DNA of 64,000 nucleotides. It comes from Alphaproteobacteria bacterium (lineage in GTDB: Bacteria; Pseudomonadota; Alphaproteobacteria; Bin95). This document shows, piece after piece, positions 1 through 64,000 of the stretch. The translations under genes were made by a program, and so were the position numbers. Within the stretch, counting starts at the first letter, position 1; each line of letters starts with the position of its first letter. Below the pieces are notes generated by a model. It ran no database searches, was not told the origin of the DNA, and saw only the letters and a program-made list of their open reading frames with translations. The stretch spans positions 5,248,001 through 5,312,000 of the forward strand of contig CBDBGH010000003.1 in NCBI GenBank assembly GCA_965205265.1, given 5' to 3'.

Positions 1-302
1 AGGCAATCGGCCACAGGCTTCCACGGCATGAGTTCTTTGAGAATGGGGTGGCGTTTCTCCCGAAACAGCGCCCTCAGCCGCGCACGGACATGCGAGGGAA
101 GGGAACGCAGCGCCTCCAGAAAAGGCTGGCCCGCAGCCTCGGAGGCGGAAATGCCCTGGAACGCGGCATCAAGGGCTTCGGGGTAGCCAGACCCGGAGAA
201 TATCGCCTCCTGCGAGGCGGAGGAGTCGAGAAACGCCTGCATAGCGGCTTCGAGACGTTCGGCAAGGCCGACCTTGCCGCGAGCGTCGAGGCAGGAAATT
301 GA
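1..302 (+). CDS. 3' end of a hypothetical protein entering from the left edge
   Basis: Frame open from position 3 to TGA at 302; no recognisable motif. Confidence 0.4.
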   Translation, partial: AIGHRLPRHEFFENGVAFLPKQRPQPRTDMRGKGTQRLQKRLARSLGGGNALERGIKGFGVARPGEYRLLRGGGVEKRLHSGFETFGKADLAASVEAGN

Positions 303-371
303 GGACATCGGGAGATGCCTCCCTCTGGATGAGGGTCGGACGAAGGACGCCGGGACCGGCCCGGGCGCCGG

Positions 372-1340
372 TCAACGGAAGCGGTAGAAGGCGGCGACGC
401 TGCCCGTGACCGATTTCTCGGCTTCCTGGAGTTGGCCGGCGGCGCTCTCGAGCAGGTCCCACTCCCGGGCCATATGGGCGCGCGCGTCGTCCCGGCTGCG
501 GGATGGATCGAGCACCTCCGTGACCGGCCGCGAGGAAAAGACGATGCCGGCCTCCTGGAACCATGTCTTGAATGCCTCGCACCAGGCGGCCCCGTCCTGC
601 GGCGCGTCGGCCTCCACCAGCGCGAGAACGGCGTCGGCCAGGGTCCGGACGGCAGCGGGGATGTCGGCGGGCAGGTTGTTGAGCCGCTCCCGCTGCTCAT
701 AGGCCAGAGCCGGATGCGGGATCATGAGCAGGAGGACAGACAGAACCGCGCCGGCCTGCCGGTCGCGGAGCGTGTTGATCTGCCGCCGGGCCTCGTAGCG
801 CTCGGTGAGGGCGTCCGCGACCTGGCAGACGGCGTCGGCAGTGGCCTCGACCGCCGGCAGCCGATCGAGCGGCGCCGGTGTCGCGGCGGCGGCGAATTCG
901 CGCCAGACGGACAGCAGGGGCCGGGGCGCCGCAAGTCTCGGCTCGAGGAGGAAGCGCAGATCGCTGTCTAGGCGCAGGGGAAGGAAGTCGATGCCGTTGA
1001 GGGTTCCGAGAACGAGTTTCTTACACTCGTCGGTAATGGAGACGATGATGCGATTGATATCGCGCCAGCGCCGGTCAGCACGTCCCAAGGCAACGGTGCC
1101 GATGGGGCTGGTGAAAAGGTCCAGTGCGGCGCGGTCTTCCGATTCCAGGCGCGCCAGCAGCAAGGTGAGCGACGCCGTTTGCGTCGGATTCTTCGCGCGT
1201 TCCAGCAGGAACATTGCAGGCTGGGGAATCGGCGTTTCGTTCAGCCGGTTGACCGTTTCGTCTTCGAGGCTGCTGGCCCAGGCGGCGAGTTCCGCCCCGG
1301 CCAGGTCCGCGTTCGGATGGGGTATCCGGAGTGCTGCCAT
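372..1340 (-). CDS. Hypothetical alpha-helical protein, paralog of 1514-2545
   Basis: MAALRIPHP start with GAAGGA RBS; shares blocks (EARRQINTL/EVRRQLETL, GAAWCEAF/GMGWAEAF, C-terminal RFR) with neighbour. Confidence 0.7.
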   Translation of the reverse strand: MAALRIPHPNADLAGAELAAWASSLEDETVNRLNETPIPQPAMFLLERAKNPTQTASLTLLLARLESEDRAALDLFTSPIGTVALGRADRRWRDINRIIVSITDECKKLVLGTLNGIDFLPLRLDSDLRFLLEPRLAAPRPLLSVWREFAAAATPAPLDRLPAVEATADAVCQVADALTERYEARRQINTLRDRQAGAVLSVLLLMIPHPALAYEQRERLNNLPADIPAAVRTLADAVLALVEADAPQDGAAWCEAFKTWFQEAGIVFSSRPVTEVLDPSRSRDDARAHMAREWDLLESAAGQLQEAEKSVTGSVAAFYRFR

Positions 1341-1513
1341 TGATGATGATCCTTCCCTGCTTGTGCGGTGTTTCAGTCCGCCAGTCGATAACCCTGTGTC
1401 CCTTCGTGGGTCGCGGGATTCCACACCTAACATGCCGGGACAGGCGGCCGTCATGGGCCCGAACCAAATAGATGGGGAAAACCGGACTTCGCGCGCCGTT
1501 TTCCGGACCGGAC

Positions 1514-2545
1514 TCACCGGAACCGGAAACAGCGCCTGAACTGCGTTGCCGCCTCGTCGCCGAGTTCGCGTTCCAGGTCCGCGATCTGTTCGGCGACGAG
1601 GCCCGTCTCCGTCCGGCGCCCGGCCAGGAACTGTTGGGTTTCGGCCCTTGATTTGCGCGGGCGCGGGGCGACCGAGGACGACTTGTCGTAATGCGGGAAG
1701 TCGGTCCCATAATGCCAGAACCATGACTGGAATGCTTCGGCCCAGCCCATGCCGTCGGGCAAACACCCGGCGTCAAGAACCGCCAGAACGCCGTCGCGCA
1801 GACTGCGGGCTGCGGTCGGCAGGTCGGCCATGGCCTTGATGTGGCCATGTTGCGCGAGTCCTGTCTCGGGTTGGTTGATGACCGCGAGCAGGATGGAGGT
1901 ATCGAGACAGCCCCGCAGATGATACAGGGTCTCGAGCTGGCGGCGAACCTCATGTTCGGCTGTCAGCGCGTCAGCAAGACCGGCAAGACCGCTGGCGTGG
2001 CCACAGGGCTCCGGGATGCCGGATGCAAGGGTTCCCAGAGCGCCCGCGGCGGCGAATCCCGACCACAGGCCGTGAACCGGGCCGGGCGGGGCGGCGGGCG
2101 GCGCCCAGGCGCCCGCGACAGGCATGTCCCCCGAATGGGCCAGAACGGGAAGGCCCTTGCCATGGGCAAGGCCGAGCCCTTCCGTCCGCAGGCCGTAAAG
2201 AGTGAGGAGCGCAGCCTCGCGGCTGCACTTGGTGATCCTGTCCATGGCGGTGCCCACGGCGGCCCACACGGGGGAATCCTGGGAGGAAGCCAGAAGTGGC
2301 ATGAGGCGCGAGCTGCGCAGACAGGCCCTGTCCTCGGAGGTCAGCCGGGACATGAGCATGAGCAGACTCATGTCCGGTTCTGCCGCCTCTCTGGCAGTTT
2401 TGAACAAACGGCCGAGCGCTTCGTCCAGACCTTCGTGGTTTCCCAGCCGACGTGTTCGGACGTCGGCCTCAAGTGCCTCGATATAGGCGGCGAGATCGGC
2501 ACCGCTCGTGGCGGGTCCGGCCGGGGCAGCGGTGACTGCGGTCAC
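1514..2545 (-). CDS. Hypothetical protein, paralog of 372-1340, translationally coupled to recD2
   Basis: GTG start overlapping recD2 stop, AGGAGA RBS; shared motifs with neighbour. Confidence 0.75.
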   Translation of the reverse strand: MTAVTAAPAGPATSGADLAAYIEALEADVRTRRLGNHEGLDEALGRLFKTAREAAEPDMSLLMLMSRLTSEDRACLRSSRLMPLLASSQDSPVWAAVGTAMDRITKCSREAALLTLYGLRTEGLGLAHGKGLPVLAHSGDMPVAGAWAPPAAPPGPVHGLWSGFAAAGALGTLASGIPEPCGHASGLAGLADALTAEHEVRRQLETLYHLRGCLDTSILLAVINQPETGLAQHGHIKAMADLPTAARSLRDGVLAVLDAGCLPDGMGWAEAFQSWFWHYGTDFPHYDKSSSVAPRPRKSRAETQQFLAGRRTETGLVAEQIADLERELGDEAATQFRRCFRFR

Positions 2546-4797
2546 AGCGACGGTCTCCTTTCGGCGATCTGTTCCTCGAGAAGCTGCCGCAACCGGGTCC
2601 AGCGGCGGTTGGCCGAGGACGCGCGCACGGCCCGCGTGACGGCCCTCTCGTCGCCGACCAGGACGACATAGCGCTTGCCCCTGGTCACGGCGGTGTAGAG
2701 CAGGTTGCGCTGGAGCATCACGTAGTGCTGCATGGTCAGCGGAATGACGACAGCCGGGTATTCGGAGCCCTGGCTCTTGTGGATGGAAATGGCCCAGGCC
2801 GGAACGAGGGCGTCGAGTTCCTGGAAGGTGTAGGGGACGGCGCGCTCGCGGCCCTCGAAAAGGACGCCGAGGGTCTTGCGATCCGCATCGAGTTCGACGA
2901 CGAAGCCGATATCGCCGTTGAAGACCTTCCTGTTGTAGTCGTTCTCGATCTGCATGGCCTTGTCGGCCAGGGCCCAGCGCCAGCCGCCGCGCTCGATGAC
3001 GGACTCGTCGCGGGCCGGGTTGAGCAGCTTCTGCATCTGGATATTGAGGTTGCGGGTCCCGACTTTCGGGCGGTGCATGGGACAGATGACCTGGATATCC
3101 TCGGCGGCCCGCAGGCCGAACCGCCTGGGCAGGCGCTCGGAAACGATCTCAAGCGTGCGCTCGACGGTTATGGCCGCGGTTGCGGCCGGGACGAAGAAGA
3201 AGTCGGTCGGCACGTCCGGGCGCGACAGATCCGGGACCTCGCCGGAATTGATGAGATGGGCCGCATGGACGATGCGGCTGTTGCGCTCCTGCCGATGGAT
3301 ACGGCTCAGCCGCGAGACCGGCAGGGAGCCGGAGACGATGATGTCCCCGAGCACATGGCCGGGTCCGACCGAGGGCAGCTGGTCCACGTCGCCGACGATC
3401 AGCAGGGCGGCCCCGTCGCGCAGGGCCCGCAGAAGCGATTCCATCAGTTCGGCATCGACCATGCTGCACTCGTCGACGATAACCAGGTCGGCGGACAGCG
3501 GGTCGTCCTCGTTGCGCAGGAATTCGAACGTGGCCGGGGAGAATTCGAGCAGCCGGTGAATTGTCATCGCCTCGTGGCCGGTGGCCTCGGACATGCGCTT
3601 CGCCGCCCGTCCGGTCGGGGCGCACAGGGATATCGTGATTTCGCGGGGTCGGAGAATGTCCAGGACCGCCTTCAGGATCGTGGTCTTGCCGACGCCGGGC
3701 CCGCCTGTAATGACGAACAGCTTGTGGGTGAGCGCGCGCAGCACGGCGGCGCGCTGCTCGGTGTCGAAGCGCAGCCCGGAGCGCTGCTCGGCGGCGGAGA
3801 CCGCCGCATCCGGATCGGCGACCGACCAGGGCAGGGCGCCGGCGGAAAGGCGCCGGAGATCGTGGGCAATCCGGTTCTCGCAGGCGAAGAGAACCGGCGA
3901 AAACACGCAGTGGATCCCGGATATCCTGTCCAGGTGAAGGCGTTCCGCCGCAATCTCCTCGTCGAACACCGCGTTGATCGCGGCGGGCGACACCTCGAGC
4001 AGTTCCTTGGCGCGCTGCAGGAAAATGTCGAGGGGCAGTCCGCAATGCCCTTCGGAGCGGCTTTCGTGGAGAACATGGAAAAGCGCGGCCCGCAGGCGTT
4101 CGGGATTGTCCTTCGTGAATCCGGCGGCCAGCGCGATGGTATCGGAAGTGGCGAAGCCGATGCCGCGGATGTCGCGGGCCAGCCGGTAGGGGTCGGCCTG
4201 CATGACCTGCATCGCCCGGCTGCCATAGGCCCGGTAGATGCGGTAGGCCCGCGCCCCGCCGAGCCCATGGCCGTGCAGGAAGACCATGATGGTCCGGATG
4301 GTCCTGTCCTCGGCCCAGCTTTCGACGATGGCCCTGGCGCGGCCGGGGCCGATGCCGGCAACGTCCTGGAGGCGCCCGGGCTCGTTCTCGATGATGTCGA
4401 AAACCTGCTCGCCGAAAGCCTGTATGAGCCGACGCGCATAGACGGTGCCGATGCCGTTGACCATGCCGGAAGCGAGGTATTTCTCCATCGCCTCGAGCGA
4501 GCCGGGCGGGCCGACATGGATGAAATTCGCCTTGAGTTGCCGGCCGTGGGTCGGGTTGTGGACCCATTCGCCCTGATAGGAAATGCCGTCGCCTTCGTCG
4601 AGCGGCACTGAATGGCCCACGACCGTGATGAGGTTGTGCTCGTCGCTGTCCGGCCGGACGAGGAGAACGCAGAAGCCGGTTTCGACATTGTGGTAGATGA
4701 CCTTCCTGACAATGCCGGCGCCGGACAGCGGCACACCGTCCGCGGCGGAGGCGGGCCCCGGCGCGGACGGTGTGCCGATGGCGGCGTCAGCCTGCAT
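2542..4797 (-). CDS. recD2: ATP-dependent RecD2-like SF1B DNA helicase
   Basis: N-terminal OB/HhH region (GIGFATSD), Walker A TGGPGVGKT, DECSM, GDVDQLPSVGPG, AISIHKSQGSEY, LYTAVTRGK. Confidence 0.93.
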   Translation of the reverse strand: MQADAAIGTPSAPGPASAADGVPLSGAGIVRKVIYHNVETGFCVLLVRPDSDEHNLITVVGHSVPLDEGDGISYQGEWVHNPTHGRQLKANFIHVGPPGSLEAMEKYLASGMVNGIGTVYARRLIQAFGEQVFDIIENEPGRLQDVAGIGPGRARAIVESWAEDRTIRTIMVFLHGHGLGGARAYRIYRAYGSRAMQVMQADPYRLARDIRGIGFATSDTIALAAGFTKDNPERLRAALFHVLHESRSEGHCGLPLDIFLQRAKELLEVSPAAINAVFDEEIAAERLHLDRISGIHCVFSPVLFACENRIAHDLRRLSAGALPWSVADPDAAVSAAEQRSGLRFDTEQRAAVLRALTHKLFVITGGPGVGKTTILKAVLDILRPREITISLCAPTGRAAKRMSEATGHEAMTIHRLLEFSPATFEFLRNEDDPLSADLVIVDECSMVDAELMESLLRALRDGAALLIVGDVDQLPSVGPGHVLGDIIVSGSLPVSRLSRIHRQERNSRIVHAAHLINSGEVPDLSRPDVPTDFFFVPAATAAITVERTLEIVSERLPRRFGLRAAEDIQVICPMHRPKVGTRNLNIQMQKLLNPARDESVIERGGWRWALADKAMQIENDYNRKVFNGDIGFVVELDADRKTLGVLFEGRERAVPYTFQELDALVPAWAISIHKSQGSEYPAVVIPLTMQHYVMLQRNLLYTAVTRGKRYVVLVGDERAVTRAVRASSANRRWTRLRQLLEEQIAERRPSL

Positions 4798-5099
4798 GGC
4801 TGCCCTCGTCGGAGTCGTTGGCGCCGCGCGCGTCCAACCCGTCGAGAAGGGCGTTTGGCCAGTCTGTCGTCACGGCGATGCGTCCGTGCGCCCGAGGGTC
4901 AACAAGGCGCCGGAGAGGTCGTCGGGAAACCCGTGGAGAACGCGGTGCACGGTTTACGGTTTCCTCGCCCGGGTCCTGAACCTCGACGCCACCATCGACG
5001 AGGTCATCGCAGGATATGCCCGTTTTCCTGGCCCGGTAAGCCGCCCATCCCGGAACAGGCTCCCGGATATGTTGGTGAAGGTCTTCGGCATCGAACCTG

Positions 5100-6398
5100 T
5101 TATCCGTCATCGCGCACCGCGGCACGGTCATCGCTAAACGGGTCATGGATGCGGGTCGAGGCCTTCTGGAGAGACCGGTCGCCGCGCCGGTCGTAGCGCG
5201 CGGTCGTCAGGGGCGAGGCGTGGCCCGCAAGACGCTGCACGATCGCGATATCGGTGCCTGCCTCCAGGGAGTCGGAAACGAAGGTGCGGCGCAGGTCGTG
5301 AGGCGTGAGCCGGTCGAGGCCGGCGGCCTGGGCCCGGCGGGCAAGGCGTCGCATGAGAGCGTCTCCCGATATGCCGCGGTTGCCGGCGACCCGGGTTCCC
5401 CGGCGAAGCTGGGTGAGCACGGGCCCGGGCTCCCTTCCCCGGAGTTCTATCCAGCGGTTGAGGGCTTCAAGGGCGCCGCTCGAGAGCCAGATGCGCCGCT
5501 GGCGGTTGCCCTTGCCGATCACACGGATCTCGCCGCTGTCGAGATCGACATCGCGCAGCTGCAGAGAACAGGCCTCCGCACGTCGAAGGCCGCCGGAATA
5601 GAGCAGGGCGAAGGCCGCCGCATCGCGGGTGCCGAGCAGGACGTTCTTGCGGTCCCGGCAGCTGGCGATGAGCCTCGAGAGTTCCTCGTCGGTTGCAGAC
5701 CGGCCGGCGGGCAGACGGCTGCCGGGAACGGCCCGAAAGTCGATCGCGCGCTGATAGTCGTCGGTCGACATGGCTCCCAGGCGCCAGGCCGCCCTCAGCA
5801 CGCCTCGCAGTACGGACAGGATACGGTTGGCCGTGGCCGGTGCGTATCGCGCCGCCAATTCGGAGCGCAGCTGCATGGTTTCCGCCGCACGCAATTGCTC
5901 CCAGGGAAAGTCCTCGAAAGCCCCGTATTCGCGGCCGGAGAGAAATCCGGCGATTCGCACGAGGCATCGCAGCGCCGAACGTCCCGACTCGCGCGACGGC
6001 CCGACCGAGAGGGAGGCGAGATAGGCCAGTGTGGGCGAAGCGGGCCGGGTCGGGCCGGGGAGCCCCGCGCCGGCTACGGTCACGGCGGTTCCCGGCCCGG
6101 CTTCCGGCATTGCCCCGTGGCCGTCGGGCGGGGGCCGGGAAAGCAGGTCGTCCTCGGCGGCCTTCAGGACACCGCGAAGACAGGAAAGCATGTGCCGAAC
6201 CGTCGCGGGGGCGTACCGGGCCGCGAGCTTGTCGCGCATTTCGTGGAATCCGGGTCCCCGCAGGGCCTCCCAGCAGTTGTCCGGGTCCCCGCCCGCCAGC
6301 TCGCATATCCTGCGCAGCGAACGGGTAGCCTGTTCCCGGGACCGGCCCGGCGCCAGGGTGGCGAGGTAGATGCTGACGGGATGGACGCTTTCGGTCAT
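5100..6398 (-). CDS. Tyrosine recombinase/integrase with duplicated N-terminal core-binding domain
   Basis: GLRRAE, GKG, TPHDLRRT, LAGH, TTARYD catalytic motifs; two copies of the YLAxL...LAARYAPAT...LRGVL domain. Confidence 0.9.
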   Translation of the reverse strand: MTESVHPVSIYLATLAPGRSREQATRSLRRICELAGGDPDNCWEALRGPGFHEMRDKLAARYAPATVRHMLSCLRGVLKAAEDDLLSRPPPDGHGAMPEAGPGTAVTVAGAGLPGPTRPASPTLAYLASLSVGPSRESGRSALRCLVRIAGFLSGREYGAFEDFPWEQLRAAETMQLRSELAARYAPATANRILSVLRGVLRAAWRLGAMSTDDYQRAIDFRAVPGSRLPAGRSATDEELSRLIASCRDRKNVLLGTRDAAAFALLYSGGLRRAEACSLQLRDVDLDSGEIRVIGKGNRQRRIWLSSGALEALNRWIELRGREPGPVLTQLRRGTRVAGNRGISGDALMRRLARRAQAAGLDRLTPHDLRRTFVSDSLEAGTDIAIVQRLAGHASPLTTARYDRRGDRSLQKASTRIHDPFSDDRAAVRDDG

Positions 6399-6437
6399 GG
6401 GCGGTCGGCCGGTTCCCTGCTTGATCTGCGAATCATA

Positions 6438-6471
6438 ACACAATCCGATTGTGTGGACAATCCGATTGCAC
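6438..6471. promoter_or_regulatory. Tandem palindromic operator or recombinase-binding sites upstream of the recombinase
   Basis: ACACAATC-C-GATTGTGT perfect inverted repeat followed by a second ACAATCCGATTG copy. Confidence 0.5.
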
Positions 6472-6596
6472 ATTCGCGGGAACCACGCTAGTCTGTAGCC
6501 GCCCGCCTGTGCAGTGGAGATAACCGGCACGGTCCGTGGGACAAGAGGAAAAGGTCCCGCTGGACTTTTTCACGCTGTCGCGGAAAGGTCATCCGG

Positions 6597-8228
6597 ATGA
6601 GCCAGCAAGACATCTTTCGGAACGAGACCCCGCCGATCCCCGCAGGTCCGGACGACGGATACGGGGCGGACGGCCCGCACTGGGAAGGCGAGACCGAAGA
6701 GCGGACTTCGGGACCGTCGTCCCCGGCCAGGGCCGTCGGTGCCGGCGGGGCCCCGGAGCACGGGGCGGACGCGGACCCCGTGCCGGGGCTGCCGGCACAA
6801 TTCGCGGATATCGTGGAACCCCACGACATCGGCCTCGAACGGATCATGCTCGGGGAATTGCTGGTGACCAATGAGATCGCCGAGGAGGTCGAGGGCTATC
6901 TCGAGGCGGCGCATTTCCACAACCCCGCGCATCGGGAGATATTCAGGAATATCCGCAGCCTGATCGACAGCGGCCGCGAGGCGAGTGTCGACAGTCTGGC
7001 CCCATACGTCGAATCCCATCCGGAGGTGAAGGCACTGGGCGGCCGGGAGTATCTGGTCGAGCTTCCCAAATATGCGGTCGGCCTCGCCGACTGGCGCACC
7101 TATGCGGACCTGCTGCGCGACCTGTTCATGCGCCGTCGGCTCAACGACCTCGCACGGAAAATGCTGCGCGACAATCACCGGGCCGATGTCGGGAAATCCG
7201 GGCTCGACCGTGTCGAGTCGGTCGAAAAGGACCTCTACGATCTGACGGTCGGCGAACGGGACGCGACCGGCACCAGAAGTTTCGCCAATGCACTGTCCGA
7301 GATGCTGGCGCAGGCCGAAAGGGCCTACCAGTCGGATCGGAACGTGGTCGGGCTGCCGACCGGGTTCAGGGATCTGGACAATGTCATGGGCGGCCTCGTC
7401 GAAACCGATCTTGTCGTTCTGGCGGGGCGGCCCGGCATGGGCAAGACCGCCCTCGCGACGGCCATCACCGCGAATATCGCGCTGCCGAAACGGGCGCCCC
7501 GCCCGGACGACCCCAAATATGTCGTCCAGTTCTTTTCCCTCGAGATGTCGGCCTCGCAGCTCAGCCTGCGCACGGTGTCGGCGCGCAGCCGCATTGACGG
7601 CAGCCGCATCCGGCGCGGCAGGGTGAGCAGGGAAGAGATGCATGAGATTATCAATACGGCGCGCGAGATCGAGCTGGCGCGCCTGTTCATCGATGACAGC
7701 CCGGCGCTGACGCCGTCGCAGATGCGCACGAGGGCAAGGCGCCTGAAACGGCGCGAGGGGTCGCTGGACCTGATCGTGGTGGACTACATCCAGCTGATGC
7801 AGGCCTCGGAGGAGGAGCAGAGGCGGATCGGGGGCCGGCAGGAAGAGGTGGCCAGCATCAGCCGGTCCCTGAAAGTGCTGGCGAAAGAACTCAATGTTCC
7901 GGTCCTGGCGCTGTCCCAGTTGTCGCGGGCTGTCGAGGGCCGCGAGGACAAGCGCCCGATTCTGTCGGACCTGCGCGAATCGGGCGGCATCGAGCAGGAT
8001 GCCGATGTGGTGCTGTTTCTCTTTCGCGAGGAATACTACCTGCGGCGCAAGGCCGATGATGAGGAAGACGAGAGACCGGATATCAATGCGGCCGCCGAGG
8101 GTCTGGCCGAGGTGATCGTGGCGAAGAACCGGCACGGGCCGCTCACGAGCGTCAACATGAATTTCGATGACAAGTTCACCGAGTTCAGCGACCTCGCCCA
8201 GCGTGACACCAGAGGCCCGCCGCCATAG
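6597..8228 (+). CDS. dnaB: Replicative DNA helicase
   Basis: GLPTGFRDLD, LAGRPGMGKT, FFSLEMS, VVDYIQL, LSQLSR, SDLRESGGIEQDAD, VAKNRHGP. Confidence 0.95.
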   Translation: MSQQDIFRNETPPIPAGPDDGYGADGPHWEGETEERTSGPSSPARAVGAGGAPEHGADADPVPGLPAQFADIVEPHDIGLERIMLGELLVTNEIAEEVEGYLEAAHFHNPAHREIFRNIRSLIDSGREASVDSLAPYVESHPEVKALGGREYLVELPKYAVGLADWRTYADLLRDLFMRRRLNDLARKMLRDNHRADVGKSGLDRVESVEKDLYDLTVGERDATGTRSFANALSEMLAQAERAYQSDRNVVGLPTGFRDLDNVMGGLVETDLVVLAGRPGMGKTALATAITANIALPKRAPRPDDPKYVVQFFSLEMSASQLSLRTVSARSRIDGSRIRRGRVSREEMHEIINTAREIELARLFIDDSPALTPSQMRTRARRLKRREGSLDLIVVDYIQLMQASEEEQRRIGGRQEEVASISRSLKVLAKELNVPVLALSQLSRAVEGREDKRPILSDLRESGGIEQDADVVLFLFREEYYLRRKADDEEDERPDINAAAEGLAEVIVAKNRHGPLTSVNMNFDDKFTEFSDLAQRDTRGPPP

Positions 8229-8380
8229 GGGTTTCGGGCGCGCGCCGTTCCCCTGCAGCGGGCGCTCCGGGCGCCCTGGTGGTTGGCGATTTCACGCGTC
8301 GCCGGCATTCTGTCCTGCGGAAGCGGCCTCCCTCCCCGGACCCCCCGGACGGCAGGCCGGACGAGGGAAGAGGGAGAGCG

Positions 8381-9271
8381 ATGGACGGGGTGGCGGAAGA
8401 CATGAGAGTCAAGGCGGAGGAGTTCCTTGGGCGCTATCGCTCGGGAGAACGCGATTTTCCGGATATCGACCTGTCGGGGATTGTGATCCGCGACATGACA
8501 TTCGAAAATCTCAACCTGGCCGGCGCCCAGGCGCGGGGCTCGGACTTCACGGGGTGCAGCTTTGCGGGTTGCCGCTTCGACAGGGCGGACTTCACCGGTG
8601 CGCGCTTCGAACTGTGCCTGTTCGAAGAGGGATGCAGTTTCTCCAAGGCAGAGTGCGCGGGAAGCTGCTTCGACAGCGCCCGCCTTGAGGACGCCGACCT
8701 CGAGGGAGCCAATTTCGAGCGGGCGAGCCTGCAGGGCGCGAGCCTGTATGCCTGTCTGCTCAACCGGACCAATTCGCGCAAGGCCTCGATGGAGGATATC
8801 GAGGCCCCGGGCGCGCGTTGCGACCGTGCCGACTTCACCGGCGCCTGGATGCCCGGCGCGAATTTTCAGGATGCATCCCTGCAGGCGGTGAAGATGGAGG
8901 GCTGCATTGCCCGGGGAAGCAATTTCTCGGGTTGTGACATGCGCGGGAGCAACCTGAAGCGCTGCGTCCTCGACCGGGCCCGCTTCGACGGCACGGACGC
9001 GCGGCTCTCCGACTTCGGTGGAACGTCGATGGACTCCGTCTGGATGCGCAATGCTGACATGCGCGGCGTGTCGGTCTGCGAAGCGGACCTGACCCGGGCA
9101 CGCCTCAATGGCACCGATTTCGAAGGCGCCGTGGCGCACAATGCGTGTTTCCGTGAAGCCGAGTGCGAGGGCGCCAGGTTTTCCGACATCGAGGCCTCCG
9201 GAGCGGATTTCACCGATGCGTCCGGCTACCGTCAGGAGCCGGAGGCGCCGGAAGCGCTGCTCCGGTTCTGA
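8381..9271 (+). CDS. Pentapeptide repeat protein
   Basis: RYRSGERDF N-cap then continuous A(D/N)(F/L)xx repeats. Confidence 0.9.
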   Translation: MDGVAEDMRVKAEEFLGRYRSGERDFPDIDLSGIVIRDMTFENLNLAGAQARGSDFTGCSFAGCRFDRADFTGARFELCLFEEGCSFSKAECAGSCFDSARLEDADLEGANFERASLQGASLYACLLNRTNSRKASMEDIEAPGARCDRADFTGAWMPGANFQDASLQAVKMEGCIARGSNFSGCDMRGSNLKRCVLDRARFDGTDARLSDFGGTSMDSVWMRNADMRGVSVCEADLTRARLNGTDFEGAVAHNACFREAECEGARFSDIEASGADFTDASGYRQEPEAPEALLRF

Positions 9272-9304
9272 GGAAGCGGCGCGAGAGGCCGTTCGATCCC
9301 GGGT

Positions 9305-10111
9305 TTACGGCGTCGGCGCAATCCCTGTCGGAATGCCGAGGGCGTTGTCGAAGCAGGCCCGTAACCTCCCTGTCGAACTGAACTGTGCTCCCGTGAAATC
9401 GGAGTCGGCGAAATCGGCGCCGTCGAGAAGGGCGTCGACCATGTACGCATTACGGAAGTTGCCGCCTCGAAGACAGACGGATTGCAGGTCCGCGCCGCAG
9501 AGGGACGCTCCGGCAAAGACGACTTCGGACCCGCCGTCGAGAGCCCGCGAACGCGAGGTCGCGAACCGCATGCGGGCGCCGTCCAGGGAGGCGCCGTCGA
9601 AGCGGCATGCATGCACGGACGCGCCCTCGAGAACGATCCGCGGCAAGCGGGCGCGGACGAAGCTCGCCATGGCGAGATCGCATTTCTTCAGCACGGTGTC
9701 CGCCAGGGTGGCGTCGTTGAAAACGGCGCTCGCGAAATTAGCGCCCAGCGCGTTGACCGATGAGAGCCTGGCTCCTGTGAAGTCGGCACCGGGAGCATCG
9801 GCCCGGTTGAAGGCGGCGCCGCATAGGCTTGCATGGCGGAAGCGCGCGCCGCTGGCCATTGCGCCGTGAAACGAGCAATTCGCCATCCATGCACGTTCAA
9901 GAACGGAACCGAGCAGAAGGCTCCCGTCGAAGCTGCACTCCGTCAGGGTGGCGTCGCGGAATGAGCAGCCGACAAGGTCGGCCCCGCGAAAATCGGCGCC
10001 TTCGAGGGAAACGCCCGGAACGCTGAGGCCGGAGAGCGGGGCATTGCGGAAATCGCGCTCGCCTGCGGCATAACGCCGGAGAAACGCCGCTGTATCGTCA
10101 TCCGTGGACAT
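9305..10111 (-). CDS. Pentapeptide repeat protein
   Basis: RYAAGERDF N-cap then pentapeptide repeats; GGAGG RBS. Confidence 0.88.
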   Translation of the reverse strand: MSTDDDTAAFLRRYAAGERDFRNAPLSGLSVPGVSLEGADFRGADLVGCSFRDATLTECSFDGSLLLGSVLERAWMANCSFHGAMASGARFRHASLCGAAFNRADAPGADFTGARLSSVNALGANFASAVFNDATLADTVLKKCDLAMASFVRARLPRIVLEGASVHACRFDGASLDGARMRFATSRSRALDGGSEVVFAGASLCGADLQSVCLRGGNFRNAYMVDALLDGADFADSDFTGAQFSSTGRLRACFDNALGIPTGIAPTP

Positions 10112-10292
10112 GGTCGGGCGCCCTCCGGCACGGCAGCGTGCAACGCCAGGACCGTTGCCGGCCGCGGGGTCCGATCTGCATCCGGTGTCGGCTATGGGTA
10201 CTTCGCATATGGCTCGCTGCTCGGTGGCGTGGTGCGCCGTGCGGCATTCGCCGATTATCCGCGCATCCGGCTGCCGGCGCCGTTCCGGAGGA

Positions 10293-10844
10293 TCATGGGG
10301 CCATGTCCGGGTTCTGTCCTTCGCGGCTTCCTTCCCAGGCTTCGCGCCGCTCGACGGCCGCAATCAGTCTTGCCCCCGAGCGTGCGAGTTCCGGGCTCGA
10401 GAACCCTTCCAGCGGCGGCGGGTCGAGGGACTCGGGCGGCACCGGGTCGGGAGTCGGCGGTGCGGGTTCGGAAGGCGGCAGCAGGGTGTAGTTGTGGCTG
10501 GCGATGGAAACGTCGGTGATGGCCTCGCGTCCGAGATGGCGGTTTACCGCCTCCACTATCACTGGCCGGATGTGCACCAATTCCGTCGCGAAGCTGGAGT
10601 GGGCGCCTATCCGGAGCACACCGCGGCTGATCTTCATCGGGTACGAAACCCGGCTGTACTTCCTGCCGACCACCGCTTCCCAGTGCATCAGAAGGCGCAT
10701 GTCCTGGATGCCCATCTGCTGTCCGGTCCGCCGGATTTCGTCCTGGACGATGTCCCCCATTCTCACGGGTTGGCCATCGGCTTTGACAGATCTGCGGCGG
10801 CGCGGCATTCGCGTTCTATAGAGGAATCCCGTCCCGTTTTCCAT
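10293..10844 (-). CDS. dciA: DciA/DUF721 family helicase-loader-like protein (start uncertain)
   Basis: LLMHWEAVVG...PMKISRGVLRI...FATEL....PVIVEAVNRHLGREAITDV matches DUF721 pattern. Confidence 0.75.
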   Translation of the reverse strand: MENGTGFLYRTRMPRRRRSVKADGQPVRMGDIVQDEIRRTGQQMGIQDMRLLMHWEAVVGRKYSRVSYPMKISRGVLRIGAHSSFATELVHIRPVIVEAVNRHLGREAITDVSIASHNYTLLPPSEPAPPTPDPVPPESLDPPPLEGFSSPELARSGARLIAAVERREAWEGSREGQNPDMAP

Positions 10845-11607
10845 ATGGTCCCTACGGACGGGGAAGGGAGAGGCAGGCGGGAAATGTCTCCGGGCTCGAA
10901 TTTCACCAGTCCTCCGGCATAGACGCGGCCGTCATCGAGCGTGACGGTGCTGTTGAGCCAGTCGATGATCCCCGTGATTTCATCCGTGGCCAGCGGGGCG
11001 CGGGGATAGAGCCCGTGCGCGATGTTCAGGTGGACCGCCCCGGCCTCGTTGCGGACGAAGACCGGAGCCCGGCGGGCCATGTAGGAACAGAGAATCGGGG
11101 CAGGTGGACGCAGGCGCACGCGCCACCATGGGCGGCGGTGGGCCGCTGTCCAGGAACGATGCGCTCCGCGTTCCCTAGCATATTGGAGAAAGCGGTCCAC
11201 CGCCCGGCGCCTGTCCGGGTCGAGGCAGTCGAGGTCCTCGGGCAGTACGATGAGCCTGTCGAGCGGGGTTTGCGGCCGGATCACCCCCTCGGGCGCTTCG
11301 AAGAGCTGACGGGCATGGGTGACGGCCGGCACCAGGAGGTCCGGAGGCAGGTCGGCGGTTCGGTCGCCGGCGATCCAGATGCGGTTGCCGCCCGTCACGA
11401 CGCCGCGATGAACACGGAAGAGCGTTCCGAGTTCGACAGGGTTGCGGCGCCTTCCGGAAGACGGGCGCCCGAGGCCTGTCCATTTCGGACTTTCGACAAA
11501 CCGCTTCAGTGCTACCGGTCGGCCGCCGCGAAGCATGCCGGGTCCGGACAGCCGACGAATGCGGTGAAGCCGCGGAAAGGGGCTGGCCTGCCCCGCGCGA
11601 AAGCAGA

Positions 11608-12944
11608 GGGGCTTACAAAGGTAAGTTGACATTGCCGTGTATCGTATCCAGTTCGGCCGCATGAGCGAGGTCTTCACGCACCGTCAGGTGGTATTCCGGC
11701 TTCTGCCGGGCCGCCGGTCCGTTTGGCGGCGTCTGGAGCGGGTTCTGGAGGCGCAGCGGCAGTTGTACAACGCCGCCCTTCAGGAACGCTGCGACGCCTG
11801 GCGTCTGGCCGGGCGGTCGCTCTCCTATATCGACCAGGCGAAGAGCCTGACGGTGTGCCGCCGGGAGGACCCCGAGATGGCGGCCGTTCCGGTCGCCGTG
11901 CAGCGCGGGACGCTGAAGCGCCTGGACGAGGCGATGAAGGGCTTCTTCCGGCGGGTGAAGGCGGGCCAGAAGCCGGGTTTTCCCCGGTTCCGGTCCCGCC
12001 GGCGGTTCGACAGCCTCTCCTTCGTCTCGGGGGTGAGGCTGGAGGACCGGGCCCGGCCCGGCGCGGACTGCGGGTCCGGCGCGGCCTGCCTGCGCCTTCC
12101 GGGTTTCGGCCCGCTTGCGGTCCGCCGGCGGGGCGGCAACCCGCATGGGGATGGCGAGCCGGTCTCGGCGGTGCTGAAGCGCGAGGCCGGCAAGTGGTAC
12201 GCCGTGGTCTGCTACCGGGTCCCGGCGCCGGCGGTCCACGAGGATGACGACAGCGTCATCGGGGTGGACATGAACGCTGGCCAGGTGGCGGCGAGCGGTC
12301 CGGGGCCGGAAGCCCGCCTGTTCCATGCCCCGGATACGCGGCGGCTGGAGGCGAGGGCGAAGCGCCTTGCCCGGCGTCTGGCGCGCCAGAAGCGCGGCTC
12401 CGGGCGCCGGGAGCGCACCCGCGCCCGTCTGGCGAAGACGAGGCGGCGCCTTTCCGGGATGCGGTGCGACTGGCGCCACCATGTCTCGCGGACAGTCGCC
12501 GACGCCGCCCATACCGTCGCCGTCGAGGACCTCCGGGTCCGGAACATGACGCGCAGCGCCCGGGGCACGACAGAGGAGCCGGGCGCCCGGGTCCGGCAGA
12601 AGGCCGGGCTCAACCGCGTCATCCTGGCCACGGGATGGGCGGAACTGCGCTTCATGTTCGGCTACAAGGCGGGACGGCTGCTCGCGGTCGACCCGGCCCA
12701 TACCAGCCGGACCTGCGCCGCCTGCGGCCATGTCGATGCCGGCTCGCGGCGTTCGCGGGCCGAATTCCAGTGCACGGCCTGCGGCCATGCGGACCATGCC
12801 GACGCGAATGCCGGCAGCAACATCCGGCGTCGGGGACTGGCGCTGCTGCACGGGGAGGGGCGTTCCGGCTTGCGGACCCCTGCGATCCGTGAAAACGCAG
12901 GGATGCTGGCGGCATGACGCCGTCAACTCATCTTTGTAAGGCCC
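11608..12944 (+). mobile_element. Non-autonomous TIR element carrying tnpB, copy 1
   Basis: TIRs GGGGCTTACAAAGGTAAGTTGAC / GTCAACTCATCTTTGTAAGGCCC; 8-bp TSD AAAGCAGA; 1337 bp. Confidence 0.95.
11661..12917 (+). CDS. tnpB: RNA-guided endonuclease TnpB (IS200/IS605 OrfB family)
   Basis: RuvC I GVDMN, RuvC II VAVEDL, Zn ribbon CAAC...CTAC, RuvC III HADANA; KPGFPRF. Confidence 0.93.
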   Translation: MSEVFTHRQVVFRLLPGRRSVWRRLERVLEAQRQLYNAALQERCDAWRLAGRSLSYIDQAKSLTVCRREDPEMAAVPVAVQRGTLKRLDEAMKGFFRRVKAGQKPGFPRFRSRRRFDSLSFVSGVRLEDRARPGADCGSGAACLRLPGFGPLAVRRRGGNPHGDGEPVSAVLKREAGKWYAVVCYRVPAPAVHEDDDSVIGVDMNAGQVAASGPGPEARLFHAPDTRRLEARAKRLARRLARQKRGSGRRERTRARLAKTRRRLSGMRCDWRHHVSRTVADAAHTVAVEDLRVRNMTRSARGTTEEPGARVRQKAGLNRVILATGWAELRFMFGYKAGRLLAVDPAHTSRTCAACGHVDAGSRRSRAEFQCTACGHADHADANAGSNIRRRGLALLHGEGRSGLRTPAIRENAGMLAA

Positions 12945-13845
12945 AAAGCAGACTATCGCCGCGCTGGCCTGGATGCCCGGGAAGATATCGGCGGCCGGGT
13001 CGATGACATGCAGGGAGGAAAGCCCCAGGGGACCCGCGGTGAAGAGGGTCCGCAGCACCGCCCCATAACCGGTATGGAGCCATTCCGCGGGCAGCAGCAT
13101 CGCGCCGTAGTCGCCGGGCCGGGCGAGTCCGCATATCGCAAGCATGAAATGGACGTAGAGCCCGGAAAGGCGGCTGAAGGGCAAACGCAGGTCGGCCGCC
13201 CGTGCCGCGGCAAGGTCTTTCCGGCCGCGGTCTATATCGTGGTGCCTCACCCATGGCGGGTTGCCGATAAACAGGGTCGGGCCCGGGGCGGGGCCCGGGT
13301 CGGCGGCGAGAAAGTCCCGGGTCTCCAGCCGGAGCCGGTCGCAGAGGCCGTTCAAGCGCGCGTTGGCGCGAAGCAGCCGGGCGCTGTTTCTGTCGGTCTC
13401 GAACGCGACAAGTTCGGCCGCCGGAAAGCGCTTGGCGGCGGCGAGACCGAACCGGCCCGTTCCGGCGCCCGGATCGACAATGCGCCGCGGCGATCCTGTG
13501 CGGGCGGCCCAATCCGTCATCGCGTCGACGATGGCGGACGGGGTCAGCACGGCGCCGGCGGTGCGGCGCTCGGCAGGACTGCGAAGGCGCATGAGCATTT
13601 CGCCCAGAGGGTCGCCGCCATCGGCAATCCGCCGGCGCAGGGCGGCGATGGCGGGGTCCGGACAGGGCCGACCGTCGTCGAGCGAACGGGCCAGCGCAAC
13701 CAGCGACTGCATGGAGGTCGGGGTTTGTAATGCCATGCCCGGACTGTCGCCGGGACACCTGAAAACTCAAAAAGCGGTCCGCGCTGTGCGGCACGGGGTC
13801 CGGGGCTTCGTTACCGGATCCCTGGACAGCGCCCGGCTGTTACTC

Positions 13846-14544
13846 TCATGGTGGCGCGGTCTCGGGCGCCTGCGCTTCGGCGATCATGGCGGCGAGCCCT
13901 TCGCGGTCAGCGCCGACCGCGCGCCTGGCGGCCTGGGCGATGAATTCCGGCGTGCAGAGCGGGAGCACGGCCGAGGCCGCAAGCGGGGTTTCGGGGCCAT
14001 CCGGGTTCTGGAGGTCGAGTATTTCGGCCACGAGCGGGGCGTCCCGCCCTCCGGGCCTGTCGAGGCGCCACATTTCGCGGGCGCCGACCATGCGCCAGAC
14101 ATCGGGCCTGTCCCCGTCGCCCCAGACACGCTCGACATCCACAACGAGCGTAGGCGGGTGGCAGTCGGCGAAGGCGATTCCCGCCTCGGGACCCTTGTCG
14201 GCCCTGTTGGCCCAACCGTCGGCGTCCCCGCCGACATAGAAGCAGCAGTCGGCTTCCCAGCCGCTGTCCTTCGGGTCGTGCGTGCGCCGCCAGCGCGTCC
14301 GCCCGAGCGCCACCAGGCGCAGGCCGCAGGCGCGGGCGATCTCGTGGGCCACCGTGTCGGCCCCGCGGGCGTGGATTTCGTGGTCGAGCGAGGGGGACAT
14401 AAGCTCGACGAATCCGGTGTCCGGGTCGAGAAACACACGCGGCGCGGACCGGTTCCAGTCGGCCTTCGCCAGATCGGGAATCTCCTGCCAGTGGAATTGC
14501 AGCCGGATGACGCTGGATCCCATGCGTCCGGTGCATGCAGCCAT
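13846..14544 (-). CDS. Uma2 (DUF820) family endonuclease-like protein
   Basis: ELMSPSLDHE, EADCCFY, PPTLVVDV, GAREMWRLD. Confidence 0.75.
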   Translation of the reverse strand: MAACTGRMGSSVIRLQFHWQEIPDLAKADWNRSAPRVFLDPDTGFVELMSPSLDHEIHARGADTVAHEIARACGLRLVALGRTRWRRTHDPKDSGWEADCCFYVGGDADGWANRADKGPEAGIAFADCHPPTLVVDVERVWGDGDRPDVWRMVGAREMWRLDRPGGRDAPLVAEILDLQNPDGPETPLAASAVLPLCTPEFIAQAARRAVGADREGLAAMIAEAQAPETAPP

Positions 14545-15142
14545 GTCGGCCTCCCGCGCAGTCGGCTGTCAAGGATAGGGCGGGGCCGCGGCCTGAGGAA
14601 GGGTCCCGCCCAGTGCCCGCCGGCGAGAGCGTAGCTGCGCGTGTGCGCGTGCTGCATTCGCGGCCGGGCGCCCTTTCGTGCGGCCGGGGAGGTCGCGTCG
14701 CCTGCCGGCAGGATGCGGAACGTCCGGCCGCCGGGGCCGCCCGGAGTCCGGATTGCTTCGGGGAAACTGGACAGGCGGGAGACGGGATGGTAGAATACTA
14801 GACAAGCTGGAGATCGAATGTGGCGGCACGGCGTTCGAGCGGAATTCTGGGAGGCCCCTCATCGAACTGGGAGACCAGGCTTCCGAAAATCAGGCGATAC
14901 CTGCTGCACCGGGAGCCCGTGGATTTCGGCCCGCGCTGGATGTGCTCCTGCGGGCACACGATGCGCGTTCTCTGGCGGCAGGCCTGGTATTGCCGGCGCT
15001 GCGGGCGCTGGTTGCACGACCGGGCTGTGGCCGCCCGGGCGCGGGAACTCGGGGAGGACCCGCGCGGCGGCGTGGCGGCATTTTCACGGATCGGTGGTAA
15101 TCAGCGCGGTGCGTCATCGACGGACCGGGAAGGAAGAGCGGC

Positions 15143-15817
15143 ATGTCAGTAGGCCAGCCCGGCTACTACGCCTACGAGGCGTCCTGCCATTGCGTGGACT
15201 GCGCCCGCGAGCGCTTTGGCGAGGCCCTCGACAACGGCACGGCAACGGATATCGAGGGCAATTCGGTCGGCGTCGGCTTCGATACCGACGAACGCGACTC
15301 CCCGGCCAGCTGCAACGAGTGCTCGGAGTTCATCCTCACGAGCCTGACCGACACGGGTGAGGACTTCGTGGTCGACGCCATTCTCCGCAACCGGGGCCGC
15401 CCGGAAGTGCTCGCGCAATGGCGCGAGGAGTTCGACTGGCTGGAGGAGCGCATCCGCAACGCAATCTGCGAGGCGGAATTCGAGACGGTCGCCGATGGCG
15501 GCGACGGCCAGTATGACAACAGCGACTATTTCAGCGGGGTCGCCGGCTTCGTCAGCGCGATGACGGAACAGGACCTCCCGGAACCGGACGGGCTGGGCGA
15601 CGCGGACTGGGGCCATGAAGCCCTGGAAGAGGCGATCGGGGATGCCAACGACATCCTGAGGGAGGCGGGCGTCGACCGGATCATTTCCTGGCACGGACAC
15701 CTGCCCGGCGTTCTCATGGCCGGGTCGGGGAGGGCGTGGGACGCCGCGTCCGACCTGCCGGCGGTGCAAGGCAAGGCGGAACCGCCGCCCGGGCACGACG
15801 GGATGGAAGGGCCGTAG
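15143..15817 (+). CDS. Acidic hypothetical protein with CxxC pairs
   Basis: RBS AAGGAAG, GC3-biased ORF. Confidence 0.7.
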   Translation: MSVGQPGYYAYEASCHCVDCARERFGEALDNGTATDIEGNSVGVGFDTDERDSPASCNECSEFILTSLTDTGEDFVVDAILRNRGRPEVLAQWREEFDWLEERIRNAICEAEFETVADGGDGQYDNSDYFSGVAGFVSAMTEQDLPEPDGLGDADWGHEALEEAIGDANDILREAGVDRIISWHGHLPGVLMAGSGRAWDAASDLPAVQGKAEPPPGHDGMEGP

Positions 15818-15834
15818 GGTCCGGGGAGACGGGC

Positions 15835-16065
15835 ATGAGCGGCGACGGACATATCTACAAGGCAATGCTGCGGCCTGTCGCGCTCTGGACGCTGCCCATG
15901 GACATCCGGGAGTGGCGCTATGTGCATAGGCCGGAAAGCCTGGAGGGCGGCCGGTACGGCGTCATTGCACTGCCCAGGGCCCTGGACGAGGACGAGCGGT
16001 CCCGGTTCGGGTTGGAACCTGTTGCCGCCGGCCCCGGGACGCCGGACGGCATGGACGGTCCTTAG
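15835..16065 (+). CDS. Small protein resembling the DarA C-terminal (anti-restriction-associated) domain
   Basis: Y...LRP......P...RYGVIALPRALDEDERSRFGL pattern; GGAGA RBS. Confidence 0.55.
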   Translation: MSGDGHIYKAMLRPVALWTLPMDIREWRYVHRPESLEGGRYGVIALPRALDEDERSRFGLEPVAAGPGTPDGMDGP

Positions 16066-16098
16066 GGACACTTACGCAAAGGAGCTGGACATCGAGCG

Positions 16099-16473
16099 AT
16101 GGCCATACGCGCCCACCGGGTCTTCTTTCCGGCCGGCCGGGAGCATTACCGGACGGTGATGGAGGATACCGGCTTTGTGGAGATCGTGACCGAACAGGGA
16201 CATGCCCGGCTCGCCATATGGGCCCTGTCGTCCAGGCGGATGATCGTGAGCTATAGCGAAGGCCGCGTGACGACGGTGCGCTGCGATCATGAGGAGGAGT
16301 TCGTGAACGCAGTCGAGGCGCTCGAGCGATGGGCCAATGAACACGCGGACGCACCGCTGAGCCGGGCGCCGACCGACGGGACCGGCCGTGAGGTCGCTGC
16401 CGCGCTCGGCCTGGTTGAGCTGTTCCCCCGGGAGCCGGCACAGGACGCGGGAGCGGTTCCAGGGGGAATTTGA
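16099..16473 (+). CDS. Hypothetical protein, paralog of 16498-16878
   Basis: SYSEGRV..CDHEEEFV vs NYCEGDV..CDTDEEFV. Confidence 0.65.
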   Translation: MAIRAHRVFFPAGREHYRTVMEDTGFVEIVTEQGHARLAIWALSSRRMIVSYSEGRVTTVRCDHEEEFVNAVEALERWANEHADAPLSRAPTDGTGREVAAALGLVELFPREPAQDAGAVPGGI

Positions 16474-16497
16474 GAGGACCGGCCAGGGAGGCGAGCA

Positions 16498-16878
16498 ATG
16501 CCGATACGGACAAACCGCAGCTTCAACCCGGCCGCCGGCCGTTACGTGTACGATTTCGGGTCCTGTTCGATCGCCAACGGCTATGCGCAGATCGATACCG
16601 GTCAGGATGCTCCCTACTACGGTGCCTGGTGTTCACCCTCGGAACGCAAGCTCGTCAACTATTGCGAAGGCGATGTGGTCGAGACGATCTGCGACACGGA
16701 CGAGGAGTTCGTCCAGGCCGTGCGCGAATTCGCGTCATGGACGAATGAGGCGGGCTGGGGGCCTGCGAGGATCGACCCGGGGCTGGACCCGGAGTTCGCG
16801 GAGTGCTTCCGGGCTCTCGGTCTGGGGGACCTGCTGCACGGCGAGCCGGACACCGGACCGGGTCCCGATGGCCCGTAG
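16498..16878 (+). CDS. MGE-type hypothetical protein
   Basis: RYVYDF..C...GYAQIDTGQDAPYYGAW motif; GGAGG RBS. Confidence 0.72.
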   Translation: MPIRTNRSFNPAAGRYVYDFGSCSIANGYAQIDTGQDAPYYGAWCSPSERKLVNYCEGDVVETICDTDEEFVQAVREFASWTNEAGWGPARIDPGLDPEFAECFRALGLGDLLHGEPDTGPGPDGP

Positions 16879-16948
16879 CGTTTGCGGCGGGCCGCCTGCG
16901 CCCGGCGGGTCCCGGAGGACGGCCACTCCGGAGTGACGAAGGAGAGGG

Positions 16949-17833
16949 ATGGTGAGTGCCTTCATCTGCAACGAGACGCATATCGCAACCTGCGCGAATC
17001 TCATTGGCGAGACCCTTTCGCATCTCGGGAACATGACCCCCAGGGGTATTGCCGCGCAGCTTGCGGAGCAAAACCTGGCGAGTGTCCGGTTCCGGTATGG
17101 AGAGGACGCCGTCGGCAGAATGTTGCCTGAGAGTGCCGAAGGCGATGGTACGCGGTATGTGGAGCGTTGTCGTACCGCCGCCGCGCTGCCATGCAGTGCC
17201 GCGGAAGGTTATGGCTATCTGACCTGCCTCGATTACCAGAGCTGCGAACATCCCGGATGGAACGCGAGCAATGCCCGCAGATGGATCTGCGAGGCCCGCG
17301 ATGCGCTGGTCGTCGCAATGAGGGAGGAACTCCTCGCCGGGCGGGAGGTATGGGAAACCGATGGAACTCCGAAGCCTCTCCCGGAACCATTCCTGTGCAA
17401 CCCGGTGCATATTGCGACCTGCGCGGCGAACCTGAAGGAGGCGGACATTTTCGCTTTCCGGAATCTGTTCGTCGACGGGGTTGCCGAGGCGCTCGGCCGC
17501 GCCAACATGGCGGCGCTGGGCCTGGGCGGTGCCGGTGAGGAGGCCGAGGACGGCGATGTTCTGCCGAACGGCATGACCGCGGCGCAATACCTGCATGAGT
17601 GTCGCACAGCAGCGCCGGCAAAGGCAGGACCCGCCGACATCTACAACTTCCTCTGCTGCTTGCGGGAGCAGTGCGGCGGCGTCGGAAACACCAAAGCCGT
17701 GCGCTGGATCGACGAGGGGCTGGGCCGACAGGAATGGAATCTGCACAAAGCCCTGGTGGGCGGCGCCCATGTATGGGAAGCCCCGCACGGCGATGCGGAA
17801 ACGGAACCGGTGCAATCGGCGCCGACGCCCTGA
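16949..17833 (+). CDS. Hypothetical protein with internally duplicated HIATCA/YQSCEH domain
   Basis: SAFICNETHIATCA...LDYQSCEHPGW; second HIATCA domain. Confidence 0.75.
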   Translation: MVSAFICNETHIATCANLIGETLSHLGNMTPRGIAAQLAEQNLASVRFRYGEDAVGRMLPESAEGDGTRYVERCRTAAALPCSAAEGYGYLTCLDYQSCEHPGWNASNARRWICEARDALVVAMREELLAGREVWETDGTPKPLPEPFLCNPVHIATCAANLKEADIFAFRNLFVDGVAEALGRANMAALGLGGAGEEAEDGDVLPNGMTAAQYLHECRTAAPAKAGPADIYNFLCCLREQCGGVGNTKAVRWIDEGLGRQEWNLHKALVGGAHVWEAPHGDAETEPVQSAPTP

Positions 17834-17883
17834 GAACCAGGAAACGGCCTGCGCTGCGCCGCGAAGCACGGAAGGAGACGGCC

Positions 17884-18828
17884 ATGAGCGCCTTCATCTG
17901 CAACGAGACGCATATCGCGACCTGCGCGGAGATCGTCCGGACCCTGGGGCCGGCCGAGGTCCGGGAGATGGAACGCGGCGACATCGCAGCCGTCCTCGCC
18001 CTGGAGAACATGAAGAGCGTCGCCTTCCGCTATGGCCCGGAAGGTCAGGAGATCTACGACAGAATGATGGCTCCGATGATCGGGCAGGGCTTCACGGTGC
18101 TCAGGGGCGGGCCCGCCGAAGAGGATCCGCTGTCGGAAATGCTGCCGGGCGGGCAGACGGGGCGGGAATATGCCGCGTCCTGCCGTCTTGCCCGGCCGAT
18201 CGTCGAATACAGCCCGGCCGAAGCCCATGCCTGGCTGTCCTGTCTCGAGTACCAGAGCTGCGAGCATCCAGGGTGGGAGGGCTGCGAGGCGCGCGCCTGG
18301 ATCCATGCCGTCCAGCATGGTCTTGCCCTCCGGATCAGGGACGGGCTGCTGGGTGGGCGGGAGGTCCGGGATATCGGGGGAAAGCCGCTGCATCATGGAC
18401 AGGTCGTGCTGTGCAGGGAGGTGCATATGGCGACCTGTGCATCGATCCTGGAGCATTGCGGCCTGTATGTCCTGATGGACCGGTCGTATGGGGATATCCT
18501 GGAAGGGCTCGTCGAGGCGAACCTCAATGCGCTCGAGGCCGAAGGGATGGGCATGGCGCAGAGCAACCGTCGCAGGCATCGCATGAGGTGCCGCGTGGCC
18601 GGGCCGGTCGATACCAGCCCGCTGGAGGCCCATGCCCTTTTGAGCTGCGTGCGCGACAATTGCCGAGCGGATCCCGGGCCGGAGCAGACCCCGGTCGCGG
18701 AGTGGCTGGATGACGGGTTGCTTTCGATAGCCAAGGAGATGAGGCGGGAGGCGCTTGGCGGGCGGCATGTCTGGGAGGCGCCGGAACTGCTTGACTCGCC
18801 CGATGCCGGAGAGGCACCCTCGCCGTAG
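17884..18828 (+). CDS. Paralog of 16949-17833
   Basis: Identical SAFICNETHIATCA N-terminus; LEYQSCEHPGW. Confidence 0.75.
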   Translation: MSAFICNETHIATCAEIVRTLGPAEVREMERGDIAAVLALENMKSVAFRYGPEGQEIYDRMMAPMIGQGFTVLRGGPAEEDPLSEMLPGGQTGREYAASCRLARPIVEYSPAEAHAWLSCLEYQSCEHPGWEGCEARAWIHAVQHGLALRIRDGLLGGREVRDIGGKPLHHGQVVLCREVHMATCASILEHCGLYVLMDRSYGDILEGLVEANLNALEAEGMGMAQSNRRRHRMRCRVAGPVDTSPLEAHALLSCVRDNCRADPGPEQTPVAEWLDDGLLSIAKEMRREALGGRHVWEAPELLDSPDAGEAPSP

Positions 18829-18832
18829 CCGC

Positions 18833-19351
18833 ATGGATGGTTTCCACAGCCTTTTCCCGGACGAGCCGGCCGCGCGCGCCTGGTTCGAGGACGGCCGCTG
18901 GCCGCACGGGCGGTTCTGTCCGCAATGCGGTTCGGCGCGCACCCGGCCGGTGCCGAACGAGCGGCCGGCCCCCTATCACTGCACGTCCTGCCGCACCTAT
19001 TTTTCAGTGCGTTGGGGGACCATGCTGCACAGAAGCAACCTGCCGTTGCGCAAATGGGCGATGGCGATTCATCTCATGTCCGCAAGTACAGGGCGCAACG
19101 GGGTTCCCGGTTGTGTCGCGATGGGCCGCTGTCTCGACATCAATCCGCGCTCCGCGGACATGGCCGTGAACAAGATAAGGCGGGCGGTCGCGGAGCAGAT
19201 CGGTTCGGGCGGGGGAAACCCGGATGGCCTCATAGACGCGGACGTCGAGGACATACGCGACGCCCTTCTGGGCATCGTCCCGCACGGGAGGGAGGCCCAG
19301 CTCCCGGAGGATTGGGAGGACCTGGATGTCCTATTGCAGGAGTCCCTCTAG
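18833..19351 (+). CDS. IS1595-transposase-derived zinc-ribbon/HTH protein lacking the DDE domain
   Basis: FPDEPAARAWFE..RWP...CPQCGS...YHCTSCRTYFSVR.GT..H.SNLPLRKW. Confidence 0.75.
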   Translation: MDGFHSLFPDEPAARAWFEDGRWPHGRFCPQCGSARTRPVPNERPAPYHCTSCRTYFSVRWGTMLHRSNLPLRKWAMAIHLMSASTGRNGVPGCVAMGRCLDINPRSADMAVNKIRRAVAEQIGSGGGNPDGLIDADVEDIRDALLGIVPHGREAQLPEDWEDLDVLLQESL

Positions 19352-20362
19352 TTCACGCCATTCACGGTCCGAGAGGCCGCTGCAGGACTGCGTTACCGTC
19401 TCGCCGGCGAACCGGCGCCGGAGGACATCCAGCGCCGCGGCGGAAAGCGTGGCGGCGTCCAGAACATAGTTCCGAAAGGCCTGACAGGTGACCGGGACCC
19501 ACCGGCTCACGATCTCATTGAGAATGGTATCCGCATAGGCGCGGATTTCGTGCTGCGCGTGGCTGTCGGACCGCAGCGACAGGAAATGCAGGAGGTTGTG
19601 GAGATCGCACTTCCAGTAGAACTGGGTGTACCAGTTGACCGGCAAGACGGTCCGGGCCAGCTCACGGGCAATGCCGGACCGGCTTTCGTCGATCCTGTTC
19701 CCGGCCTCATCCTCGTTGAGAAGATTGCGATAGACGCCGTGGGCGCGCTGGGAGAGCCAGTCCAGGCGTGAGAGGGCGTCCCGGGCCTCGTCGGCCTCGA
19801 GCGTCCCTTCGCGGCCTTGCCTGTTGCTGGAGGACTGTGCGGCCAGGGCCTCGGGACTCCCGTCGGCGGCCGCGGGCACGAACAGGTCCGGCTGGTGCTG
19901 TCGCGCGCGCCGCGAGAGGGTGCGCTCCTCAAGGAGGGCGCGCAGGTGATCGGGATCCGGGACGTAGTACTCCCGGTCCATCCGGGAGTAGCGGGCCGAG
20001 TATTCGTTCACATTCGCGGTGCGGTGCCGAATCCATTGCCGGGCGACAAAGATCGGCAGCTTGACGTGCAGCTTGATCTCGCACATCTCGAACGGCGTGC
20101 TATGTCGGTGGCGCAGAAGATACCGGATCAGCGCGGCGTCCTCCGACCGCCGTTTCGTGCCCCTGCCGTAGGAGACCCTGGCCGCCTGCACAACGGCGCT
20201 GTCGCTGCCCATGTAGTCGACCAGCCGGACGAAGCCGTGGTCGAGAACGGGGAAGGGCCTGTTAAGGATTGCCTCGAGATCGGGGACGGTGTCCCGTCCC
20301 GTCTCGAAGCGCCCGCGCGGCGCAAGGGATTCATCCGCGTCTGTTTCATTCCGGGAATGCAT
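19331..20362 (-). CDS. thyX: FAD-dependent thymidylate synthase
   Basis: QAARVSY, HSTPFE, PIFVARQWIRHRTANVNEYSARY, ELAR, HAQHEIR. Confidence 0.95.
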   Translation of the reverse strand: MHSRNETDADESLAPRGRFETGRDTVPDLEAILNRPFPVLDHGFVRLVDYMGSDSAVVQAARVSYGRGTKRRSEDAALIRYLLRHRHSTPFEMCEIKLHVKLPIFVARQWIRHRTANVNEYSARYSRMDREYYVPDPDHLRALLEERTLSRRARQHQPDLFVPAAADGSPEALAAQSSSNRQGREGTLEADEARDALSRLDWLSQRAHGVYRNLLNEDEAGNRIDESRSGIARELARTVLPVNWYTQFYWKCDLHNLLHFLSLRSDSHAQHEIRAYADTILNEIVSRWVPVTCQAFRNYVLDAATLSAAALDVLRRRFAGETVTQSCSGLSDREWRELEGLLQ

Positions 20363-20632
20363 GAGTGCCGTGACCTGCTCTTCATGTGGGTCAGGGAAAG
20401 CGGAACAATATAGAAGACGACGGCATTTGTCCGGGGCGGCGGAGACGGTGTCCCGCAACGGAAGAAATCCGGCACCCGGATCTTCCGCCGCCGGGACGGT
20501 CGGGGCTCAGCAGTCAAGAAGCGATTGGCGGCCGCGGTGCCGGCATCAGCTTTTGCCTTGACAGGATGCGCTGAAGTCCGTCCCCTTGTCAGCAGTCCAC
20601 ACTGGACATTCAAGGATTGCGAGAGCAATGCG

Positions 20633-21352
20633 ATGGATGAACTTGTCAAGCAATTGCTCGTCTCCGGCATATCCGGCCTGGTGGCGTCCGTGCTCATCCT
20701 GTTGGTAGCCAAGCCGCTCGTTCAAAGAGCTATTGAGCATTGGTTTGGGAAAATAGAAGAACGGGTTCGGATTGAAGGTGTGCTGATCGAAAAGCGCTAC
20801 ACAAGCAGCGCGAACGCATTAAAGGATCTCACGGAATTATACGAGGACTTGCAAAGGGAGTTGAGAGAGCTTAATTTTACAGAGGAAGAAAGCAGGAATC
20901 CATTATCAAAGATAGTGCAGGAGTCTCATCCCCGATATCGGGCACGCTTCCACATAATACGAAGCCAATTAGAAGTTGCAAACGACCTTCTTTCCTTTTA
21001 TAGCATAGAATTTGAACGATTGCTTCACGCTGACGTTATTCAAAAAATCATAGGAACAGAAACAACAAATGTCTCGGACTGCAAATATGCATATAGGACA
21101 ATATGGCGGGCCGCCCCTACCAACCTTCATGCTGTCCTGAGAATTGCAGCGGCATACGAGTTTTGGGATTCGGGTAACCAATATGCTGATCGGGCAAGAA
21201 AATGGGCTGAGGCGGATGGAAGGAGGATCGAGGAATTCCTGATTATGGAAATCAAAAGGATTCCTAGCGAAAACAAAGTTTTTTCACTGTATCTTGAAGA
21301 ATATGGCGCCAAGGAATTTTGGAAGCACCTTGATCCGTCTCTTGTAAAGTAA
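20633..21352 (+). CDS. Low-GC hypothetical protein with N-terminal TM helix
   Basis: ORF markedly more AT-rich than flanks; hydrophobic N-terminus. Confidence 0.7.
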   Translation: MDELVKQLLVSGISGLVASVLILLVAKPLVQRAIEHWFGKIEERVRIEGVLIEKRYTSSANALKDLTELYEDLQRELRELNFTEEESRNPLSKIVQESHPRYRARFHIIRSQLEVANDLLSFYSIEFERLLHADVIQKIIGTETTNVSDCKYAYRTIWRAAPTNLHAVLRIAAAYEFWDSGNQYADRARKWAEADGRRIEEFLIMEIKRIPSENKVFSLYLEEYGAKEFWKHLDPSLVK

Positions 21353-21519
21353 CGGGCGTTTGGAACGAGCCGGAGAGGTCCGGCCGCGACACGCCGGCGA
21401 AAGCGAAGGACGGTCTCGACAGGTCCTGGCGGGCGCTCAGGAATGCAGGAGGGGCCAAGCCGGGCACGCCGCCGGGCCTTCCCCCGAAAAAAGCGACCGA
21501 CCGTCTGGCGGGGCCGGCC

Positions 21520-22248
21520 TCAAGGCGACGGAGACGGCAGCGCCTCTTCCGGGGCTTCACGGACGGGGGGAGCGATTTCCATGCCGATTTCATCGCGGAG
21601 AGCGGCCTCGGCCTGCTCCCAGCCGTAGAAGGGACCCCAGAGCTCCGTCTCGCCGCTCTCCGGCAAGGAGCGTTCGCCGTCCAGCGTCCACCTCTCGACA
21701 GCCATGCTGTACACATGGCCGTTGGCCCACTCGCTGAATTCGTCGAGAATGGCGTTGCAGGACGAGAAATACTCCTTGCGGGCCTCGTCTTCGCCGATTG
21801 CCGCGCTGCGCTCCAGGAACCTCTCGTAGAGGTCGGCGGGCGGCGTGTAGAGGCCCGCAGTCCCGACGTCCCAGTCGTGTCCGGGATAGCGCATCGTGCC
21901 GGTCAGGGAATAGTGGACCGCGCCGTGGCTGTATCGTTGCACAACCAGGGGCCTCGGCGTCTGGAGGGCCGCTTCCTTCAGGGTCTCGCGCACATCCTCG
22001 TTTCGGGTGAACTCATGGAACGCGCCGGGTTCGCCGTGGTCCCAGAATGAACCGTAATCGTTGTCGAGCAGCACATACCCGACTATCAGCGCGTTGCCCT
22101 CCGGGGAAGGCCGGACGAGCAGGTCGTCCCTGAAGTCCGATGAATTCGAATAGTCGACCGGTTCGTGCTCGGTCAGGCAGCGGACGCCGGAGGGAAGATC
22201 GACACCCCAGTGCCGCTGGATGATGTCCGTAATGTCCTTGCGCGCCAT
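21520..22248 (-). CDS. MGE-type hypothetical protein (YxHG...WD motif)
   Basis: AGGAGAGG RBS; YSHGAVHYSL...WDVGTAG; W.NGHVY. Confidence 0.72.
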   Translation of the reverse strand: MARKDITDIIQRHWGVDLPSGVRCLTEHEPVDYSNSSDFRDDLLVRPSPEGNALIVGYVLLDNDYGSFWDHGEPGAFHEFTRNEDVRETLKEAALQTPRPLVVQRYSHGAVHYSLTGTMRYPGHDWDVGTAGLYTPPADLYERFLERSAAIGEDEARKEYFSSCNAILDEFSEWANGHVYSMAVERWTLDGERSLPESGETELWGPFYGWEQAEAALRDEIGMEIAPPVREAPEEALPSPSP

Positions 22249-22465
22249 TTCCGACGACCTCTCCTGCGTTGGGCGTGGATCGATGCGGAGCGATGTTAGA
22301 CGCAATACGTGAAAAACCGCAGCCGATTTCTCTACGGGTGGCTCGGTTTATCCGCAGAGCGATCCCCTGAGACTCCAGCAGACAGGCCGCGCGGAGTTGA
22401 ACGCGGCGCGTTATGGCCTAGTTTCGGCTGGGAACAGGACCATGCGGGATTCGGGAACAGGAGAT

Positions 22466-23017
22466 ATGTCGGAAAGTCCGGCGATCCTGGCGTTTCGGGA
22501 CCATCTGAGGGCTCTGGCCGGGCGGATCGGCCCGTTTGGCCGTCCGGTCGAGGTACGCATCGCCGGAGACCTTGCGCTGAGCTACTACACCGGGCACCGG
22601 GTGCCCGGCGACGCGGAGGTAAACTGCTCGCAGCGCATTGCCATCCCGGTCGACATGCAGGTGTTCGAGGTGCCGGATCCGACCGGGGCGACAGGATGCA
22701 GCCCCGTTGCCCTTCATCCCGGCGCCGGTGAATCCGGTTTCTATCCGCAGGATTGGGAAGCGAGGGCGATGGCGATCGGCGAGGTGGGCCCGTTCGTGCT
22801 GTTCGTGATGGATCCGGTCGATCTCGCGGTCTCGAAACTCGTGCGGTTCTCCCCACAGGACCGCGAGGACATAAGGCAGCTGATCTCCCGGCGCATGCTG
22901 GACCGGGAGCTTCTCGAGGAGCGGACGAAGCGGGCCCTGGAGGCCTGCATCGGGGATGCGGAAGCCGTCCGGCGCAATTTCGAGGAGACTGTCAGGATCG
23001 TGTCCAGGAGCATGTGA
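22466..23017 (+). CDS. DUF6036-like nucleotidyltransferase
   Basis: IAG.LALSYYTG.R...D; PVDLAVSKL.RF...DREDI. Confidence 0.7.
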   Translation: MSESPAILAFRDHLRALAGRIGPFGRPVEVRIAGDLALSYYTGHRVPGDAEVNCSQRIAIPVDMQVFEVPDPTGATGCSPVALHPGAGESGFYPQDWEARAMAIGEVGPFVLFVMDPVDLAVSKLVRFSPQDREDIRQLISRRMLDRELLEERTKRALEACIGDAEAVRRNFEETVRIVSRSM

Positions 23018-23102
23018 GGCGCCCGGCCCGCGGTTTGTCTTTTCACCGAAGCCGGATAGGATTCCGCAGGGGCATGGCCCCCGCATCGGGGGAGGAGAGC
23101 AA

Positions 23103-23996
23103 ATGTCCACGCGCTCGGTGATCTGCGGAATGACGCCCGACGGGCCGAAAGTGAACTTCATCAACTACGATGGCTACCCGGAGTTCCCGGGCGTCGGTTC
23201 CAAACTGCTCACCTTCTACGGAGGTCCGGAGTCGGCCAGGGAACTGCTTGAGCTGGGCGATATGGTGTCCCTGGGAAAGACCCCGGAGGACTGCGAAATC
23301 CCGGAGGAATGGCGTCGGGACGGCAGTGCGGCGTACCCGGTCGATGACAGGCCGGACGAGGCGCTCAGGGACACGCTGATGCGAGCCATGGCGGGCGACA
23401 GCGGATTGCCGATCAAATGGGGCTATGTATTCGAGAACGGCCGCTGGGACTGCATCGCGTCGCCGCACTATGAGAAGGAGTGGAACGGGGTCCCGCTCGA
23501 GCAGCTGGCCCGGGACGGGCTGGAATACAAGACCATCTCGCAATTTGCCGTGATTGCCGGCATGACCGATGACGGTCCCGCCGTCATCTGGATCCACGGT
23601 CGGGGCATTCCCGAAGCGCCCGGCCTGGGCCGGACGCTGCTCGAACGCTATGGCGACGCCGGGGCCGTGAAGGAGCTTCTTGCGGGCGGCGATCTGAATG
23701 CGCTGGGAACGACGCCGGAGGAGAATGCGGAGTTCAGCAGGCGCAAGGACGACCTTCCCACGATGCTGGAGGTCCGGGAGGCCTCCACCGGTGTCCTGGC
23801 CGATACCGTCATGGAAACGGTGAAGAGTGAATGGATCGGGTCGGGCGTGACCTGGGCCTATCTCTTCAACGAGGACGGCGTCTGGGAGTGCTGCCAGGCG
23901 CCATGGTTCGCGCGGGAGTGGGAAGGGGCGCCGCTGGAGGATGTCGTGGCGGCCAGGGAAGCGGAGAAGGAAGCGGAGGACGCGCCGACGCCATGA
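23103..23996 (+). CDS. Phage/plasmid hypothetical protein with two MSTRS/DGYP domains
   Basis: MSTRSVIC...YDGYP..G..LL..Y..ELLELGD; second degenerate copy. Confidence 0.75.
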   Translation: MSTRSVICGMTPDGPKVNFINYDGYPEFPGVGSKLLTFYGGPESARELLELGDMVSLGKTPEDCEIPEEWRRDGSAAYPVDDRPDEALRDTLMRAMAGDSGLPIKWGYVFENGRWDCIASPHYEKEWNGVPLEQLARDGLEYKTISQFAVIAGMTDDGPAVIWIHGRGIPEAPGLGRTLLERYGDAGAVKELLAGGDLNALGTTPEENAEFSRRKDDLPTMLEVREASTGVLADTVMETVKSEWIGSGVTWAYLFNEDGVWECCQAPWFAREWEGAPLEDVVAAREAEKEAEDAPTP

Positions 23997-25093
23997 GCCG
24001 TCCGGTGATCGAGGCGGGCGCGGAGCCCGGATTCCGCTTCATAGACCTGTTTGCCGGAATCGGCGGCATGCGGCGGGGCTTCGAGGAGGTGGGCGGGCGC
24101 TGCGTCTTCACGTCCGAGATCGACCGCTTTTCGCGCCAGACCTACACCGCCAACTTCCCGGAATCCCCCCCGGACAGCGGCCATGAGCTTGCCGGGGACA
24201 TCCGGCCCTGGGCCGGACAGCCGGATAGCATACCGCGGCACGACGTGCTGCTGGCCGGATTCCCCTGCCAGCCATTCTCTAACGCCGGCGTGGCGAAGAA
24301 GAAGGCCCTGGGCCGTCCGCACGGCTTCCGGTGCCGGGCGCAGGGCACGCTGTTCTTCGACGTGGCGAGGATACTCGACTGGCACCGGCCGGCGGCCTTC
24401 CTGCTCGAGAATGTCAGCAACCTGGAACGCCATGACGGCGGCCGGACATTCCGGACCATTATGGATATTCTGGGTGGAGACCTCGGCTACAGGACCTGCG
24501 CGCGGGTGATCGATTCCTCGCCCTGGGTTCCACAGAAGCGCAGGCGCATCTTCATCGCGGGGTTCAGGGAAGAAACGGGGTTTTCATTCGACGGTCTGGA
24601 AATTCCGCCCGGTCCCGGACCGCGCCTCGGGAGCATCCTCGACAGCGAGGTTCCGGTCAAATACACACTGGGCCCCGGGACGTGGGAGGCGCTTAAGCGT
24701 CACAGGGACAGACACGGACGCAAGCCCGGTCACGGGTTCGGGCATTCGGTATTCGGGCCCCAGGACGTGGCGCGCACGCTCTCGGCCCGCTACTACAAGG
24801 ACGGTGCCGAAATCCTCATCGAACAGGAGGGCCCGCGCCCCCGGCGCCTGACGCCCAGGGAATGCGCCCGCCTGATGGGCTTCGACAGACCCGGCGGGGA
24901 CGGGTTCCGGATTCCCGTATCCGACCTGCAGGCCTACCGGCAATTCGGGAATTCGGTGGTCGTCCCGGTCGTGAACGCCGTGGCGCGGCTGATGCAGCCG
25001 CACATCGCGGCGATTCTCGCAGGGGAACACCGGGCGCCGCTGCGCGCGCGGCAGTCCGTTTTCCTCTTCGCCGGAGCGGCTTCCGGCGGTTGA
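23993..25093 (+). CDS. dcm: DNA (cytosine-5) methyltransferase
   Basis: DLFAGIGG, AGFPCQPFS, LLENV, PQKRRRI, RRLTPRECARLMGF, QFGNSV. Confidence 0.95.
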   Translation: MSRPVIEAGAEPGFRFIDLFAGIGGMRRGFEEVGGRCVFTSEIDRFSRQTYTANFPESPPDSGHELAGDIRPWAGQPDSIPRHDVLLAGFPCQPFSNAGVAKKKALGRPHGFRCRAQGTLFFDVARILDWHRPAAFLLENVSNLERHDGGRTFRTIMDILGGDLGYRTCARVIDSSPWVPQKRRRIFIAGFREETGFSFDGLEIPPGPGPRLGSILDSEVPVKYTLGPGTWEALKRHRDRHGRKPGHGFGHSVFGPQDVARTLSARYYKDGAEILIEQEGPRPRRLTPRECARLMGFDRPGGDGFRIPVSDLQAYRQFGNSVVVPVVNAVARLMQPHIAAILAGEHRAPLRARQSVFLFAGAASGG

Positions 25094-25097
25094 TCCG

Positions 25098-25595
25098 ATG
25101 CCTGCCGACACCGTTTCACCCGGAGTCCGTTCACGGATAATGGCCTCTGTCCGGGGCCGGGATACGCGACCGGAGATCCTGGTCCGGTCGGCGCTTCACC
25201 GGCTGGGATTCCGGTTCCGGGTCCACCTCAAGGACCTGCCGGGCAAGCCGGACATCGTGCTGCCGAGATACCGTGCCGTCATCTTCGTGCACGGTTGCTT
25301 CTGGCACGGGCATGATTGCCATCTTTTCAGCTGGCCGAAGAGCAGGAGGGAATACTGGGGGCGGAAGCTTCTCGCGAATGCCGCCCGCGATCACAGACAA
25401 CTTGCCGCCCTGCGGGAGGCGGGCTGGCGCGTGGCCGTTGTCCGCGAATGCGCGCTGAAGGGCCGCACGAGGCTTCCGCCGGGAACGGTGGCCACCCGCT
25501 GTGCGGCCTGGCTGCGATGCGGCGGGCCGGAACTCGAGATCGCAGGCATCGGGGCGGCCGGTCCCGGTAGGCGATTTCAGCAGAGGCTTCCATAA
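25098..25595 (+). CDS. vsr: Very short patch repair endonuclease
   Basis: RS..MA.VRGRDTRPE, LPGKPDIV, FVHGCFWHGH. Confidence 0.93.
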   Translation: MPADTVSPGVRSRIMASVRGRDTRPEILVRSALHRLGFRFRVHLKDLPGKPDIVLPRYRAVIFVHGCFWHGHDCHLFSWPKSRREYWGRKLLANAARDHRQLAALREAGWRVAVVRECALKGRTRLPPGTVATRCAAWLRCGGPELEIAGIGAAGPGRRFQQRLP

Positions 25596-25634
25596 TCGGG
25601 CAATCCCTACGGGTTCCGCGGGAGGAGGCGTGAC

Positions 25635-26669
25635 ATGGATTTTGCATCCGCATCGGTTTCCGAACTGCGAGCATGGCTTGACGCCGGCGGAGATCCCAAC
25701 GAAAGGGATGATGGGAATTCCACGCCCCTTCACAGCGTTGTAGCCGCCGGCAGCATCGAGGCCGCGCGTTTGCTGCTCGGGGCCGGGGCGGACCCCGATA
25801 TGCGGAACCGCAGCATGGACGCACCGCTTCACCTGGCGGCAAGGGAAGGGAACCCGGACATGGTCCGGATTCTTCTGGAGGCCGGCGCCGATCCGGAGGC
25901 CGGCCTCCAGAAGAATCTGGTCGATGGCCCGGCCGGATATACGCCGCTCCATATGGCGGCCTCCAGGGGCGACACGGAGGTGATCGAGCTGCTGCACCGC
26001 GCGGGAGCCGGTATCGAACACCGCGACGGCATCGGACGCGATGTCGACTGCACCCCCTTGCAGGTCGCGGCGCAGGCGAACAGGGTCGGCGCCGTGCGGA
26101 TGCTGCTGGCTCTCGGAGCGGACCCGGACGTCAGGGACGATTTCGCGCATACGCCGCTGCACTGGGCGGCCCTCGAAGGCCGCAACGACGTTCTCGGCTG
26201 CCTGCTCGAGGCCGGGGCGGACCCGGATCCGCGGGCGGCGGGAGGCGGGACACCCCTCCTCTCCGCCGCACAGACGGGCAATGCGGACGGCGTGCGGCTG
26301 CTTCTTCATGCGGGCGCCGATCCCGGCGCCCGGACCCGTTCCGGCATAGCCCCGCTGCACCTTGCGGCGGAATACGGCGCCCCGGAATATGTCGAATGCG
26401 TGCGGGCCCTGCTGGACGCGGGGGCCGACCCGGTCCTTGCCGACGACAACGGGCGCACGGCCCTGCATGCCGCGGCGGTCCGGAGCATCCCCGAGGTGGC
26501 CGTCCTTCTTCTGAAGGCAGGGGCCGATCCGGCATTCAGGGACAAGGAGGGCGTGTCGGCGCTCGACGAGGCCCGCGGGTTGGTTACCAGACATGGGATA
26601 CCGGAACCGGGACGAAGGATTCTGGAAGCGCTTGAACAGGCGACAGGGCCGGCCGGCCCCGGAATGTGA
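25635..26669 (+). CDS. Ankyrin repeat protein
   Basis: About 8 TPLHxAA...LLxAGADP repeats. Confidence 0.93.
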   Translation: MDFASASVSELRAWLDAGGDPNERDDGNSTPLHSVVAAGSIEAARLLLGAGADPDMRNRSMDAPLHLAAREGNPDMVRILLEAGADPEAGLQKNLVDGPAGYTPLHMAASRGDTEVIELLHRAGAGIEHRDGIGRDVDCTPLQVAAQANRVGAVRMLLALGADPDVRDDFAHTPLHWAALEGRNDVLGCLLEAGADPDPRAAGGGTPLLSAAQTGNADGVRLLLHAGADPGARTRSGIAPLHLAAEYGAPEYVECVRALLDAGADPVLADDNGRTALHAAAVRSIPEVAVLLLKAGADPAFRDKEGVSALDEARGLVTRHGIPEPGRRILEALEQATGPAGPGM

Positions 26670-26827
26670 CGGCGCAGGGGCCCGCCACGGCCGCGCACGG
26701 TCCCCAGAGTATCCGATTGTATAGATAAGCGGATTGTTATATATCGTGGCACGGAACACACAGTGCTGGACGCGCGGAGCGCGGCGTCGGCGCAACTGAC
26801 CAAGTCCAAAGGAAGGACCGCGAAAAC

Positions 26828-27775
26828 ATGTTCCTCGGAATCGACGCCTTCTCGCTCTTCGTCGTTATCGTGCTCCTGTTTGCGGTGCTGCTCGTCTTCA
26901 TGGGCGTCAAGACGGTCCCGCAAGGTCACGAATTCACGGTCGAGCGTTTCGGCCGGTACACGCGCACGTTGCCGCCCGGGCTTCATTTGATCGTTCCTGT
27001 CGTGGACCGCATCGGCCGGCGCCAGAACGTCATGGAACAGGTGACCGACGTGCCCTCGCAGGAGGTCATCACCCGGGACAACGCCATGGTGCGGGTGGAT
27101 GGCGTCGTGTTCTTCCAGGTGCTCGACGTGGTGAAGGCGTCCTATGAAGTCAGACGCCTGGAACTCTCGATCCTGAACCTGACCATGACCAACATCCGCA
27201 CGGTCATGGGGTCCATGGACCTGGACGAACTCCTTTCCCAGCGCGACAAGATCAACGCCGACCTGCTGAAGGTGGTGGACGAGGCGACTGCGCCCTGGGG
27301 CGTCAAGATCACCCGCATCGAGATCAAGGATATCTCGCCTCCCCAGGAACTTGTGGACGCCATGGCGCGACAGATGAAGGCCGAGCGCGAAAAGCGGGCC
27401 GTGATCCTGGAAGCTGAGGGTGTCAGGCAATCCGAAATCCTGCGGGCCGAAGGCGAGAAACAGGCAGCAATCCTCGATGCCGAAGGGCGACGCGAGGCGG
27501 CATTTCGGGATGCAGAGGCGCGCGAGCGCGAGGCCGAGGCGGAAGCGAGGGCGACCGAGATGGTCTCCAAGGCGATCGGCGAAGGCAACATCCAGGCGAT
27601 CAACTATTTCGTTGCCCAGAAATATGTCTCGGCCCTCGAAGGCATCGCGAGCGCCGAAAACCAGAAGATCGTCCTGATGCCCCTTGAGGCTTCAGGGGTA
27701 ATCGGTGCCGTCGGCGGCCTGACCGAGATCGCAAGGGAGGCGTTCGGCAAGGAGGCCCGGCGCCCGGCCGACTGA
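26828..27775 (+). CDS. SPFH/band-7 membrane protein (QmcA-like)
   Basis: TM helix; VERFGRY, SQEVITRDNA, QMKAEREKRA. Confidence 0.92.
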   Translation: MFLGIDAFSLFVVIVLLFAVLLVFMGVKTVPQGHEFTVERFGRYTRTLPPGLHLIVPVVDRIGRRQNVMEQVTDVPSQEVITRDNAMVRVDGVVFFQVLDVVKASYEVRRLELSILNLTMTNIRTVMGSMDLDELLSQRDKINADLLKVVDEATAPWGVKITRIEIKDISPPQELVDAMARQMKAEREKRAVILEAEGVRQSEILRAEGEKQAAILDAEGRREAAFRDAEAREREAEAEARATEMVSKAIGEGNIQAINYFVAQKYVSALEGIASAENQKIVLMPLEASGVIGAVGGLTEIAREAFGKEARRPAD

Positions 27776-27791
27776 TCCGGAGGCGCGAACG

Positions 27792-28256
27792 ATGGAAGCC
27801 TTCACACCCGAGAGCATTTCCCACTGGCACTGGCTTGCCTTCGGCGTGCTCATCATGGCCCTTGAGATCGTGGCGCCCGGCGCCATCTTTCTGTGGCTCG
27901 GCATTGCCGGCCTCGGGACCGGCCTTGCGCTCGCCGCGCTGCCGGACCTGGGGTGGGAGGTCGAGCTGATCCTGTTTGCGGTGCTGTCGGTGGCCGCAAT
28001 CCTCGTCGGGCGCCGCTTCGTGGGCTCCCGGCAGCGTCCGACCGACCATCCGACGCTCAACCGGCGCGGGCACGGCATGGTCGGGGTCCGCAGCACTCTG
28101 AAGGATGCCACTGTCGACGGACGCGGAAGGATGCGCGTCGGCGACACCATGTGGGCCATCCGCACGGAAGACGAAGGGAGCGACCTGCCGGAGGGCGCGG
28201 AAGTGTCGGTTGTCGGCGTGGACGGGCCGACGCTGATTGTTCGCAAAATCTGCTAG
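27792..28256 (+). CDS. NfeD-like membrane protein
   Basis: W...G......EI..PG..FLW.G; LNRRG; follows SPFH gene. Confidence 0.88.
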   Translation: MEAFTPESISHWHWLAFGVLIMALEIVAPGAIFLWLGIAGLGTGLALAALPDLGWEVELILFAVLSVAAILVGRRFVGSRQRPTDHPTLNRRGHGMVGVRSTLKDATVDGRGRMRVGDTMWAIRTEDEGSDLPEGAEVSVVGVDGPTLIVRKIC

Positions 28257-28437
28257 ACCGTTGTTCGACACCTTCCATATCGTCGACGAGGACGGAGAAA
28301 CGCAGCGGGTGTTCGAGGCGCGGTCGGAAGAGGCCGCCTGGCGCATCCTGGAATCCCTCGTCGCCGAACCGGATATTCCGGCAGGCGAGTACATGCTGCT
28401 CAAGGAAATCGGGACCCTGGACAGGACGGATGACTGA
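28237..28437 (+). CDS. Small acidic hypothetical protein
   Basis: Compact ORF coupled to next gene. Confidence 0.45.
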   Translation: MFAKSARPLFDTFHIVDEDGETQRVFEARSEEAAWRILESLVAEPDIPAGEYMLLKEIGTLDRTDD

Positions 28438-28711
28438 CCGGGTATTCATCGCCCGGCGGCCGGATGGCAGCATGTCGCCGATCTGGTGGCGGCGCGAGCC
28501 GGACCAGAGCCGCCTCGGGAAGAAGGTCGACTACCGGCCTTTCGTCCGCGAGGAACTGGCGGACGGATTGTTCGAGGCGCTCCAGGCACTGGCCAGCACC
28601 CCCGGCGTCCAGATCGGCATGAGCGCCTACGCGGCGCCCAAGACGGTCGAGAAGGTCAATGCGGCCCTCGCGGCATACAGCAAAAGCAGAAGCCGGCCGC
28701 CGGAGCCTTGA
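28430..28711 (+). CDS. Small hypothetical protein
   Basis: ATG overlapping the end of the upstream ORF; ends PPEP. Confidence 0.5.
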   Translation: MTDRVFIARRPDGSMSPIWWRREPDQSRLGKKVDYRPFVREELADGLFEALQALASTPGVQIGMSAYAAPKTVEKVNAALAAYSKSRSRPPEP

Positions 28712-28724
28712 ACGGCTCCGTCGT

Positions 28725-29558
28725 CTAGGGGCCGCCCGGCCCGGACACGGCCGGAGACTCGCGGCTCTCCGGAGAAAGCAGGGCGCCGTCCGCAAGACGT
28801 TCGATCACACCGCCGGCGCCGCCGGTATGGGCGGCGACCGTGTGCGGGCCGGGCTCGGCCGCGTACCACGCCACCGCGCCACCGGGCCAGACCGGCTTGT
28901 CCGCCCTGTAGATCAGATAGCCCGGTGCTCCGGTTTCACTCTTGCGGACCGGAGTGCTGCCGGCGCCAACCACAACGTCAGCCGTGAGCCGGGCCACCAA
29001 TTCGTCACCGACATGGACGCTGGCGCCTTCCAGGGTCGGCAGTGGATCGCCTGGTTCCCAGGACCCGGCGTAATCCCTGGGATGCGTGTCATGGAGATCG
29101 CCGGAGATGGCGGCAGCCAGGGCCGCGGTGTCCTCCAGCACGGCATTCGGCAGGCGTGTCGTCCACCGGGTGCCATCCGCCTCGACGACCGTGGCGGCGG
29201 TCTCGGCTGCATAGCGGTCATACTCCGCCTGGGGCGCGCCCAGGAACAGCCATCCGCCGAGATCCGGTCTCCAGGTCAGGCGGGAGAGAGCGTTCTGCTC
29301 GGCTTCACCCACCCCTCCGACATCCAGAATTACCGGAGCAGCAAAAAGCATCTCGCCGGCGGCTGAGGGTTCGCCGCCGGGGTCGTAAGGGGCGACATCC
29401 ATGTCGGGACAGCTCCAGAGACTGCCGATATCGAGCGGACGGCAAAGCCAGTTGGCCTGGCGGAACGCCGCCCGCATGGAGTCATCGGAGATCGTGACCA
29501 GAAATGCATCGCCGTCCCCGGCGTCCAGAATTACGTCCGGATACCTCCGTGCCCTCAT
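28725..29558 (-). CDS. Hypothetical protein
   Basis: AGGAA RBS, shared promoter motif upstream. Confidence 0.65.
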   Translation of the reverse strand: MRARRYPDVILDAGDGDAFLVTISDDSMRAAFRQANWLCRPLDIGSLWSCPDMDVAPYDPGGEPSAAGEMLFAAPVILDVGGVGEAEQNALSRLTWRPDLGGWLFLGAPQAEYDRYAAETAATVVEADGTRWTTRLPNAVLEDTAALAAAISGDLHDTHPRDYAGSWEPGDPLPTLEGASVHVGDELVARLTADVVVGAGSTPVRKSETGAPGYLIYRADKPVWPGGAVAWYAAEPGPHTVAAHTGGAGGVIERLADGALLSPESRESPAVSGPGGP

Positions 29559-29708
29559 TTCCTGTACCCCCTTCGGAACCAGTTCCCTGACAATACCCGT
29601 GTTCGCTGAAAATTCCCTTCACATGCCGCGTCGGTGCCCGGTCATGTGGATGGGTCCGTGCCTCCGTTGTTGCGGCGCAAGACCGTTCCGGATTTTCAGG
29701 GAAGTGCG

Positions 29709-30830
29709 CTAGTGTCCTGATTCTGAAGTTTTGATGATTTTCATCTGGCGTTCGGCAGTTTCCAGCGTCCGCAGACAGAAGCGCTTGATGGTGGCAAGGA
29801 TGTCGTCGGCGGATTTGGTCCAGCGGAAGGGTCGCGGGTCGGCGTTGACGGTGTCGATGTAGTTCCGGATGGCCTGCTCGAGTTCCTGGGGCGAGCGATG
29901 AACCCCGCGCCTGAGCTGTTTCTCGGTCAAGAGTGCGAAGAAGCGCTCGACCTGGTTGAGCCAGGAGGCGCCGGTGGGCGTGAAGTGGACATGCCAGCGG
30001 GGATGCCGGGCCAGCCAACGCCGGACGGCGGGCGTCTTGTGGGTTGCGTAGTTGTCCATCACCAGATGGACGTCGAGTTCGCCGGGGACCTGGGCTTCGA
30101 GCGTGCGCAGGAACTTGAGGAACTCCCGGCTGCGGTGGCGCGGCAAGCACTGGCCGATGACCCGGCCGGTGGCGATGTCCAGCGCCGCGAACAGCGTGGT
30201 GGTGCCATGGCGCGTGTAGTCATGAGTACGCCGCTCGACCTGACCCGGCCGCATGGGAAGCAGCGGGCGGGAGCGGTCCAGAGCTTGGATCTGGCTCTTC
30301 TCATCGACGCAGAGCACCAGCGCGCGCTCGGGCGGGTCGAGATAGAGGCCGACAATGTCCCGCACCTTCTCCACAAACAGTGGGTCCGACGACAGCTTGA
30401 ACGTCTCCGAGCGATGCGGCTGCAGGCCGAAAGCCTGCCAGATGCGATGGATCGTCGAGGGCGCATAGCCTGCAGCGCGCGCCATCGAGCGCAGGCTCCA
30501 ATGCGTGCCGTCGGGGGGTGTTTCTTCCAGGGTGCGGGCAATGACCTCCGCAACCTCCTCGTCACCGATCTTGCGCGGAGCGCCCGGGCGCGGCTCGTCA
30601 TAGAGCCCGTCAAGCCCGCGCTCGGCAAAACGCCGCCGCCATTTGCCGACCGTATTCGCATCCGCTCCCAAGCGCGCAACTATCGCCTTGTTCTCCAGAC
30701 CCTCAGCAGCAGCCAGGACAATCCGAGCCCGACGCGCCAGTCCCTGCGCCGTCTTCCGACGCCGCGCCAAACCCTCCAACTCTCGTCGTTCTGCTGCCGA
30801 CAAAGTAATCGCGACCGCTGCTCTCCCCAC
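29709..30830 (-). CDS. IS630 family transposase
   Basis: [32 protein letters not shown]. Confidence 0.95.
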
Positions 30831-30891
30831 CGGTCAGCCCTCCATCAAAACCGATAATCTTATTCTAATAAACTTCTCGATCAGGATACTA
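29710..30891 (-). mobile_element. IS630 family insertion sequence
   Basis: TIRs TAGTGTCCTGAT.. / ..ATCAGGATACTA with TA target duplication. Confidence 0.92.
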
Positions 30892-30946
30892 GATAGAATT
30901 TCTCGAAACGACGATGAATCGCGCAGTCGCGGTGAAAGGAGGGGCG

Positions 30947-31447
30947 ATGGGGACCAGAGCGCTGATCTGCGGCCGGACCGCTGAGGGGCCGCGGGCAATC
31001 CATGTCGGCTTTGACGGGGACCCGGAAGCCGCGGGGCTGCTCCTCGAGGAACATTACGCCACCCCGGAGGCCGTGGAGGAGCTTCTCGAGCTCGGGAACC
31101 TCCGGAGGCTCGGGGCGGTCCCGACCCTGTGCGAGCAGGCCAGCAGCCCGCAAGCCCTTCTGGTGAACATGGTCGATGACAATGCCTATGTGGGCGAGAG
31201 CCTCGTGTCGGCCATCAACGGCGGGGGAGCGCCCGGAGCTGCGTCCTTCGATATCGACTGGGCCTATGCGTTCGAGGACGGGTTCTGGGAGTGCATGCCC
31301 GGACCGTACGGCGCCACGCGCTGGGAAGGCATGTCCATCGACCAGGGAGTGGAAATGGTCCGTCAGGAACGGGACGATGCCGAAGCCGAAAACATGATGG
31401 CGATGGAATCCAACGAGGATGACCTGCCGTCGCCGGCACCGTGCTGA
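30947..31447 (+). CDS. Single-domain member of the MSTRS/DGYP family
   Basis: MGTRALIC...FDGDP..G.LL.EHY..ELLELG; WAY.F. Confidence 0.72.
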   Translation: MGTRALICGRTAEGPRAIHVGFDGDPEAAGLLLEEHYATPEAVEELLELGNLRRLGAVPTLCEQASSPQALLVNMVDDNAYVGESLVSAINGGGAPGAASFDIDWAYAFEDGFWECMPGPYGATRWEGMSIDQGVEMVRQERDDAEAENMMAMESNEDDLPSPAPC

Positions 31448-31477
31448 CACGGCCCCGGAACCAGCCGGGTGACGGCA

Positions 31478-31891
31478 ATGGATGACAGAGCCATGAAGGG
31501 CCATGTCCTGTCGGCGGCAGCAGTGGACTGCAAGAGGCTGTCGGGCCCCGCACTGCGGGCCTTCTTCCGCATTGCCTCATTATGGGGGCTGTCGATGGAA
31601 GAGCAGATGACGCTTCTGGGCGTGAGCGCGCATTCCGTCGTCTTCAGGTGGAAGAAGGATGCGGACGCGGTTCTCCCGAGGGATGCGCTGGAGCGCATCT
31701 CCTGCATGTTGGGTATCTACAAGGCCCTCCAGATCCTGCTGCCGGAGGAGAACGCGGCGCAGGAGTGGCCAAGGAGGCCGAACGGGGCGGTGCTGTTCGG
31801 GGGACGTGCGCCGCTCGCCAGGATGCTGTCGGGCCAGGCCGCGGACCTGTTCGCGGTGAGGCAGTATCTGGATGCTCATCGGGAGGGGTAG
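31478..31891 (+). CDS. MbcA/ParS/Xre-family antitoxin (no adjacent RES toxin)
   Basis: AFFRIA..WGLS..EQ..LLG; ERIS..LGIYKAL..L; W..RPN...FGG..P; VRQYLDA. Confidence 0.85.
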   Translation: MDDRAMKGHVLSAAAVDCKRLSGPALRAFFRIASLWGLSMEEQMTLLGVSAHSVVFRWKKDADAVLPRDALERISCMLGIYKALQILLPEENAAQEWPRRPNGAVLFGGRAPLARMLSGQAADLFAVRQYLDAHREG

Positions 31892-32013
31892 GTGTATTGA
31901 GGAGGCGGCGGAAGCTGCCTCCCGGGCCGGCAAATGGAGCTGTGGAGGCACTCTTGCCGGGGTTGGTTCCGCAAATCAGAGCGTCACGGACCTTCGCGCC
32001 ATATACGGCGTCC

Positions 32014-32201
32014 CTTCAATGGTGGAGCGGGCGTGAAGCCCGCTGAAACGCCCCCATCATGGTGACGGAGCTGGATGCTCATCGTCCGCCTTCAATGTGT
32101 GGAGCGGGCCCGAGGCCCGCTGAAACACTGCGCTGCCAGCGGGGCTCGTTTCAAGATCACGCCCCTTCAATGGGTGGAGCGGGCGCGAGACCCGCTGAAA
32201 C
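32014..32201 (-). CRISPR. Mini CRISPR-like array: 3 imperfect 36-37-bp repeats, 2 spacers (40 and 38 bp)
   Basis: CTTCAATG..TGGAGCGGGC..GCCCGCTGAAAC at 32014, 32090, 32165; minus strand ends ATTGAAG. Confidence 0.85.
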
Positions 32202-32295
32202 ACCCTCCGGCCTCCCAACCCCTTGGCGGGCAAAGGTTGACGGGGCGGTTTTCGAGCGGTCCCCGCGGTTTTGGTATCGCCGAACCGGTCGAAAC
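32202..32295 (-). promoter_or_regulatory. CRISPR leader-like sequence
   Basis: AACCCCTTG...CAA.GG...TTTTCGAGCGGT shared with 47695-47740. Confidence 0.65.
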
Positions 32296-32661
32296 GGACT
32301 GGCGGTTCGATAGCGGCCGGCAGGCATCACGCATCACCACTGCCAGCGGCACCCGGCCAGGCCACAACGGAGGATCGACAATGTCAAAACAGCCACCGGG
32401 CAAGCCGGAGGCTCCAGCATAGCGCCACCGAGCGCAAATACACATGGACCGTGGTCGGGATCCGCTTCACGCGGGAGGAACGCCGAAGGGTCGGTGGCTG
32501 GATAGACGGACCGCGGCTGGCCGTCCGTCGGCTTGGCGTTGCACAAGGGGTTGGCCGAAGGGTCTTGCAAAGACCCGAACGGCCCTGGGGCTTTGGGTTT
32601 TCAGCGGCATCGGAGACAATCCTTCCCCTGGGCCATTTGCGGTGCTGGAGAGAGGGCCTGG

Positions 32662-33270
32662 ATGCCGGATTTTGCAATCGTTTCCGAACAGGATCTGCGC
32701 GAATGGCTTGCCGCGGGCGGAGACCCGAACGAGAGAAATTCGCGCGGGACGTCTGCTCTGGCCCGGGCGGCCGTGAGGGATAATACAGCTGCTGTGCGAT
32801 TGTTGCTCGACGCCGGCGCGGATCCGAACGCCCGGGGCTGGAAGAACGAGACGGCGCTGATGAGGGCGGCCGTCAACGGGCATCTCGAGGTCATGGCGAT
32901 GCTGCTCGAGGCCGGGGCGGACAGCGGCGCGGTCGAGGAGGAATGGGGGGATACGGCCCTGCACAGGGCAGTCCTCGGCGAACATCCGGCCGCGGTGGAC
33001 GTCCTGCTTTCGGCCGGCGCGGACGCGGAAGCCCGCGACAATGGCGGACATACCCCCCTGCACAGGGCCGCGGAACGGGGCGATGGCGGGATGATCCAGG
33101 CGCTGCTGGGATATGGCGTCAGGCCGGACCCGTCCAACGATGAGGGCAGAACGCCGGAAGACATGGCCAGGGCGGGCGGATATCCGGTGGCGGCGGAGAT
33201 GCTGGTCGCCGCCACCCGGCCGGAGCGGCCCGGGGAGACGGGCGGCCTGCCCGAGCCGGGGCGGACATAG
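32662..33270 (+). CDS. Ankyrin repeat protein
   Basis: TAL.RAA / TPLHRAA ... LL.AGAD repeats. Confidence 0.9.
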   Translation: MPDFAIVSEQDLREWLAAGGDPNERNSRGTSALARAAVRDNTAAVRLLLDAGADPNARGWKNETALMRAAVNGHLEVMAMLLEAGADSGAVEEEWGDTALHRAVLGEHPAAVDVLLSAGADAEARDNGGHTPLHRAAERGDGGMIQALLGYGVRPDPSNDEGRTPEDMARAGGYPVAAEMLVAATRPERPGETGGLPEPGRT

Positions 33271-33366
33271 CGCCTTCGGACGGCGGCATTTTCACGGATA
33301 TGCTTTAGCATCTTGGCCGACCATGGGCATATGAATGGCCCGGTGCCGGGAAGAAGGGTTTGACCG

Positions 33367-34383
33367 ATGGCGACACGCTGTGTGATTTGCGCGAACCGGC
33401 TGGATGGAGGCCGTCCGCAGGTGAACTTCATCCACTACGATGGCTATCCGGACAACAACGGCGTCGGCGAACGCCTGTTGAGGCACTATTCGACGCCAGG
33501 GGCTGTCGAGGAACTGGTCGGGCTGGGAGACCTCGTTGCCCTGGGAAACACGCCGGGCGAATGCGAACGGCGGGAACCAGCCGGGTCCCGCTTGTTCCCG
33601 GCCGAGCGGCACGGCGGTGAGCCCTTGGGGACAACGCTGCTCCGTGCTGTCGAACACGCCTTCGATGTGGAATGGGCCTATCTCTTCGACGGCGAGCGCT
33701 GGGAGTGTATGGCAGGTCCGGCCCGCGCCGCGGAGTGGCGCGGTGTGCCGGTCGACGAGACAGTGCGGCGCCTGAAGATCTGGGACAGGTTCCCCTTCGA
33801 CCGATTCGAGACTCTCGAGGCGGGGAAGGTGCCGGACGCGGTCGAAGGGCTCCGGGCGACCGCCGCCGACACCGGCGAACTCGACAATCCCTGGTGGTTC
33901 CGTCATGCCGTGGGACTTGCGGCGTACGGAAACAATCGCGAGGGCCTGAAAGCCCTGCTGGACATGGCGGCGGAATTCGACCCGGTCGCAAAGGGCGCGG
34001 ACAGGAGGCTTGCAAGCCACGCGCTGTGTTGGGCCGTCGAGTCGCCGCGGTCGGAGGAGGCCACGGTGCAATTGCTGCTGGATGCCGGGGCGGATCCCAA
34101 CGCATCCAGGGGGAAGGGTCGGCCATCGGTCCTGCACAGGGCGCTTGACTGGGGCTATATGCTCAAGGAGGGAGTGGTCCTTCGCCTGGTCGAGGCTGGC
34201 GCCGATGCCGCCGCGCCGGATGACTGGAAGGCGAGAACGGCTCTGGAGCGAATGCTGCATCTGGACGGCAAGGGTCTGGAGGACCGGCAGACGCCGATCA
34301 ACCTGAAGGAGGCGATCACGGCAGCCGAAAGGCAAGTCGGGCGCCAGACCGAAAGTGACCTGCCGTCGCCCGCGCCATCCTGA
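33367..34383 (+). CDS. MSTRS/DGYP-family domain fused to ankyrin-like repeats
   Basis: MATRCVIC..HYDGYP N-terminus; LLDAGADPN and LVEAGAD in C-terminal half. Confidence 0.78.
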   Translation: MATRCVICANRLDGGRPQVNFIHYDGYPDNNGVGERLLRHYSTPGAVEELVGLGDLVALGNTPGECERREPAGSRLFPAERHGGEPLGTTLLRAVEHAFDVEWAYLFDGERWECMAGPARAAEWRGVPVDETVRRLKIWDRFPFDRFETLEAGKVPDAVEGLRATAADTGELDNPWWFRHAVGLAAYGNNREGLKALLDMAAEFDPVAKGADRRLASHALCWAVESPRSEEATVQLLLDAGADPNASRGKGRPSVLHRALDWGYMLKEGVVLRLVEAGADAAAPDDWKARTALERMLHLDGKGLEDRQTPINLKEAITAAERQVGRQTESDLPSPAPS

Positions 34384-34422
34384 GGGGGCGTCAGGCGCCC
34401 GGGCCGGGCACAGGGATAGACA

Positions 34423-35355
34423 GTGGAGGGCAGTTTCGTGGACCAGACGGGGATGACACGGTTCAGGAGCGCCACGGCAGAGGATGTCCGGGCGATGCTC
34501 GCGGACGAACTGGCGGAGGATATAGACCGGGAGGACGGGTTCTGGATGACGGCCTCCCTCTATGCGGCCAATACGGGAAACAATGCCGCCCTGAAAACAC
34601 TTCTCGACGCCGGCGCCGATCCGAACCATTGCGGCGGTCCGCCAATGCAACCGATTCTGCATTTCGCTGCCGGCTCGAAGGAGGCGGATGCGGAGACCGT
34701 GACCCTGCTTCTCGAAGCCGGTGCCGATCCGGACGCACCCGGCGGGAGCCTCGCTACAACGGCCCTTCAGGAGGTGCTGTCCCGGACCGATGAGGGGCCG
34801 ACCTCGGAGATCGCGCTAAAGCTGCTGGAGCATGGCGCATCCTGCGACCGGGGCGAGGGGTACCGGCATGTGTCACCGCCGCTGGGCCTCGCGGTCCGCT
34901 ACAACCGCGATCCCGCGGTCATCCGGGCCCTTCTCGACCGCGGGGCGGACCCCGACACGGTCGGCGGCAGGTCACACGCGCCGGCGCTGCACGACGCTCT
35001 TCGGGAAAGAAGGGAAGACGAACTCACGGCTGAAATCGTCGATATTCTCCTGGCTGCAGGCGCCGACCCGAACAGCAGGGACAAGGCGGACGCGCTGCTT
35101 GCGGCGGGCGCGGATGCGACCATCACCGACCAGGCGGGCAGGACTGCCCTGCACTATGCGTGCGAGTCCCCGCACAGGGGAGACGGGATGATCCGCCTGC
35201 TGGTGAAAACCGGTCTCAATCCGCTTGAGCGGGACGGCCAGGGCATGACAGCGATGGAGCTGGCTATCGAGGCCGAATGGCCGGAGAGCACCATGGCGAT
35301 GTTGGGCAGGGCCATGGGCCGTGAGGCGGACGCCGCGGCCGGACCGACGATGTAA
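34423..35355 (+). CDS. Ankyrin repeat protein
   Basis: Multiple LLxAGADP repeats; GRTALHYA. Confidence 0.88.
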   Translation: MEGSFVDQTGMTRFRSATAEDVRAMLADELAEDIDREDGFWMTASLYAANTGNNAALKTLLDAGADPNHCGGPPMQPILHFAAGSKEADAETVTLLLEAGADPDAPGGSLATTALQEVLSRTDEGPTSEIALKLLEHGASCDRGEGYRHVSPPLGLAVRYNRDPAVIRALLDRGADPDTVGGRSHAPALHDALRERREDELTAEIVDILLAAGADPNSRDKADALLAAGADATITDQAGRTALHYACESPHRGDGMIRLLVKTGLNPLERDGQGMTAMELAIEAEWPESTMAMLGRAMGREADAAAGPTM

Positions 35356-35449
35356 TCCCTCCTCTGCCCCGGCGCCTGACAAGAGAGCGACCGGAAGGCA
35401 GGACAGGCCTCATACAGGTGCTCCATATGGCCGGGGACGGCCTTGGCGG

Positions 35450-35668
35450 TCACTGCGACGGGACCGGCCATATGGAGGGCCTGTAGTCGAAAAGTCCGGT
35501 GTCCGGAAGCAGGGAGATGGCGAACAGGAAAAGGCTGCCCGTCAACAGGCAGACGGCGGACATTGCCATCGCGGCGCCGCGGCGTTCGTGTTTCATGGAG
35601 CGGCGCAGGTAAAGGACGGCATAAATGACGGCAACCAGCAGGAAGACAGTGCCAATGGATGTGAGCAT
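35450..35668 (-). CDS. Small two-TM membrane protein
   Basis: Two hydrophobic helices. Confidence 0.5.
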   Translation of the reverse strand: MLTSIGTVFLLVAVIYAVLYLRRSMKHERRGAAMAMSAVCLLTGSLFLFAISLLPDTGLFDYRPSIWPVPSQ

Positions 35669-36351
35669 GAACGAAAAGGGGTTCGATAACGGAGTGATCC
35701 GGAACAGAAGATCGGAGGTATCGGGAACGTTGCCGTAGGGGGCGGCGGGCGTCCCGCCGAGGGGGATTGCGGCGGAGGCGGCAAGGACCGCCACGAGCCG
35801 GATGCCGCGACGACATGCCGGCCGGGTGGCGGGGCGGTCCTTGTCCGGGGGCCGGTGCATACAGGGATATGCCGGGATGTTCGCCCGGATGGCAAGGGAT
35901 GCCGACTATCGGGTCCCCGGGAATTCCCGTTGGCCGGGCGGTTTTATGGGGAAACCGGGGCGAAAGCGTACGCGGCTGGAATTCAAAGGCGATAATATCG
36001 CCGGGAGGTCACCTGGTACAGGAATGGAGCCGACATGCAGGTCAACATGGAAATAGCCGAAGCGCGGGAAGGAGAGGTCCTCATCGTTGCGCCGTCCGGA
36101 CGTCTCGACAGCGCATCGTCGCCGGTCCTTGAGGGCCGCCTGAAGCAGAAGATCGGAAGCGGCGAAGCCAGGGCCCTCCTGCTCGACCTGGCTGGCCTGG
36201 CCTATATGAGTTCGGCGGGCATGCGGGTGCTCATGCTTGCAGCGAGGTCGAGCAAGTCCGAAGGCGTAGCCTTTGCCCTCTGCGGCGTGCGGCCGGAGGT
36301 CAACCAGATCCTGGCCATGAGCGGAATGGACCGGCTCTACACCTTCTACGA

Positions 36352-37688
36352 GGGGCTTACAAAGGTAAGTTGACATTGCCGTGTATCGTATCCAGTTCGG
36401 CCGCATGAGCGAGGTCTTCACGCACCGTCAGGTGGTATTCCGGCTTCTGCCGGGCCGCCGGTCCGTTTGGCGGCGTCTGGAGCGGGTTCTGGAGGCGCAG
36501 CGGCAGTTGTACAACGCCGCCCTTCAGGAACGCTGCGACGCCTGGCATCTGGCCGGGCGGTCGCTCTCCTATATCGACCAGGCGAAGAGCCTGACGGTGT
36601 GCCGCCGGGAGGACCCCGAGATGGCGGCCGTTCCGGTCGCCGTGCAGCGCGGGACGCTGAAGCGCCTGGACGAGGCGATGAAGGGCTTCTTCCGGCGGGT
36701 GAAGGCGGGCCAGAAGCCGGGTTTTCCCCGGTTCCGGTCCCGCCGGCGGTTCGACAGCCTCTCCTTCGTCTCGGGGGTGAGGCTGGAGGACCGGGCCCGG
36801 CCCGGCGCGGACTGCGGGTCCGGCGCGGCCTGCCTGCGCCTTCCGGGTTTCGGCCCGCTTGCGGTCCGCCAGCGGGGCGGCAACCCGCATGGGGATGGCG
36901 AGCCGGTCTCGGCGGTGCTGAAGCGCGAGGCCGGCAAGTGGTACGCCGTGGTCTGCTACCGGGTCCCGGCGCCGGCGGTCCACGAGGATGACGACAGCGT
37001 CATCGGGGTGGACATGAACGCTGGCCAGGTGGCGGCGAGCGGTCCGGGGCCGGAAGCCCGCCTGTTCCATGCCCCGGATACGCGGCGGCTGGAGGCGAGG
37101 GCGAAGCGCCTTGCCCGGCGTCTGGCGCGCCAGAAGCGCGGCTCCGGGCGCCGGGAGCGCACCCGCGCCCGTCTGGCGAAGACGAGGCGGCGCCTTTCCG
37201 GGATGCGGTGCGACTGGCGCCACCATGTCTCGCGGACAGTCGCCGACGCCGCCCATACCGTCGCCGTCGAGGACCTCCGGGTCCGGAACATGACGCGCAG
37301 CGCCCGGGGCACGACAGAGGAGCCGGGCGCCCGGGTCCGGCAGAAGGCCGGGCTCAACCGCGTCATCCTGGCCACGGGATGGGCGGAACTGCGCTTCATG
37401 TTCGGCTACAAGGCGGGACGGCTGCTCGCGGTCGACCCGGCCCATACCAGCCGGACCTGCGCCGCCTGCGGCCATGTCGATGCCGGCTCGCGGCGTTCGC
37501 GGGCCGAATTCCAGTGCACGGCCTGCGGCCATGCGGACCATGCCGACGCGAATGCCGGCAGCAACATCCGGCGTCGGGGACTGGCGCTGCTGCACGGGGA
37601 GGGGCGTTCCGGCTTGCGGACCCCTGCGATCCGTGAAAACGCAGGGATGCTGGCGGCATGACGCCGTCAACTCATCTTTGTAAGGCCC
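36352..37688 (+). mobile_element. Non-autonomous TIR element carrying tnpB, copy 2
   Basis: Same TIRs; 8-bp TSD TTCTACGA; two amino-acid differences from copies 1 and 3. Confidence 0.95.
36405..37661 (+). CDS. tnpB: TnpB endonuclease
   Basis: As copy 1, with R>H and R>Q substitutions. Confidence 0.93.
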   Translation: MSEVFTHRQVVFRLLPGRRSVWRRLERVLEAQRQLYNAALQERCDAWHLAGRSLSYIDQAKSLTVCRREDPEMAAVPVAVQRGTLKRLDEAMKGFFRRVKAGQKPGFPRFRSRRRFDSLSFVSGVRLEDRARPGADCGSGAACLRLPGFGPLAVRQRGGNPHGDGEPVSAVLKREAGKWYAVVCYRVPAPAVHEDDDSVIGVDMNAGQVAASGPGPEARLFHAPDTRRLEARAKRLARRLARQKRGSGRRERTRARLAKTRRRLSGMRCDWRHHVSRTVADAAHTVAVEDLRVRNMTRSARGTTEEPGARVRQKAGLNRVILATGWAELRFMFGYKAGRLLAVDPAHTSRTCAACGHVDAGSRRSRAEFQCTACGHADHADANAGSNIRRRGLALLHGEGRSGLRTPAIRENAGMLAA

Positions 37689-37726
37689 TTCTACGATGAC
37701 CGTGAGGCTGGCGTGGCGGGTATGGC

Positions 37727-38389
37727 GTGATGCGGAAATTGAGCTTTCCCGAAGAAATCCTGCTGCTGATGCTTCATGACGAGGACGGCAGTTTTCTGCC
37801 GGTTCCGGAAATGTCGATGAGGTGCGCCCTGGCGGGCGCCGTGCTGATGGAACTGGCCCAGGCGGCCCGCATCGACACCGACACCGAGAAGTTCTTTCTC
37901 GTCAATACGGAGCCGACAGGCAACGGTCTCCTCGACACGACGCTGAAGCGCATAGCGGAAGCCGACGGGGACCGCAGCACGCGCTATTGGGTCGAGAGCG
38001 TCTCGAGCGAGGCTGACCGGATCCGCGAGGAAGCGCTTGCGGGTCTGGTCGACAAGGGCATCCTCAGCCGCGAGGAGGACCGTCTCCTGTGGGTATTCGG
38101 CTCGCGGCGCTATCCGATCATCGACGGCGATGCCGAAAGGGAGGTCAAGCTGCGGGTGCTCGGTGTGCTGCGGGATCCGGAAGAGATCCCGGATCCGCGC
38201 GACGCCGTCATTATCGGCCTCTGCAATTGCTGCGGGCTTTTCGCCGAAATGCTGTCGGCCCAGGAGTTGCACAGCCTGCAGGGCCGGATCAACGAGATCA
38301 GCGGCTACGACCTTATAGGCCAGGCCGTGGCGAAATCGATCCGCGACATCCAGGTCTCCCTTGACGCGGCCACCCACCCGTTTGCCTGA
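37727..38389 (+). CDS. GPP34/GOLPH3 family protein
   Basis: LS..EE.LLL.L.D..G; LAGAVL.EL; L...GIL..E....LW.F...RYP. Confidence 0.82.
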   Translation: MMRKLSFPEEILLLMLHDEDGSFLPVPEMSMRCALAGAVLMELAQAARIDTDTEKFFLVNTEPTGNGLLDTTLKRIAEADGDRSTRYWVESVSSEADRIREEALAGLVDKGILSREEDRLLWVFGSRRYPIIDGDAEREVKLRVLGVLRDPEEIPDPRDAVIIGLCNCCGLFAEMLSAQELHSLQGRINEISGYDLIGQAVAKSIRDIQVSLDAATHPFA

Positions 38390-38792
38390 ACCCCGGCGTC
38401 GCCAGCGTGTCCCGTAAGGGGCGCGCCGAAGGCGACTGCAGCTTTACCGTGTGGATGGGGATATGCGCAGGACCCTGGCGGTGAGGTTGCCCGCTTCCGA
38501 TATGGTAGAAAACTAGACAGCCAGCGAGAGAGGATGTAGAATACTAGACACACTGGCCAGGCCGGCGGCCAGGGTGACGGGCCGGAAGGCCCCGGCGAAT
38601 GGGGAGGAAGCCATGCCGCGTCTGAATTGGGCGTCTTTCAAGTCCATCGTCCCGGTTGCGCTGTCCCTGCGGAGAGAGCACTGGGACCTGTTTTCCCGTG
38701 TTAGCGACGGTTAGGAAGGGCGTTTATTTGCTGGCGCGGAACGGCCGGTTTGTGCGGCTTGCGAGCAGCGTCGCATGGGTTAGGTGTTGCGT

Positions 38793-39685
38793 TCATCTGA
38801 TTGGGCGGTCATCGGTTTCGAGCGGCTCGCCGTCGCGGTCACGGATGAGCATGTCGTTCCAGTCCTGGTTTTCGAGGGCCGGTCGCATTCGGACGATTCT
38901 TGTGTCGTTGTCTTGCATGCGGCGGGCGGCGTGATCGCCGTATCGTGTAGCGTCCCAGGCACAGAAGATACGGCGCGGGTTCCAGGCCTCGACCCATTTG
39001 GGGATTCTGGCCGTGATGGCGCCGGTGGAGACGACGGCGCATTTGCTGCGTTTTTCCGGGACGAGGTGGAGGGAGAGGATCGACAGGGCGTCGAGGGCGC
39101 TGCCGGTGAGGATGACGGTGCCGGGCCAGTCGGGCTCCCATGACATCCAGAAGCCGCCGTCTGCGGCCGGCTCCTGCGCTGCGGGGAGGGTCTCTATGCC
39201 GACCACCTTGCTGGCGGCGTTTCGGCGGAGGAACACGGGATTGCCGCGCCGGTCGGCACGGATCAGGCCGAGGCCTCGGCATAGCTCGACGAGCGCGTCG
39301 GCGAGGCCGCGCTGCTCGATGAGGTATTGCCGCAGCGCCGGCCAGCGAGGTCCTGGCACGAGGGCTCCGCCTCACAGCGACTGTTCGGGAGCCGTGAGTG
39401 GCGCGGCAGTTGGGCGAGGAAGTCGAGGGCTTCGGTCGTTGGGCATCCGAGCGCATGAACCGCCAGCTGGATGGCCCCGGCGCCTCCCTCTCCGCGCAGA
39501 TGGTCGTAGAACATGAAGCGGTTGATGGAGAGGACCGAACCGGCTCGTCTCCAGCGCGCGGCATCGGCGGGATCGCGGCGATAGCCGAGGGCGTGGACCA
39601 CGTCTTCGAGGGGGCAGCTTCGCAGCCCCTCGGCCCGCAGGCGGCGATCCCATGGATGCAGATGCTGCACGGCTGGCTCAGGCAT
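38793..39685 (-). pseudogene. DUF3991/Toprim-like passenger gene, frameshifted near 39350
   Basis: GGAGAIQL N-terminal part in one frame; YL..RG, SALDALS, STG, DWND in another. Confidence 0.6.
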
Positions 39686-40463
39686 CCCCCGTGTCTTGCG
39701 CCGTGCTCTTGCCCGCTCCTTTTGCCGATCGCCGCCGGCGGCGATCGGCGCTGCGCTGCTTCTGGCGTTCCTCGGCCTCCTTGCGGCGGTATGAGTCGCC
39801 GTCGATGGCGAGGATCTCGGCATTGTGGACGAGCCGGTCGACAAGGGCCACGAGGCAGGCGGCGTTGGGGAAGGCCTCGCTCCACTCGGCGAAGGGGCGG
39901 TTTGTGGTGATGATGGTGGAGCGCTGCTGGCTGCGGCTTGAGACGATATTGAACAGCAGGTCGGCATGACGGTTGGAGTAGGAGAGATATCCGACTTCGT
40001 CGATGACCAGGAGGTGCTGGCGGGCGTAGAAGCGCAGCCTGCGCTGGAGCATTGTGTCGGAGTCGATGGCGGCGAGCTCGCCGAGCAGGCTGGCGGCGGT
40101 TGCGAAGCGCACGGTGTGGCCTTCGAGGACGGCGCGGTGTGCGATATTGGCGGCGATTGTGGACTTGCCGACGCCGTTGGGGCCGATGAGGACGACATTG
40201 GCGCCCTCGCGGAGGAAGTTGAGGGTCATGAGGTCCTCGACGGCCATGCGGTCGCATCGCCTTGGCCAGTCCCAGTCGAAGTCGGCGAGCGGCTTGAACT
40301 GTCCGAGGCGGGCGGCGGTGAGGCGTCGCCTGAGGCTTCGGCTTCGCCTCTCTTCCTCTTCCCATGCGATCAGGGGCGGGAGCCAGTCGCGCTCCGCAAC
40401 CTCGCTCCAGTGGGCGAGGAGGCCGTGCAGTCCGAGCGCCGTGGCGCGGTCCTTGAGGGTCAT
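39678..40463 (-). CDS. istB: IS21 helper ATPase
   Basis: [28 protein letters not shown]. Confidence 0.95.
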
Positions 40464-41965
40464 TCTTCGCTGTCCTCCTCGTGGTGGCTTGCGAGCCCGT
40501 CGTATCCGCCGAGGTCGTGATCGCGGACCGCGATATCGCGCAGTCTTGGATCGCCGGGCAGGTCGATGGGGATGGGTGGTGGCTCGTTGCGCTGTTCGCG
40601 CCGCCGGTTCAGGCTGAAGCGCACCGCATTGGGATGGGGGACGCCGCGCTCAAGGGCTTCATCGATGGCGGCTTCGAGTTCGACGGCTCCGTAGTCGTCG
40701 AGCAGGCGCAGCAGGGAGGCGACGGTTGTGCCGATATTGCCGCCGCGCCTGGCGGTCTCGGCAAGCAGGCGCTCGCTGTCGGGGGCGGCCTGGAGAAGGC
40801 GGCTCTGCCCGCGCAGGCGGTGGGCGTGACGTTTGAGCCTGACCAGCTCCTCGATGTGCTCGGGGGTCTCGATGCGGGCCGCCTTGTCGAAGCTGCGCGG
40901 ATGACGGGCGACGGTGTCGGCGCCGTCGAGGATGCGTACCTCCTCCAGTGTCGCGACCACGGTGAGGGTGCGCCGCGTATGGGTATGCGGGACGCTATAG
41001 TCATTGAGGTCGAACCTGGCGTAGGGGGTCTTGCCGATCCTGACCTCGACCCTCTCGTCGACGGGGGGCCGGTCGTCGGGCAGCGCCATCAGGGAGCCGC
41101 GCTCGCGCTCGAAGGCCTCGCGCACGGTGAGGGAGCGGTCGTCCGGCCAGCGACGGTCGGCGGCGACGCCGTCGCACCAGGCGCGGGCCCGGGCGTTCAG
41201 GTCGTCGAGGTCGCGCCAGGCGCGGGCGGCGAAGAAGTTGTCGCGCACATAGCGTATGGCGCGCTCCACGCGCCCCTTCTCGTTGCCGCGCGCGACCGCG
41301 ACCGGCTTGGGCAGGAAGCGGTAGCGGGCGGCGAAGTCGAGGAGCCGGGGGTTGAACCGGATGGCGTCGCCCTGGCGCTCCAGCACGACGCTCTTCAGGT
41401 TGTCGTACCATAGCTCGCGGGGCACGCCCTGCCAGGCCTCGAAGGCCTCGACATGGCCGCGCAGGAAGTTGTCCATCGCGGCATTGAGGTAGAAGTGCAG
41501 GAAGATGCGGCGCGAGTAGCTCAGCACCATCACGAAGCCCATCAGCGGGCGCTCCGCGCGCCCGATCCTCACCTTGCCGAAGTGGGCCCAGTCCACCTGG
41601 GCCAGCTCGCCGGGCAGGGTCTTGAGGCGCAGATAGGCCTCGGCCACAGGCCGCGGGCGCTCCGGCGCGATCATGCGCCGGAAGTGGCTCTGGCTGCCCC
41701 GGTAGCCGCGCTCGACCGCCATCTGGTAGAGCCGGCTGGCTGGCAGCCTGGGCCAGACCGCCAGGGTCTGGCGGATGAAGGGCCGGAACGGATCGATCAT
41801 CGAAGCCCTGCGCCGCCTCTCACGCGCGGGCGCCCCGGCGGCCGCTACCGCGCGCTCGACCGTGCCGTGGTGGACGCCGAGCTGGCGCGCGATCGTGCCG
41901 ATCCTCCACTTCTCGGCAAAATACAGCCGCTGGATCTCGGCACGGGTCTGCTTGTCGATCGCCAT
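40460..41965 (-). CDS. istA: IS21 transposase
   Basis: PG..AQVDW, LSYSR, YDNLK, KGRVER. Confidence 0.95.
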   Translation of the reverse strand: MAIDKQTRAEIQRLYFAEKWRIGTIARQLGVHHGTVERAVAAAGAPARERRRRASMIDPFRPFIRQTLAVWPRLPASRLYQMAVERGYRGSQSHFRRMIAPERPRPVAEAYLRLKTLPGELAQVDWAHFGKVRIGRAERPLMGFVMVLSYSRRIFLHFYLNAAMDNFLRGHVEAFEAWQGVPRELWYDNLKSVVLERQGDAIRFNPRLLDFAARYRFLPKPVAVARGNEKGRVERAIRYVRDNFFAARAWRDLDDLNARARAWCDGVAADRRWPDDRSLTVREAFERERGSLMALPDDRPPVDERVEVRIGKTPYARFDLNDYSVPHTHTRRTLTVVATLEEVRILDGADTVARHPRSFDKAARIETPEHIEELVRLKRHAHRLRGQSRLLQAAPDSERLLAETARRGGNIGTTVASLLRLLDDYGAVELEAAIDEALERGVPHPNAVRFSLNRRREQRNEPPPIPIDLPGDPRLRDIAVRDHDLGGYDGLASHHEEDSEE

Positions 41966-41966
41966 C

Positions 41967-42401
41967 TCACTCCCTTCGCGCCTGGCGCAGGCCCGGATAG
42001 ACCGCCAGGCCGCAGAACCGACCGCAGCGCTCGCAGCGGAACACCCGGGCGGGACGGTCGGGCCCGAAGGGCCGGGTTCCGGACCGCCCCGCCGGTATGC
42101 GCGCCACATCAGGACGCCGGCGCGCGACGGTCAAAGGGTGATGCGTCACTTTCTGCGCGATGGCCCGAACTGCCGGCTGCCGCACACGGCGCCGTTCGCG
42201 GTAGCGCCGCTGGCGCTCGGCATGCTTGTGACGGCCCCGGCGGCTGTTCTGGTAGCGCTGCCCCGCAAGGCGCACCGACCGACGCCGCGCCCGCCCGCTG
42301 CAACGCGGCGAACAGTAGATATGGCCAGAGTCGCAGCGCCGGCAGAGAACCACCTGGCGGCGGCACAGGGCGCAGGTGAACAGGCGGGCGGCGTTCCTCA
42401 T
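41967..42401 (-). CDS. Cys-rich zinc-finger ORF upstream of istA
   Basis: CALC...CRRCD.G..YCS..C; RYQ...GR..HA.RQ.RYR. Confidence 0.7.
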   Translation of the reverse strand: MRNAARLFTCALCRRQVVLCRRCDSGHIYCSPRCSGRARRRSVRLAGQRYQNSRRGRHKHAERQRRYRERRRVRQPAVRAIAQKVTHHPLTVARRRPDVARIPAGRSGTRPFGPDRPARVFRCERCGRFCGLAVYPGLRQARRE

Positions 42402-44162
42402 CGCGACCGATGAGAACGGGGTGGACCCACGCCCGGACGCGCACGATACTGCGCTTCCGGGCCGCGCCTTGCATGGCTCGGGGGGTGCGGCGCCGGTCGT
42501 TGCCACCAAGCCAACGGGGCCGGCGCCGCATCGTTCTCAGAAGCCCCAGTCTACCCCCTGCCGCAGCCCGGGAACGGCCAACCCGGTCGCCAGGACGTCG
42601 CCGCCCTCCGGGAGGCGAAAATCTCAACGCGACGGGGGCCGAGGACTCCGGTCGGGCTACGCCCTCCTTCCGTCCTCGGCCCCCGTCATAAACCCGGCCG
42701 CGCCTGTCTCACGCTGTTTGTCGTGCGCACCACAAAAGCGCGCTACGCCAGCAAATATGCGCCCTTTATGATAATCACCGACATCCCGTCTGAAGCTGCC
42801 CGAGAACAGGCGCAACGATGACGAGGCATTCTACGACGCCCTCCTTCATGGAATCCGCCATGATCCGGAGTTCCGGAAAGATTTCGAGCTGCGGTTCGTG
42901 TCGTCGAAGAAGAAGAAGGACAGGGAAAAGTCCTTCGTGAACCGGTCCCTGCTCTGGCTACAGCGAAGCTATCCCGATCTTTACGACTATGCCGACCGGT
43001 GGAGCAGCGTGCCGGCCGGCGTCTTCCCGAAGGACACGCCGGCCGGAGAGTTGTGGCAGCTTGTCCTGCAGACGCTGTCCGAGATCGAGGCGGAGCGCGG
43101 GCAGCTGGTCGTAAACGCGGAGGACATCTGGAAGCAAAGCCGGATGAACTTCCTTGAAGTGCTTCAAGGCATTGAGACCCCGAGCCTGACGGGAATCGGC
43201 GCGATCGAACAGGCCGCGGCCCTGTTCCTCGAGGCCGGCGGGACATGGAAGAAGGTCGCGGCCGAGACCGAACGGCAGCGGGGAGCGGTCCGCGACGTGC
43301 TCCGGGAGGCGGGAGACCTCGAGGGCGTCGCCGACGTGCTCGCCCGACTTCCGACCCTGGATTCAGCCCGGGTCGCCCGGTTGCATGAGGAGGCCGAGGA
43401 CGTCCGCGGCCTGCTGACCGGATTGCGCGAGTGCGGGAAACGAATTGCGGAAAAGGCGTCATCCTTCGACCGCCTGCGGCGGGAGGAGGAGGCCTGGTCG
43501 CGTCTGGCGCCCCAGGCCGCAGCCCTCGCTGCGCTCGAAGAGGAAAGAAAGGTCGGTGACGAGGCCGTGGCGGCGGCCATAAGCCGAATGGCGGCCGTCC
43601 TGGACCTGTCCGCTGCGGGCATGGAGGCGCGGGCGGAACCGGTTCATGGTTCCGCAAAGCGCGGGAAGCGGAACGCCCGGGCCCCGGCCCCGGAAGCGGT
43701 CGACACGGAGTCGGAGTGTCGGGAGGAAGGGGAGCCGGAGAGCGCGCTGCCCGGCGCATGGAGCGATTTGAACGCCTGGTGCAGCGAGCATCTCAAGGGA
43801 CGGCTGGCATTGTCGCCGCGCGCGCGGAACTCGATGAAGAAAGCGCTGTATCAGGATGTGGGGACGGCCGCCCGTTGCCTGCTGTGGCTCGCCGGCGCCT
43901 ATCGCCGGTCCCGTCTCGAGGGCTGCGGGGAGGGCGTCCAGGGAGCGGTCCCGGGTCTTGCGGGGCTTCACAATGAACGCTGTGGCGGGGATGCCTTCGA
44001 ATTCGCATGGTCGGGGCGTCGCCCGGTCGCTGACTGGCATGTCAAGGGTGGGGGCAACAGCCGCGATCCGGCCCGCTGCCTGAGGATCTACTATTGCTGG
44101 GACGACGCGTCCGGCATGGTTCTGGTCGGGGACATGCCCGGACATGTGAGGAGCCGGGCGAC

Positions 44163-44387
44163 ATGAGCGGCGCCCGGCCCGCTGCTCCCGGGGCTGAGCG
44201 GGATGGTGGCCGGCGGACGCACGGGCATGTCTGGGAAGAGACCGTGCATAACCGGCGCACAGGGGCCCGGGAGCGTCAGTGCGGCATTTGCGGCGCAATC
44301 CAGTGTTGGTCCCCGGAACAGAACGCCTGGTCGTGGGAGGTTATGCCGTGGGATGAGTTCGGCTTGCGGCTCCTGGACAGGAGCTGA
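44163..44387 (+). CDS. Small hypothetical HxW/CxxC protein
   Basis: ATG overlapping upstream stop. Confidence 0.45.
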   Translation: MSGARPAAPGAERDGGRRTHGHVWEETVHNRRTGARERQCGICGAIQCWSPEQNAWSWEVMPWDEFGLRLLDRS

Positions 44388-44406
44388 AGCGAATGAGCGG
44401 CCTCCG

Positions 44407-44616
44407 TCAGCCGGCCGCCAGCTGTATGTCTTCAATCTCTTCGAGTTTCATGGGTCCCCTGTCGGCAGGCCAGTCGATTTCTTCCGCGTTGAACACCTTC
44501 ACGGCAAGCACCCTGGTTCCGTCCTTCAGCCTGACATCGACCACCTGGTAGCCCATAGCGGTTTCCGGCAGGCCGCACAGATGCCGGGTCCAGTGATCGG
44601 GAAGAGGCAGTCTCAT
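44407..44616 (-). CDS. Small hypothetical protein (LPETxMGYQ motif)
   Basis: LPETAMGYQVVDVRLKDG. Confidence 0.65.
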   Translation of the reverse strand: MRLPLPDHWTRHLCGLPETAMGYQVVDVRLKDGTRVLAVKVFNAEEIDWPADRGPMKLEEIEDIQLAAG

Positions 44617-44675
44617 GGTTGTTGAAGGAGACATCCCGATGCACCTTGTCCTCTGGACAACCGGGCGAAGGAGCC

Positions 44676-44703
44676 TTGCCAAGCAGCCGCAGGAACCTAT
44701 AAT
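44676..44703 (+). promoter_or_regulatory. Sigma70 promoter of tmRNA
   Basis: TTGCCA-N16-TATAAT. Confidence 0.65.
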
Positions 44704-44721
44704 GGAAAGCGCTGGATTTAT

Positions 44722-44970
44722 CCAGCTATGGCGATAAACGCTGTGCGGAATAAGCGTTGCGGACCCGGGGGCAGTACCCGGCGCCTCCACCATTTCCTTC
44801 GGGGGCGAAACAGGATCGACGTGCGCGGTAAAGGCACTGTCTTCGCCCGGCATGGTACCACCGTTATCGGGCCGACCACACAGGTGCGAACGACAATCAG
44901 GAATTCGCCCTCGCTGCCGCCTAGACGCGGCAAGCGCGGTCTGGAGGGCACCGGGCAACAGAAGCCCTCC
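44722..44970 (+). ncRNA. ssrA: Circularly permuted two-piece tmRNA (alphaproteobacterial type)
   Basis: Acceptor piece ends GGCGCCTCCACCA (44792); 8-nt intervening segment; coding piece starts GGGGGCGAAACAGGATCGAC (44801); tag ANDNQEFALAAA* at 44886-44924; outer ends approximate. Confidence 0.93.
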
Positions 44971-45120
44971 GTATTCCTGCCGCAGGCGGCATGAGGCTGT
45001 CATTTTGTCTTTGCAAGACTCGAGTGAAACACGATGACCGGCAAGCGGGAACGCTGGCCAGCTTGCTTTCGATAAAGGACATCGCTGCCGAACGGCAGGG
45101 ACCCTCGCAGCCAAAACTGC

Positions 45121-47683
45121 CTTCAATGGAGTGGCGGGCGGGGAGCCCGCTGAAACCCGGACGCCATCCAGGGCGAAAACGCCCCGCTCACATTCCTTCT
45201 CAATGATAGTGTAATGCGGGGGATGGGACGTTCTGCCGGGAGAATCCCGATGCCCCGAATTATGTTCGGCGTTGTCCGCCGGACTCCGCGCCGTCGGGGT
45301 CTGTCACCTTCAATGTGATGTGCCGCGGCCTACGGGGCGGAGCAGGAGCTGGTTGGCGGGCACGCGTCCGCAGAAGAGCTTCCTTCAATGTGGCCTCCGC
45401 CGCCCGGGCCGGCGAGGCGCGGATCTATCAACCTCCAGTTCTGCCGGTTGATGGTTCTTCAATGGGAACGGCCTCCGGTGCCCAAGGCCGGGGAGTGGAT
45501 ATTCCGCGGAACATGCCGGACTGGGAACCTCGCCCTTGATGTGTGCCCCGGCAGTGAAGCCGGGGAAAAGGCGGACAATCGGAACCCGAACGGAGAATGC
45601 GTGGGTCCTTCAATGTGCCCCGGCGCCAACGCCGGGGAGAGGCGCGACCAGGTCGCGCGGGTCACTCTGAGCCGCCTTCCTTCAATGGTGTGCCCCGGCG
45701 CCAACGCCGGGGAGAGGGGACAAGACCATGACAACGTCCAGCCTTCACCAGCACCTTCAATGTGTGTGGCCCTTGCCGACCGGGGCCGGAGGGATCGGAC
45801 AGGATCCGGGCATGGGGCGGGTGGGAGACCGGCCCTTCAAACAAAGGGGGATTGATCGCGATGAGCCGGAGCGGTCATGGGGAAAGCGGGCCATGAACCC
45901 GCTGCAACTGATGCCGCCGACGATGCCGAACGCCAAAATGACCTCTCTTCAATGGGTGGGGGGAAGCGAGCAGGACGCCCGCTGCAGGTCCCTGCCCTGC
46001 AACCCGTTAGCGGTTTCGCTACGGAGATCGACGCGTTCCCGGCGGAGCTGATTGTCCTTCAATAGGAAAAGCTGACGAGATATCTGCTGCAGGGGCATCC
46101 TCGGGTGTACTTCTTGGCAGTAGATCCGGACGGGCCGCCGAGCCAGGTCCGGAAATCGGGATATTGCTGTCCGATCTGGGCGTCGCCCCTTCAATGTGGG
46201 ACGGACGTGATGCCCGCGCTGTGGCCATCCGGGTCCAATGCCAGGGGCGCCGGGCCTGGTGGCTCCTTCAATATGCGATGTCGGGTGAATTGCCCGCGGC
46301 ATCAAGGCTCGGCGTAGCCGTCAGGATCGGGCCTCCGCAAATCCTTGCATGCGATGTGGAGCGGGTGCTCAGGCCGCAGGGGTTGAAACGGGCCTGCAAG
46401 GCGCCCTGTGCAGCAAGGTCCGGGAATCCCGGCTTCCCTCTCATGGCGAAGCGATCAAATGCGCGCTCTTCAATGTTTGGCCCGTGGGCAGGAGGCCTGT
46501 TGTCCCGGCCGCAGCGCGATGGGCCAGACGCGGCGCATCCATCGCTTTGGATGGGGTCCGAAGCAGGAGCGGGCATCGCTGCCGGGTGCATGAGCCGGAA
46601 ACGGCTGTCATGCATGGCCAGATACCTTCAATGGGTGGAAGCGGGCGTGGAGCCCGCTGACGTGGCATCGGCCCGCTTCGGGGCAGCGTCCAAATCGACC
46701 CTTCAATGTGTGAGGCGGGGACGAAGCCCGCCTGTAAAACCGCCATCGCAAGGCGGGCTGCTTTGGCCAGACACAGCCTTCAATGTGTGTGGGGTGCGTG
46801 GAGCCGCCGCTCCTTGAAAAGATGGCCCATCCGGCCTCACTGCGTAACCCTTCAATGATGTGTGGCGGACGGCGGGCCCGCGCTTTAACCCCATACCTGC
46901 GGATGCTTCACGCTCGCTTTTGCTGGCACTTCAATGTGCACGGCGGGCACTGCGCCTGCTTTAACCGACTTCCCGAGAGCCTCTAGGACCTGACAAGCTT
47001 CAATGGTGTGTGCAGCGGCCAATGCGCCCACTGCCGGTTTCCGCTGCCGAAGCCAGAGGCGCCGAGGAGGATCCGGAGCCTCAATGGCGCTGCGGGCGCT
47101 TCGCCCGCTGTCGGACCCCGGTCGCGCCGGCCGCGACGCGCGTCATAAGCTCGCTTCAATGAGAGCTGCGGGCCCTGCGCCCGCTGCCGGCGTGGAACGG
47201 TGGGTGGAAAGGAGGGTAGGTATGCGGACCGCTTCAATGGTGCTGCGGGCGCTGAGAGCAGGCAGGCTGTTATCCGCACTTTCCCATGCTTCAATGTGTG
47301 CTGCGGGCCCAGGGCCCGCCGCCGGAATTCTCTCGTACCTTACCGTGGGTGGGCCAATCGATGCTTCAATGTGCTGCGGCACTACGCGCGCTGCGGGGCA
47401 AGCCCTACGTGCTGAGATCAGTGCATGTGATGAGCTTCAATGTGTGCCCGCTGCCGGGGTTACTCGATACATCACGTCAAGCACTCTGTCGGTCGCTTCA
47501 ATGTGCTGCGGGCGATGGGCCCGCTGCCGGGCTGCGTTTCCTCGGGGAAGGAGGACTCCAGCCACTCGCTTCAATGTGGGGAGCTGCGGGCCCTGCGCCC
47601 GCTGCCGGTTGGCCTGCTGGTGCCGCTACCCGGCCTAGGCGGATAGCTTCAATGTGTGCGGCGGGCTCTGTGCCCGCTGCCGG
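45121..47683 (-). CRISPR. Orphan CRISPR-like array of about 30 units with highly divergent repeats
   Basis: 26 exact CTTCAAT anchors plus about 6 degenerate ones, mostly 70-80 bp apart, most followed by a GC hairpin and a unique ~35-40-bp spacer. Confidence 0.85.
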
Positions 47684-47880
47684 GGCCGCCGGGGAACCCC
47701 TTGCTGGACAAGGGCTGCGGAACCGTTTTTCGAGCGGTGCTGCCGAAGAGCGCCGGCGCTGTCCCGAAATCGGGTCCAGGAGTTGGCCGGAAGCGCCGCA
47801 AGGCCTTGCCACCCCTCGCCTTCCGGGATTTCGAGCGCCCCCGGGGGTTTCCATGTGCTGCCGGGCCGCTCGGAAACGGC
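47684..47880 (-). promoter_or_regulatory. CRISPR leader-like sequence
   Basis: AACCCCTTG..CAAGGG..TTTTCGAGCGGT and TTCGAGCG..GGGGTTT..CCGCTCG; similar to 32202-32295. Confidence 0.65.
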
Positions 47881-48145
47881 CGGCGGGGACCGGACGCGAC
47901 CCATCGCGCGCGGTCAATGGGACCGGGGCGCTGTCGGCCCCGGAGAAAAGCCGGCATTGCCGCGCGGTGCGGACAGGCGTGGAGCGCCTGCCGCCGACGC
48001 GGAACGCCGACGCTGGTCATCGTGCCCACCATGTGAAACAGCAACAGCAGCTGGCCCCGTCGGGCAGCGCCATGAACAGTTTACCACACGCGCACCTGGG
48101 CGCGGACGGCAAACCGCTTTGTCCTGCCTCTCCGGGCGGGAGAGG

Positions 48146-48568
48146 CTACTCCTCTTGTTCGCCGGCGTCCGGGGCGCTTTCGGCCGCCTCGCCGGCCTCC
48201 GCGCCCGTCTTGTCATTGCCGGCGTTGTCGTCCCCGTCTGCGGGGAGCGTTTCGCCGGCATCGGCGCCCTCCCCTGCCCCGTCGCCCGGCGGGCCGATGC
48301 GCACCTCTCCGGGTTGGGGTTCGGCATATTCCTCTAGGAACATGTCGATCGCCTTGCGGACCACTTGGATCCGAGTCGGCCGGTGACGGCCGAGCACGGT
48401 GTGCGTGGTTATCCTGTCGATGAACCGGTCGAGTTGGTCCGTCTTTTCGGGGGACAGCTTGAAAGTGATGTTGGCCCCTGCAGTCTTGGCCTCCGGCACC
48501 GGCGCCTCCTGGTTCGTGCGGTGTTGCTGTGCGCCTCCGGGTCCGGGCGGAACCGGGGGCGGGTCCAT
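48146..48568 (-). CDS. Ribbon-helix-helix (CopG-like) DNA-binding protein with acidic tail
   Basis: ITFKLSPE..DQLD.F ... TR.QVVRKAIDMFLE. Confidence 0.65.
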   Translation of the reverse strand: MDPPPVPPGPGGAQQHRTNQEAPVPEAKTAGANITFKLSPEKTDQLDRFIDRITTHTVLGRHRPTRIQVVRKAIDMFLEEYAEPQPGEVRIGPPGDGAGEGADAGETLPADGDDNAGNDKTGAEAGEAAESAPDAGEQEE

Positions 48569-49205
48569 GCCCAGGCATTATAGGCTGCATCCCGTTCTAT
48601 GGCAAGTCCTTGTGCCGGTGCATGGCCTCGCACAGATGGCACCGACCCTGGCGATAAAGGCAGTGATGTCGCATGAGTGGGGCACATGCAAACACCATAG
48701 ACGCCGCGCGTACTGCAAGACGCGCCAACAGGGTGTTTACATGGATTACATGTCCGTATGTTCCGCACCGGAAAAACAAGACGCGAGAATGTCAGTTCCT
48801 GCGAAGTTTTTGCAGCGGGGTGTCAAGGAGTGGAAGAACTGACTAGTGTAGTAAACCCAGAACCGGATATATGTCGCTCCACGAGCTGGACACACAAGAA
48901 ACCAGACAGGCTGCATAGCAAGACGAGGAGTATAAGGAGGTTGCGTGAGAGTGAGGGATATAAAAGAGTGGCAAACACAAGACGGGGTGTAGGGAGTGTT
49001 GACGGTGCGGACATGGCCGATATGGTCTGGAAGCAGGCAATCAGCGGAAAAATGACCGCCAGGGAACGCCGTACAACGCGATTCCGAGGACATAACGTAA
49101 TCGTCCCAGAGGAGCAGGGAAGGGGCCGTGCGGCGGCGCGGGAACCGCCCACCCGACAGTGTTGCTTCCTCGCGGGCTTTTGCGGCTGTAAGGACGGCGG
49201 CGCCT

Positions 49206-49532
49206 TCATGTCCCGGCAGGCCCGCCATGCAGATCCTCCGGAACTGTGTCTTCAATCCTGGATATGACGCCCTTCTCCTCGACCGTAACGGACTCCAGCG
49301 TTATGCCGGCGTCCGCAGCGGCCGCGCCGAGCGTCGGGAATCTTTCCCTGCCGACGGCCCGATGTCGGTCGTCGCTTCCCGAAGGGTAGTGGTACAACGT
49401 GAATTCCGTTGCGCCGTCTTCCGGCGGTCCGCTCAAGGAGTAACCCGACGCATAATCGCCCTCCGCGACCGCCTGCTTGGCGGGCCATTGGGCGAACCAG
49501 GTTCCGACACCTATATACTCGAAGTGCATCAT
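49206..49532 (-). CDS. Hypothetical protein
   Basis: GGAAGAGAGG RBS and shared promoter motif upstream. Confidence 0.6.
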   Translation of the reverse strand: MMHFEYIGVGTWFAQWPAKQAVAEGDYASGYSLSGPPEDGATEFTLYHYPSGSDDRHRAVGRERFPTLGAAAADAGITLESVTVEEKGVISRIEDTVPEDLHGGPAGT

Positions 49533-49622
49533 GTCGTACCTCTCTTCCTCCCTATTCGGCAGGACCGTCATTGTAAACGGCGGCCGTGAAAGGGCAAAAG
49601 GCAAGGAGTACTTGCCGGAGCC

Positions 49623-50139
49623 TTACGGCTCCGGTGCGTCTCCTGTCAGACGATCCTCAAGCAATTCCAGGACAGCCGTCCGAAATGGGTGTCGACTCGC
49701 GTCCCGCCTCGCGACATGCAAGGGGGTCACACCGGAATGGTTGGCCGCCAGCGGATCGGCGCCGGCAGCCAACAGCAACTTCATCAGTTCCGGCCCGCCC
49801 TCGGAAACGACGCCAAGCAGCGGCGTGCTTCCCTCCTCATTCTTCGGATCCGGCTCCGCTCCGGCCTCCAGAAGCAAGCGGACGGCATCGGTGCGGTCGT
49901 CCATGGTTGCCTTGAAGGCCGCGAGATGCAGCGGGGCATAGCCGAGCCTGTCCGGCCGGTTCAAATCGGCGCCGGCCTCGATCAACACGGCCATGACCCC
50001 GGCATTGCCTGCATCGGCAGCGTCGTGCAGGGGGTGTCCGCGCCGGGTTTCCGCGCCGGGTTTCCGCCATGACATCGCCGCCCTGGGCAAGCCAGTCGCG
50101 GGCCTCGGCGGCGTCGGCTTTTCGGAAATCCGGTTGCAT
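49623..50139 (-). pseudogene. Ankyrin repeat protein frameshifted by a 13-bp tandem duplication
   Basis: CGCCGGGTTTCCG x2 at 50041-50066; removing one copy gives MQPDFRK...AETRRGHPLHDAA in frame. Confidence 0.85.
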
Positions 50140-50308
50140 GAATGTCCTTCTCCTGTGATGTGCGATCCCGCCATCGTAACCCGCAGACCTGAAAGGCCGA
50201 AAGCCAGAGCAGGGGGTGCCGGAACGCGGTTCGGGAGTTGCTATGGATAAGGGTGCAGTGCCCGGGAAGGCAGAAGGAACCAGCGATAAAGCTGGGTTCA
50301 GGCAAGGC

Positions 50309-51406
50309 TCAGGGCGGCGAAGGGTCAGCATCAAGCCGGTCGGGCGGGCCCGGCTCTGAGGACACCGCCCGATCGGCGGTGAACCTTGAGGCGAACGCCA
50401 GGAGCGGCGCGGGCAGGGCGGACAGATCGGGGTCGTCGAAAGCGAGCCCGAGATGCCCCGTCGCGATTGCGGCAACCAATTGCGCCTGTTCCCGGTCCCT
50501 TCGCCGCTTGAGGGGATCCCGGAACCGGACCTCCTCCACCATCCACTGCTTCTGCAGCGCATAGACCCGGGGATCCACCGTCACGATCCGGAGCGGGAAA
50601 CCTTGCTCGTCCAACGCGGTTGCCGTGAACTTCGGGGCATTGAGCAACCATTCCCCGTTGTCGATCGCGGAAGCTACCAGATCGTCGGGATGATCGGACA
50701 AGCCTCCTTGGCCTTCCCTCATGATCCTTTCATGATCCGCCGGCGCGACCAGATCGACCATGAAACGGCTTCCGTTCACCGCAGTGAACGATCTCTGCGG
50801 AACTTTTCGGAACGACCGGTCCACTCTTTGCAGCGCGCCGACAAGCCCCTTTTCCCCCACACGCCCGGAGAGGGCGAGCGAGCGGCGCGCATCATGCAGG
50901 AGGTCCAGATCGCCCGTGGCGAGAAGGGCGCTTCCGATGCGCAGGCCGGCCCGCGCCTCATAGGCGTAGAGCGCGCTCGTACCGATCACCGTCAGAGCGC
51001 CGCCCGCCCGCTCCGGCGGCCCCATCAAGCCCAGACTGTCGAGTTTCCGGATCACCCGGGCTGTCAGCAGCGGGACCCGCCCCGCGCCCCGGGCGCGCAG
51101 GACCGGGGCAAGTCTCGAAATTTCGCTCCGCAGCCGCTCGATCTGTTCCCTCGCCTGCATCTGGCCGTCGAGGAATCGCGACAGGATGGTTTCCGTATCG
51201 GCGCTCCGCCGCCCGAGGGAATTCTTCGTCGTGCTGCCATAAGGGCGCCGGATCAGGTATTCGGCGTTCCCGCGACGCTCGAATTTCATCGACCCGCCAA
51301 AGCTGTGCCGGGCCTCGGCAACCACATGCCGCAGTGCGTCATAGCATTCCCGCGCGTCGATCGTGTCACGCAGGGAATCGTGGTCCAAATGCTTGATATC
51401 CGGCAT
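50309..51406 (-). CDS. GSU2403-like nucleotidyltransferase-fold protein
   Basis: SLGRRS..TE; VIGT.ALYAYE; AT.DLDLL; DPR.YAL.K. Confidence 0.8.
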   Translation of the reverse strand: MPDIKHLDHDSLRDTIDARECYDALRHVVAEARHSFGGSMKFERRGNAEYLIRRPYGSTTKNSLGRRSADTETILSRFLDGQMQAREQIERLRSEISRLAPVLRARGAGRVPLLTARVIRKLDSLGLMGPPERAGGALTVIGTSALYAYEARAGLRIGSALLATGDLDLLHDARRSLALSGRVGEKGLVGALQRVDRSFRKVPQRSFTAVNGSRFMVDLVAPADHERIMREGQGGLSDHPDDLVASAIDNGEWLLNAPKFTATALDEQGFPLRIVTVDPRVYALQKQWMVEEVRFRDPLKRRRDREQAQLVAAIATGHLGLAFDDPDLSALPAPLLAFASRFTADRAVSSEPGPPDRLDADPSPP

Positions 51407-51470
51407 TTTACCAATTCAGGCTGCTTTTCGGACTTCTATTGGTAAAAACCGGTTCTTGTCAAAGGGCCGT

Positions 51471-52532
51471 TCAGGGCTGCGGGATATCCGTCGTCTCCGC
51501 CGGATCCGGCTGCTCTTCGCTGGACAATCCCGCCGCCAGCTCCTCAAGCACCCCGGCCAGTGCCGGACGGGCGGCCGCGAGCACGGCGATCGTCTCCCCC
51601 AGAAACGCCTCCGGGGCGGTTTCGGCGGTTGAGGCGCGGCCAGCCGTTTCCCGCAGCGCCGCCAGACATTCCCGGGCCTTGAAGACAGCCGATGCCCTGC
51701 TGTCGACGGATACGCTGGCGAAAGGGGGATCATGGGCAGCGGCGATCTCCCCGCCCAGCACCGGGACCATCGCCAGGAACCGACCGACCGCATGGGCGCA
51801 ACCCCGCGCGGTTACACCTCCATAGGGAGCCTCATGGTGTTTCTTCGTCTGACCGTCCATAGAGAGGATGTCGTCGGCCATGGCGCCGAGCCCGGCCTGC
51901 CGGGCCGTTCGCGCCAGCCGCTTGAGTTCGTGCGTCTTCGGGTACTCGACGCCTTGGCGCCCGAGCATCGCCTTCGCCAGCAACTCCGCCGCATCGGCCG
52001 AGGCGGCGGCGAAGGAATCGCACGCGGCGAGGTCGTCCCGCCACTGGCCGCTCCCGCCTAGGCCGAACGCCGCCAGAGCCGCGTGCTTCATGTGGTCGAG
52101 GGCGTCATAGACGAGGCGGGAGTATTCGTCGGGCTGCATCGAAAGGGGATCCTCCAGATTACGGCCGCAGGCCGGCCATGCTCCTGCCAGCAGCAGGCCG
52201 TCGCGCAGCACGCCGAGCGCCACATGGCCGATGGCCCGCGCCTTGCGCCGCGCCAACGGGACCGGCAGCGCGAGACACTGCACGTCGATCCCCGGGTCGA
52301 GAGAGCGGATCGGCAGACCTTCCGGGACCGCCTCCAGCTGCACGCCGTCTGCCGTGAGGAAGGCCACGTCCCAGTCGCTGTCGGAACGGTGGTCGCCCCG
52401 GGCGCGCGAGCCGAACAGCACCGCCGCCTTTGCCTCCGGCCAGACCGTCAGCGTCTCCTCGGCCGCCTGTTCGATCAGGGCCAGGACGGCCTCATCCGGA
52501 GCCTGTGCCGCTCTGTCCGCAAGCCTCTCCAT
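51471..52532 (-). CDS. Minimal nucleotidyltransferase-HEPN fusion protein
   Basis: LFGSRARGD...SDWDVA; AAE...KA.L...G..YPKTH.L..L. Confidence 0.8.
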   Translation of the reverse strand: MERLADRAAQAPDEAVLALIEQAAEETLTVWPEAKAAVLFGSRARGDHRSDSDWDVAFLTADGVQLEAVPEGLPIRSLDPGIDVQCLALPVPLARRKARAIGHVALGVLRDGLLLAGAWPACGRNLEDPLSMQPDEYSRLVYDALDHMKHAALAAFGLGGSGQWRDDLAACDSFAAASADAAELLAKAMLGRQGVEYPKTHELKRLARTARQAGLGAMADDILSMDGQTKKHHEAPYGGVTARGCAHAVGRFLAMVPVLGGEIAAAHDPPFASVSVDSRASAVFKARECLAALRETAGRASTAETAPEAFLGETIAVLAAARPALAGVLEELAAGLSSEEQPDPAETTDIPQP

Positions 52533-52764
52533 AACGACGCAAAATCTAACCGGCGGCAGGAATGCGCGCAACGTCCCCGGAGGTGGTTCAGATCGGCTCG
52601 CGCGCCCGGGGCGTCCGCCACTCCTTCGCAGGCCGCTACTGTCTGGCGGCACTGCGGGGGACGGCCGCTCATCCAGATGACGGCCGCGAGGACATCCATC
52701 AGGTAGTTCCTTCGCTTTCCGGAGATTGAGCCGGGCATTTGGCGACACGCCCCGACGCGGCCGC

Positions 52765-53110
52765 TCACGGAGACGGTTCGGAAGCCGAGGCCGGATCCGG
52801 GTTGGGGAAAGCCACAGGCGTCACATCCATGGAAAGGCTCCTGTCCTCATCATGCTCTGGCAGATACGCAACCACCTCATGCAATGTGGCCTGGCCGCCC
52901 GGGTACATGATGCGGATGAGGATGTCGTCGCAATACAGACCCTTCCAGCCGGGATGGGTCTTGTCGAGGATTTCCAGCGCCCGGCGGGCAACGTCCTTCT
53001 CGACAGCCTCGTCCAGGAAGAGTATCTCCCCGCCGCCCGTCGGCTGCGCACTGATATCGGGCGCGCCCACGGCCCTGGCGCCGGACGCCTCGAAGGATAT
53101 CTCAAGCCAT
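52765..53110 (-). pseudogene. Probably 5'-truncated hypothetical gene
   Basis: Open frame without a good start, abutting a fragment on the opposite strand; ends SEPSP. Confidence 0.45.
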
Positions 53111-53117
53111 CCGCGAG

Positions 53118-54123
53118 GTGTACACGCCCTATTCGGATGCCGCGAAGCGGTATATCGAGCGCGCCCCGGCGCTCGCGCAACGCGCGGCGGCGGCGTGGCG
53201 CGACCTGCAGCTCGATATCGACAGGGGCTGGGAGGAATACACCCGGGCCAGCGACCGGTTTGTGCAGATTCATGTCGACATGGCCGAGAGAGGTCTGGCG
53301 CAGAGACTCCGGAGGTTCTTCGACAAGCGCACGCGCTGCCGCGGGAAAAGGGACTGCGTCGAGCGGCTCGATCGCCGGTACGAACAGGAAATGCGCCGGT
53401 TGTTCCAGGACCCGCCGCCCTGGACCGTTTTCTGCCGGGAAGCCTCGGTGCTCGACAAGGTCGTCAGGAAGAAAGGGAGAGGGCTGTCCATCGACATCAA
53501 CCCGCTGACGGTGTTCAGGACCGGTTACCGGTGCAGCACATCGCCCCGGGATGTAGGACTGGCGCTCGCCTTCTCGCAACAGGAGACCTTCGAGAAGGAT
53601 GTCGCGAACCCGGCCGGATTCCCCTTCGGCATGACCGAGGACGCTTGGCGCGGCAGCGCGCGCCTGGCCGGGCAGGTTCGCGCCGGACTCGAGCAACAGC
53701 ACGGACTGTCGCTCCCCCGCGACTGGTCGCTGCATGACCAGGAGGCGTTCTATGCCGCATATCGCGACCACGCCGACGGTGAGGCCCTGAAGGGGTGGCG
53801 GACGCGGAGCAGGCAGCTGTTCGGGGCGGTCGTGCCTGCCGGTCTGAGCCTGGACGGCCTTACCCGGACGCCGACGGTGCAGGAACGGCTTCGGCAAGGC
53901 CTGGGAGCCGACTATGTGGACGGCTTCGTGTTCTCCTGGTCCGAAGAAGCCTATGTGCGAAACGTGGTTCATCCCTTGATCGAGCGCCGGATCCGCGAGG
54001 CGTTGTCAGCGTTCGAAGCGGGGGCTCGGGACTACCGCGACGGTGCCCCATATGCCGAGGCGGGGAAGGACATGTTCCGGGCTGCAATAGTGCCCGCGAT
54101 CGCGGTATGCCTCTCCCTCTTCT
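53118..54123 (+). pseudogene. Internal fragment of a membrane-associated protein, cut by IS66
   Basis: GC3-biased ORF; TM helix interrupted at IS66 end GTAAGCG. Confidence 0.55.
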
Positions 54124-55205
54124 GTAAGCGATGCGGGCGGGTCACCCGGATTTCAGCTTGACGACGGCTTGAAGTTCCAGGGGAGCAGGTCGTCGATGCG
54201 GTCGTTGGGATAGCCGGCCGCGATAGCTTCGAGGGTGGCCTTGAGCCAGGCGTAGGGCTCGACCCCGTTCAACCTGGCGGTCTGGGTGAGTGAAGCGATC
54301 CGGCCCCAGGCGACCGCGCCTTCGTCGTGACCCGCGAAGAGTGCATTTTTCCTTGTAAGGGCAATCGGCCGGGCGAGATTCTCGACGGCATTGCTGTCCA
54401 TCTCGACGCGGCCGTCGGCGAGGAACAGCCGGAGGCCGTCCCAGTGGCGGGCGATATAGGCGAGTTTCTCGCCGAGGCGGGACTTGGGCGAGACGCGGGC
54501 GCGCTGCTGCTTCAGCCAGTCGCCGAAGGCCTCGACCAGGGGCGCGGACTGCGCCTGCCGTTCTGCGAGACGCTGCTCGGGCGGGTTGCCGCGGATGTCG
54601 GCCTCGATGGCGTAGAGCTCGGCGATCCGGCGCAGGCCCTCGGCCGCGATCTCGGAGCCGCTGCTGTCATAGATCTCGCGCAGGCGGCGCCTCGCGTGGG
54701 ACCAGCAGTAAGCCAGCCGTATCGGTGCGCCGCCCTTGCGGGTCCGGCCGGTCAGCCGGTTGTAACCGGCATAGCCGTCCACTTGGAGGATACCGTCGAA
54801 GCCGTCGAGGAAGCGCTCGGCATATTCACCGCCGCGCCCGGGCGCATAGAAGTACACAACGCCCGGCGGGTCGGGTCCGCTCCAGGCACGGTCGTCGCGG
54901 GCCAGCGCCCACAGCCAGCCGGTCTTGGTCCTGCCGCGGCCCGGATCGAGCACCGGCGCCCGCGTCTCGTCCATGAACAGCTTCGAAGAGCGCTTGAGAT
55001 GCTCCGCCAGCCGGTCGGCCACTGGCTTCAGATGGAACGACGCCCTGCCGACCCAGCCGGCCAGCGTCGAGCGGTCCAGATCGAGGCCGGAACGGGCATA
55101 GACCTGCGACTGCCGGTGCAACGGGCAATGGTCCAGGTATTTGGAGACGAGCACATGGGCGATCGCGCCTTCGGTCGGCAACCCGCCCTCGATCAGCCGG
55201 GCCGG
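54124..55205 (-). mobile_element. IS66 remnant (right end plus 3' part of transposase)
   Basis: GTAAGCG terminus; K..DH.PL.RQ, MDET, DGY.GY, CW.H.RR, D.N.VE, RKN.LF.G. Confidence 0.9.
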
Positions 55206-55879
55206 CCATAGGCGCGCATGAGCGCGACCAGCCGACCCTGCACCTGCACGCGCTCCGGCTCGTAGGCTTCCGGCGGAGGGGCGGCATTCACCGTTTCCAG
55301 CACGACGTGTCCGTCCACCGGACGCCAGATTCCCAGTGCCGCCTCCCGTGAATCCACCAGTGCCACGACGATCTCCCCGCTCTCGGCTTCGCCGCACTCA
55401 TGGATGATGAGGGTATCGCCGTCCATGATGCCGGCATCGACCATCGAATCGCCGGCGACCGTGAGCGCATAGCAGCGTCCGTCGCCAATCATCCCCTGCG
55501 GCACGGACAGGGTGCCCTCGGGCTCGCGCAGGGCCTCGACCGGCATGCTGGCGGCCATGGGGCCATAGAGCGGCAATTCCTTCTGGGCCGCCGCGGCAGG
55601 GTCCACACGTCCGCGAAAGCCCGAGCGCCCCCGGGCATGGCCGAGGCCCCCGAGGGCATCTCCCGGCTCCGGCAGGCGGATGACTTCCAGGGCGCGGCTC
55701 AGCTTCGGAAAGCGCCGGACGAAACCCCGTCTCTCCAATGCCGCCACCAGCCTGTGGACGGTGCCCTTGGAGCGGAGACCCATCGCTTCCTTCATCTCTT
55801 CGAAGGAAGGCGCAATGCCGTCCTTGGAGTCGCGCAGGAAGATGAACCGCAGAAGTTCGTTCTGGCGTTCCGTCAACAT
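55193..55879 (-). CDS. lexA: LexA repressor homolog, predicted non-cleavable
   Basis: MLT.RQ..LL.FI, PSFEEM...GL.SK..VHRL..LE.RG; GDSM; AG site is AS and catalytic K is G. Confidence 0.88.
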   Translation of the reverse strand: MLTERQNELLRFIFLRDSKDGIAPSFEEMKEAMGLRSKGTVHRLVAALERRGFVRRFPKLSRALEVIRLPEPGDALGGLGHARGRSGFRGRVDPAAAAQKELPLYGPMAASMPVEALREPEGTLSVPQGMIGDGRCYALTVAGDSMVDAGIMDGDTLIIHECGEAESGEIVVALVDSREAALGIWRPVDGHVVLETVNAAPPPEAYEPERVQVQGRLVALMRAYGRPG

Positions 55880-55942
55880 GACTCCATAGCTCCGGGAATC
55901 CCCTTGCGCGGGGTCGCCCTGCTCTTCGCCCCTCCGGCATTT

Positions 55943-55957
55943 GTTCTATATAAGTTC
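55943..55957. promoter_or_regulatory. Alphaproteobacterial SOS box
   Basis: GTTC-TATATAA-GTTC upstream of lexA. Confidence 0.8.
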
Positions 55958-56187
55958 GCCGCGGGCGTCAAGCGGCGCTTCGGAGCGGGCCGCCGGCACA
56001 GGGGGCACAGGGGACACCCGGAGCCCCGTCCGGCACGGCACCGGTCCCCGGGACGAGCTGCCTGCCCGGGCAATTCGCGCCGGCATGCAAAATGCCGACC
56101 TGGATGAAACCGCACCGCTAGGGCAGGAATCCTTGCACCTCCAGTGAAAACCGCCTATCTCATGAACGTGGAAAAGAGGAGGGCATC

Positions 56188-56406
56188 ATGTCACGCGAAG
56201 ACGCCATCGCGTTCCTCGCCCGGGCCGAGGAAAGATACGGCCTGAAGGTCTTCGAGAATATCTGCGAGCGAACCGTCGGGCAACGCCCGCTCGGACGGCG
56301 CCTCCGGGTTGTGGGCGAGGCGATCATGGAACGGACCGACTATGAAGGATACCTCCTGGGCCGCAGGCTGGTCGCCGCCGCGGCCGAGGTGGACGGACAG
56401 TGCTGA
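56188..56406 (+). CDS. Small protein, putative antitoxin partner
   Basis: GAGGAGG RBS; overlaps next gene. Confidence 0.6.
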   Translation: MSREDAIAFLARAEERYGLKVFENICERTVGQRPLGRRLRVVGEAIMERTDYEGYLLGRRLVAAAAEVDGQC

Positions 56407-57221
56407 CCGCGATCCAGTCCCGTGCCGCCCGGATCATGGCGGCAAACAGGTCGGAGGAGAGCTATTTCGCGGGCGGGGCGGTTCTCAACGAGCACACGGA
56501 ACGCGTGTCGGATGACCTGGATGTCTTTCATGACACCGAAGAGGCGATGGACGACATCTGCCGCAAGGACATGCAGGCACTGGAGGCCGCCGGCCTCGAC
56601 GTCATCGTCGTCATCGACGTCTGGGGCTGCATCGAGGCCAGGGTCCGTGACGAGGCTCGCAGGGAAACCGTCGTCCAGTGGATGCCCGAGAGCCGGATGC
56701 GTTTTTTCCCGCTGGTGGCCGATCCGCTCTGGGGCGTTCGGCTGCATCGTTCCGACCTGGCGGTCAACAAGGCCATCGCCGCATCGTCAAGGAGGAGGAC
56801 CCGCGACGCGGCGGACCTGGTCCTGATCTCGCGTCATTATTGCCCCTTGGGTCCGTTGTTCCTGGCCGCATCGCTCAAGCTGGACCTGTCTCCCATCGTG
56901 CTGGTGGACATGGCCCGGCAGAGAATGGCCGGGGCGTCCAACGAAGAACTCGGGGAACTCCGCACGGTGATTGGCGGCCAGAACGCCGGCGAGATCAAGA
57001 GCGCCGGATTTGCCGCACTGGATTCCGCGGAGACTTTCCTGCGCGGCCTCCCGGACCGCATGGTGGGTGGACTGCCTGTCAAGGCCGACGGCGCGCCAAC
57101 GGACAGGGTGGAGGACATGGCCTTTCTCCGGCCCGTCACGGACGGCGGCGGCCGCTTCCCGGACTTCCCGGAGACTCCGCCGGAATTCAGCGACGCGGGA
57201 GGCATGGGCGGCGGGCCGTAA
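56400..57221 (+). CDS. AbiEii-like nucleotidyltransferase
   Basis: YFAGG..LN...R.S.DLD.F; DLA.NK..A...R...RD..D. Confidence 0.78.
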   Translation: MLTAIQSRAARIMAANRSEESYFAGGAVLNEHTERVSDDLDVFHDTEEAMDDICRKDMQALEAAGLDVIVVIDVWGCIEARVRDEARRETVVQWMPESRMRFFPLVADPLWGVRLHRSDLAVNKAIAASSRRRTRDAADLVLISRHYCPLGPLFLAASLKLDLSPIVLVDMARQRMAGASNEELGELRTVIGGQNAGEIKSAGFAALDSAETFLRGLPDRMVGGLPVKADGAPTDRVEDMAFLRPVTDGGGRFPDFPETPPEFSDAGGMGGGP

Positions 57222-57656
57222 CACCGGCTTCGGCCCAGCCATTCCCGGCTCCTGCACGGCCCTCCTTTCGATTCTTGCCCCGACAGGCTTCGGTATAGGC
57301 GCCTGTCGGCTGCGTCGCGGGACGGAGAGGATGCGCCGCAGCAGCGCGAGCGGCCTCAATCCGTGAAGCTGTCAGACACGTCACCGGCTCCGCCGGAGTG
57401 AATCAGCTTGCCTTTCCCGTCCATAGTGTATTCGGGAGGCGCCCAGTATATCGCATGCAGGCAGTCCTCCGCCCCGACCGCATTGCCGTGCATCTCGCAT
57501 CCGCCACCGAACCAGGCGATCGCCGTCCTCCCGTTCCTGACCGCGCTCGCCGCCGGTGCGCCGCTCGTCCCGATCTCCGCAATCCGGCGGACGACGGGCC
57601 TTGTAGTGGCAGCTCTTGCGGCGGCAGCCCTGCTGCGGACGTCGGAAAGCCGTCGG

Positions 57657-57989
57657 CTACTTCAGCATGTAGGCGACAGTCATGCCCACCCCGTAACCGA
57701 TCAGGAACGGAACGAAGAACGCCGCCGGACGGGGCTGGGAGTCGTGATAGTGAGTGACGTGGGCCTCCCAGGCATAGATGTCGACCGGTGCTTCCGGAGC
57801 AAGCTGCTCCAGATAGGTGGCGGTCCCGTCGCGAAGCGAACCGGCGCCGGGGTTCGAGCCGAGCATATCGGCAACCGCGTTGGCCGCGTCTTGAAGATCC
57901 TCGCGAGAGACAGCGGCGAGCTTGGCCTTCGCGTGGTCCGCGAGCTGAAGGTTCGCTATCGTGCTGCCGTTGGTGCTTGCAGTAGCCAT
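57657..57989 (-). CDS. Small protein with hydrophobic C-terminal peptide (bacteriocin-precursor-like)
   Basis: GGAGGA RBS; ends PAAFFVPFLIGYGVGMTVAYMLK. Confidence 0.55.
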   Translation of the reverse strand: MATASTNGSTIANLQLADHAKAKLAAVSREDLQDAANAVADMLGSNPGAGSLRDGTATYLEQLAPEAPVDIYAWEAHVTHYHDSQPRPAAFFVPFLIGYGVGMTVAYMLK

Positions 57990-58351
57990 GGGGCGTGTTC
58001 CTCCGGACACAGGGTTGGCGGCTGAAGTCTCCGGGAGAAGCCTAGTCCGGCGCACCGGGAAAGTGCAACTCCCGGACCTGAATTGCCGGAACGCCGAGGT
58101 GCGGGCGGACATGGTCATGCGGACCGGGAACATTCCGCCAGGACGCTGCCGGCGACGCTGAAACACCGGGAGAGCGGGAAGGCTCCTGATGGCCCGAGTA
58201 GCCCGAGTGAACTGCCGCTGCGACCGAACGCGCATCGCATGGTCCATTTTCGGCGCGCCCAGGTCGGTTAGTATTCCCTGTGGGCGCGGCCCGATCCACC
58301 CGAAAGACGGGCGCAGCGGAGCCGCCGCACAAACCCTGGGAGGAAAGGAAA

Positions 58352-59688
58352 GGGGCTTACAAAGGTAAGTTGACATTGCCGTGTATCGTATCCAGTTCGG
58401 CCGCATGAGCGAGGTCTTCACGCACCGTCAGGTGGTATTCCGGCTTCTGCCGGGCCGCCGGTCCGTTTGGCGGCGTCTGGAGCGGGTTCTGGAGGCGCAG
58501 CGGCAGTTGTACAACGCCGCCCTTCAGGAACGCTGCGACGCCTGGCGTCTGGCCGGGCGGTCGCTCTCCTATATCGACCAGGCGAAGAGCCTGACGGTGT
58601 GCCGCCGGGAGGACCCCGAGATGGCGGCCGTTCCGGTCGCCGTGCAGCGCGGGACGCTGAAGCGCCTGGACGAGGCGATGAAGGGCTTCTTCCGGCGGGT
58701 GAAGGCGGGCCAGAAGCCGGGTTTTCCCCGGTTCCGGTCCCGCCGGCGGTTCGACAGCCTCTCCTTCGTCTCGGGGGTGAGGCTGGAGGACCGGGCCCGG
58801 CCCGGCGCGGACTGCGGGTCCGGCGCGGCCTGCCTGCGCCTTCCGGGTTTCGGCCCGCTTGCGGTCCGCCGGCGGGGCGGCAACCCGCATGGGGATGGCG
58901 AGCCGGTCTCGGCGGTGCTGAAGCGCGAGGCCGGCAAGTGGTACGCCGTGGTCTGCTACCGGGTCCCGGCGCCGGCGGTCCACGAGGATGACGACAGCGT
59001 CATCGGGGTGGACATGAACGCTGGCCAGGTGGCGGCGAGCGGTCCGGGGCCGGAAGCCCGCCTGTTCCATGCCCCGGATACGCGGCGGCTGGAGGCGAGG
59101 GCGAAGCGCCTTGCCCGGCGTCTGGCGCGCCAGAAGCGCGGCTCCGGGCGCCGGGAGCGCACCCGCGCCCGTCTGGCGAAGACGAGGCGGCGCCTTTCCG
59201 GGATGCGGTGCGACTGGCGCCACCATGTCTCGCGGACAGTCGCCGACGCCGCCCATACCGTCGCCGTCGAGGACCTCCGGGTCCGGAACATGACGCGCAG
59301 CGCCCGGGGCACGACAGAGGAGCCGGGCGCCCGGGTCCGGCAGAAGGCCGGGCTCAACCGCGTCATCCTGGCCACGGGATGGGCGGAACTGCGCTTCATG
59401 TTCGGCTACAAGGCGGGACGGCTGCTCGCGGTCGACCCGGCCCATACCAGCCGGACCTGCGCCGCCTGCGGCCATGTCGATGCCGGCTCGCGGCGTTCGC
59501 GGGCCGAATTCCAGTGCACGGCCTGCGGCCATGCGGACCATGCCGACGCGAATGCCGGCAGCAACATCCGGCGTCGGGGACTGGCGCTGCTGCACGGGGA
59601 GGGGCGTTCCGGCTTGCGGACCCCTGCGATCCGTGAAAACGCAGGGATGCTGGCGGCATGACGCCGTCAACTCATCTTTGTAAGGCCC
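58352..59688 (+). mobile_element. Non-autonomous TIR element carrying tnpB, copy 3
   Basis: Same TIRs; 8-bp TSD AAAGGAAA. Confidence 0.95.
58405..59661 (+). CDS. tnpB: TnpB endonuclease
   Basis: Protein identical to copy 1. Confidence 0.93.
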   Translation: MSEVFTHRQVVFRLLPGRRSVWRRLERVLEAQRQLYNAALQERCDAWRLAGRSLSYIDQAKSLTVCRREDPEMAAVPVAVQRGTLKRLDEAMKGFFRRVKAGQKPGFPRFRSRRRFDSLSFVSGVRLEDRARPGADCGSGAACLRLPGFGPLAVRRRGGNPHGDGEPVSAVLKREAGKWYAVVCYRVPAPAVHEDDDSVIGVDMNAGQVAASGPGPEARLFHAPDTRRLEARAKRLARRLARQKRGSGRRERTRARLAKTRRRLSGMRCDWRHHVSRTVADAAHTVAVEDLRVRNMTRSARGTTEEPGARVRQKAGLNRVILATGWAELRFMFGYKAGRLLAVDPAHTSRTCAACGHVDAGSRRSRAEFQCTACGHADHADANAGSNIRRRGLALLHGEGRSGLRTPAIRENAGMLAA

Positions 59689-59701
59689 AAAGGAAACCAT
59701 C

Positions 59702-60151
59702 ATGCGCAAGGGATACACGGTCCTTCTGGCGGCATGCCTCGCAATCGCCGCGCTGCAGGGGTGCACGCATTCAACCGGGTCGCCGGAGAAACGGTTGGAA
59801 GGGGTCGTAAAGACCCAGCCTGAAACCGAGTCGTCCGACAAGCAGTGCAGGACGCAATTCAGGCTGGTCGACACGCACGCCGACGCCCGGGACTACAGGA
59901 GGGCGCTCACCAAGGTCCAGGAAATCGACTGCCCGGTGTGGAAGGACAAGGGTTATCGGTCAATTGCCAGGTCGCTCCGGCGCTATGCCACCGAAGCACG
60001 GAAGGAGCAGCAATTCGCGGCAGCCCGGGATCTTCTTGAGAAGGCGAGGCGCGTAGCGGAGCATATCAGGGATCCCGAGATGCAACTTTCCGTGTTCCGA
60101 GCCATCGAGAGGGCTGCGGAACTGGTGGAAAGGGATATGCGGCGGTCGTAG
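59702..60151 (+). CDS. Putative lipoprotein
   Basis: MRK + hydrophobic stretch + LQGC lipobox. Confidence 0.7.
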   Translation: MRKGYTVLLAACLAIAALQGCTHSTGSPEKRLEGVVKTQPETESSDKQCRTQFRLVDTHADARDYRRALTKVQEIDCPVWKDKGYRSIARSLRRYATEARKEQQFAAARDLLEKARRVAEHIRDPEMQLSVFRAIERAAELVERDMRRS

Positions 60152-60385
60152 CACCGGCCCGGCGATGATCCTGAAGGCTGCGGGGCTGACGGCGGCCGCA
60201 CGCAAAAGCCTGCCGGCGTGGAGTTCCTCCGCGCGGCTTGCCCGCCGGCACGTTTCCGGGCAGAGTCCTGATGGCGGGGGCGGCCCCGCCATTCGCTGTT
60301 TGACACCGTCGAGAAGTGTGACGCCATCAGGTCGGAACGGTCCGGCATGCGGCGACTTTCGTCCACATGGCGTTACGGGACGGGC

Positions 60386-60714
60386 GCTGCAGCGGGCTCA
60401 CCGCCCGCAACACACATTGACGCGGATCGAGTGCGGCGAAGTCGGCAAGCTTCAACGCGACGAACCGCCTCCGGCTCTGCCGAGCGGAGTCGAGCGGTTC
60501 GATGGTTCAAGGGATCCTGCGGCCGCCCCAGGTCCCGGCAGGCGGAGGCAGACACTAGGTTGTCAGTCTGCTGTGCAATTGAAGGGTTTCGAAACCGGCG
60601 AGTGCCCGCAACCGGGCTTGCGCCATCACATTGAAGGACCGCTGTTCCGGATATTCCAATGCGGTCGCTGAAGAGCGGACAGGATGACTCCCTGTCCGCC
60701 TTGCACATTGAAGC
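60386..60714 (+). CRISPR. Degenerate CRISPR-like mini-array (4-5 units)
   Basis: Hairpin followed by ATTGA(C/AG) at 60416, 60578, 60630, 60707. Confidence 0.6.
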
Positions 60715-60742
60715 TCCATCAGAGCCTCGATATGGCGCGGTT

Positions 60743-61762
60743 TCATCGAGGTTTCGCCGGTATTCCGGCGTGTTTCTCCAGATGGGATTCGAAGCGGCGG
60801 GTCGCCTGCTCCCAGGAGCGCGCCCGGGCCGCCGCCACGCAGGCCCGGGGATCGAGGCCGAGAGCCCTGCGGGCCGCGGCTCCCAGATCCCTGTCAAGAA
60901 TGCCGCTGCGTCCGTGCTCGACGACATCCAGCGGCCCGGTCACCGGAAATGCCGCGACCGGAACCCCGCAGGCCATCGCCTCGAGCATGACCAGCCCGAA
61001 GGTATCGGTCACGCTCGGGAACACGAGGACATCGGCCGATGAGATGTGGCGCACGAGGTCCGCGCCGGACTTCTCGCCGAGGAACAGGGCGTCCGGATAG
61101 CGCGCCTCCAGTCGCCGGCGGTCCGGGCCGTCCCCGATGACAACCTTCGTGCCCTCCAGGTCCAGTCCCAGGAAGGCATCGAGGTTCTTCTCCACCGCGA
61201 CCCGACCGAGCGCCAGAAAGACGGGCCGGGCAGCGTCGATGGCGTCCCCCGGTCCCGGCCTGAACAGGGTCGTGTCCACGCCCCGCGGCCAGAGGACGAG
61301 ATTCGCGAAGCCGCGCCGGGCCAGCCGGTCTCGCTGGCTGGCGGTAGGCACCATGGTCCGTGCCGCCCGGCCGTGAAAGCGACGCAGCCAGACATAGGTC
61401 CATGCGACAGGAACCGGTATCCGGGCCCGGACATATTCCGGGAACTGCGTGTGGAAGGCGGTGGTGAAGGGGAAACCGTTGGCGAGGCACCAGTACCGCG
61501 CTGCCTGGCCGATCGGCCCTTCCGTGGCGATATGAACGCAGTCGGGCCGGAATGACCGGAGCGCAGCGCGAACGCCCCGGCGCGCGCCGAGCGCGAGCCG
61601 GATGGAGGGATAGGAGGGGCAGGGCACCGAGCGGAATCGCGTCGGCGTGACTAGTTCCACGATGTGACCGAACGCCTCGAGGGTCTCGGCGGTCTTGCCG
61701 AGCGTGCGGACAACGCCGTTGACCTGCGGGTGCGCCGCGTCGGTCGCTATGAGGATACGCAT
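60743..61762 (-). CDS. GT4 family glycosyltransferase
   Basis: TDA..PQVNGV, HIATEGP, RGVD, GRVA.EKN, FPS.TDTFG...LEA.ACG.PV. Confidence 0.93.
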   Translation of the reverse strand: MRILIATDAAHPQVNGVVRTLGKTAETLEAFGHIVELVTPTRFRSVPCPSYPSIRLALGARRGVRAALRSFRPDCVHIATEGPIGQAARYWCLANGFPFTTAFHTQFPEYVRARIPVPVAWTYVWLRRFHGRAARTMVPTASQRDRLARRGFANLVLWPRGVDTTLFRPGPGDAIDAARPVFLALGRVAVEKNLDAFLGLDLEGTKVVIGDGPDRRRLEARYPDALFLGEKSGADLVRHISSADVLVFPSVTDTFGLVMLEAMACGVPVAAFPVTGPLDVVEHGRSGILDRDLGAAARRALGLDPRACVAAARARSWEQATRRFESHLEKHAGIPAKPR

Positions 61763-61856
61763 CGGCCGTCCTGTCGCTCCTGGAAGGCGTCCGGTTGCCG
61801 AACGCTCTCCGTGCCATTCGGCCCGGTCCGGAGCGCCTGGTTACGAAGCTCCTGCG

Positions 61857-62613
61857 TCATGCCGCCCTCCTCCCGGCGGCGGCCGCGACCATCGCCGGCG
61901 CCCCGAAAATCCCAAACGCAAACCGGACCCCGCGGGACGCCCACACACATTGAAGCGTGTTCGGATCGTCAATATCGATGAACCCGAAGCTCCCCGGTTT
62001 CCCCGGCCTTCGGCACCGGGCGCACCGTGAAGCCTGCGTGGACTGTGCGTCCGGGATCGAGGACGGCGGTTTCCTCTGGAGAATCGCCGTCCCCTGCACA
62101 ACGCGCCTTCCAACGCCGTTCCATTCCTCCCTGGACAGCCCCTTGAACACCCAGGCGGACGGGTCCGCCCGGGTGGCTCTCTCAAGGGCGGTCGCCGTAT
62201 CCCACGGTCCATCGGGATTCAGGCGGAAATTCGCCGCCACAGCGGCCAGACGCGACGGTTCCGGATGGCCTTCCGCGATGGCCCGCCATTCATCGGCGCC
62301 CGGTTCGTCGCCTTTCAGCCGGCGCTCGTACAGGGCGGCGGCACGGTCGCAATGAGCCGAGTTGCCCTCTCGAAACGGGGAATCCGGATCGCTCAACAGG
62401 GCGTGCATGAGCCGGTCCGGCAGCGCCGAGAGGTCGGCACCGACCGGGATGGCGGCCACGAAGCCGCCGGCCCATCCGGGCGCCCGGGCTTCCTCCATAT
62501 TGTAGAGGAGGGTCGACATGATGTGGGCAACGGATTCCGGAATGGCGAAGTCGTGCTCGAACAGGCCAACGGCCCTGGCGACATGTGCCTGCAGGGAGCC
62601 GGCGGTCCCCCCT
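61857..62613 (-). pseudogene. Hypothetical gene (AIPVGADLS motif), 5' end cut by IS1634
   Basis: Frame open up to the inferred IS boundary. Confidence 0.5.
61918..61956 (+). repeat. Solitary CRISPR-repeat-like unit
   Basis: ...CCCGCGGGACGCCCACACACATTGAAGC matches the array repeat ends. Confidence 0.5.
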
Positions 62614-64000
62614 CCTGACTTCGACGGTTGGGCTGACTTCTGACCGATCTCGCGTCTGGAGTTTTCAGTAAAGCCAATGAGTTGGCAGTTGCGGTGCGGT
62701 CAAGCTGCGTTGTAGTGCCTAGTAAATCTTTGAGACTGTCAATGCCTCCGCCACGCGCTACACTCCCCCCATGTTCGTGCGCATCAAGACCTCCCCCAAC
62801 AGCCCGCGACGCTCGGTCCAGATCGTCGAGGCCGTGCGCGACGGCGGCAAGGTCCGACAGCGCATCGTCCGCCATGTCGGCGTGGCCATGGACGAGGACG
62901 AGCTCGAGCGCCTGAGGCAGCTCGGCGAGTACGTCAAGGCGAAGCTGGAGGACGAGCGTCAGCCGGCATTGTTTGCGCCCGAGAAGATCGCTGAGCAGGC
63001 GATCCGTGTCGGCCGCCGGGGGGACGGCAAGGAGGAACTCCCGGTCGACCTCAAGCAGCTTGAAGAGGAGCAGCGCCTGATCACAGGCATCCACGAGGTC
63101 TATGGCGAGATCTACCGGCTGCTGGGCCTCGACGCGCTGCTGCCGCGCTCGCGCTACCGGGCCTCCCATGACGCGCTGTTCCATGTGGTGATGGCGCGGG
63201 TAGCCAACCCCGACAGCAAGCGGGGCAGCGTGCGCCGGCTCGAGGAGGACTTCGGCGTGAGTCTTCCGCTCGAGAAGGTCTACCGGATGATGGATCAGCT
63301 CGACGCGACGGTGATCGAGCGACTGCGCACGCGCGTCGGCGAGGCGAGCCGGTCGCTGCTGCCGGAGCCGGTCGCGATCCTCTTCTTCGATTGCACCACG
63401 CTCTACTTCGAGACGGCCGCCGAGGACGAGCTTCGCCAGCACGGCTTCAGCAAGGACGGCAAACACAAGGACTCGCAGGTTCTGCTGGCGCTGATGGTGA
63501 CGCGCGAAGGGCTGCCGATCAGCTACGAGGTCTTCCCCGGCGCCACCTACGAGGGACACAGCATGGTCCCGGTCCTGCAGGACATGCAGCGCCGCCACCA
63601 GGTGGAGCGCACGGTATGCGTGGCCGACCGGGGCATGCTGAGCGCCGACAACCTCGACGCCATGGACGCCATCGGCGGCGAGTATGTCGTCGGCGCGCGG
63701 CTGCGCAAGCTGCCGCTCGCGCTGCTGGGGCAGGTTCTCGACCCCGGGACCTATGCCCCGCTGGAGGGCTCACAGGACCGCCGGGTCGGCGAGTGGGAGT
63801 ACAAGGGCCGTCGCCTGATCGTCGTCTTCTGCCCCCAGCGCGCACGCAAGGACGCGCACGAGCGCCGCCATCAGGTGGAACGCCTGCTCGACAGGCTGGC
63901 CCGCAGCGACAATCCCAGGGAACTGCTCTCCAATCACGGGGCGAAGCGCTTCATCGCCGTCGAGGGCGACGCACGGCTCACGGTGAACCCGGAGAAGATC
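62614..64000 (+). mobile_element. IS1634 family element, runs off the window; transposase starts at 62771
   Basis: MFVRIK...VQIVEAVRDGGKVRQR; FFDCTTLYFE; GFSKDG; VADRGM; left end approximate. Confidence 0.9.

Follow-up and report, generated by a model that had tools for sequence, protein, structure and literature searches.

TnpB nucleases are thought to pay their way in IS605 and IS607 elements by cutting the empty donor site again once scarless excision has occurred. Whether such a nuclease helps a DDE transposon, which leaves a break and makes target-site duplications (TSDs), and in what way, is a question raised again in passages of a 2026 review (PMC13565253). DDE excision already leaves a double-strand break, which makes the benefit of TnpB less obvious than in IS605, a point also made there (PMC13565253). 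In the current study, we characterized a locus that poses this question: a 64,000-nucleotide stretch of alphaproteobacterial DNA (the window) in which an intact tnpB gene lies between terminal inverted repeats (TIRs) and TSDs.

The tnpB cassette and its copies

The features of the window, in its own coordinates, are as follows.

11600..11607, no strand: left TSD of copy 1, 8 bp, AAAGCAGA; the right TSD is at 12945-12952, and position -1, base 11599, has the conserved G
11608..12944, plus strand: tnpB cassette copy 1, 1337 bp, splitting a methyltransferase-like reading frame of the minus strand
11608..11630, plus strand: left TIR of copy 1, GGGGCTTACAAAGGTAAGTTGAC
11637..12917, plus strand: tnpB, 426 aa from a GTG start; alternative start ATG at 11661, conserved region from about residue 15
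12825..12944, plus strand: predicted omegaRNA-like structured module, comprising the 3′ end of tnpB and the right TIR
12922..12944, minus strand: right TIR of copy 1, GGGCCTTACAAAGATGAGTTGAC read inward
36352..37688, plus strand: tnpB cassette copy 2, TSD TTCTACGA at 36344-36351 and 37689-37696
58352..59688, plus strand: tnpB cassette copy 3, TSD AAAGGAAA at 58344-58351 and 59689-59696

The two TIRs are 23 bp long and imperfect, GGGGCTTACAAAGGTAAGTTGAC and GGGCCTTACAAAGATGAGTTGAC being equal at 20/23 positions, and the TSDs of copies 1-3 (AAAGCAGA, TTCTACGA, and AAAGGAAA) are perfect 8-bp duplications flush with the cassette ends. Copies 1 and 3 are the same in sequence, and copy 2 has two substitutions that result in R56H and R164Q in TnpB. 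The whole genome holds seven full copies (99.85-100% identity) and one truncated copy of 518 bp. A perfect 8-bp TSD was found at six of the seven full copies; the flanks of the full copy at C3:4855744 differ (AACACGTT and AATGCGTA). When copy 1 and one TSD were removed in silico, an uninterrupted 552-aa frame resulted, the N-terminal half of which matches Eco57I/N6_Mtase/MTS. Copy 3 separates the ATG of the downstream gene from a GGAGG-like ribosome-binding site; in a search that covered 16 other species genomes of the genus, its flanks were found in its own genome only. In four other public runs, the cassette limits 11608 and 12944 are exact contig breakpoints with shared flanks, and a joint across the empty site at copy 1 was not found in the contigs of these runs. 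Six of eight copies are co-directional with replication, which is uninformative.

The only gene identified inside the ends is tnpB; other listed ORFs overlap it, as expected in GC-rich DNA. Its product contains the Pfam domains OrfB_IS605 (PF01385, 6.7e-14) and Cas12f1-like TNB (PF07282, 9.6e-14), and aligns over its full length with ISDra2 TnpB structures (8h1j, E 3e-25; 8bf8, E 3.7e-25; 8exa has the same sequence as 8bf8). The RuvC residues D211/E297/D389 and the zinc finger C360/363/379/382 (CxxC...CxxC) are intact, and the D/E/D triad and four cysteines are invariant in all 58 intact relatives (39/39 of the TIR-bearing group and 19 others). Since the catalytic residues are kept clade-wide and the last ~120 nt of the cassette correspond to a covarying RNA structure (described below), the TnpB cargo looks functional rather than decaying. 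The original prediction, made from the letters of the window, had described three 1337-bp copies containing only tnpB, imperfect 23-bp TIRs, a different perfect 8-bp TSD at each copy and an intact RuvC D/E/D, and each of these points was borne out.

IS1595-type ends in the genome and across the clade

The best candidate for a partner acting in trans in this genome is the 332-aa IS1595 DDE transposase of the element at C3:1919671-1922510, which would presumably catalyze movement of the cassette as well. This candidate autonomous element is 2840 bp long with an 8-bp TSD (TCATGTTT), and the transposase, which has a 57%-identical paralogue, contains the Pfam domains DDE_Tnp_IS1595 (1.3e-41) and Zn_ribbon_IS1595. 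Its TIRs agree with the right TIR of the cassette at 20/23 positions and with the left TIR at 19/23. This is the only intact copy of the partner, and its TIRs are similar to those of the cassette, not identical. About 15 MITE-like pairs with related TIRs also occur in the genome, and 11/15 have perfect 8-bp TSDs; five of these 11 insertions have one common target 8-mer. Other passengers are carried by IS1595 elements of the same genome. The cassette itself encodes no transposase of this kind (IS1595 zinc ribbon plus DDE domain) between its ends.

IS1595-type ends are common to the whole TnpB clade, which spans Alpha- and Gammaproteobacteria, Rhodothermota, Bacteroidota, and Chloroflexota, and 40 distinct clade elements have perfect 8-bp TSDs. 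A genome of the same genus contains TnpB homologues (about 60% and 78% amino acid identity) with the same TIR type and perfect TSDs in two of three cases. An orthologous empty site, from another clade member, has the 8-mer in a single copy. PF12762 was present in 5/5 other genomes checked vs. 1/14 control genomes. When the IS1595 elements of five other genomes were viewed with 1.5-kb flanks, for most of them at one end only, one IS1595 TIR was found to equal a TnpB-element TIR at 23/24 positions. At 95/96 clade loci there was no IS1595 transposase in cis, and no composite element, with TnpB and a DDE transposase inside one end pair, was found among the 96 loci. The single in-cis match proved to be an independent IS bounded by different TIRs of its own. 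Neither a Y1 nor a serine recombinase was seen adjoining any TIR-bearing copy. Actinobacterial relatives (about 40% identity) are without TIRs, and one of them has an upstream Y1_Tnp fragment. Their left boundary starts with CCATCAG, a motif in which the division between TAM and left end is not placeable. The split between TIR-bearing and TIR-less TnpBs received only 67% SH-aLRT in a quick tree.

The cassette carries tnpB only, with IS1595-type ends and an 8-bp TSD, and its transposase would therefore be borrowed from elsewhere in the genome. Building on TIRs, TSDs, a candidate partner, and an empty site that are directly observed, we consider it likely that the cassette is a non-autonomous cut-and-paste element of the IS1595 DDE family, with an intact tnpB and its guide-RNA module as sole cargo, that is moved in trans by an IS1595 transposase encoded elsewhere. 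Recent activity of the cassette is supported by its sequence record. The original prediction of a non-autonomous, trans-mobilized and spreading element gains support from the near-identical copies, one of which splits the methyltransferase frame, and from the candidate partner; its tentative assignment of the ends to IS1595 agrees with the same-genome IS1595 element and the MITEs. The genome-wide TIR search that it suggested found both the autonomous candidate and further cassette copies, and the TIR/TSD architecture did prove to be clade-wide.

TnpB is a signature gene of the IS200/IS605 and IS607 families, and together with the TIR-less actinobacterial relatives, one of them beside a Y1_Tnp fragment, this could suggest an ordinary tnpB-only (IS1341-type) element of those families with coincidental TIRs and TSDs. 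Such membership is effectively refuted by the presence of TIRs and TSDs and the conservation of only a single G at the insertion sites. Coincidence is hard to reconcile with 40 perfect 8-bp TSDs that are unrelated in sequence and would each arise by chance about once in 65,536 cases, with 23-bp TIRs that the cassette shares with a genuine IS1595 element, or with an empty site at which the 8-mer occurs once. TSD-less homologues flanked by a Y1 or serine TnpA, which the original prediction had named as evidence against itself, were not seen among the TIR-bearing copies, the Y1_Tnp fragment lying only by a TIR-less relative. Even more improbable is an assembly or duplication artefact, the other possibility it had raised. 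Copies that are 100% identical and a start-to-start spacing of exactly 22,000 bp between two of them could be taken to favor one, but it is contradicted by seven copies with differing flanks and TSDs, by contigs from four other public runs, whose breakpoints and flanks coincide with those of the cassette at both ends, and by diverged family members in many genomes.

The predicted RNA module and the conserved G

From covariation, the last ~120 nt of the cassette are predicted to form an omegaRNA-like module that makes use of the right TIR. The terminal hairpin of the module is built partly from the inner right TIR, and an 8-nt tail, TAAGGCCC, extends from it to the element end. A covariance model returned 72 matches, every one of them ending at an element terminus. 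Counted in a model-fitted alignment of this partly coding module, 86.8% of cells were paired vs. 38-43% when the partners were slid, and the covariation score was 0.418 vs. 0.05-0.07. At positions that differ between the two TIRs, the true right-TIR base pairs in 68/83 cells, whereas the left-type base would do so in 36/83. Rfam searches (E up to 10) returned sub-threshold chance matches only, the best being LAGLIDADG-2 (29.7 bits against a 94.9-bit cut-off), and a fold computed for the last 220 nt from one sequence (z = -0.92) was uninformative in this GC-rich DNA. Judging from these patterns, the guide RNA seems to have been fitted to new ends in this family.

Immediately 5′ of the left TSD, 38/40 clade elements have a G (34/36, then 4/4 more), vs. 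C at the mirror position in 11/36 (binomial p = 1.6e-15; Fisher p = 1.6e-8). Copy 2, with C at position -1, is one of the two exceptions among the 40. In controls that are small and of other TIR subtypes, G occupied the equivalent position at 8/22 MITE ends and was absent from six tnp-proximal IS1595 ends and four paralogue copies, one end being visible per copy. The one-sided G is probably a TAM-like mark, and we propose it as a minimal TAM. A TAM of 1 nt would be unusually short for TnpB. The absence of a conserved TAM, as stated in the original prediction, rested on three sites and is probably wrong in light of the 40 independent insertions. Its corollary, that homing by TAM plus flank is not applicable unchanged, is weakened as well: given the conserved G, this logic may still hold, and the guide would then begin with the 8 nt of the TSD.

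Alternatively, the G at position -1 could arise because the transposase acting on these ends chooses its targets asymmetrically, with tnpB a passive passenger of an IS1595-type cassette and without a role in its spread. Unrelated cargo is common in IS1595 elements, and other passengers were seen in this genome. Symmetric transpososomes normally have symmetric target preferences, and a one-sided G is unlike these. It is confined to the side and strand on which a TAM would be expected (38/40 vs. 11/36 at the mirror position), and no such enrichment is seen at MITE ends (8/22). Moreover, a mere passenger would hardly be expected to keep its catalytic and zinc-finger residues in 39/39 intact proteins across phyla, or to retain a covarying RNA module that has shaped the right TIR. 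We regard the passenger explanation as unlikely on these grounds, even though an extra nuclease is unneeded for DDE excision, as argued in passages of the 2026 review (PMC13565253).

Proposed mechanism and comparison with known systems

For a trans-mobilized cassette in which TnpB does have a role, we propose the following sequence of events. An IS1595 transposase encoded elsewhere would bind the 23-bp TIRs, move the cassette and leave 8-bp TSDs. By analogy with canonical TnpB, transcription would leave the cassette through its right end, and the guide would therefore consist of the TSD plus the downstream flank. Such a guide would match only the unoccupied allele, where the 8-mer is preceded by the conserved G, the proposed minimal TAM. 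At the occupied locus, the guide-encoding DNA would be preceded by the element's terminal C and thereby protected from TnpB. The nuclease would cut unoccupied copies, whether on sister or extra chromosome copies or on incoming DNA, and recombination with the occupied copy might then fix or restore the insertion.

A broader reading, possible although we advance it tentatively, is that TnpB has been adapted, across the whole clade, to a DDE transposon that makes TSDs. The scaffold would have absorbed the right TIR, the guide would start with the 8-bp TSD, the TAM would have relaxed to a single G, and TnpB would convert unoccupied alleles, acting as a drive within cells or at the population level. 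With the TAM so relaxed, roughly a third of the near-random insertions of the transposase would be drivable, and the drive would explain why 38/40 surviving insertions lie behind a G. If true, prokaryotes would have their own equivalent of the Fanzor solution, and the question of how OMEGA systems can work with DDE transposons would be answered. The clade offers a natural test case, with dozens of recent insertions per genome, a nameable trans partner, an RNA module visibly constraining one TIR, and a conserved G, on one side only, from which a minimal TAM is predicted. For genome editing, too, a compact TnpB of about 400 aa that requires almost no TAM would be of interest.

The TnpB branches DDE-1 to DDE-6, whose members lie within inverted-repeat DDE transposons, have been described and inferred to be actively mobile, and trans mobilization was proposed for solo TnpBs that share their ends (Altae-Tran et al., 2023, PNAS, PMC10691335). 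The novelty implied by the original prediction was to this extent overstated. Those branches and the cassette have in common a TnpB within an inverted-repeat transposon, a tnpB 3′ end near the transposon end, and solo copies with proposed trans mobilization. They differ in that no copy with an in-cis transposase occurs among our 96 loci. The cassette clade also has a TAM-like G and an RNA hairpin embedded in the TIR, neither of which appears in the passages of PMC10691335 on DDE-associated TnpBs; the supplements of that paper may list the clade. The DDE families named are IS630 in those passages and ISL2, IS630, and IS1031 in passages of the review (PMC13565253), with IS1595 not among them. 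Our solo TnpB copies and IS1595 elements have the same end type; their assignment to DDE-1 to DDE-6 hinges on the supplements of PMC10691335. A literature search on TnpB with IS1595, DDE or trans mobilization, TSDs, and IS1341 with inverted repeats found no description of IS1595-ended TnpB elements. Trans-mobilized, DDE-linked solo TnpBs are already known in general, and it is the IS1595-ended family with a guide RNA fitted to its ends that seems not to be in print.

Members of the IS1595 family have GGG-starting TIRs of ~23 bp, 8-bp AT-rich TSDs, and cargo between the ends, and give rise to transposase-less derivatives and MITEs. The cassette resembles passenger-carrying IS1595 elements in its GGG-starting TIRs of that length, AT-rich 8-bp TSDs and cargo, in the non-autonomous copies and MITEs of the same genome, and in a candidate transposase with a zinc ribbon and DDE_Tnp_IS1595. 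Unlike in those elements, the cargo is an RNA-guided nuclease, and a predicted RNA module overlaps and constrains one TIR. Unlike those of IS1595 MITEs, the insertions have a one-sided conserved G.

Cut-and-paste transposons of eukaryotes harbor Fanzor1 and Fanzor2* (Yoon et al., 2023, NAR, PMC10711439), and these elements resemble the cassette as non-autonomous TIR/TSD transposons carrying only a TnpB-like nuclease. Fanzor elements occur in eukaryotes or viruses, with a TSD reported to be folded into the scaffold (PMC10711439); in contrast, the TSD of the cassette is 8 bp and variable, and would therefore have to be the start of the guide. With the TnpB-omegaRNA of ISDra2 (IS200/IS605; PDB 8h1j, 8bf8, 8exa), the cassette shares full-length protein homology (E about 3e-25), the RuvC triad, the zinc finger, and, as a prediction for the cassette, a 3′-end RNA module that adjoins the element boundary. 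Unlike ISDra2, it has neither a Y1 TnpA nor subterminal IS605-type ends and makes TSDs, and its candidate TAM is a single G vs. the 5-nt motif TTGAT of ISDra2 (PMC13565253).

The cassette, its copies and a candidate partner

In the current analysis, we examined a 1337-bp cassette whose sole gene is tnpB. The original prediction described three copies, each with TIRs and a different perfect 8-bp direct repeat, and all three were recovered in the window:

11608-12944, cassette copy 1
36352-37688, cassette copy 2
58352-59688, cassette copy 3

In every copy, the left end (GGGGCTTACAAAGGTAAGTTGAC) matches the inverse of the right end (GGGCCTTACAAAGATGAGTTGAC) at 20/23 TIR positions. Copies 1 and 3 are identical, and copy 2 differs by two substitutions, R56H and R164Q in TnpB. 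The host genome (5.7 Mb, 68% GC), which contains the window at positions 5248001-5312000 of contig C3, holds seven full copies (99.85-100% identity), six of them with perfect TSDs, and one copy truncated to 518 bp. In silico excision of copy 1 with one TSD restored an unbroken 552-aa minus-strand frame whose N-terminal half matches Eco57I/N6-methylase models. In four other public runs, contigs broke exactly at 11608 and 12944 and ran on into the flanks of other copies. The cassette is a real element and has been recently active.

The full copy without a TSD (C3:4855744-4857080) has unlike flanks, AACACGTT and AATGCGTA, and the 518-bp 5′ fragment (C3:4849555-4850072) lies 5.7 kb upstream of it in the same orientation, probably the mark of a rearrangement between copies. 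Cumulative GC skew places the origin of C3 at ~4.3-4.5 Mb and the terminus at ~1.5 Mb. All eight copies are confined to one replichore in the origin-terminus interval, and 4.69-5.31 Mb holds five full copies and the truncated one, a clustering that points to local hopping or to a region rich in islands.

A TIR search across the whole genome, tolerating up to six mismatches, recovered two additional kinds of element. One comprises ~15 MITE-like pairs of 192-586 bp with related TIRs, 11 of which have perfect 8-bp TSDs. The other is an IS1595 element:

C3:1919671-1922510, 2840 bp, both ends GGGGATTACAAAGATGACTTGAC, TSD TCATGTTT

Its TIR matches the right TIR of the cassette at 20/23 positions and the left at 19/23. 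It encodes a 332-aa product with Zn_ribbon_IS1595 and DDE_Tnp_IS1595 domains (1.3e-41), together with a lipoprotein-like passenger gene. A 57%-identical IS1595 paralogue, present as four near-identical chromosomal copies and two diverged ones (one chromosomal, one on contig C1), has another TIR subtype, GGGGATTATATAC.. Since related TIRs occur on an IS1595 element and on MITEs of the same genome, the cassette has IS1595-family ends and a plausible partner in trans. The genome-wide search proposed in the original prediction thus yielded both a candidate autonomous partner and more copies, and its core reading, tnpB in an IS1595-type element moved in trans, is supported by the shared TIR type, the 8-bp TSDs and this candidate.

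The TSD TCATGTTT or its complement is common to the IS1595 element and five MITEs, which points to a strong preference for this target or to another repeat whose copies were hit:

C3:42319-42552, MITE
C3:293197-293410, MITE
C3:5413311-5413544, MITE
C3:980248-980495, MITE
C3:1205672-1205919, MITE

Between cassette copies 1 and 2 of the window lies a 198-aa ORF (18755-19351, plus strand) with the IS1595 zinc-ribbon PF12760 only (3.8e-07) and without a DDE domain; it is a truncated transposase or else a DNA-binding derivative that stands alone.

TnpB elements with IS1595-type ends

The 426-aa TnpB aligns over its full length to ISDra2 TnpB structures. D211, E297, D389 and four zinc-finger cysteines are kept in 39/39 proteins of the TIR group and in 19/19 others, and the cargo therefore looks functional. 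The inner end of the left TIR (window 11626-11631) reads TTGACA, a −35-like hexamer directed into tnpB, and TTGAC is kept in most family members; the TIR may supply the tnpB promoter.

In a genome of the same genus, homologues 78%, 76%, and ~60% identical lie in 1317-1351-bp elements that share this TIR type; perfect TSDs flank two of these three elements. One genome per species was then scanned by alignment, which gave 80 loci. The TIR form GGG(G/A)NTTAT...TGAC, in pairs spaced 1.3-1.5 kb apart, persists down to 34% protein identity in Thalassobaculaceae, Paracoccaceae, other Alphaproteobacteria, Pseudomonadales, Rhodothermales/Bacteroidota, and Dehalococcoidia. Together with extra copies from five multi-copy genomes (G037-G041, with 68, 32, 60, 14, and 20 TnpB matches at E<=1e-30), the scan produced 40 distinct elements, each flanked by a perfect 8-bp TSD. 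For one of them (L026), a related genome has contiguous flanks and one 8-mer, the orthologous empty site. The family has thus multiplied strongly in several MAGs; many of the matches in these multi-copy genomes are 5′-deleted copies covering approximately residues 145-400, and one of these genomes has just one IS1595 transposase match.

An IS1595 transposase in cis was sought in the 1.5-3.5-kb flanks of 96 loci and found only at L068, where it belongs to a separate IS 12 bp away with its own different TIRs. PF12762 (DDE_Tnp_IS1595) transposases are encoded elsewhere in all five multi-copy genomes vs. 1/14 control genomes. The IS1595 TIRs visible in the multi-copy genomes are of the same type, one matching a TnpB-element TIR at 23/24 positions. 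The clade is apparently always non-autonomous.

In some subfamilies the left end carries an extended inverted copy of the right end, with the tnpB stop-codon hairpin included (21/21). Others have, ~160 nt upstream of tnpB, a subterminal inverted repeat of 31 nt that resembles the ORF's 3′ end. The left ends at these loci therefore look as if they were rebuilt from the right ends:

L027, L042, L057, Thalassobaculaceae MAG
L045, L071, L074, L084, Paracoccaceae MAG

TIRs are absent from ~17 actinobacterial relatives (~40% identity), which have conserved IS605-like boundaries and, in L102, a Y1_Tnp fragment upstream. The original prediction had raised the possibility that a whole TnpB clade has these ends. 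When 58 intact proteins were placed in a quick maximum-likelihood tree (midpoint root; rows with stops or short matches left out), 37 TIR- or right-end-bearing rows fell on one side with L040, whose contig stops at the gene, and 17 actinobacterial rows plus three others on the opposite side; this split has only 67% support. A second, unrelated TIR type (GGGTAGTG...GAC, 21-22/24 matching) surrounds more distant TnpB genes and may represent an independent capture by a TIR transposon:

L086 3387-4679, flanked by the 6-bp repeat ATTGAC
L194 and L196, which with L086 come from an Acidimicrobiaceae MAG and a Pseudomonadales MAG

The flanking G, the 3′ module and a proposed role of TnpB

Directly 5′ of the left TSD (position −1, tnpB orientation), G occurs in 34/36 elements and in 4/4 added later, far above the 31% G of the flanks (binomial p = 1.6e-15). 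The preference is one-sided, since C at the mirror position past the right TSD occurs in 11/36 (Fisher p = 1.6e-8). Among MITE ends of the host genome, 8/22 have G at the corresponding position (Fisher p = 2.6e-6), a control weaker than its count implies, as 5/11 MITE insertions have one target 8-mer in common. G is missing from this position in six tnp-proximal IS1595 ends of other genomes and four paralogue copies here. Of the three cassettes in the window, the first and third carry the G and the second a C. TSD positions 1-3 and 6-8 are AT-rich, with A/T at position 2 in 36/36.

Nine related elements share a predicted fold in their final ~120 nt; in its terminal hairpin the end of the tnpB ORF pairs with the inner right TIR, leaving an 8-nt tail to the boundary. 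Run on 90 sources, a covariance model made from the nine sequences gave 72 matches, every one ending at the TIR-defined right terminus, and none in actinobacterial loci; no Rfam family matched the module. With pairing partners slid by 1-3 columns, paired cells fell from 86.8% to 38-43%, double-change cells from 360 to 23-94, and the covariation score from 0.418 to 0.05-0.07, and 0/500 shuffles reached the observed values; this is supportive of an RNA structure rather than proof, since the alignment was fitted to the model and covers some coding sequence. The two TIRs disagree at some positions of the hairpin (83 cells, 45 elements); the base actually present in the right TIR forms its pair in 68 of these cells, and a left-type base would do so in only 36. 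The right TIR therefore seems to be under two demands, from transposase and RNA.

In the main rival explanation, tnpB would be idle cargo and the G would reflect a transposase preference. Conservation of the catalytic site, the RNA constraint on one TIR and the one-sidedness of the G argue against this explanation, but the controls are small. We favor an active TnpB. IS1595-type TIRs, 8-bp TSDs, a candidate trans transposase, and an empty site were all observed, and the transposase of C3:1919671-1922510 would move the cassette. The nuclease is intact and conserved, and the covarying 3′ module ends at the boundary; its RNA would be made carrying a flank-derived guide which, if it followed canonical TnpB in starting at the element boundary, would consist of TSD plus right flank. 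The sole full match to such a guide would be the unoccupied allele, where the conserved G precedes the 8-mer; in the occupied locus, that sequence would instead come after the terminal C of the TIR. Because of this difference, G as the last position of a putative TAM would distinguish target from self. TnpB could then cut unoccupied alleles, and recombination would fix or restore the insertion.

Comparison with published systems

The general idea of TnpB in a DDE transposon, with solo copies moved in trans, is already in print, since Altae-Tran et al. (2023; PMC10691335) report TnpB in six DDE-associated branches, each with inverted terminal repeats, and propose trans mobilization for solo TnpBs with nearly identical ends. 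No description of IS1595-ended TnpB elements was found in the literature searched; the supplements of that paper may list the clade. A 2026 review (PMC13565253) argues that DDE association is rare on two grounds, the break that DDE excision already leaves and the inflexibility of TAM recognition. Yoon et al. (2023; PMC10711439) show Fanzor RNA scaffolds that take in TIR and TSD. In contrast to the DDE families named in the relevant sections of the first two sources (IS630 in the former; ISL2, IS630, and IS1031 in the latter), the ends here are of IS1595 type, and the added interest of this clade lies in its TIR-embedded RNA module and TAM-like G, both directly testable.

Follow-up and report, generated by a model that had tools for sequence, protein, structure and literature searches.

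An IS1595-type element carrying tnpB whose right terminal inverted repeat is probably part of a TnpB guide-RNA scaffold

The window, a 64,000-nt stretch of DNA to whose positions all coordinates refer (+ strand unless marked), contains a 1337-bp element at 11608-12944 in which the sole ORF with a family match is tnpB. The element is bounded by terminal inverted repeats (TIRs) along with target-site duplications (TSDs), and the window holds two further copies:

11637-12917, + strand: tnpB ORF, 426 aa from GTG 11637, with stop codon TGA at 12915-12917
11608-11630, + strand: left TIR, 23 nt, IS1595-type GGGG...TTGAC; copy boundaries fall exactly here
12922-12944, + strand: right TIR, 23 nt, 13 of its 23 bases paired in the predicted hairpin P2
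11600-11607, no strand: left 8-bp TSD AAAGCAGA, identical to 12945-12952
12945-12952, no strand: right 8-bp TSD AAAGCAGA, predicted to supply the first 8 nt of a guide
36352-37688, + strand: second element copy, TSD TTCTACGA, RNA-model match at 37588-37697
58352-59688, + strand: third element copy, TSD AAAGGAAA, RNA-model match at 59588-59697

The left and right TIRs are 87% complementary, and the distance from the tnpB stop to the element end at 12944 is 27 nt. The AAAGCAGA duplications, which are absent from an earlier note on this DNA, adjoin both TIRs. The genome holds seven near-identical full copies and one truncated copy, with boundaries exactly at the TIR ends; five of the seven full copies are identical and six have perfect 8-bp TSDs, and a search of the genome with the element's last 200 nt returned no additional copies. 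The combination of TIR and 8-bp TSD recurs among relatives: at 28 insertion sites, taken from the stricter of several scans, the TSD is perfect in 21 and matches at seven of eight positions in 7. In four DNA runs, contigs break at the element ends and the element is covered many times more deeply than its flanks; these runs showed no joint spanning the element position, as expected of an empty site. Coverage in DNA runs is uninformative on expression.

The tnpB product matches OrfB_IS605 (PF01385, 6.7e-14) and Cas12f1-like_TNB (PF07282, 9.6e-14) above the Pfam cut-offs, and aligns with ISDra2 TnpB (8h1j) over residues 15-402 with an E value of 3e-25. D211 and E297 do not vary across 27 homologues, conservation of D389 is at least 90%, and the protein keeps the zinc finger; judged by this predicted RuvC D-E-D triad, the TnpB is catalytically intact. 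Because homologues align only from about residue 8-15, ATG 11661 may be the real start of the gene. More than 1000 protein relatives were found at E < 1e-20, and the relatives all come from bacterial MAGs or isolates. A scan of 11500-13050 found no sigma-70 promoter for an RNA, and the TTGAC of the left TIR was rejected as a -35 box for tnpB when the sequence, read by eye, offered no fitting -10.

The same genome contains, at C3:1919671-1922510, a 2840-bp element with perfect TIRs that match those of the tnpB element at 19 and 20 of 23 positions, and this larger element encodes a DDE_Tnp_IS1595 domain (1.3e-41) together with a Zn_ribbon_IS1595 domain. Twelve MITE-like elements in the genome share the TIR type with the tnpB element; nine of them have perfect 8-bp TSDs, one has a TSD matching at 7/8 positions, and two have none. 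An 8-bp TSD is the rule for the IS1595 family. The tnpB element has in common with this family and its MITEs both the TIR type GGGR.TTA...TTGAC and the 8-bp TSD, and differs from the IS1595 (ISXO2-like DDE transposase) family in that it lacks a transposase gene and carries tnpB as cargo. Consistent with this, tblastn with the IS1595 transposase gave no match inside any tnpB locus. The TIR match to an IS1595 DDE element and the TSDs, along with the lack of a DDE transposase of its own, therefore place it among non-autonomous elements of the IS1595 type, its cargo being tnpB. The MITEs were also considered as stand-alone guide RNAs and rejected, as their interiors, inspected by eye, hold no CCGTGAAA-, P1- or P2-like sequence.

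This assignment also bears on how the inner TIR edges are read. TTGAC at 11626-30 and GTCAA at 12922-26 do form these edges, as the earlier note recorded, but its likening of the former to a TAM and of the latter to an IS605 right end is not supported: the two motifs are part of a TIR consensus that IS1595 transposase elements and tnpB-less MITEs also have. Mobilisation would presumably occur in trans, by an IS1595 DDE transposase. IS1595 transposases are present in the element's own genome and IS1595 DDE domains in all five other host genomes; at 20 IS1595 loci in those five genomes, no 23-mer lies within 6 mismatches of the resident tnpB-element TIR, and a matching transposase partner is therefore supported only in the element's own genome. 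A generic terminal motif was present in 8 of the 14 IS1595 loci looked at. Among the titles and abstract openings of the literature, no association of TnpB with IS1595 was found, and none with ISXO2, IS1016, Merlin, ISPna2, or ISH4.

The 3' end of tnpB and the right TIR are together predicted to fold into the following structures:

12827-12843, + strand: P0 hairpin, GCGTC 12827-31 with GGCGC 12839-43, loop GGGGACT 12832-38
12849-12891, + strand: P1, a three-part hairpin inside the tnpB tail whose three helices were examined for covariation
12897-12937, + strand: P2, a long hairpin in the minimum free energy (MFE) fold, its 3' arm made of TIR bases, with the stop codon in the loop ATGAC
12938-12944, + strand: unpaired TIR tip AAGGCCC, the last scaffold segment before the flank

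P1 consists of an outer helix (CACGG 12849-53/CCGTG 12887-91), a middle helix (AGGGG 12856-60/CCCCT 12877-81), and an inner helix (TCCG 12864-67/CGGA 12873-76). P2 has an outer stem, 12897-12905/12929-12937, and an inner stem, 12907-13/12919-25, such that GATG-TGGCGGC (12902-13) pairs with GCCGTCA-CATC (12919-32). The stems, the 27-nt gap, and the terminal 18-mer (12927-44) that the earlier note described are all in place. Structural covariation among homologues, which that note had set beforehand as a test of its putative omegaRNA overlapping the tnpB 3' end and using TIR bases, was found: in a MAFFT alignment of 33 divergent homologues, 91.1% of cells are paired versus 74.1% in shuffles (0/500 as high), slid-partner controls pair in 26-46% of cells, and the covariation score is 0.44 versus 0.148. 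A model-fitted alignment of 73 matches gave the same covariation picture. The outer helix of P1 is 100% paired, with two of four pairs changed on both sides, and its inner helix is 100% paired with all four pairs so changed, while the middle helix is just 78% paired; the outer helix of P2 is 89% paired, with 5/5 pairs changed on both sides. For P0, RNAalifold showed one pair as GC in 23 sequences and CG in 8, with 2 broken.

The MFE structure is one long hairpin reaching into the TIR in 32 of the 33 sequences, and the unpaired 3' tail has a median length of 9 nt across the 33 homologues. In a swap test, duplexes between the native upstream arm and TIR averaged -11.5 kcal/mol, and non-native pairings -6.4; when the set was reduced to 10 cluster representatives, the values were -13.0 and -7.5, and 0/10000 permutations were as low. 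P2 is kept even where it is non-coding, as in three relatives (L034, L037, and L038) whose ORF stops at CCG-TGA. Of 87 sources, 62 gave a covariance-model match at the tnpB 3' end, and sequence conservation stops at 12944. A single-sequence fold of the window's own copy is no better than chance (z = -0.72; 45/200 shuffles fold at least as well), and it is the covariation among homologues that speaks for structure beyond chance. An Rfam scan of 11000-13600 with E up to 10 returned four weak matches, all below the gathering score and none at the 3' end. From the G-U share of the pairs (79 of 454) and from the better folding of the + strand relative to its complement in 27/33 sequences, we infer that the conserved 3' structure acts as RNA. 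A weak inverted copy of the motif is present at the left end in nine sources (18-36 bits); these copies could equally be relics or belong to an end feature that acts at the DNA level.

The P0 loop and the TIR tip form a candidate pseudoknot in most relatives, weak in the window's copy. In 26 of 32 sequences, the P0 loop ranks best or second-best among approximately 220 windows as a pairing partner of the TIR tip, and native loop-tip duplexes average -7.12 versus -6.23 when permuted (0/5000 as low), a result that persists with 19 unique combinations (p = 0.0002). In the window's own copy the pairing is weak, at -4.7 kcal/mol, and 101/227 windows pair better; in three near relatives (L001, L028, and L036), three one-sided changes break a pseudoknot pair.

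We consider it reasonably probable that the locus is an IS1595-type element whose last ~118 nt, including the right TIR, constitute the scaffold of a TnpB guide RNA, with the duplication and flank as guide. An IS1595 DDE transposase would move the element, whose only gene is tnpB, in trans. The segment 12827-12944 would encode an omegaRNA/reRNA scaffold comprising P0, P1, and P2 followed by the unpaired TIR tip; the 3' arm of P2 would be the inner two-thirds of the right TIR, and the tip would pair with the P0 loop in most relatives. Transcription would continue into the flank, so that the guide would consist of the 8-bp duplication and the next ~8-12 nt, and its match would be the unoccupied site. 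Directly 5' of that match, the empty site has G and the occupied site has C, the last TIR base, a difference that could distinguish target from self. The pay-off would be that empty sites are cut and repair restores the element. The earlier note had offered as one of two options a scaffold that includes the TIR, with TSD plus flank as guide and a relaxed TAM; its scaffold and guide are what we favor, whereas the TAM looks minimal, a single G, rather than simply relaxed. Two further features thus enter the model:

11599, + strand: G directly 5' of the left TSD, which in the empty site is the candidate TAM
12945-12964, + strand: predicted guide segment of ~16-20 nt, by the architecture of TnpB and Fanzor

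A G directly precedes the left TSD at 26 of 28 tnpB-element sites (binomial p 9e-11 versus a flank G frequency of 0.34), whereas C occupies the mirror position, next to the right TSD, in just 7/28 (Fisher p 3e-7). Positions -2 to -6 before the TSD show no base preference at these 28 sites, and within the TSD, 24-28 of the 28 have A or T at positions 2-3 and 6-7. This one-sided G sets the tnpB-element sites apart from those of a tnpB-less IS1595-type element in another genome (G016), where the preference is symmetric, with A before and T after the TSD in 6/6 copies. The G at -1 is accordingly a candidate minimal TAM, as read from the insertion sites, or it could reflect a preference of the transposase for where it inserts. 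The seven copies are nearly identical, so that selection has had little time to remove any. To our knowledge, a one-base TAM is without precedent. A stronger proposal is that the one-sided G couples TnpB and its RNA to the location of insertion, with insertions either steered to, or surviving only at, sites with a usable TAM and protospacer; we think this doubtful. If the proposal were true, each new copy would gain a working guide against its own empty site, and RNA-guided homing with a one-base TAM would be built into a bacterial cut-and-paste transposon.

Other divisions of the same sequence into scaffold and guide have to be weighed against the favored one. The duplication might be counted as scaffold, leaving the right flank alone as guide and a TAM inside the duplication. 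Such an RNA would resemble the SfAV Fanzor1 reRNA, which runs ~15 nt past a TSD drawn as scaffold (PMC10711439), and the A/T bias at TSD positions 2-3 and 6-7 makes a weak A/T-rich TAM there conceivable. An 8-nt duplication that differs at every site is, however, ill-suited to structural scaffold, a TAM within it would adjoin the guide match in the occupied locus, so that self would not be spared, and the G before the TSD at 26/28 sites would be left unexplained; we regard this arrangement as unlikely. Far less credible is the other option of the earlier note, in which the scaffold ends at GTCAA and the constant TIR 18-mer is the guide, aimed at the element's own or its relatives' transposon ends and possibly cutting the boundary. 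TnpB cuts distal to the TAM, and such a cut would fall near the element boundary; moreover, in the family 14-19 nt separate the inner hairpin from the element end, as much as a guide would need. Yet the first ~10 nt of the proposed guide (12929-12937) are paired in a helix kept by compensatory change (5/5 pairs, and the swap test), and GTCAA itself lies inside the hairpin, so that the proposed seed would be locked in a conserved helix. Each copy would also carry the same 'TAM' and protospacer and thus be a target, the left TIR departs from the 18-mer at 3 positions, including two seed positions, and the 8-bp TSDs and IS1595 link account for mobility without such a mechanism.

The hairpins might instead have no part in a guide RNA, P2 being a tnpB terminator, an mRNA-stabilising hairpin, or a DNA end read by the transposase, and P1 reflecting coding or regulatory constraint. 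The inner P2 stem (12907-12925), followed by ACTCATCTTT, did score as terminator-like, and termination at this stem would leave no guide; the full stem is, however, followed by UAUAAKUCCC and not by a U-tract. For a DNA end speak the inverted partial motifs at the left ends of nine sources, which amount to long TIRs of ~75-90 nt. Against it, most left ends lack the motif, the left end in the window consists of the 23-nt TIR only, and by eye neither the MITEs with the same TIR nor the IS1595 transposase element has such a hairpin. The G-U pairs and the strand asymmetry point to an RNA in the sense orientation of tnpB, the covariation of P1 falls in a part of the protein with variable residues, and the layout of hairpins, 3' single strand, and loop-tip pseudoknot is that of TnpB reRNAs (PMC10711439). 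On this evidence, we judge a role outside a guide RNA to be improbable.

In the usual account of TnpB, scarless excision of IS605 and IS607 elements recreates the TAM and target, which the nuclease re-cuts. A guide-RNA scaffold that includes the right TIR raises the question of what benefit an RNA-guided nuclease brings to a DDE element with variable 8-bp duplications, for which the asymmetric G offers a handle. A large bacterial TnpB clade is carried by IS1595-type TIR elements, and a transposase recognition sequence would double as two-thirds of the predicted guide-RNA hairpin. The arrangement known from Fanzor would then have a bacterial counterpart, suited to the study of bases that are constrained both as a transposase site and as an RNA scaffold, and compact TnpBs with a minimal TAM would be of interest for genome editing.

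The element shares with ISDra2 TnpB and its omegaRNA/reRNA (IS200/IS605; 8h1j, 8bf8/8exa) a homologous protein with the RuvC D-E-D triad and zinc finger, a structured module, predicted here to be RNA, that overlaps the tnpB 3' end and adjoins the right end, and a plausible pseudoknot from loop to 3' end. A -130/-3 pseudoknot has been tested in ISXfa1 (PMC10711439). The element differs from ISDra2 in having neither subterminal IS605-type ends nor a Y1 TnpA, and instead 23-nt TIRs and an 8-bp TSD, such that the right end predicted to feed the scaffold is a DDE-type TIR; in place of a 4-5-nt TAM equal to the TnpA target motif, there is just the G before the duplication. Membership in IS200/IS605 (the tnpB-only IS1341 group), whose elements have subterminal hairpin ends, lack TIRs and TSDs, and insert 3' of a 4-5-nt motif, was considered and is excluded by the 23-nt TIRs and the 8-bp TSDs at six of seven copies and 28 related sites.

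Association of TnpB with DDE-type ends has been described. Altae-Tran et al. 2023 (PMC10691335) report prokaryotic DDE-associated TnpB branches, DDE-1 to DDE-6, with inverted terminal repeats and a tnpB 3' end within 250 bp of the element end, as well as solo TnpBs whose flanking ends resemble those of elements with a transposase. The main text of that paper names IS630 and has 0 occurrences of IS1595, and its passages on these branches contain no RNA structure, TIR use in a scaffold, or flank asymmetry; a 2026 review, in its passage on DDE-associated TnpBs, names ISL2, IS630, and IS1031 (PMC13565253). The IS1595-type tnpB clade, compared here with the main text of PMC10691335, may already be included among DDE-1 to DDE-6.

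The closest parallel in the use of the TIR comes from Fanzor. The earlier note had called either of its options a non-canonical programming mode, but such a mode is not wholly new, as Fanzor reRNA scaffolds include the TIR and TSD in the account of Yoon et al. 2023 (PMC10711439). As in Fanzor1/Fanzor2* of that account, the nuclease is the sole cargo of a non-autonomous TIR/TSD transposon, and the TIR in the scaffold and a guide from the flank are predicted here. The host here is bacterial and the protein a typical ~420-aa TnpB, whereas Fanzors are eukaryotic or viral with an enlarged protein; the carrier is of IS1595 type, with a long, variable 8-bp TSD hardly serviceable as scaffold; and pseudoknot-like complementarity is present, whereas a pseudoknot is reported absent in the passages on Fanzor1 (PMC10711439). 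The element resembles Fanzor in its apparent use of the TIR and is not itself a member of the Fanzor group.

The tnpB element (11608-12944, 1337 bp) is a non-autonomous IS1595-type element that carries tnpB as cargo, since it has terminal inverted repeats (TIRs) and a target-site duplication (TSD) and its TIRs match those of an element encoding an IS1595 transposase. The tnpB gene, its short gap to the element end and the stems described in an earlier note were all found in place; the flanking direct repeat AAAGCAGA was absent from that note. The relevant features are:

11600-11607 and 12945-12952: 8-bp direct repeat AAAGCAGA, adjoining both TIR arms
11608-11630 and 12922-12944: 23-nt TIR arms, 87% complementary (repeat finder)
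11637-12917, + strand: tnpB, 426 aa, with 27 nt from stop to element end
12849-12853/12887-12891: nested stem of hairpin P1, CACGG/CCGTG
12856-12860/12877-12881: nested stem of P1, AGGGG/CCCCT
12864-12867/12873-12876: nested stem of P1, TCCG/CGGA
12902-12913/12919-12932: stem of hairpin P2, GATG-TGGCGGC/GCCGTCA-CATC, 3' of the P1 stems
36352-37688 and 58352-59688: two more copies of the tnpB element

The element's own genome (assembly GCA_965205265.1) holds seven full copies and one 518-bp fragment, and similarity between copies begins and ends precisely at the TIR ends. Five of the seven are identical, the remaining two carry 1 and 2 base differences, and six have perfect 8-bp TSDs (AAAGCAGA, AAAGGAAA, AAAGTTGT, AAACGTTC, TTCGAGGT and TTCTACGA). 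The sole full copy without a TSD, L005 (C3:4855744-4857080, C3 being the window's contig), has a one-base difference in its first TIR base pattern; 5.7 kb away is the one truncated copy, L008 (C3:4849555-4850072; 518 bp, left part), and the pair look like a rearrangement between two element copies. DNA contigs show the element in multiple copies, with assemblies breaking at its ends. In the window, the element splits a minus-strand gene (10766-11607 and 12953-13736). The N-terminal portion of its product hits methyltransferase families, Eco57I-type and N6 DNA methylases among them (E 2e-06 to 1e-03); the C-terminal 280 aa have no Pfam match.

A TIR search of the whole genome, allowing up to 5 mismatches, returned 12 MITE-like elements (192-248 bp) and one 2840-bp element (C3:1919671-1922510; L009 1001-3840). 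The latter has perfect 23-nt arms, matching the tnpB-element arms at 19/23 and 20/23 bases, its own 8-bp TSD (TCATGTTT) and a protein with DDE_Tnp_IS1595 (1.3e-41) and IS1595 zinc ribbon domains. The earlier note had read the inner TIR edges TTGAC and GTCAA as resembling a TAM (the motif 5' of a TnpB target) and an IS605 right end, respectively; the IS1595 element and the MITEs have both in their TIRs too, which makes them transposon-end consensus and leaves the TAM and IS605 readings unsupported. TIRs and an 8-bp duplication, both present here, are not among IS200/IS605 features, and the tnpB element is not a member of that family. The MITE-like sites (e.g., C3:42319-42552 and 4278783-4278974) combine TIRs of IS1595 type with TSDs of 8 bp; the 8-mer TCATGTTT, or its complement AAACATGA, serves as TSD for four MITEs and again for the IS1595 element, which suggests a preferred or repeated target. 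Alongside its transposase, the 2840-bp element contains a passenger ORF of 277 aa that starts like a signal peptide and matches TbpB_B_D weakly, below the cut-off (E 2.6e-04). A partial match to an IS1595-like transposase lies at about 18800-19309 on the + strand (C3:5266800-5267309; tblastn 36% identity over 175 aa, E 1e-26).

To survey relatives, 80 loci were sampled from one-genome-per-species contigs, including Thalassobaculaceae, Paracoccaceae, Boseongicola, Rhodothermales and one gammaproteobacterial MAG. A strict TIR/TSD scan, accepting TSD matches of at least 7/8, yielded 28 distinct insertion sites, all with ends of the type GGGR.TTA...TAA.YCCC and 21 with a perfect TSD. IS1595 DDE domains were found in 5/5 other host genomes tested. 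The resident tnpB-element 23-mer (within 6 mismatches) was present in 0/20 IS1595 loci fetched from those five genomes, and a candidate transposase partner with matching TIRs is therefore seen in the element's own genome alone; 8 of 14 IS1595 loci inspected share a generic terminal motif and nothing more.

The cargo protein is an ordinary TnpB. It matches the Pfam families OrfB_IS605 and Cas12f1-like TNB, ISDra2 TnpB structures align over residues 15-402 (E 3e-25), and across 27 homologues D211 and E297 are invariant, with D389 at least 90% conserved. Relatives at E <= 1e-20 numbered 1354 among 8000 scored candidates. One sub-clade (L032-L039, L087, L092; columns 134-170 of right-end alignment A3) has ~36 nt inserted into tnpB after the RuvC-III NI motif and before hairpin P0; the insertion appears self-complementary in L087 and L092.

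The putative guide-RNA scaffold at the tnpB 3' end comprises hairpins P0 (12827-12843), P1 (12849-12891) and P2 (12897-12937). The single-sequence fold of this region was not better than shuffles (z = -0.72), and an Rfam scan of it matched no family. We aligned 33 non-redundant right ends with MAFFT (alignment A2) and applied RNAalifold and a pair count on a user-specified structure. In these sequences the outer and inner P1 helices are 100% paired, with both-sided change in 2/4 and 4/4 pairs (the latter including CG:18 and GC:15), the middle P1 helix is 78% paired, and the helix between the upstream arm and mid-TIR is 89% paired with both-sided change in 5/5 pairs; in alignment A3, P0 has one covarying pair (GC:23, CG:8, 2 broken). 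Over all helices 91.1% of cells are paired versus 74.1% in shuffles (0/500) and 26-46% in slid controls, and the covariation score is 0.44 versus 0.148 in shuffles. A covariance-model alignment of 73 matches, biased towards structure by construction, agrees with the MAFFT alignment. The model matched the tnpB 3' end in 62/87 sources, including all three window copies; the 25 without a match come from truncated loci or from the most divergent TnpBs.

Because MAFFT fails on the variable inner P2 stem, two alignment-free checks were added. For the segment between CCGTG and the element end, the MFE structure is a single long hairpin with TIR sequence as its 3' arm in 32/33 sequences, with a median unpaired 3' tail of 9 nt over the 33; L052 folds the inner stem only. 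When arms were swapped between TIR clusters, native arm/TIR duplexes averaged -11.5 kcal/mol versus -6.4 for arms with other clusters' TIRs, and with one representative for each of 10 clusters -13.0 versus -7.5 (0/10000 permutations as low). We argue for a tnpB sense-strand RNA rather than a DNA or protein constraint as the source of this structure, because G-U accounts for 79/454 pairs and in 27/33 sequences the + strand gives the better fold of the two strands, because P2 is wholly non-coding yet retained in L034, L037 and L038 (Boseongicola/Paracoccaceae), where tnpB ends at CCG-TGA within conserved CCGTGAAA, ~45 nt before the usual stop, and because P1 covariation falls in a protein segment with variable residues.

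Two points keep alive the reading that this structure is not a guide scaffold: the inner P2 stem received a terminator-like call, and a weak inverted copy of the motif lies at the left end in nine sources (18-36 bits). The copy in L069 (2291-2389, - strand) contains GACCCGUGAAAU, P2 and TIR with a truncated P1; other inverted partial copies of the right-end module occur in L077, L048, L066, L074, L040, L065, L106 and L030, and the effective TIR length of such elements is ~75-90 nt. A second guide RNA at the left end, reading outward, is conceivable. For a guide at the right end, the earlier note had offered the constant TIR 18-mer (12927-12944), with the scaffold ending at GTCAA. This is hard to reconcile with the structure: 12929-12937 pair as the 3' side of the outer P2 helix, which covaries, GTCAA lies inside the P2 hairpin, target pairing would be difficult for a seed held in a conserved intramolecular helix, and the own DNA of every copy would become a target. 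Its other option placed the TIR inside the scaffold, which the covarying helix favors, and took the TSD plus flank as guide, which we favor as a prediction. The TIR tip, AAGGCCC in this element and AUAAKUCCC in most relatives, is left unpaired, and the flank directly after it is non-conserved. The paired TIR helix, free tip, non-conserved flank and a pseudoknot precedent, taken together, make 12944 the most likely scaffold end, with the duplication and flank as the predicted guide.

That precedent is ISXfa1, in which a pseudoknot linking the final scaffold bases, next to the guide, to a distant loop was tested, A-3U rescuing U-130A (PMC10711439). Here the P0 loop and the TIR tip show complementarity (GGGACU with AGUCCC; GGGCCU with AGGCCC in L029; GGGAUC with GAUUCCC in L035), and the loop ranks best or second-best among ~220 upstream windows in 26/32 sequences. 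Native loop/tip duplexes average -7.12 versus -6.23 when permuted (0/5000; p = 0.0002 for the 19 unique combinations). The pairing needs two registers, three one-sided changes disrupt a pair, and the window's own copy is among six exceptions (-4.7 kcal/mol), so that support for this candidate pseudoknot is mixed.

The insertion sites are asymmetric. In tnpB orientation, 26/28 sites have G directly 5' of the left duplication (binomial p 9e-11, with flank G at a frequency of 0.34), whereas the mirror position 3' of the right duplication is C in 7/28 (Fisher p 3e-7); positions -2 to -6 show no preference in the 28 sites, and TSD positions 2-3 and 6-7 are A/T-rich. A tnpB-less IS1595-type element of another genome, G016, is symmetric, with A before and T after the TSD in 6/6 fetched copies (L121-L126). 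It belongs to an unrelated IS1595 subgroup (TIR CCTGCTTATCC..., ~1026 bp, 8-bp TSDs), and G016 has about 20 DDE matches. Among the MITEs from the genome of the tnpB element, in + strand orientation as found, G precedes the TSD in 5/10 and C follows it in 2/10. In an empty site, this G would occupy the TAM position for a guide beginning with the duplication; in an occupied site, the final TIR C would stand in its place. We regard the G as a candidate for a one-base TAM or for a mark that separates self from non-self. Alternatively, it reflects an insertion bias of the transposase, and a bias set at insertion is favored because the seven copies are nearly identical and selection would have had little time to remove insertions.

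TnpB branches associated with DDE transposases and bounded by inverted ends have been described, as have solo TnpBs that share those ends (PMC10691335); 'IS1595' is absent from the main text of that paper, and the clade may already be catalogued in its supplements. According to a 2026 review (PMC13565253), which lists ISL2, IS630 and IS1031, such associations are rare in prokaryotes. Full-text literature searches for TnpB with IS1595, ISXO2 or IS1016 returned no reported association, and an IS1595-type carrier of tnpB is, as far as we have checked, apparently new. The same appears to hold, within the literature checked, for the one-sided G before the duplication and for covariation support for a TIR as the predicted 3' arm of the terminal scaffold hairpin of a bacterial TnpB. 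In Fanzor1, TIR and TSD are reported within the scaffold (PMC10711439), and the tnpB element would work like both Fanzor and the DDE-linked TnpBs.

What the first reader, a model, noticed from the sequence alone, without database searches (positions are those of the whole stretch)
45121..47880. Large cas-less CRISPR-like array with hypervariable repeats that keep only the ATTGAAG handle and a hairpin
Seen: 26 exact CTTCAAT anchors (45121...47647) plus about 6 degenerate ones, mostly at a 70-80-bp period with unique spacers. I found no two identical repeats, even next to the leader. The linker between handle and stem varies in length (G, GTG, GGTG, GTGTG...). Stems fall into blocks: GCCCCGGC..GCCGGGG (45535-45716), GCGGGC..GCCCGCTGA (45121, 46626-46740) and GCTGCGGGC..CCCGCTGCCGG (47000-47683). 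No cas gene occurs in the 64 kb. Known: ATTGAAG(C) repeat ends resemble type I-G (I-U) arrays; normal acquisition copies repeats faithfully; MGEs use mini-arrays to borrow host Cascade and repeat mimics (Racrs) to inhibit it. Inference: selection on handle plus structure suggests a functional RNA cassette (decoy crRNAs, multi-host-compatible crRNAs or regulatory guides) rather than simple decay. Standard CRISPR finders would probably miss it.
Basis: partly seen in the sequence, partly recalled or inferred. Interest (0 to 1): 0.85.

Follow-up and report, generated by a model that had tools for sequence, protein, structure and literature searches.

The report
Orphan CRISPR array with non-identical repeats
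This is a real type I-G CRISPR array that sits far from its cas genes, and almost every repeat in it differs while the short crRNA tag and a hairpin are kept, so it shows naturally what the processing enzymes need; it is not a new kind of system.

Summary
There are 26 exact CTTCAAT anchors at 45121-47647. A covariance model finds 26 units plus 5 weaker ones. No two repeats are identical (24 of 24 distinct), against 32 of 34 identical in the genome's cas-adjacent array. Contigs from two studies reproduce the sequence, so it is not a sequencing error.

It is a type I-G CRISPR array read on the minus strand. It has the same ATTGAAG tag, spacer length and spacer GC as the genome's canonical I-G array, and a homologous leader at 47684-47850.

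"Cas-less" is true only locally. The genome has a complete I-G locus fused to a III-B Cmr module, a second effector-only I-G locus about 240 kb from the array, one I-C Cas1 and three type II Cas1 genes. At least six such heterogeneous arrays lie in one low-GC region.

The tag is 96-100% conserved, the stems covary, and loops and linkers vary freely. The array is a mosaic of at least 3 repeat types shared with sister arrays.

Best reading: an old, rarely extended orphan array whose repeats drift under constraint for tag plus hairpin and is probably still used in trans. Decay is also evident: about a third of units are broken, and a congener without I-G genes carries a similar array. The decoy and regulator readings are not supported.

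The parts
45120..47683 (-). Body of the orphan type I-G CRISPR array, about 31 repeat-spacer units. The crRNA sense is the minus strand. Each repeat reads 5' flank, stem, loop, stem, C/A-rich linker, then ATTGAAG(C/G).
   Evidence: 26 exact CTTCAAT. 26 model hits at E<=0.003 plus 5 weaker. 24 of 24 repeats distinct. Hairpin enrichment and covariation.
47684..47850 (-). Leader. A CCTTG..CAAGG palindrome lies at about 47695-47714, a GCTCGAAAA box at 47726-47738, and a second GCTCGAAA box with a CCCGGGG run at 47828-47847.
   Evidence: MAFFT alignment with the leaders of the cas-adjacent I-G array, three other orphan arrays of this genome and one from congener G002.
46997..47683 (-). Leader-proximal block of 10 units with a GCGGGC/GCCCGC stem, a CCGGCA 5' flank and tag ATTGAAGC. 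Three units have a broken or half-deleted hairpin (47231, 47363, 47434).
45382..45794 (-). Block with CCCCGGCG/CGCCGGGG-type stems, the same repeat type as array C3:5059519-5060182 next to the second I-G locus.
45120..45156 (-). Trailer-end unit of the GTTTC-AGCGGGC type, 148 nt from the 3' end of the tmRNA gene. Its best partner is the unit at 46625, ten units away.
44672..44972 (+). Alphaproteobacterial two-piece tmRNA gene, convergent with the array. It is a neighbour, not part of the array, and is one of two tmRNA genes in the genome.
   Evidence: Rfam RF01849, 239.5 bits. The second copy at C3:4192816-4193057 is 87.6% identical.
32013..32330 (-). Sister mini-array: 3 non-identical units (32013-32201) with a homologous leader (box at 32250).
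   Evidence: 46.6, 43.3 and 41.7 bits.
60386..60714 (+). Leaderless remnant of 3-4 degenerate units on the opposite strand.
   Evidence: 60386 at 34.6 bits; 60605, 60669 and 60532 weak.
61926..61956 (+). Solitary degenerate unit, separated from the remnant above by a GT4 glycosyltransferase gene (60743-61762, minus strand).
   Evidence: (19.3 bits).

Best explanation
The feature is a genuine type I-G CRISPR array with its own leader, transcribed from the minus strand towards the tmRNA gene, and separated from any cas operon.

It belongs to a family of at least six such arrays in a low-GC accessory region of the chromosome. That region also holds an effector-only I-G locus (Cas3g, Cas7g, Csb2).

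The repeats are heterogeneous for two reasons (inferred). First, the array is old and gains spacers only rarely, in trans, from the single Cas4g/Cas1g-Cas2 module. Without frequent duplication of the first repeat nothing keeps the repeats alike, so each copy drifts. Second, segments have been exchanged with sister arrays, which makes it a mosaic of at least three repeat types.

The drift is filtered. The 8-nt tag (ATTGAAG plus C or G) and a GC-rich hairpin survive, while loops and the slippage-prone C/A linker change freely. This is the pattern expected if pre-crRNA is still cut at the hairpin by a Csb2 (Cas5-Cas6 fusion) and the tag is still needed for loading into I-G Cascade and perhaps the III-B Cmr complex. 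Units with a broken hairpin or tag are dead.

Shown: identity as an I-G array, leader homology, heterogeneity, the constraint pattern, the mosaic structure and the cas inventory.

Inferred: transcription, processing in trans, current use, and the age argument.
For: Identity as an I-G array:
- The canonical array at C3:3410125-3412529 has the same tag and lies between Cas4g/Cas1g (751.9 bits) and Csb2/Cas7g.
- The leaders of six arrays align, with the same boxes in each.
- The distance from the previous tag to the loop centre is 50-55 nt in 10 of 12 scored units. The other 2, both with 5-bp stems, give 42.5 and 44.5. The canonical array gives 51.4 +/- 1.3.
- Spacer-side GC is 0.614, against 0.607 in the canonical array and 0.68 in the genome.

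Constraint:
- Tag columns are 96-100% identical in the 26 units. Stem arms average 0.73-0.76 and the 5' flank 0.54.
- Stems of 6 bp or more occur on 16 of 24 repeat sides against 2 of 24 spacer sides in this array. Over all heterogeneous arrays the figures are 33 of 48 against 3 of 47, and 21% for random genome windows.
- Covariation exceeds every shuffle (0 of 500) and all slid controls.

Possible trans partners:
- A second I-G effector locus with open frames lies at C3:5045981-5053036.
- A III-B Cmr1-6 module lies beside the canonical array.

Orphan arrays still acquire spacers faithfully:
- The two leader-proximal repeats are identical, with different spacers, in arrays C3:5059519 and C3:5227497.

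Mosaic structure and blocks:
- The same repeat types occur in different arrays.
- Position and similarity are only weakly correlated (Spearman -0.14, permutation p=0.03).

Spacers look like real spacers:
- Window 45278-45307 matches 28 of 30 nt in an ORF with a weak prohead-protease hit in G012, and the homologous place in G010. A second place in G012 matches 27 of 29 nt.
- Window 47403-47434 matches 30 of 32 nt in G014.
- Both matches end flush against the tag.

No genome among the 185,579 species scanned has a uniform array of the GCGGGC-type repeat. This argues for divergence in place rather than import of ready-made repeats.
Against: - There is no RNA evidence, so transcription and processing are untested.
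- The first two repeats of this array differ, so it shows no recent acquisition.
- About a third of units are damaged. Four of 24 exact-tag units have no stem of 5 bp or more, one has lost half its hairpin, and 5-7 have damaged tags.
- Congener G010 carries a comparable mixed array with 13 exact tags. No Csb2, Cmr2, Csm1 or Cas6 was found in that 99%-complete genome. This degree of tag and hairpin retention can therefore persist without an I-G partner, or that partner was lost recently.
- Linkers of 2-14 nt would give 5' handles of variable length, and it is unknown whether Csb2 tolerates this.
- Units were found through the tag, and the model alignment is fitted to the structure. Both bias the counts towards conservation.
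- Template switching within quasi-palindromes could keep stem arms complementary without any selection on the RNA (established mutational mechanism, recalled).
- If two spacers are only about 6-7% diverged from relatives of their sources, uniform neutral drift cannot by itself explain loops that differ in most pairs of units (inference).
Confidence: 0.55

Rival explanations
1. Dead relic. The array was orphaned long ago, is no longer transcribed or used, and is simply decaying. Tag and stems look conserved because decay is incomplete, because units were found through the tag, and because palindromes repair themselves by intrastrand template switching.
For: Broken and half-deleted hairpins and damaged tags affect about a third of units. 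The first two repeats are not identical. G010 has a similar array without detectable I-G or type III genes and without the leader box. Leaderless remnants lie at 60386-61956 in the same window. No sigma-70-like promoter was found in the leader (weak evidence for a GC-rich alphaproteobacterium).
Against: All leader boxes are intact, although loops of neighbouring repeats differ at most positions. The tag is 96-100% conserved against 54% for the 5' flank. Covariation exceeds the controls. Sister arrays in the same region have acquired spacers recently. An intact effector-only I-G locus needs a source of crRNA.
Confidence: 0.3
2. Repeat diversity is produced or favoured actively. Loops and linkers may be hypermutable, through hairpin extrusion, microsatellite slippage or error-prone gap filling at integration. 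Alternatively, diversity may be selected because non-identical repeats cannot recombine, which freezes the spacer set.
For: Within the leader-proximal block the arms and 5' flank are nearly constant while almost every loop and linker differs. Linkers are (CA)n or C-run tracts. Two spacers are only 6-7% diverged from sequences in congeners while their flanking repeats are the most damaged. The canonical array shows tandem spacer duplications of the kind that identical repeats allow.
Against: The same host faithfully copies the canonical repeat, with 32 of 34 identical. It also copies the first repeats of two orphan arrays faithfully. No mechanism was identified. The age bound rests on two or three short matches.
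Confidence: 0.1
3. Decoy or regulatory RNA cassette of a mobile element. On this reading it would be repeat mimics that titrate Cascade (Racr-like), or cr-like guides that regulate host genes.
For: The array lies in a low-GC, IS-rich accessory region next to a second tmRNA gene. The repeats keep only the tag and a hairpin.
Against: A complete, homologous adaptation leader is present. The unique spacers have canonical length and composition. No spacer matches the own genome at E<=0.01. The repeats differ from the host's active repeat outside the tag. No phage or plasmid backbone genes were identified beside it.
Confidence: 0.05

Closest known systems
Canonical type I-G (formerly I-U) CRISPR array of the same genome and genus (C3:3410125-3412529, and arrays in G009, G011, G015, G016)
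   Same: Same ATTGAAG tag, a GC-rich hairpin upstream of it, the same spacer length and GC, and a homologous leader.
   Different: Canonical repeats are uniform (32 of 34 identical) and flanked by cas genes. Here 24 of 24 differ, the linker length varies and the nearest I-G genes are about 240 kb away.
Orphan or isolated CRISPR arrays used in trans, for example E. faecalis CRISPR2 (PMC5491264) and an isolated I-F array in P. aeruginosa (PMC13142298). For both I saw only the search listing and the start of the abstract.
   Same: An array without adjacent cas genes in a genome, or species, that has a matching cas locus elsewhere.
   Different: Those arrays are described with ordinary conserved repeats, as far as the abstracts and my recollection go. 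Here nearly every repeat differs.
Degenerate-repeat cr-like RNAs: standalone repeat units and mini-arrays (bioRxiv 10.1101/2023.03.03.530964; passages read) and CreA of CreTA (Cheng et al. 2022; seen only in that paper's reference list, content recalled)
   Same: Repeats that have diverged from the cognate repeat yet keep what the Cas proteins need.
   Different: Those have one or two repeats, lie beside cas genes, and carry a spacer that partially matches a promoter. This feature has about 31 units, a leader and no self-match.
RNA anti-CRISPRs (Racrs), repeat mimics on phages and plasmids (recalled; no paper read)
   Same: Repeat-like RNAs that are not next to cas genes.
   Different: Racrs mimic the host repeat closely and lack an adaptation leader and a long series of normal spacers. 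None of this fits here.

Membership tests
Type I-G CRISPR array | Regular repeat-spacer period with unique spacers of the subtype's length | tested here: met
   The period is 75.2 +/- 2.2, against 72.8 +/- 1.3 in the canonical array. The distance from tag to next loop centre is 50-55 in 10 of 12 scored units (the other 2, with 5-bp stems, give 42.5 and 44.5), against 51.4 +/- 1.3. Spacers are unique.
Type I-G CRISPR array | Repeat ends in the same 8-nt crRNA tag as the cas-adjacent I-G array | tested here: met
   ATTGAAG columns are 96-100% identical in 26 units. The eighth base is G or C, half each. Canonical repeat.
Type I-G CRISPR array | Palindromic stem-loop upstream of the tag | tested here: met
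   20 of 24 exact-tag units have a stem of 5 bp or more. The hairpin is enriched over spacer sides (p=2.7e-5). Covariation.
Type I-G CRISPR array | Leader homologous to that of a cas-adjacent array | tested here: met
   Six-way alignment with shared boxes.
Type I-G CRISPR array | Near-identical repeats within the array | tested here: not met
   24 distinct 33-mers among 24 units, against 3 distinct among 34 in the canonical array. TRF finds nothing.
Type I-G CRISPR array | Adjacent I-G cas genes | tested here: not met
   No hit in the window. The I-G loci are at C3:3.41 Mb and C3:5.046-5.053 Mb.
Type I-G CRISPR array | Spacers derived from mobile elements | tested here: inconclusive
   Three of about 31 spacers have 93-94% matches in relatives. 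One falls in a weak prohead-protease ORF, one in an unannotated contig and one in mfd. Nothing turned up in the phage or plasmid collections. The canonical array used as a control also gave few hits.
Type I-G CRISPR array | Transcription and processing into crRNAs | not testable with these tools
   No RNA run holds the stretch.
RNA anti-CRISPR / decoy repeats | Close mimic of the host's active repeat, carried by a phage or plasmid, without leader or normal spacers | tested here: not met
   The repeats differ from the canonical one outside the tag. A leader is present. Spacers are normal. No phage or plasmid genes were found beside it.
CreTA / cr-like regulatory mini-array | One or two degenerate repeats with a spacer partially matching a promoter in the own genome, beside cas genes | tested here: not met
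   About 31 units; no self-match at E<=0.01; not beside cas genes.
IS-derived palindromic elements (PATE/MITE, REP-like) | Units resemble the ends of a resident transposon | tested here: not met
   The ends of the three TnpB elements in the window are unrelated to the repeat.

The most novel reading that the evidence does not exclude
Repeat diversity is an evolved property, not decay. A family of leader-bearing I-G arrays has individualised its repeats down to the 8-nt tag plus a generic GC hairpin. This would make the arrays immune to repeat-repeat recombination, a frozen long-term memory. It would also make them readable by several effectors at once (two divergent Csb2 proteins and a III-B Cmr complex), which would mean that Csb2 recognises shape and tag rather than sequence.
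Probability: 0.15. Interest if true: 0.75.

Novelty: new variant of a known kind. Interest (0 to 1): 0.5.

Why it matters
CRISPR repeats within an array are normally near-identical, and array finders depend on that. Here at least six arrays in one genome, and similar ones in two congeners and one alphaproteobacterial metagenome-assembled genome (MAG), keep a leader, a tag and a hairpin while nearly every repeat differs.

If these arrays are processed, they form a ready-made natural mutagenesis series. It would define what the poorly studied Cas5-Cas6 fusion Csb2 and a co-resident Cmr complex need in a repeat.

They would also show how arrays evolve when acquisition is rare. Such arrays are probably under-counted in surveys.

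If they are not processed, they give a clear picture of how orphan arrays decay. Either way the finding is an unusual form of a known system, not a new system.

Tried and rejected
- RNA evidence. The look-up of sequencing runs listed no RNA holder. The one run guessed to be RNA (X8) laid nothing. This says nothing about expression.
- Strain comparison. Run X4, from a second study, turned out identical over the parts it covers, so no substitution rates could be measured.
- Protospacers in public phages and plasmids. Only chance-level hits appeared, with best E 0.2-0.8.
- PAM. The flanks of the few spacer matches gave no consistent motif.
- Promoter scan of the leader. No sigma-70-like site was found. 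This is not informative for this organism.
- Orthologous array in relatives. Only the tmRNA part of 44600-48100 is conserved in 40 relatives.
- Source of the GCGGGC-type repeat. A scan of genome contigs gave 21 loci. Twenty were single, apparently chance matches. One alphaproteobacterial MAG had a 3-unit heterogeneous mini-array.
- Transposon-end hypothesis. The TnpB element ends are unrelated to the repeat.
- Leader-box hits elsewhere in the genome. The four at C3:696526, 799455, 3163167 and 4816821 have no repeat-like units beside them; by eye they look like coding sequence, which I did not check.
- CTTCAAT hits at 20771, 44430 and 49250. They lack the following G and any hairpin and are chance.
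- Island attachment site. No extra partial tmRNA copy was found.
- Apparent trade-off between linker and spacer length. It came from two misparsed 5-bp stems.
- Literature. Four full-text searches found no description of large arrays with individually different repeats. They were, with terms including type I-G, orphan, degenerate repeats, repeat heterogeneity, divergent repeats, isolated arrays and away from cas genes. This is not proof that none exists, because subscription journals are largely missing from the library. The key survey of arrays away from cas genes was not found, and I know it only from memory.
- Supplementary files were not consulted.
Full report
**1. Observation**

The 7-mer CTTCAAT occurs 36 times in the window, against 3.5 +/- 1.6 in shuffles. 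Of these, 26 lie on the + strand between 45121 and 47647. Neighbouring anchors are mostly 69-81 bp apart, and the longer gaps hold degenerate units.

I built a covariance model from 27 well-formed repeats. It finds 26 units in 45000-47800 at E<=0.003. The whole-window scan adds 5 weaker ones.

The 24 units with the exact 8-mer give 24 different 33-mers. Tandem Repeats Finder sees no array.

Contigs from two independent studies reproduce the covered parts without a single differing letter. The heterogeneity is therefore in the DNA and is not an error.

**2. What it is**

Genome-wide, the 8-mer occurs 189 times against about 46 expected, and it clusters into seven arrays.

One of these, at C3:3410125-3412529, is an ordinary CRISPR array. 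Of its 34 units, 32 share the same 33-mer. On one side it has a Cas4g/Cas1g fusion (751.9 bits). On the other it has Csb2 and Cas7g. This defines the tag ATTGAAG(C) as the 3' end of a type I-G repeat, and it fixes the sense strand.

In the window the sense strand is the minus strand. Directly upstream in that sense, at 47684-47850, lies a leader. It aligns with the leader of the canonical array, with those of three other orphan arrays and with one from congener G002. All share a GCTCGAAAA box, a CCTTG..CAAGG palindrome and a second upstream box.

The distance from one tag to the next loop centre is 50-55 nt in 10 of the 12 scored units. The other 2, both with 5-bp stems that are probably misparsed, give 42.5 and 44.5. 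The canonical array gives 51.4 +/- 1.3. Spacer-side GC is 0.614 against 0.607 in the canonical array, and both are below the genome's 0.68. ORFs that overlap the array have no Pfam match.

This is a leader-bearing I-G CRISPR array.

**3. Context: 'cas-less' holds only locally**

None of the six cas families I searched hits inside the window. The chromosome, however, carries:
- the complete I-G locus just described
- a type III-B module (Cmr1, Cas10/Cmr2, Cmr3, Cmr4, Cmr6 and a TM1812-family protein) directly beside it
- a second, effector-only I-G locus with Cas3g, Cas7g and Csb2 at C3:5045981-5053036
- a I-C Cas1 and three type II Cas1 genes

All heterogeneous arrays lie between C3:4.94 and 5.31 Mb. 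They are at C3:4943357, 5059519, 5137159, 5227497 and 5280014 (window 32013), plus this one and a leaderless remnant at window 60386-61956. They fall within or at the edge of a stretch of lowered GC, 0.658-0.675 against a mean of 0.682, that spans about 4.75-5.30 Mb.

The immediate neighbours are a tmRNA gene, an IS21 pair, three copies of a TnpB element, nucleotidyltransferase/HEPN genes and ankyrin-repeat genes.

**4. Relatives**

In 40 relatives only the tmRNA part of the region is conserved. Four congeners have uniform arrays of the canonical repeat. G010 and G002 have arrays with mixed repeats. One alphaproteobacterial MAG has a 3-unit mixed mini-array.

**5. Anatomy of the heterogeneity**

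In sense orientation a repeat is: a 5' flank, a 5-8 bp GC stem, a 3-9 nt loop, the second arm, a C/A-rich linker of 2-14 nt, then the tag.

Among the 20 units of this array with a stem of 5 bp or more there are 13 different inner stems, 18 loops and 20 linkers.

Stems of 6 bp or more occur on 16 of 24 repeat sides but only 2 of 24 spacer sides. Over all heterogeneous arrays the figures are 33 of 48 against 3 of 47, and random genome windows give 21%.

On the model-fitted alignment of the 26 units, 78.2% of cells pair, against 65.9 +/- 1.9 in shuffles and 32-45% with slid partners. Seventeen cells carry a change on both sides, against 5.9 +/- 1.9. That alignment leans towards the structure, and the units were found partly through the tag.

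Column identity is 96-100% for ATTGAAG, 0.73-0.76 on average for the arms and 0.54 for the 5' flank. The eighth tag base is C in the leader-proximal block and mostly G elsewhere.

**6. Mosaic and history**

The array holds at least three repeat types.
- A GCGGGC/GCCCGC type with a CCGGCA flank makes up the 10 leader-proximal units.
- A GTTTC-AGCGGGC type occurs at 46625 and at the trailer end (45120). The mini-array at 32013 and the array at C3:4943357 have this type too.
- A CCCCGGCG/CGCCGGGG type occurs at 45382-45794. It is also the type of the array 6 kb from the second I-G locus.

Similarity falls only weakly with distance (Spearman -0.14, p=0.03). Some best partners are 6-10 units apart. 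Simple stepwise copying of an evolving first repeat is therefore not enough, and exchange between arrays is implied (inference).

Faithful copying does occur in this genome. The two leader-proximal repeats of the arrays at C3:5059519 and C3:5227497 are identical and carry different spacers. In the second of these the copied repeat already has a weakened hairpin. Linker length adds to the period, as expected for indels inside existing repeats.

**7. Spacers and age**

No spacer matches the own genome at E<=0.01, and none matches the phage or plasmid collections.

Three spacers match relatives.
- 45278-45307 matches 28 of 30 nt in an ORF with a weak Peptidase_S78 (prohead protease) hit in G012, and the homologous place in G010. 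A second place in G012 matches 27 of 29 nt.
- 47403-47434 matches 30 of 32 nt on a small contig of G014.
- 46023-46052 matches 28 of 30 nt in mfd of a distant genome, which may be chance.

The first two matches end flush against the tag.

If they are genuine, those spacers have drifted by at most about 7%. Uniform neutral drift since acquisition then cannot by itself account for loops that differ in most pairs of units. Either loops and linkers mutate faster, or arms and tag are held back, or both (inference from few data).

**8. Function**

Evidence for continued use in trans:
- The leader is intact.
- The constraint pattern matches what a Cas5-Cas6 fusion and a Cmr complex need, namely hairpin plus tag. 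The same pattern separates the canonical repeats of different species in the genus.
- Sister arrays have acquired spacers recently.
- An effector-only I-G locus has no uniform array of its own.

Evidence against:
- There are no RNA data.
- This array shows no recent acquisition.
- About a third of units are damaged.
- G010 keeps a comparable array although no Csb2, Cas10 or Cas6 was found in it.

I put continued, partial function at about 0.55, a dead relic at 0.3, active or selected diversification at 0.1, and a decoy or regulator at 0.05.

**9. Comparison and novelty**

It works like, and by five of eight tests is, a type I-G array. It fails the tests for near-identical repeats and adjacent cas genes, and the spacer-origin test is inconclusive.

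Orphan arrays used in trans are known, as are degenerate repeats in one- or two-repeat cr-like elements (abstracts; passages). My four literature searches found no description of long arrays in which every repeat differs while tag and hairpin persist. The library is incomplete, so this is weak evidence that none exists.

I rate it a new variant of a known kind, of moderate interest.

**10. Limits**

Supplementary files were not used. Gene calls outside the tested ORFs are my own rough GC3-based calls.

Noticed in passing
window 44672-44972 and G000:C3:4192816-4193057: The genome has two full-length alphaproteobacterial tmRNA genes that are only 87.6% identical. The one in the window sits at the edge of the low-GC accessory region, among IS elements.
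   Followed up: partly
window 11599-12948, 36343-37692, 58343-59692: Three 99.85%-identical copies of a roughly 1.35-kb element encode only a 426-aa TnpB (OrfB_IS605 plus Cas12f1-like TNB domains). Their terminal sequences are inverted repeats and are unrelated to the CRISPR repeat.
   Followed up: partly
window 60386-61956 (+): A leaderless remnant of 3-4 degenerate I-G units and one solitary unit are separated by a GT4 glycosyltransferase gene (60743-61762, minus strand). It looks as if a gene now lies inside a former array.
   Followed up: partly
G000:C3:3399000-3416400: This is a composite locus. A type III-B Cmr module, Cas4g/Cas1g, the uniform array and the I-G effector genes lie together, so one array probably feeds two effector types.
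   Followed up: partly
G000:C3:3410504-3410531 versus C3:3788607-3788634: A spacer of the canonical I-G array matches the own chromosome 28 of 28 nt, about 0.7 kb beyond a type II Cas1 gene (C3:3786943-3787920). Another spacer matches C3:5102686 at 92% over 37 nt. These are possible self-targeting or targeting of resident mobile DNA.
   Followed up: no
G000:C3:3786943-3787920 and C3:5450592-5451569: Two type II Cas1 genes give identical scores and so are probably a duplicated segment. A third lies at C3:5124491-5125426.
   Followed up: no
G000:C3:4.75-5.30 Mb: About 550 kb has lowered GC (0.658-0.675 against 0.682). It holds all the heterogeneous arrays, the effector-only I-G locus and one of the three type II Cas1 genes. 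It may be a large acquired or integrated element.
   Followed up: partly
L013 7179-9317 (-) = G000:C3:5048179-5050317: In the second I-G locus the Cas7g domain occupies only residues 374-546 of a 712-aa open frame. No Csx17/Cas8 family was recognised in the N-terminal half. This could be a fused or unrecognised large subunit, or an ORF-calling artefact.
   Followed up: no
window 20001-22000: A local GC dip to 0.58 in a 66-68% GC background.
   Followed up: no
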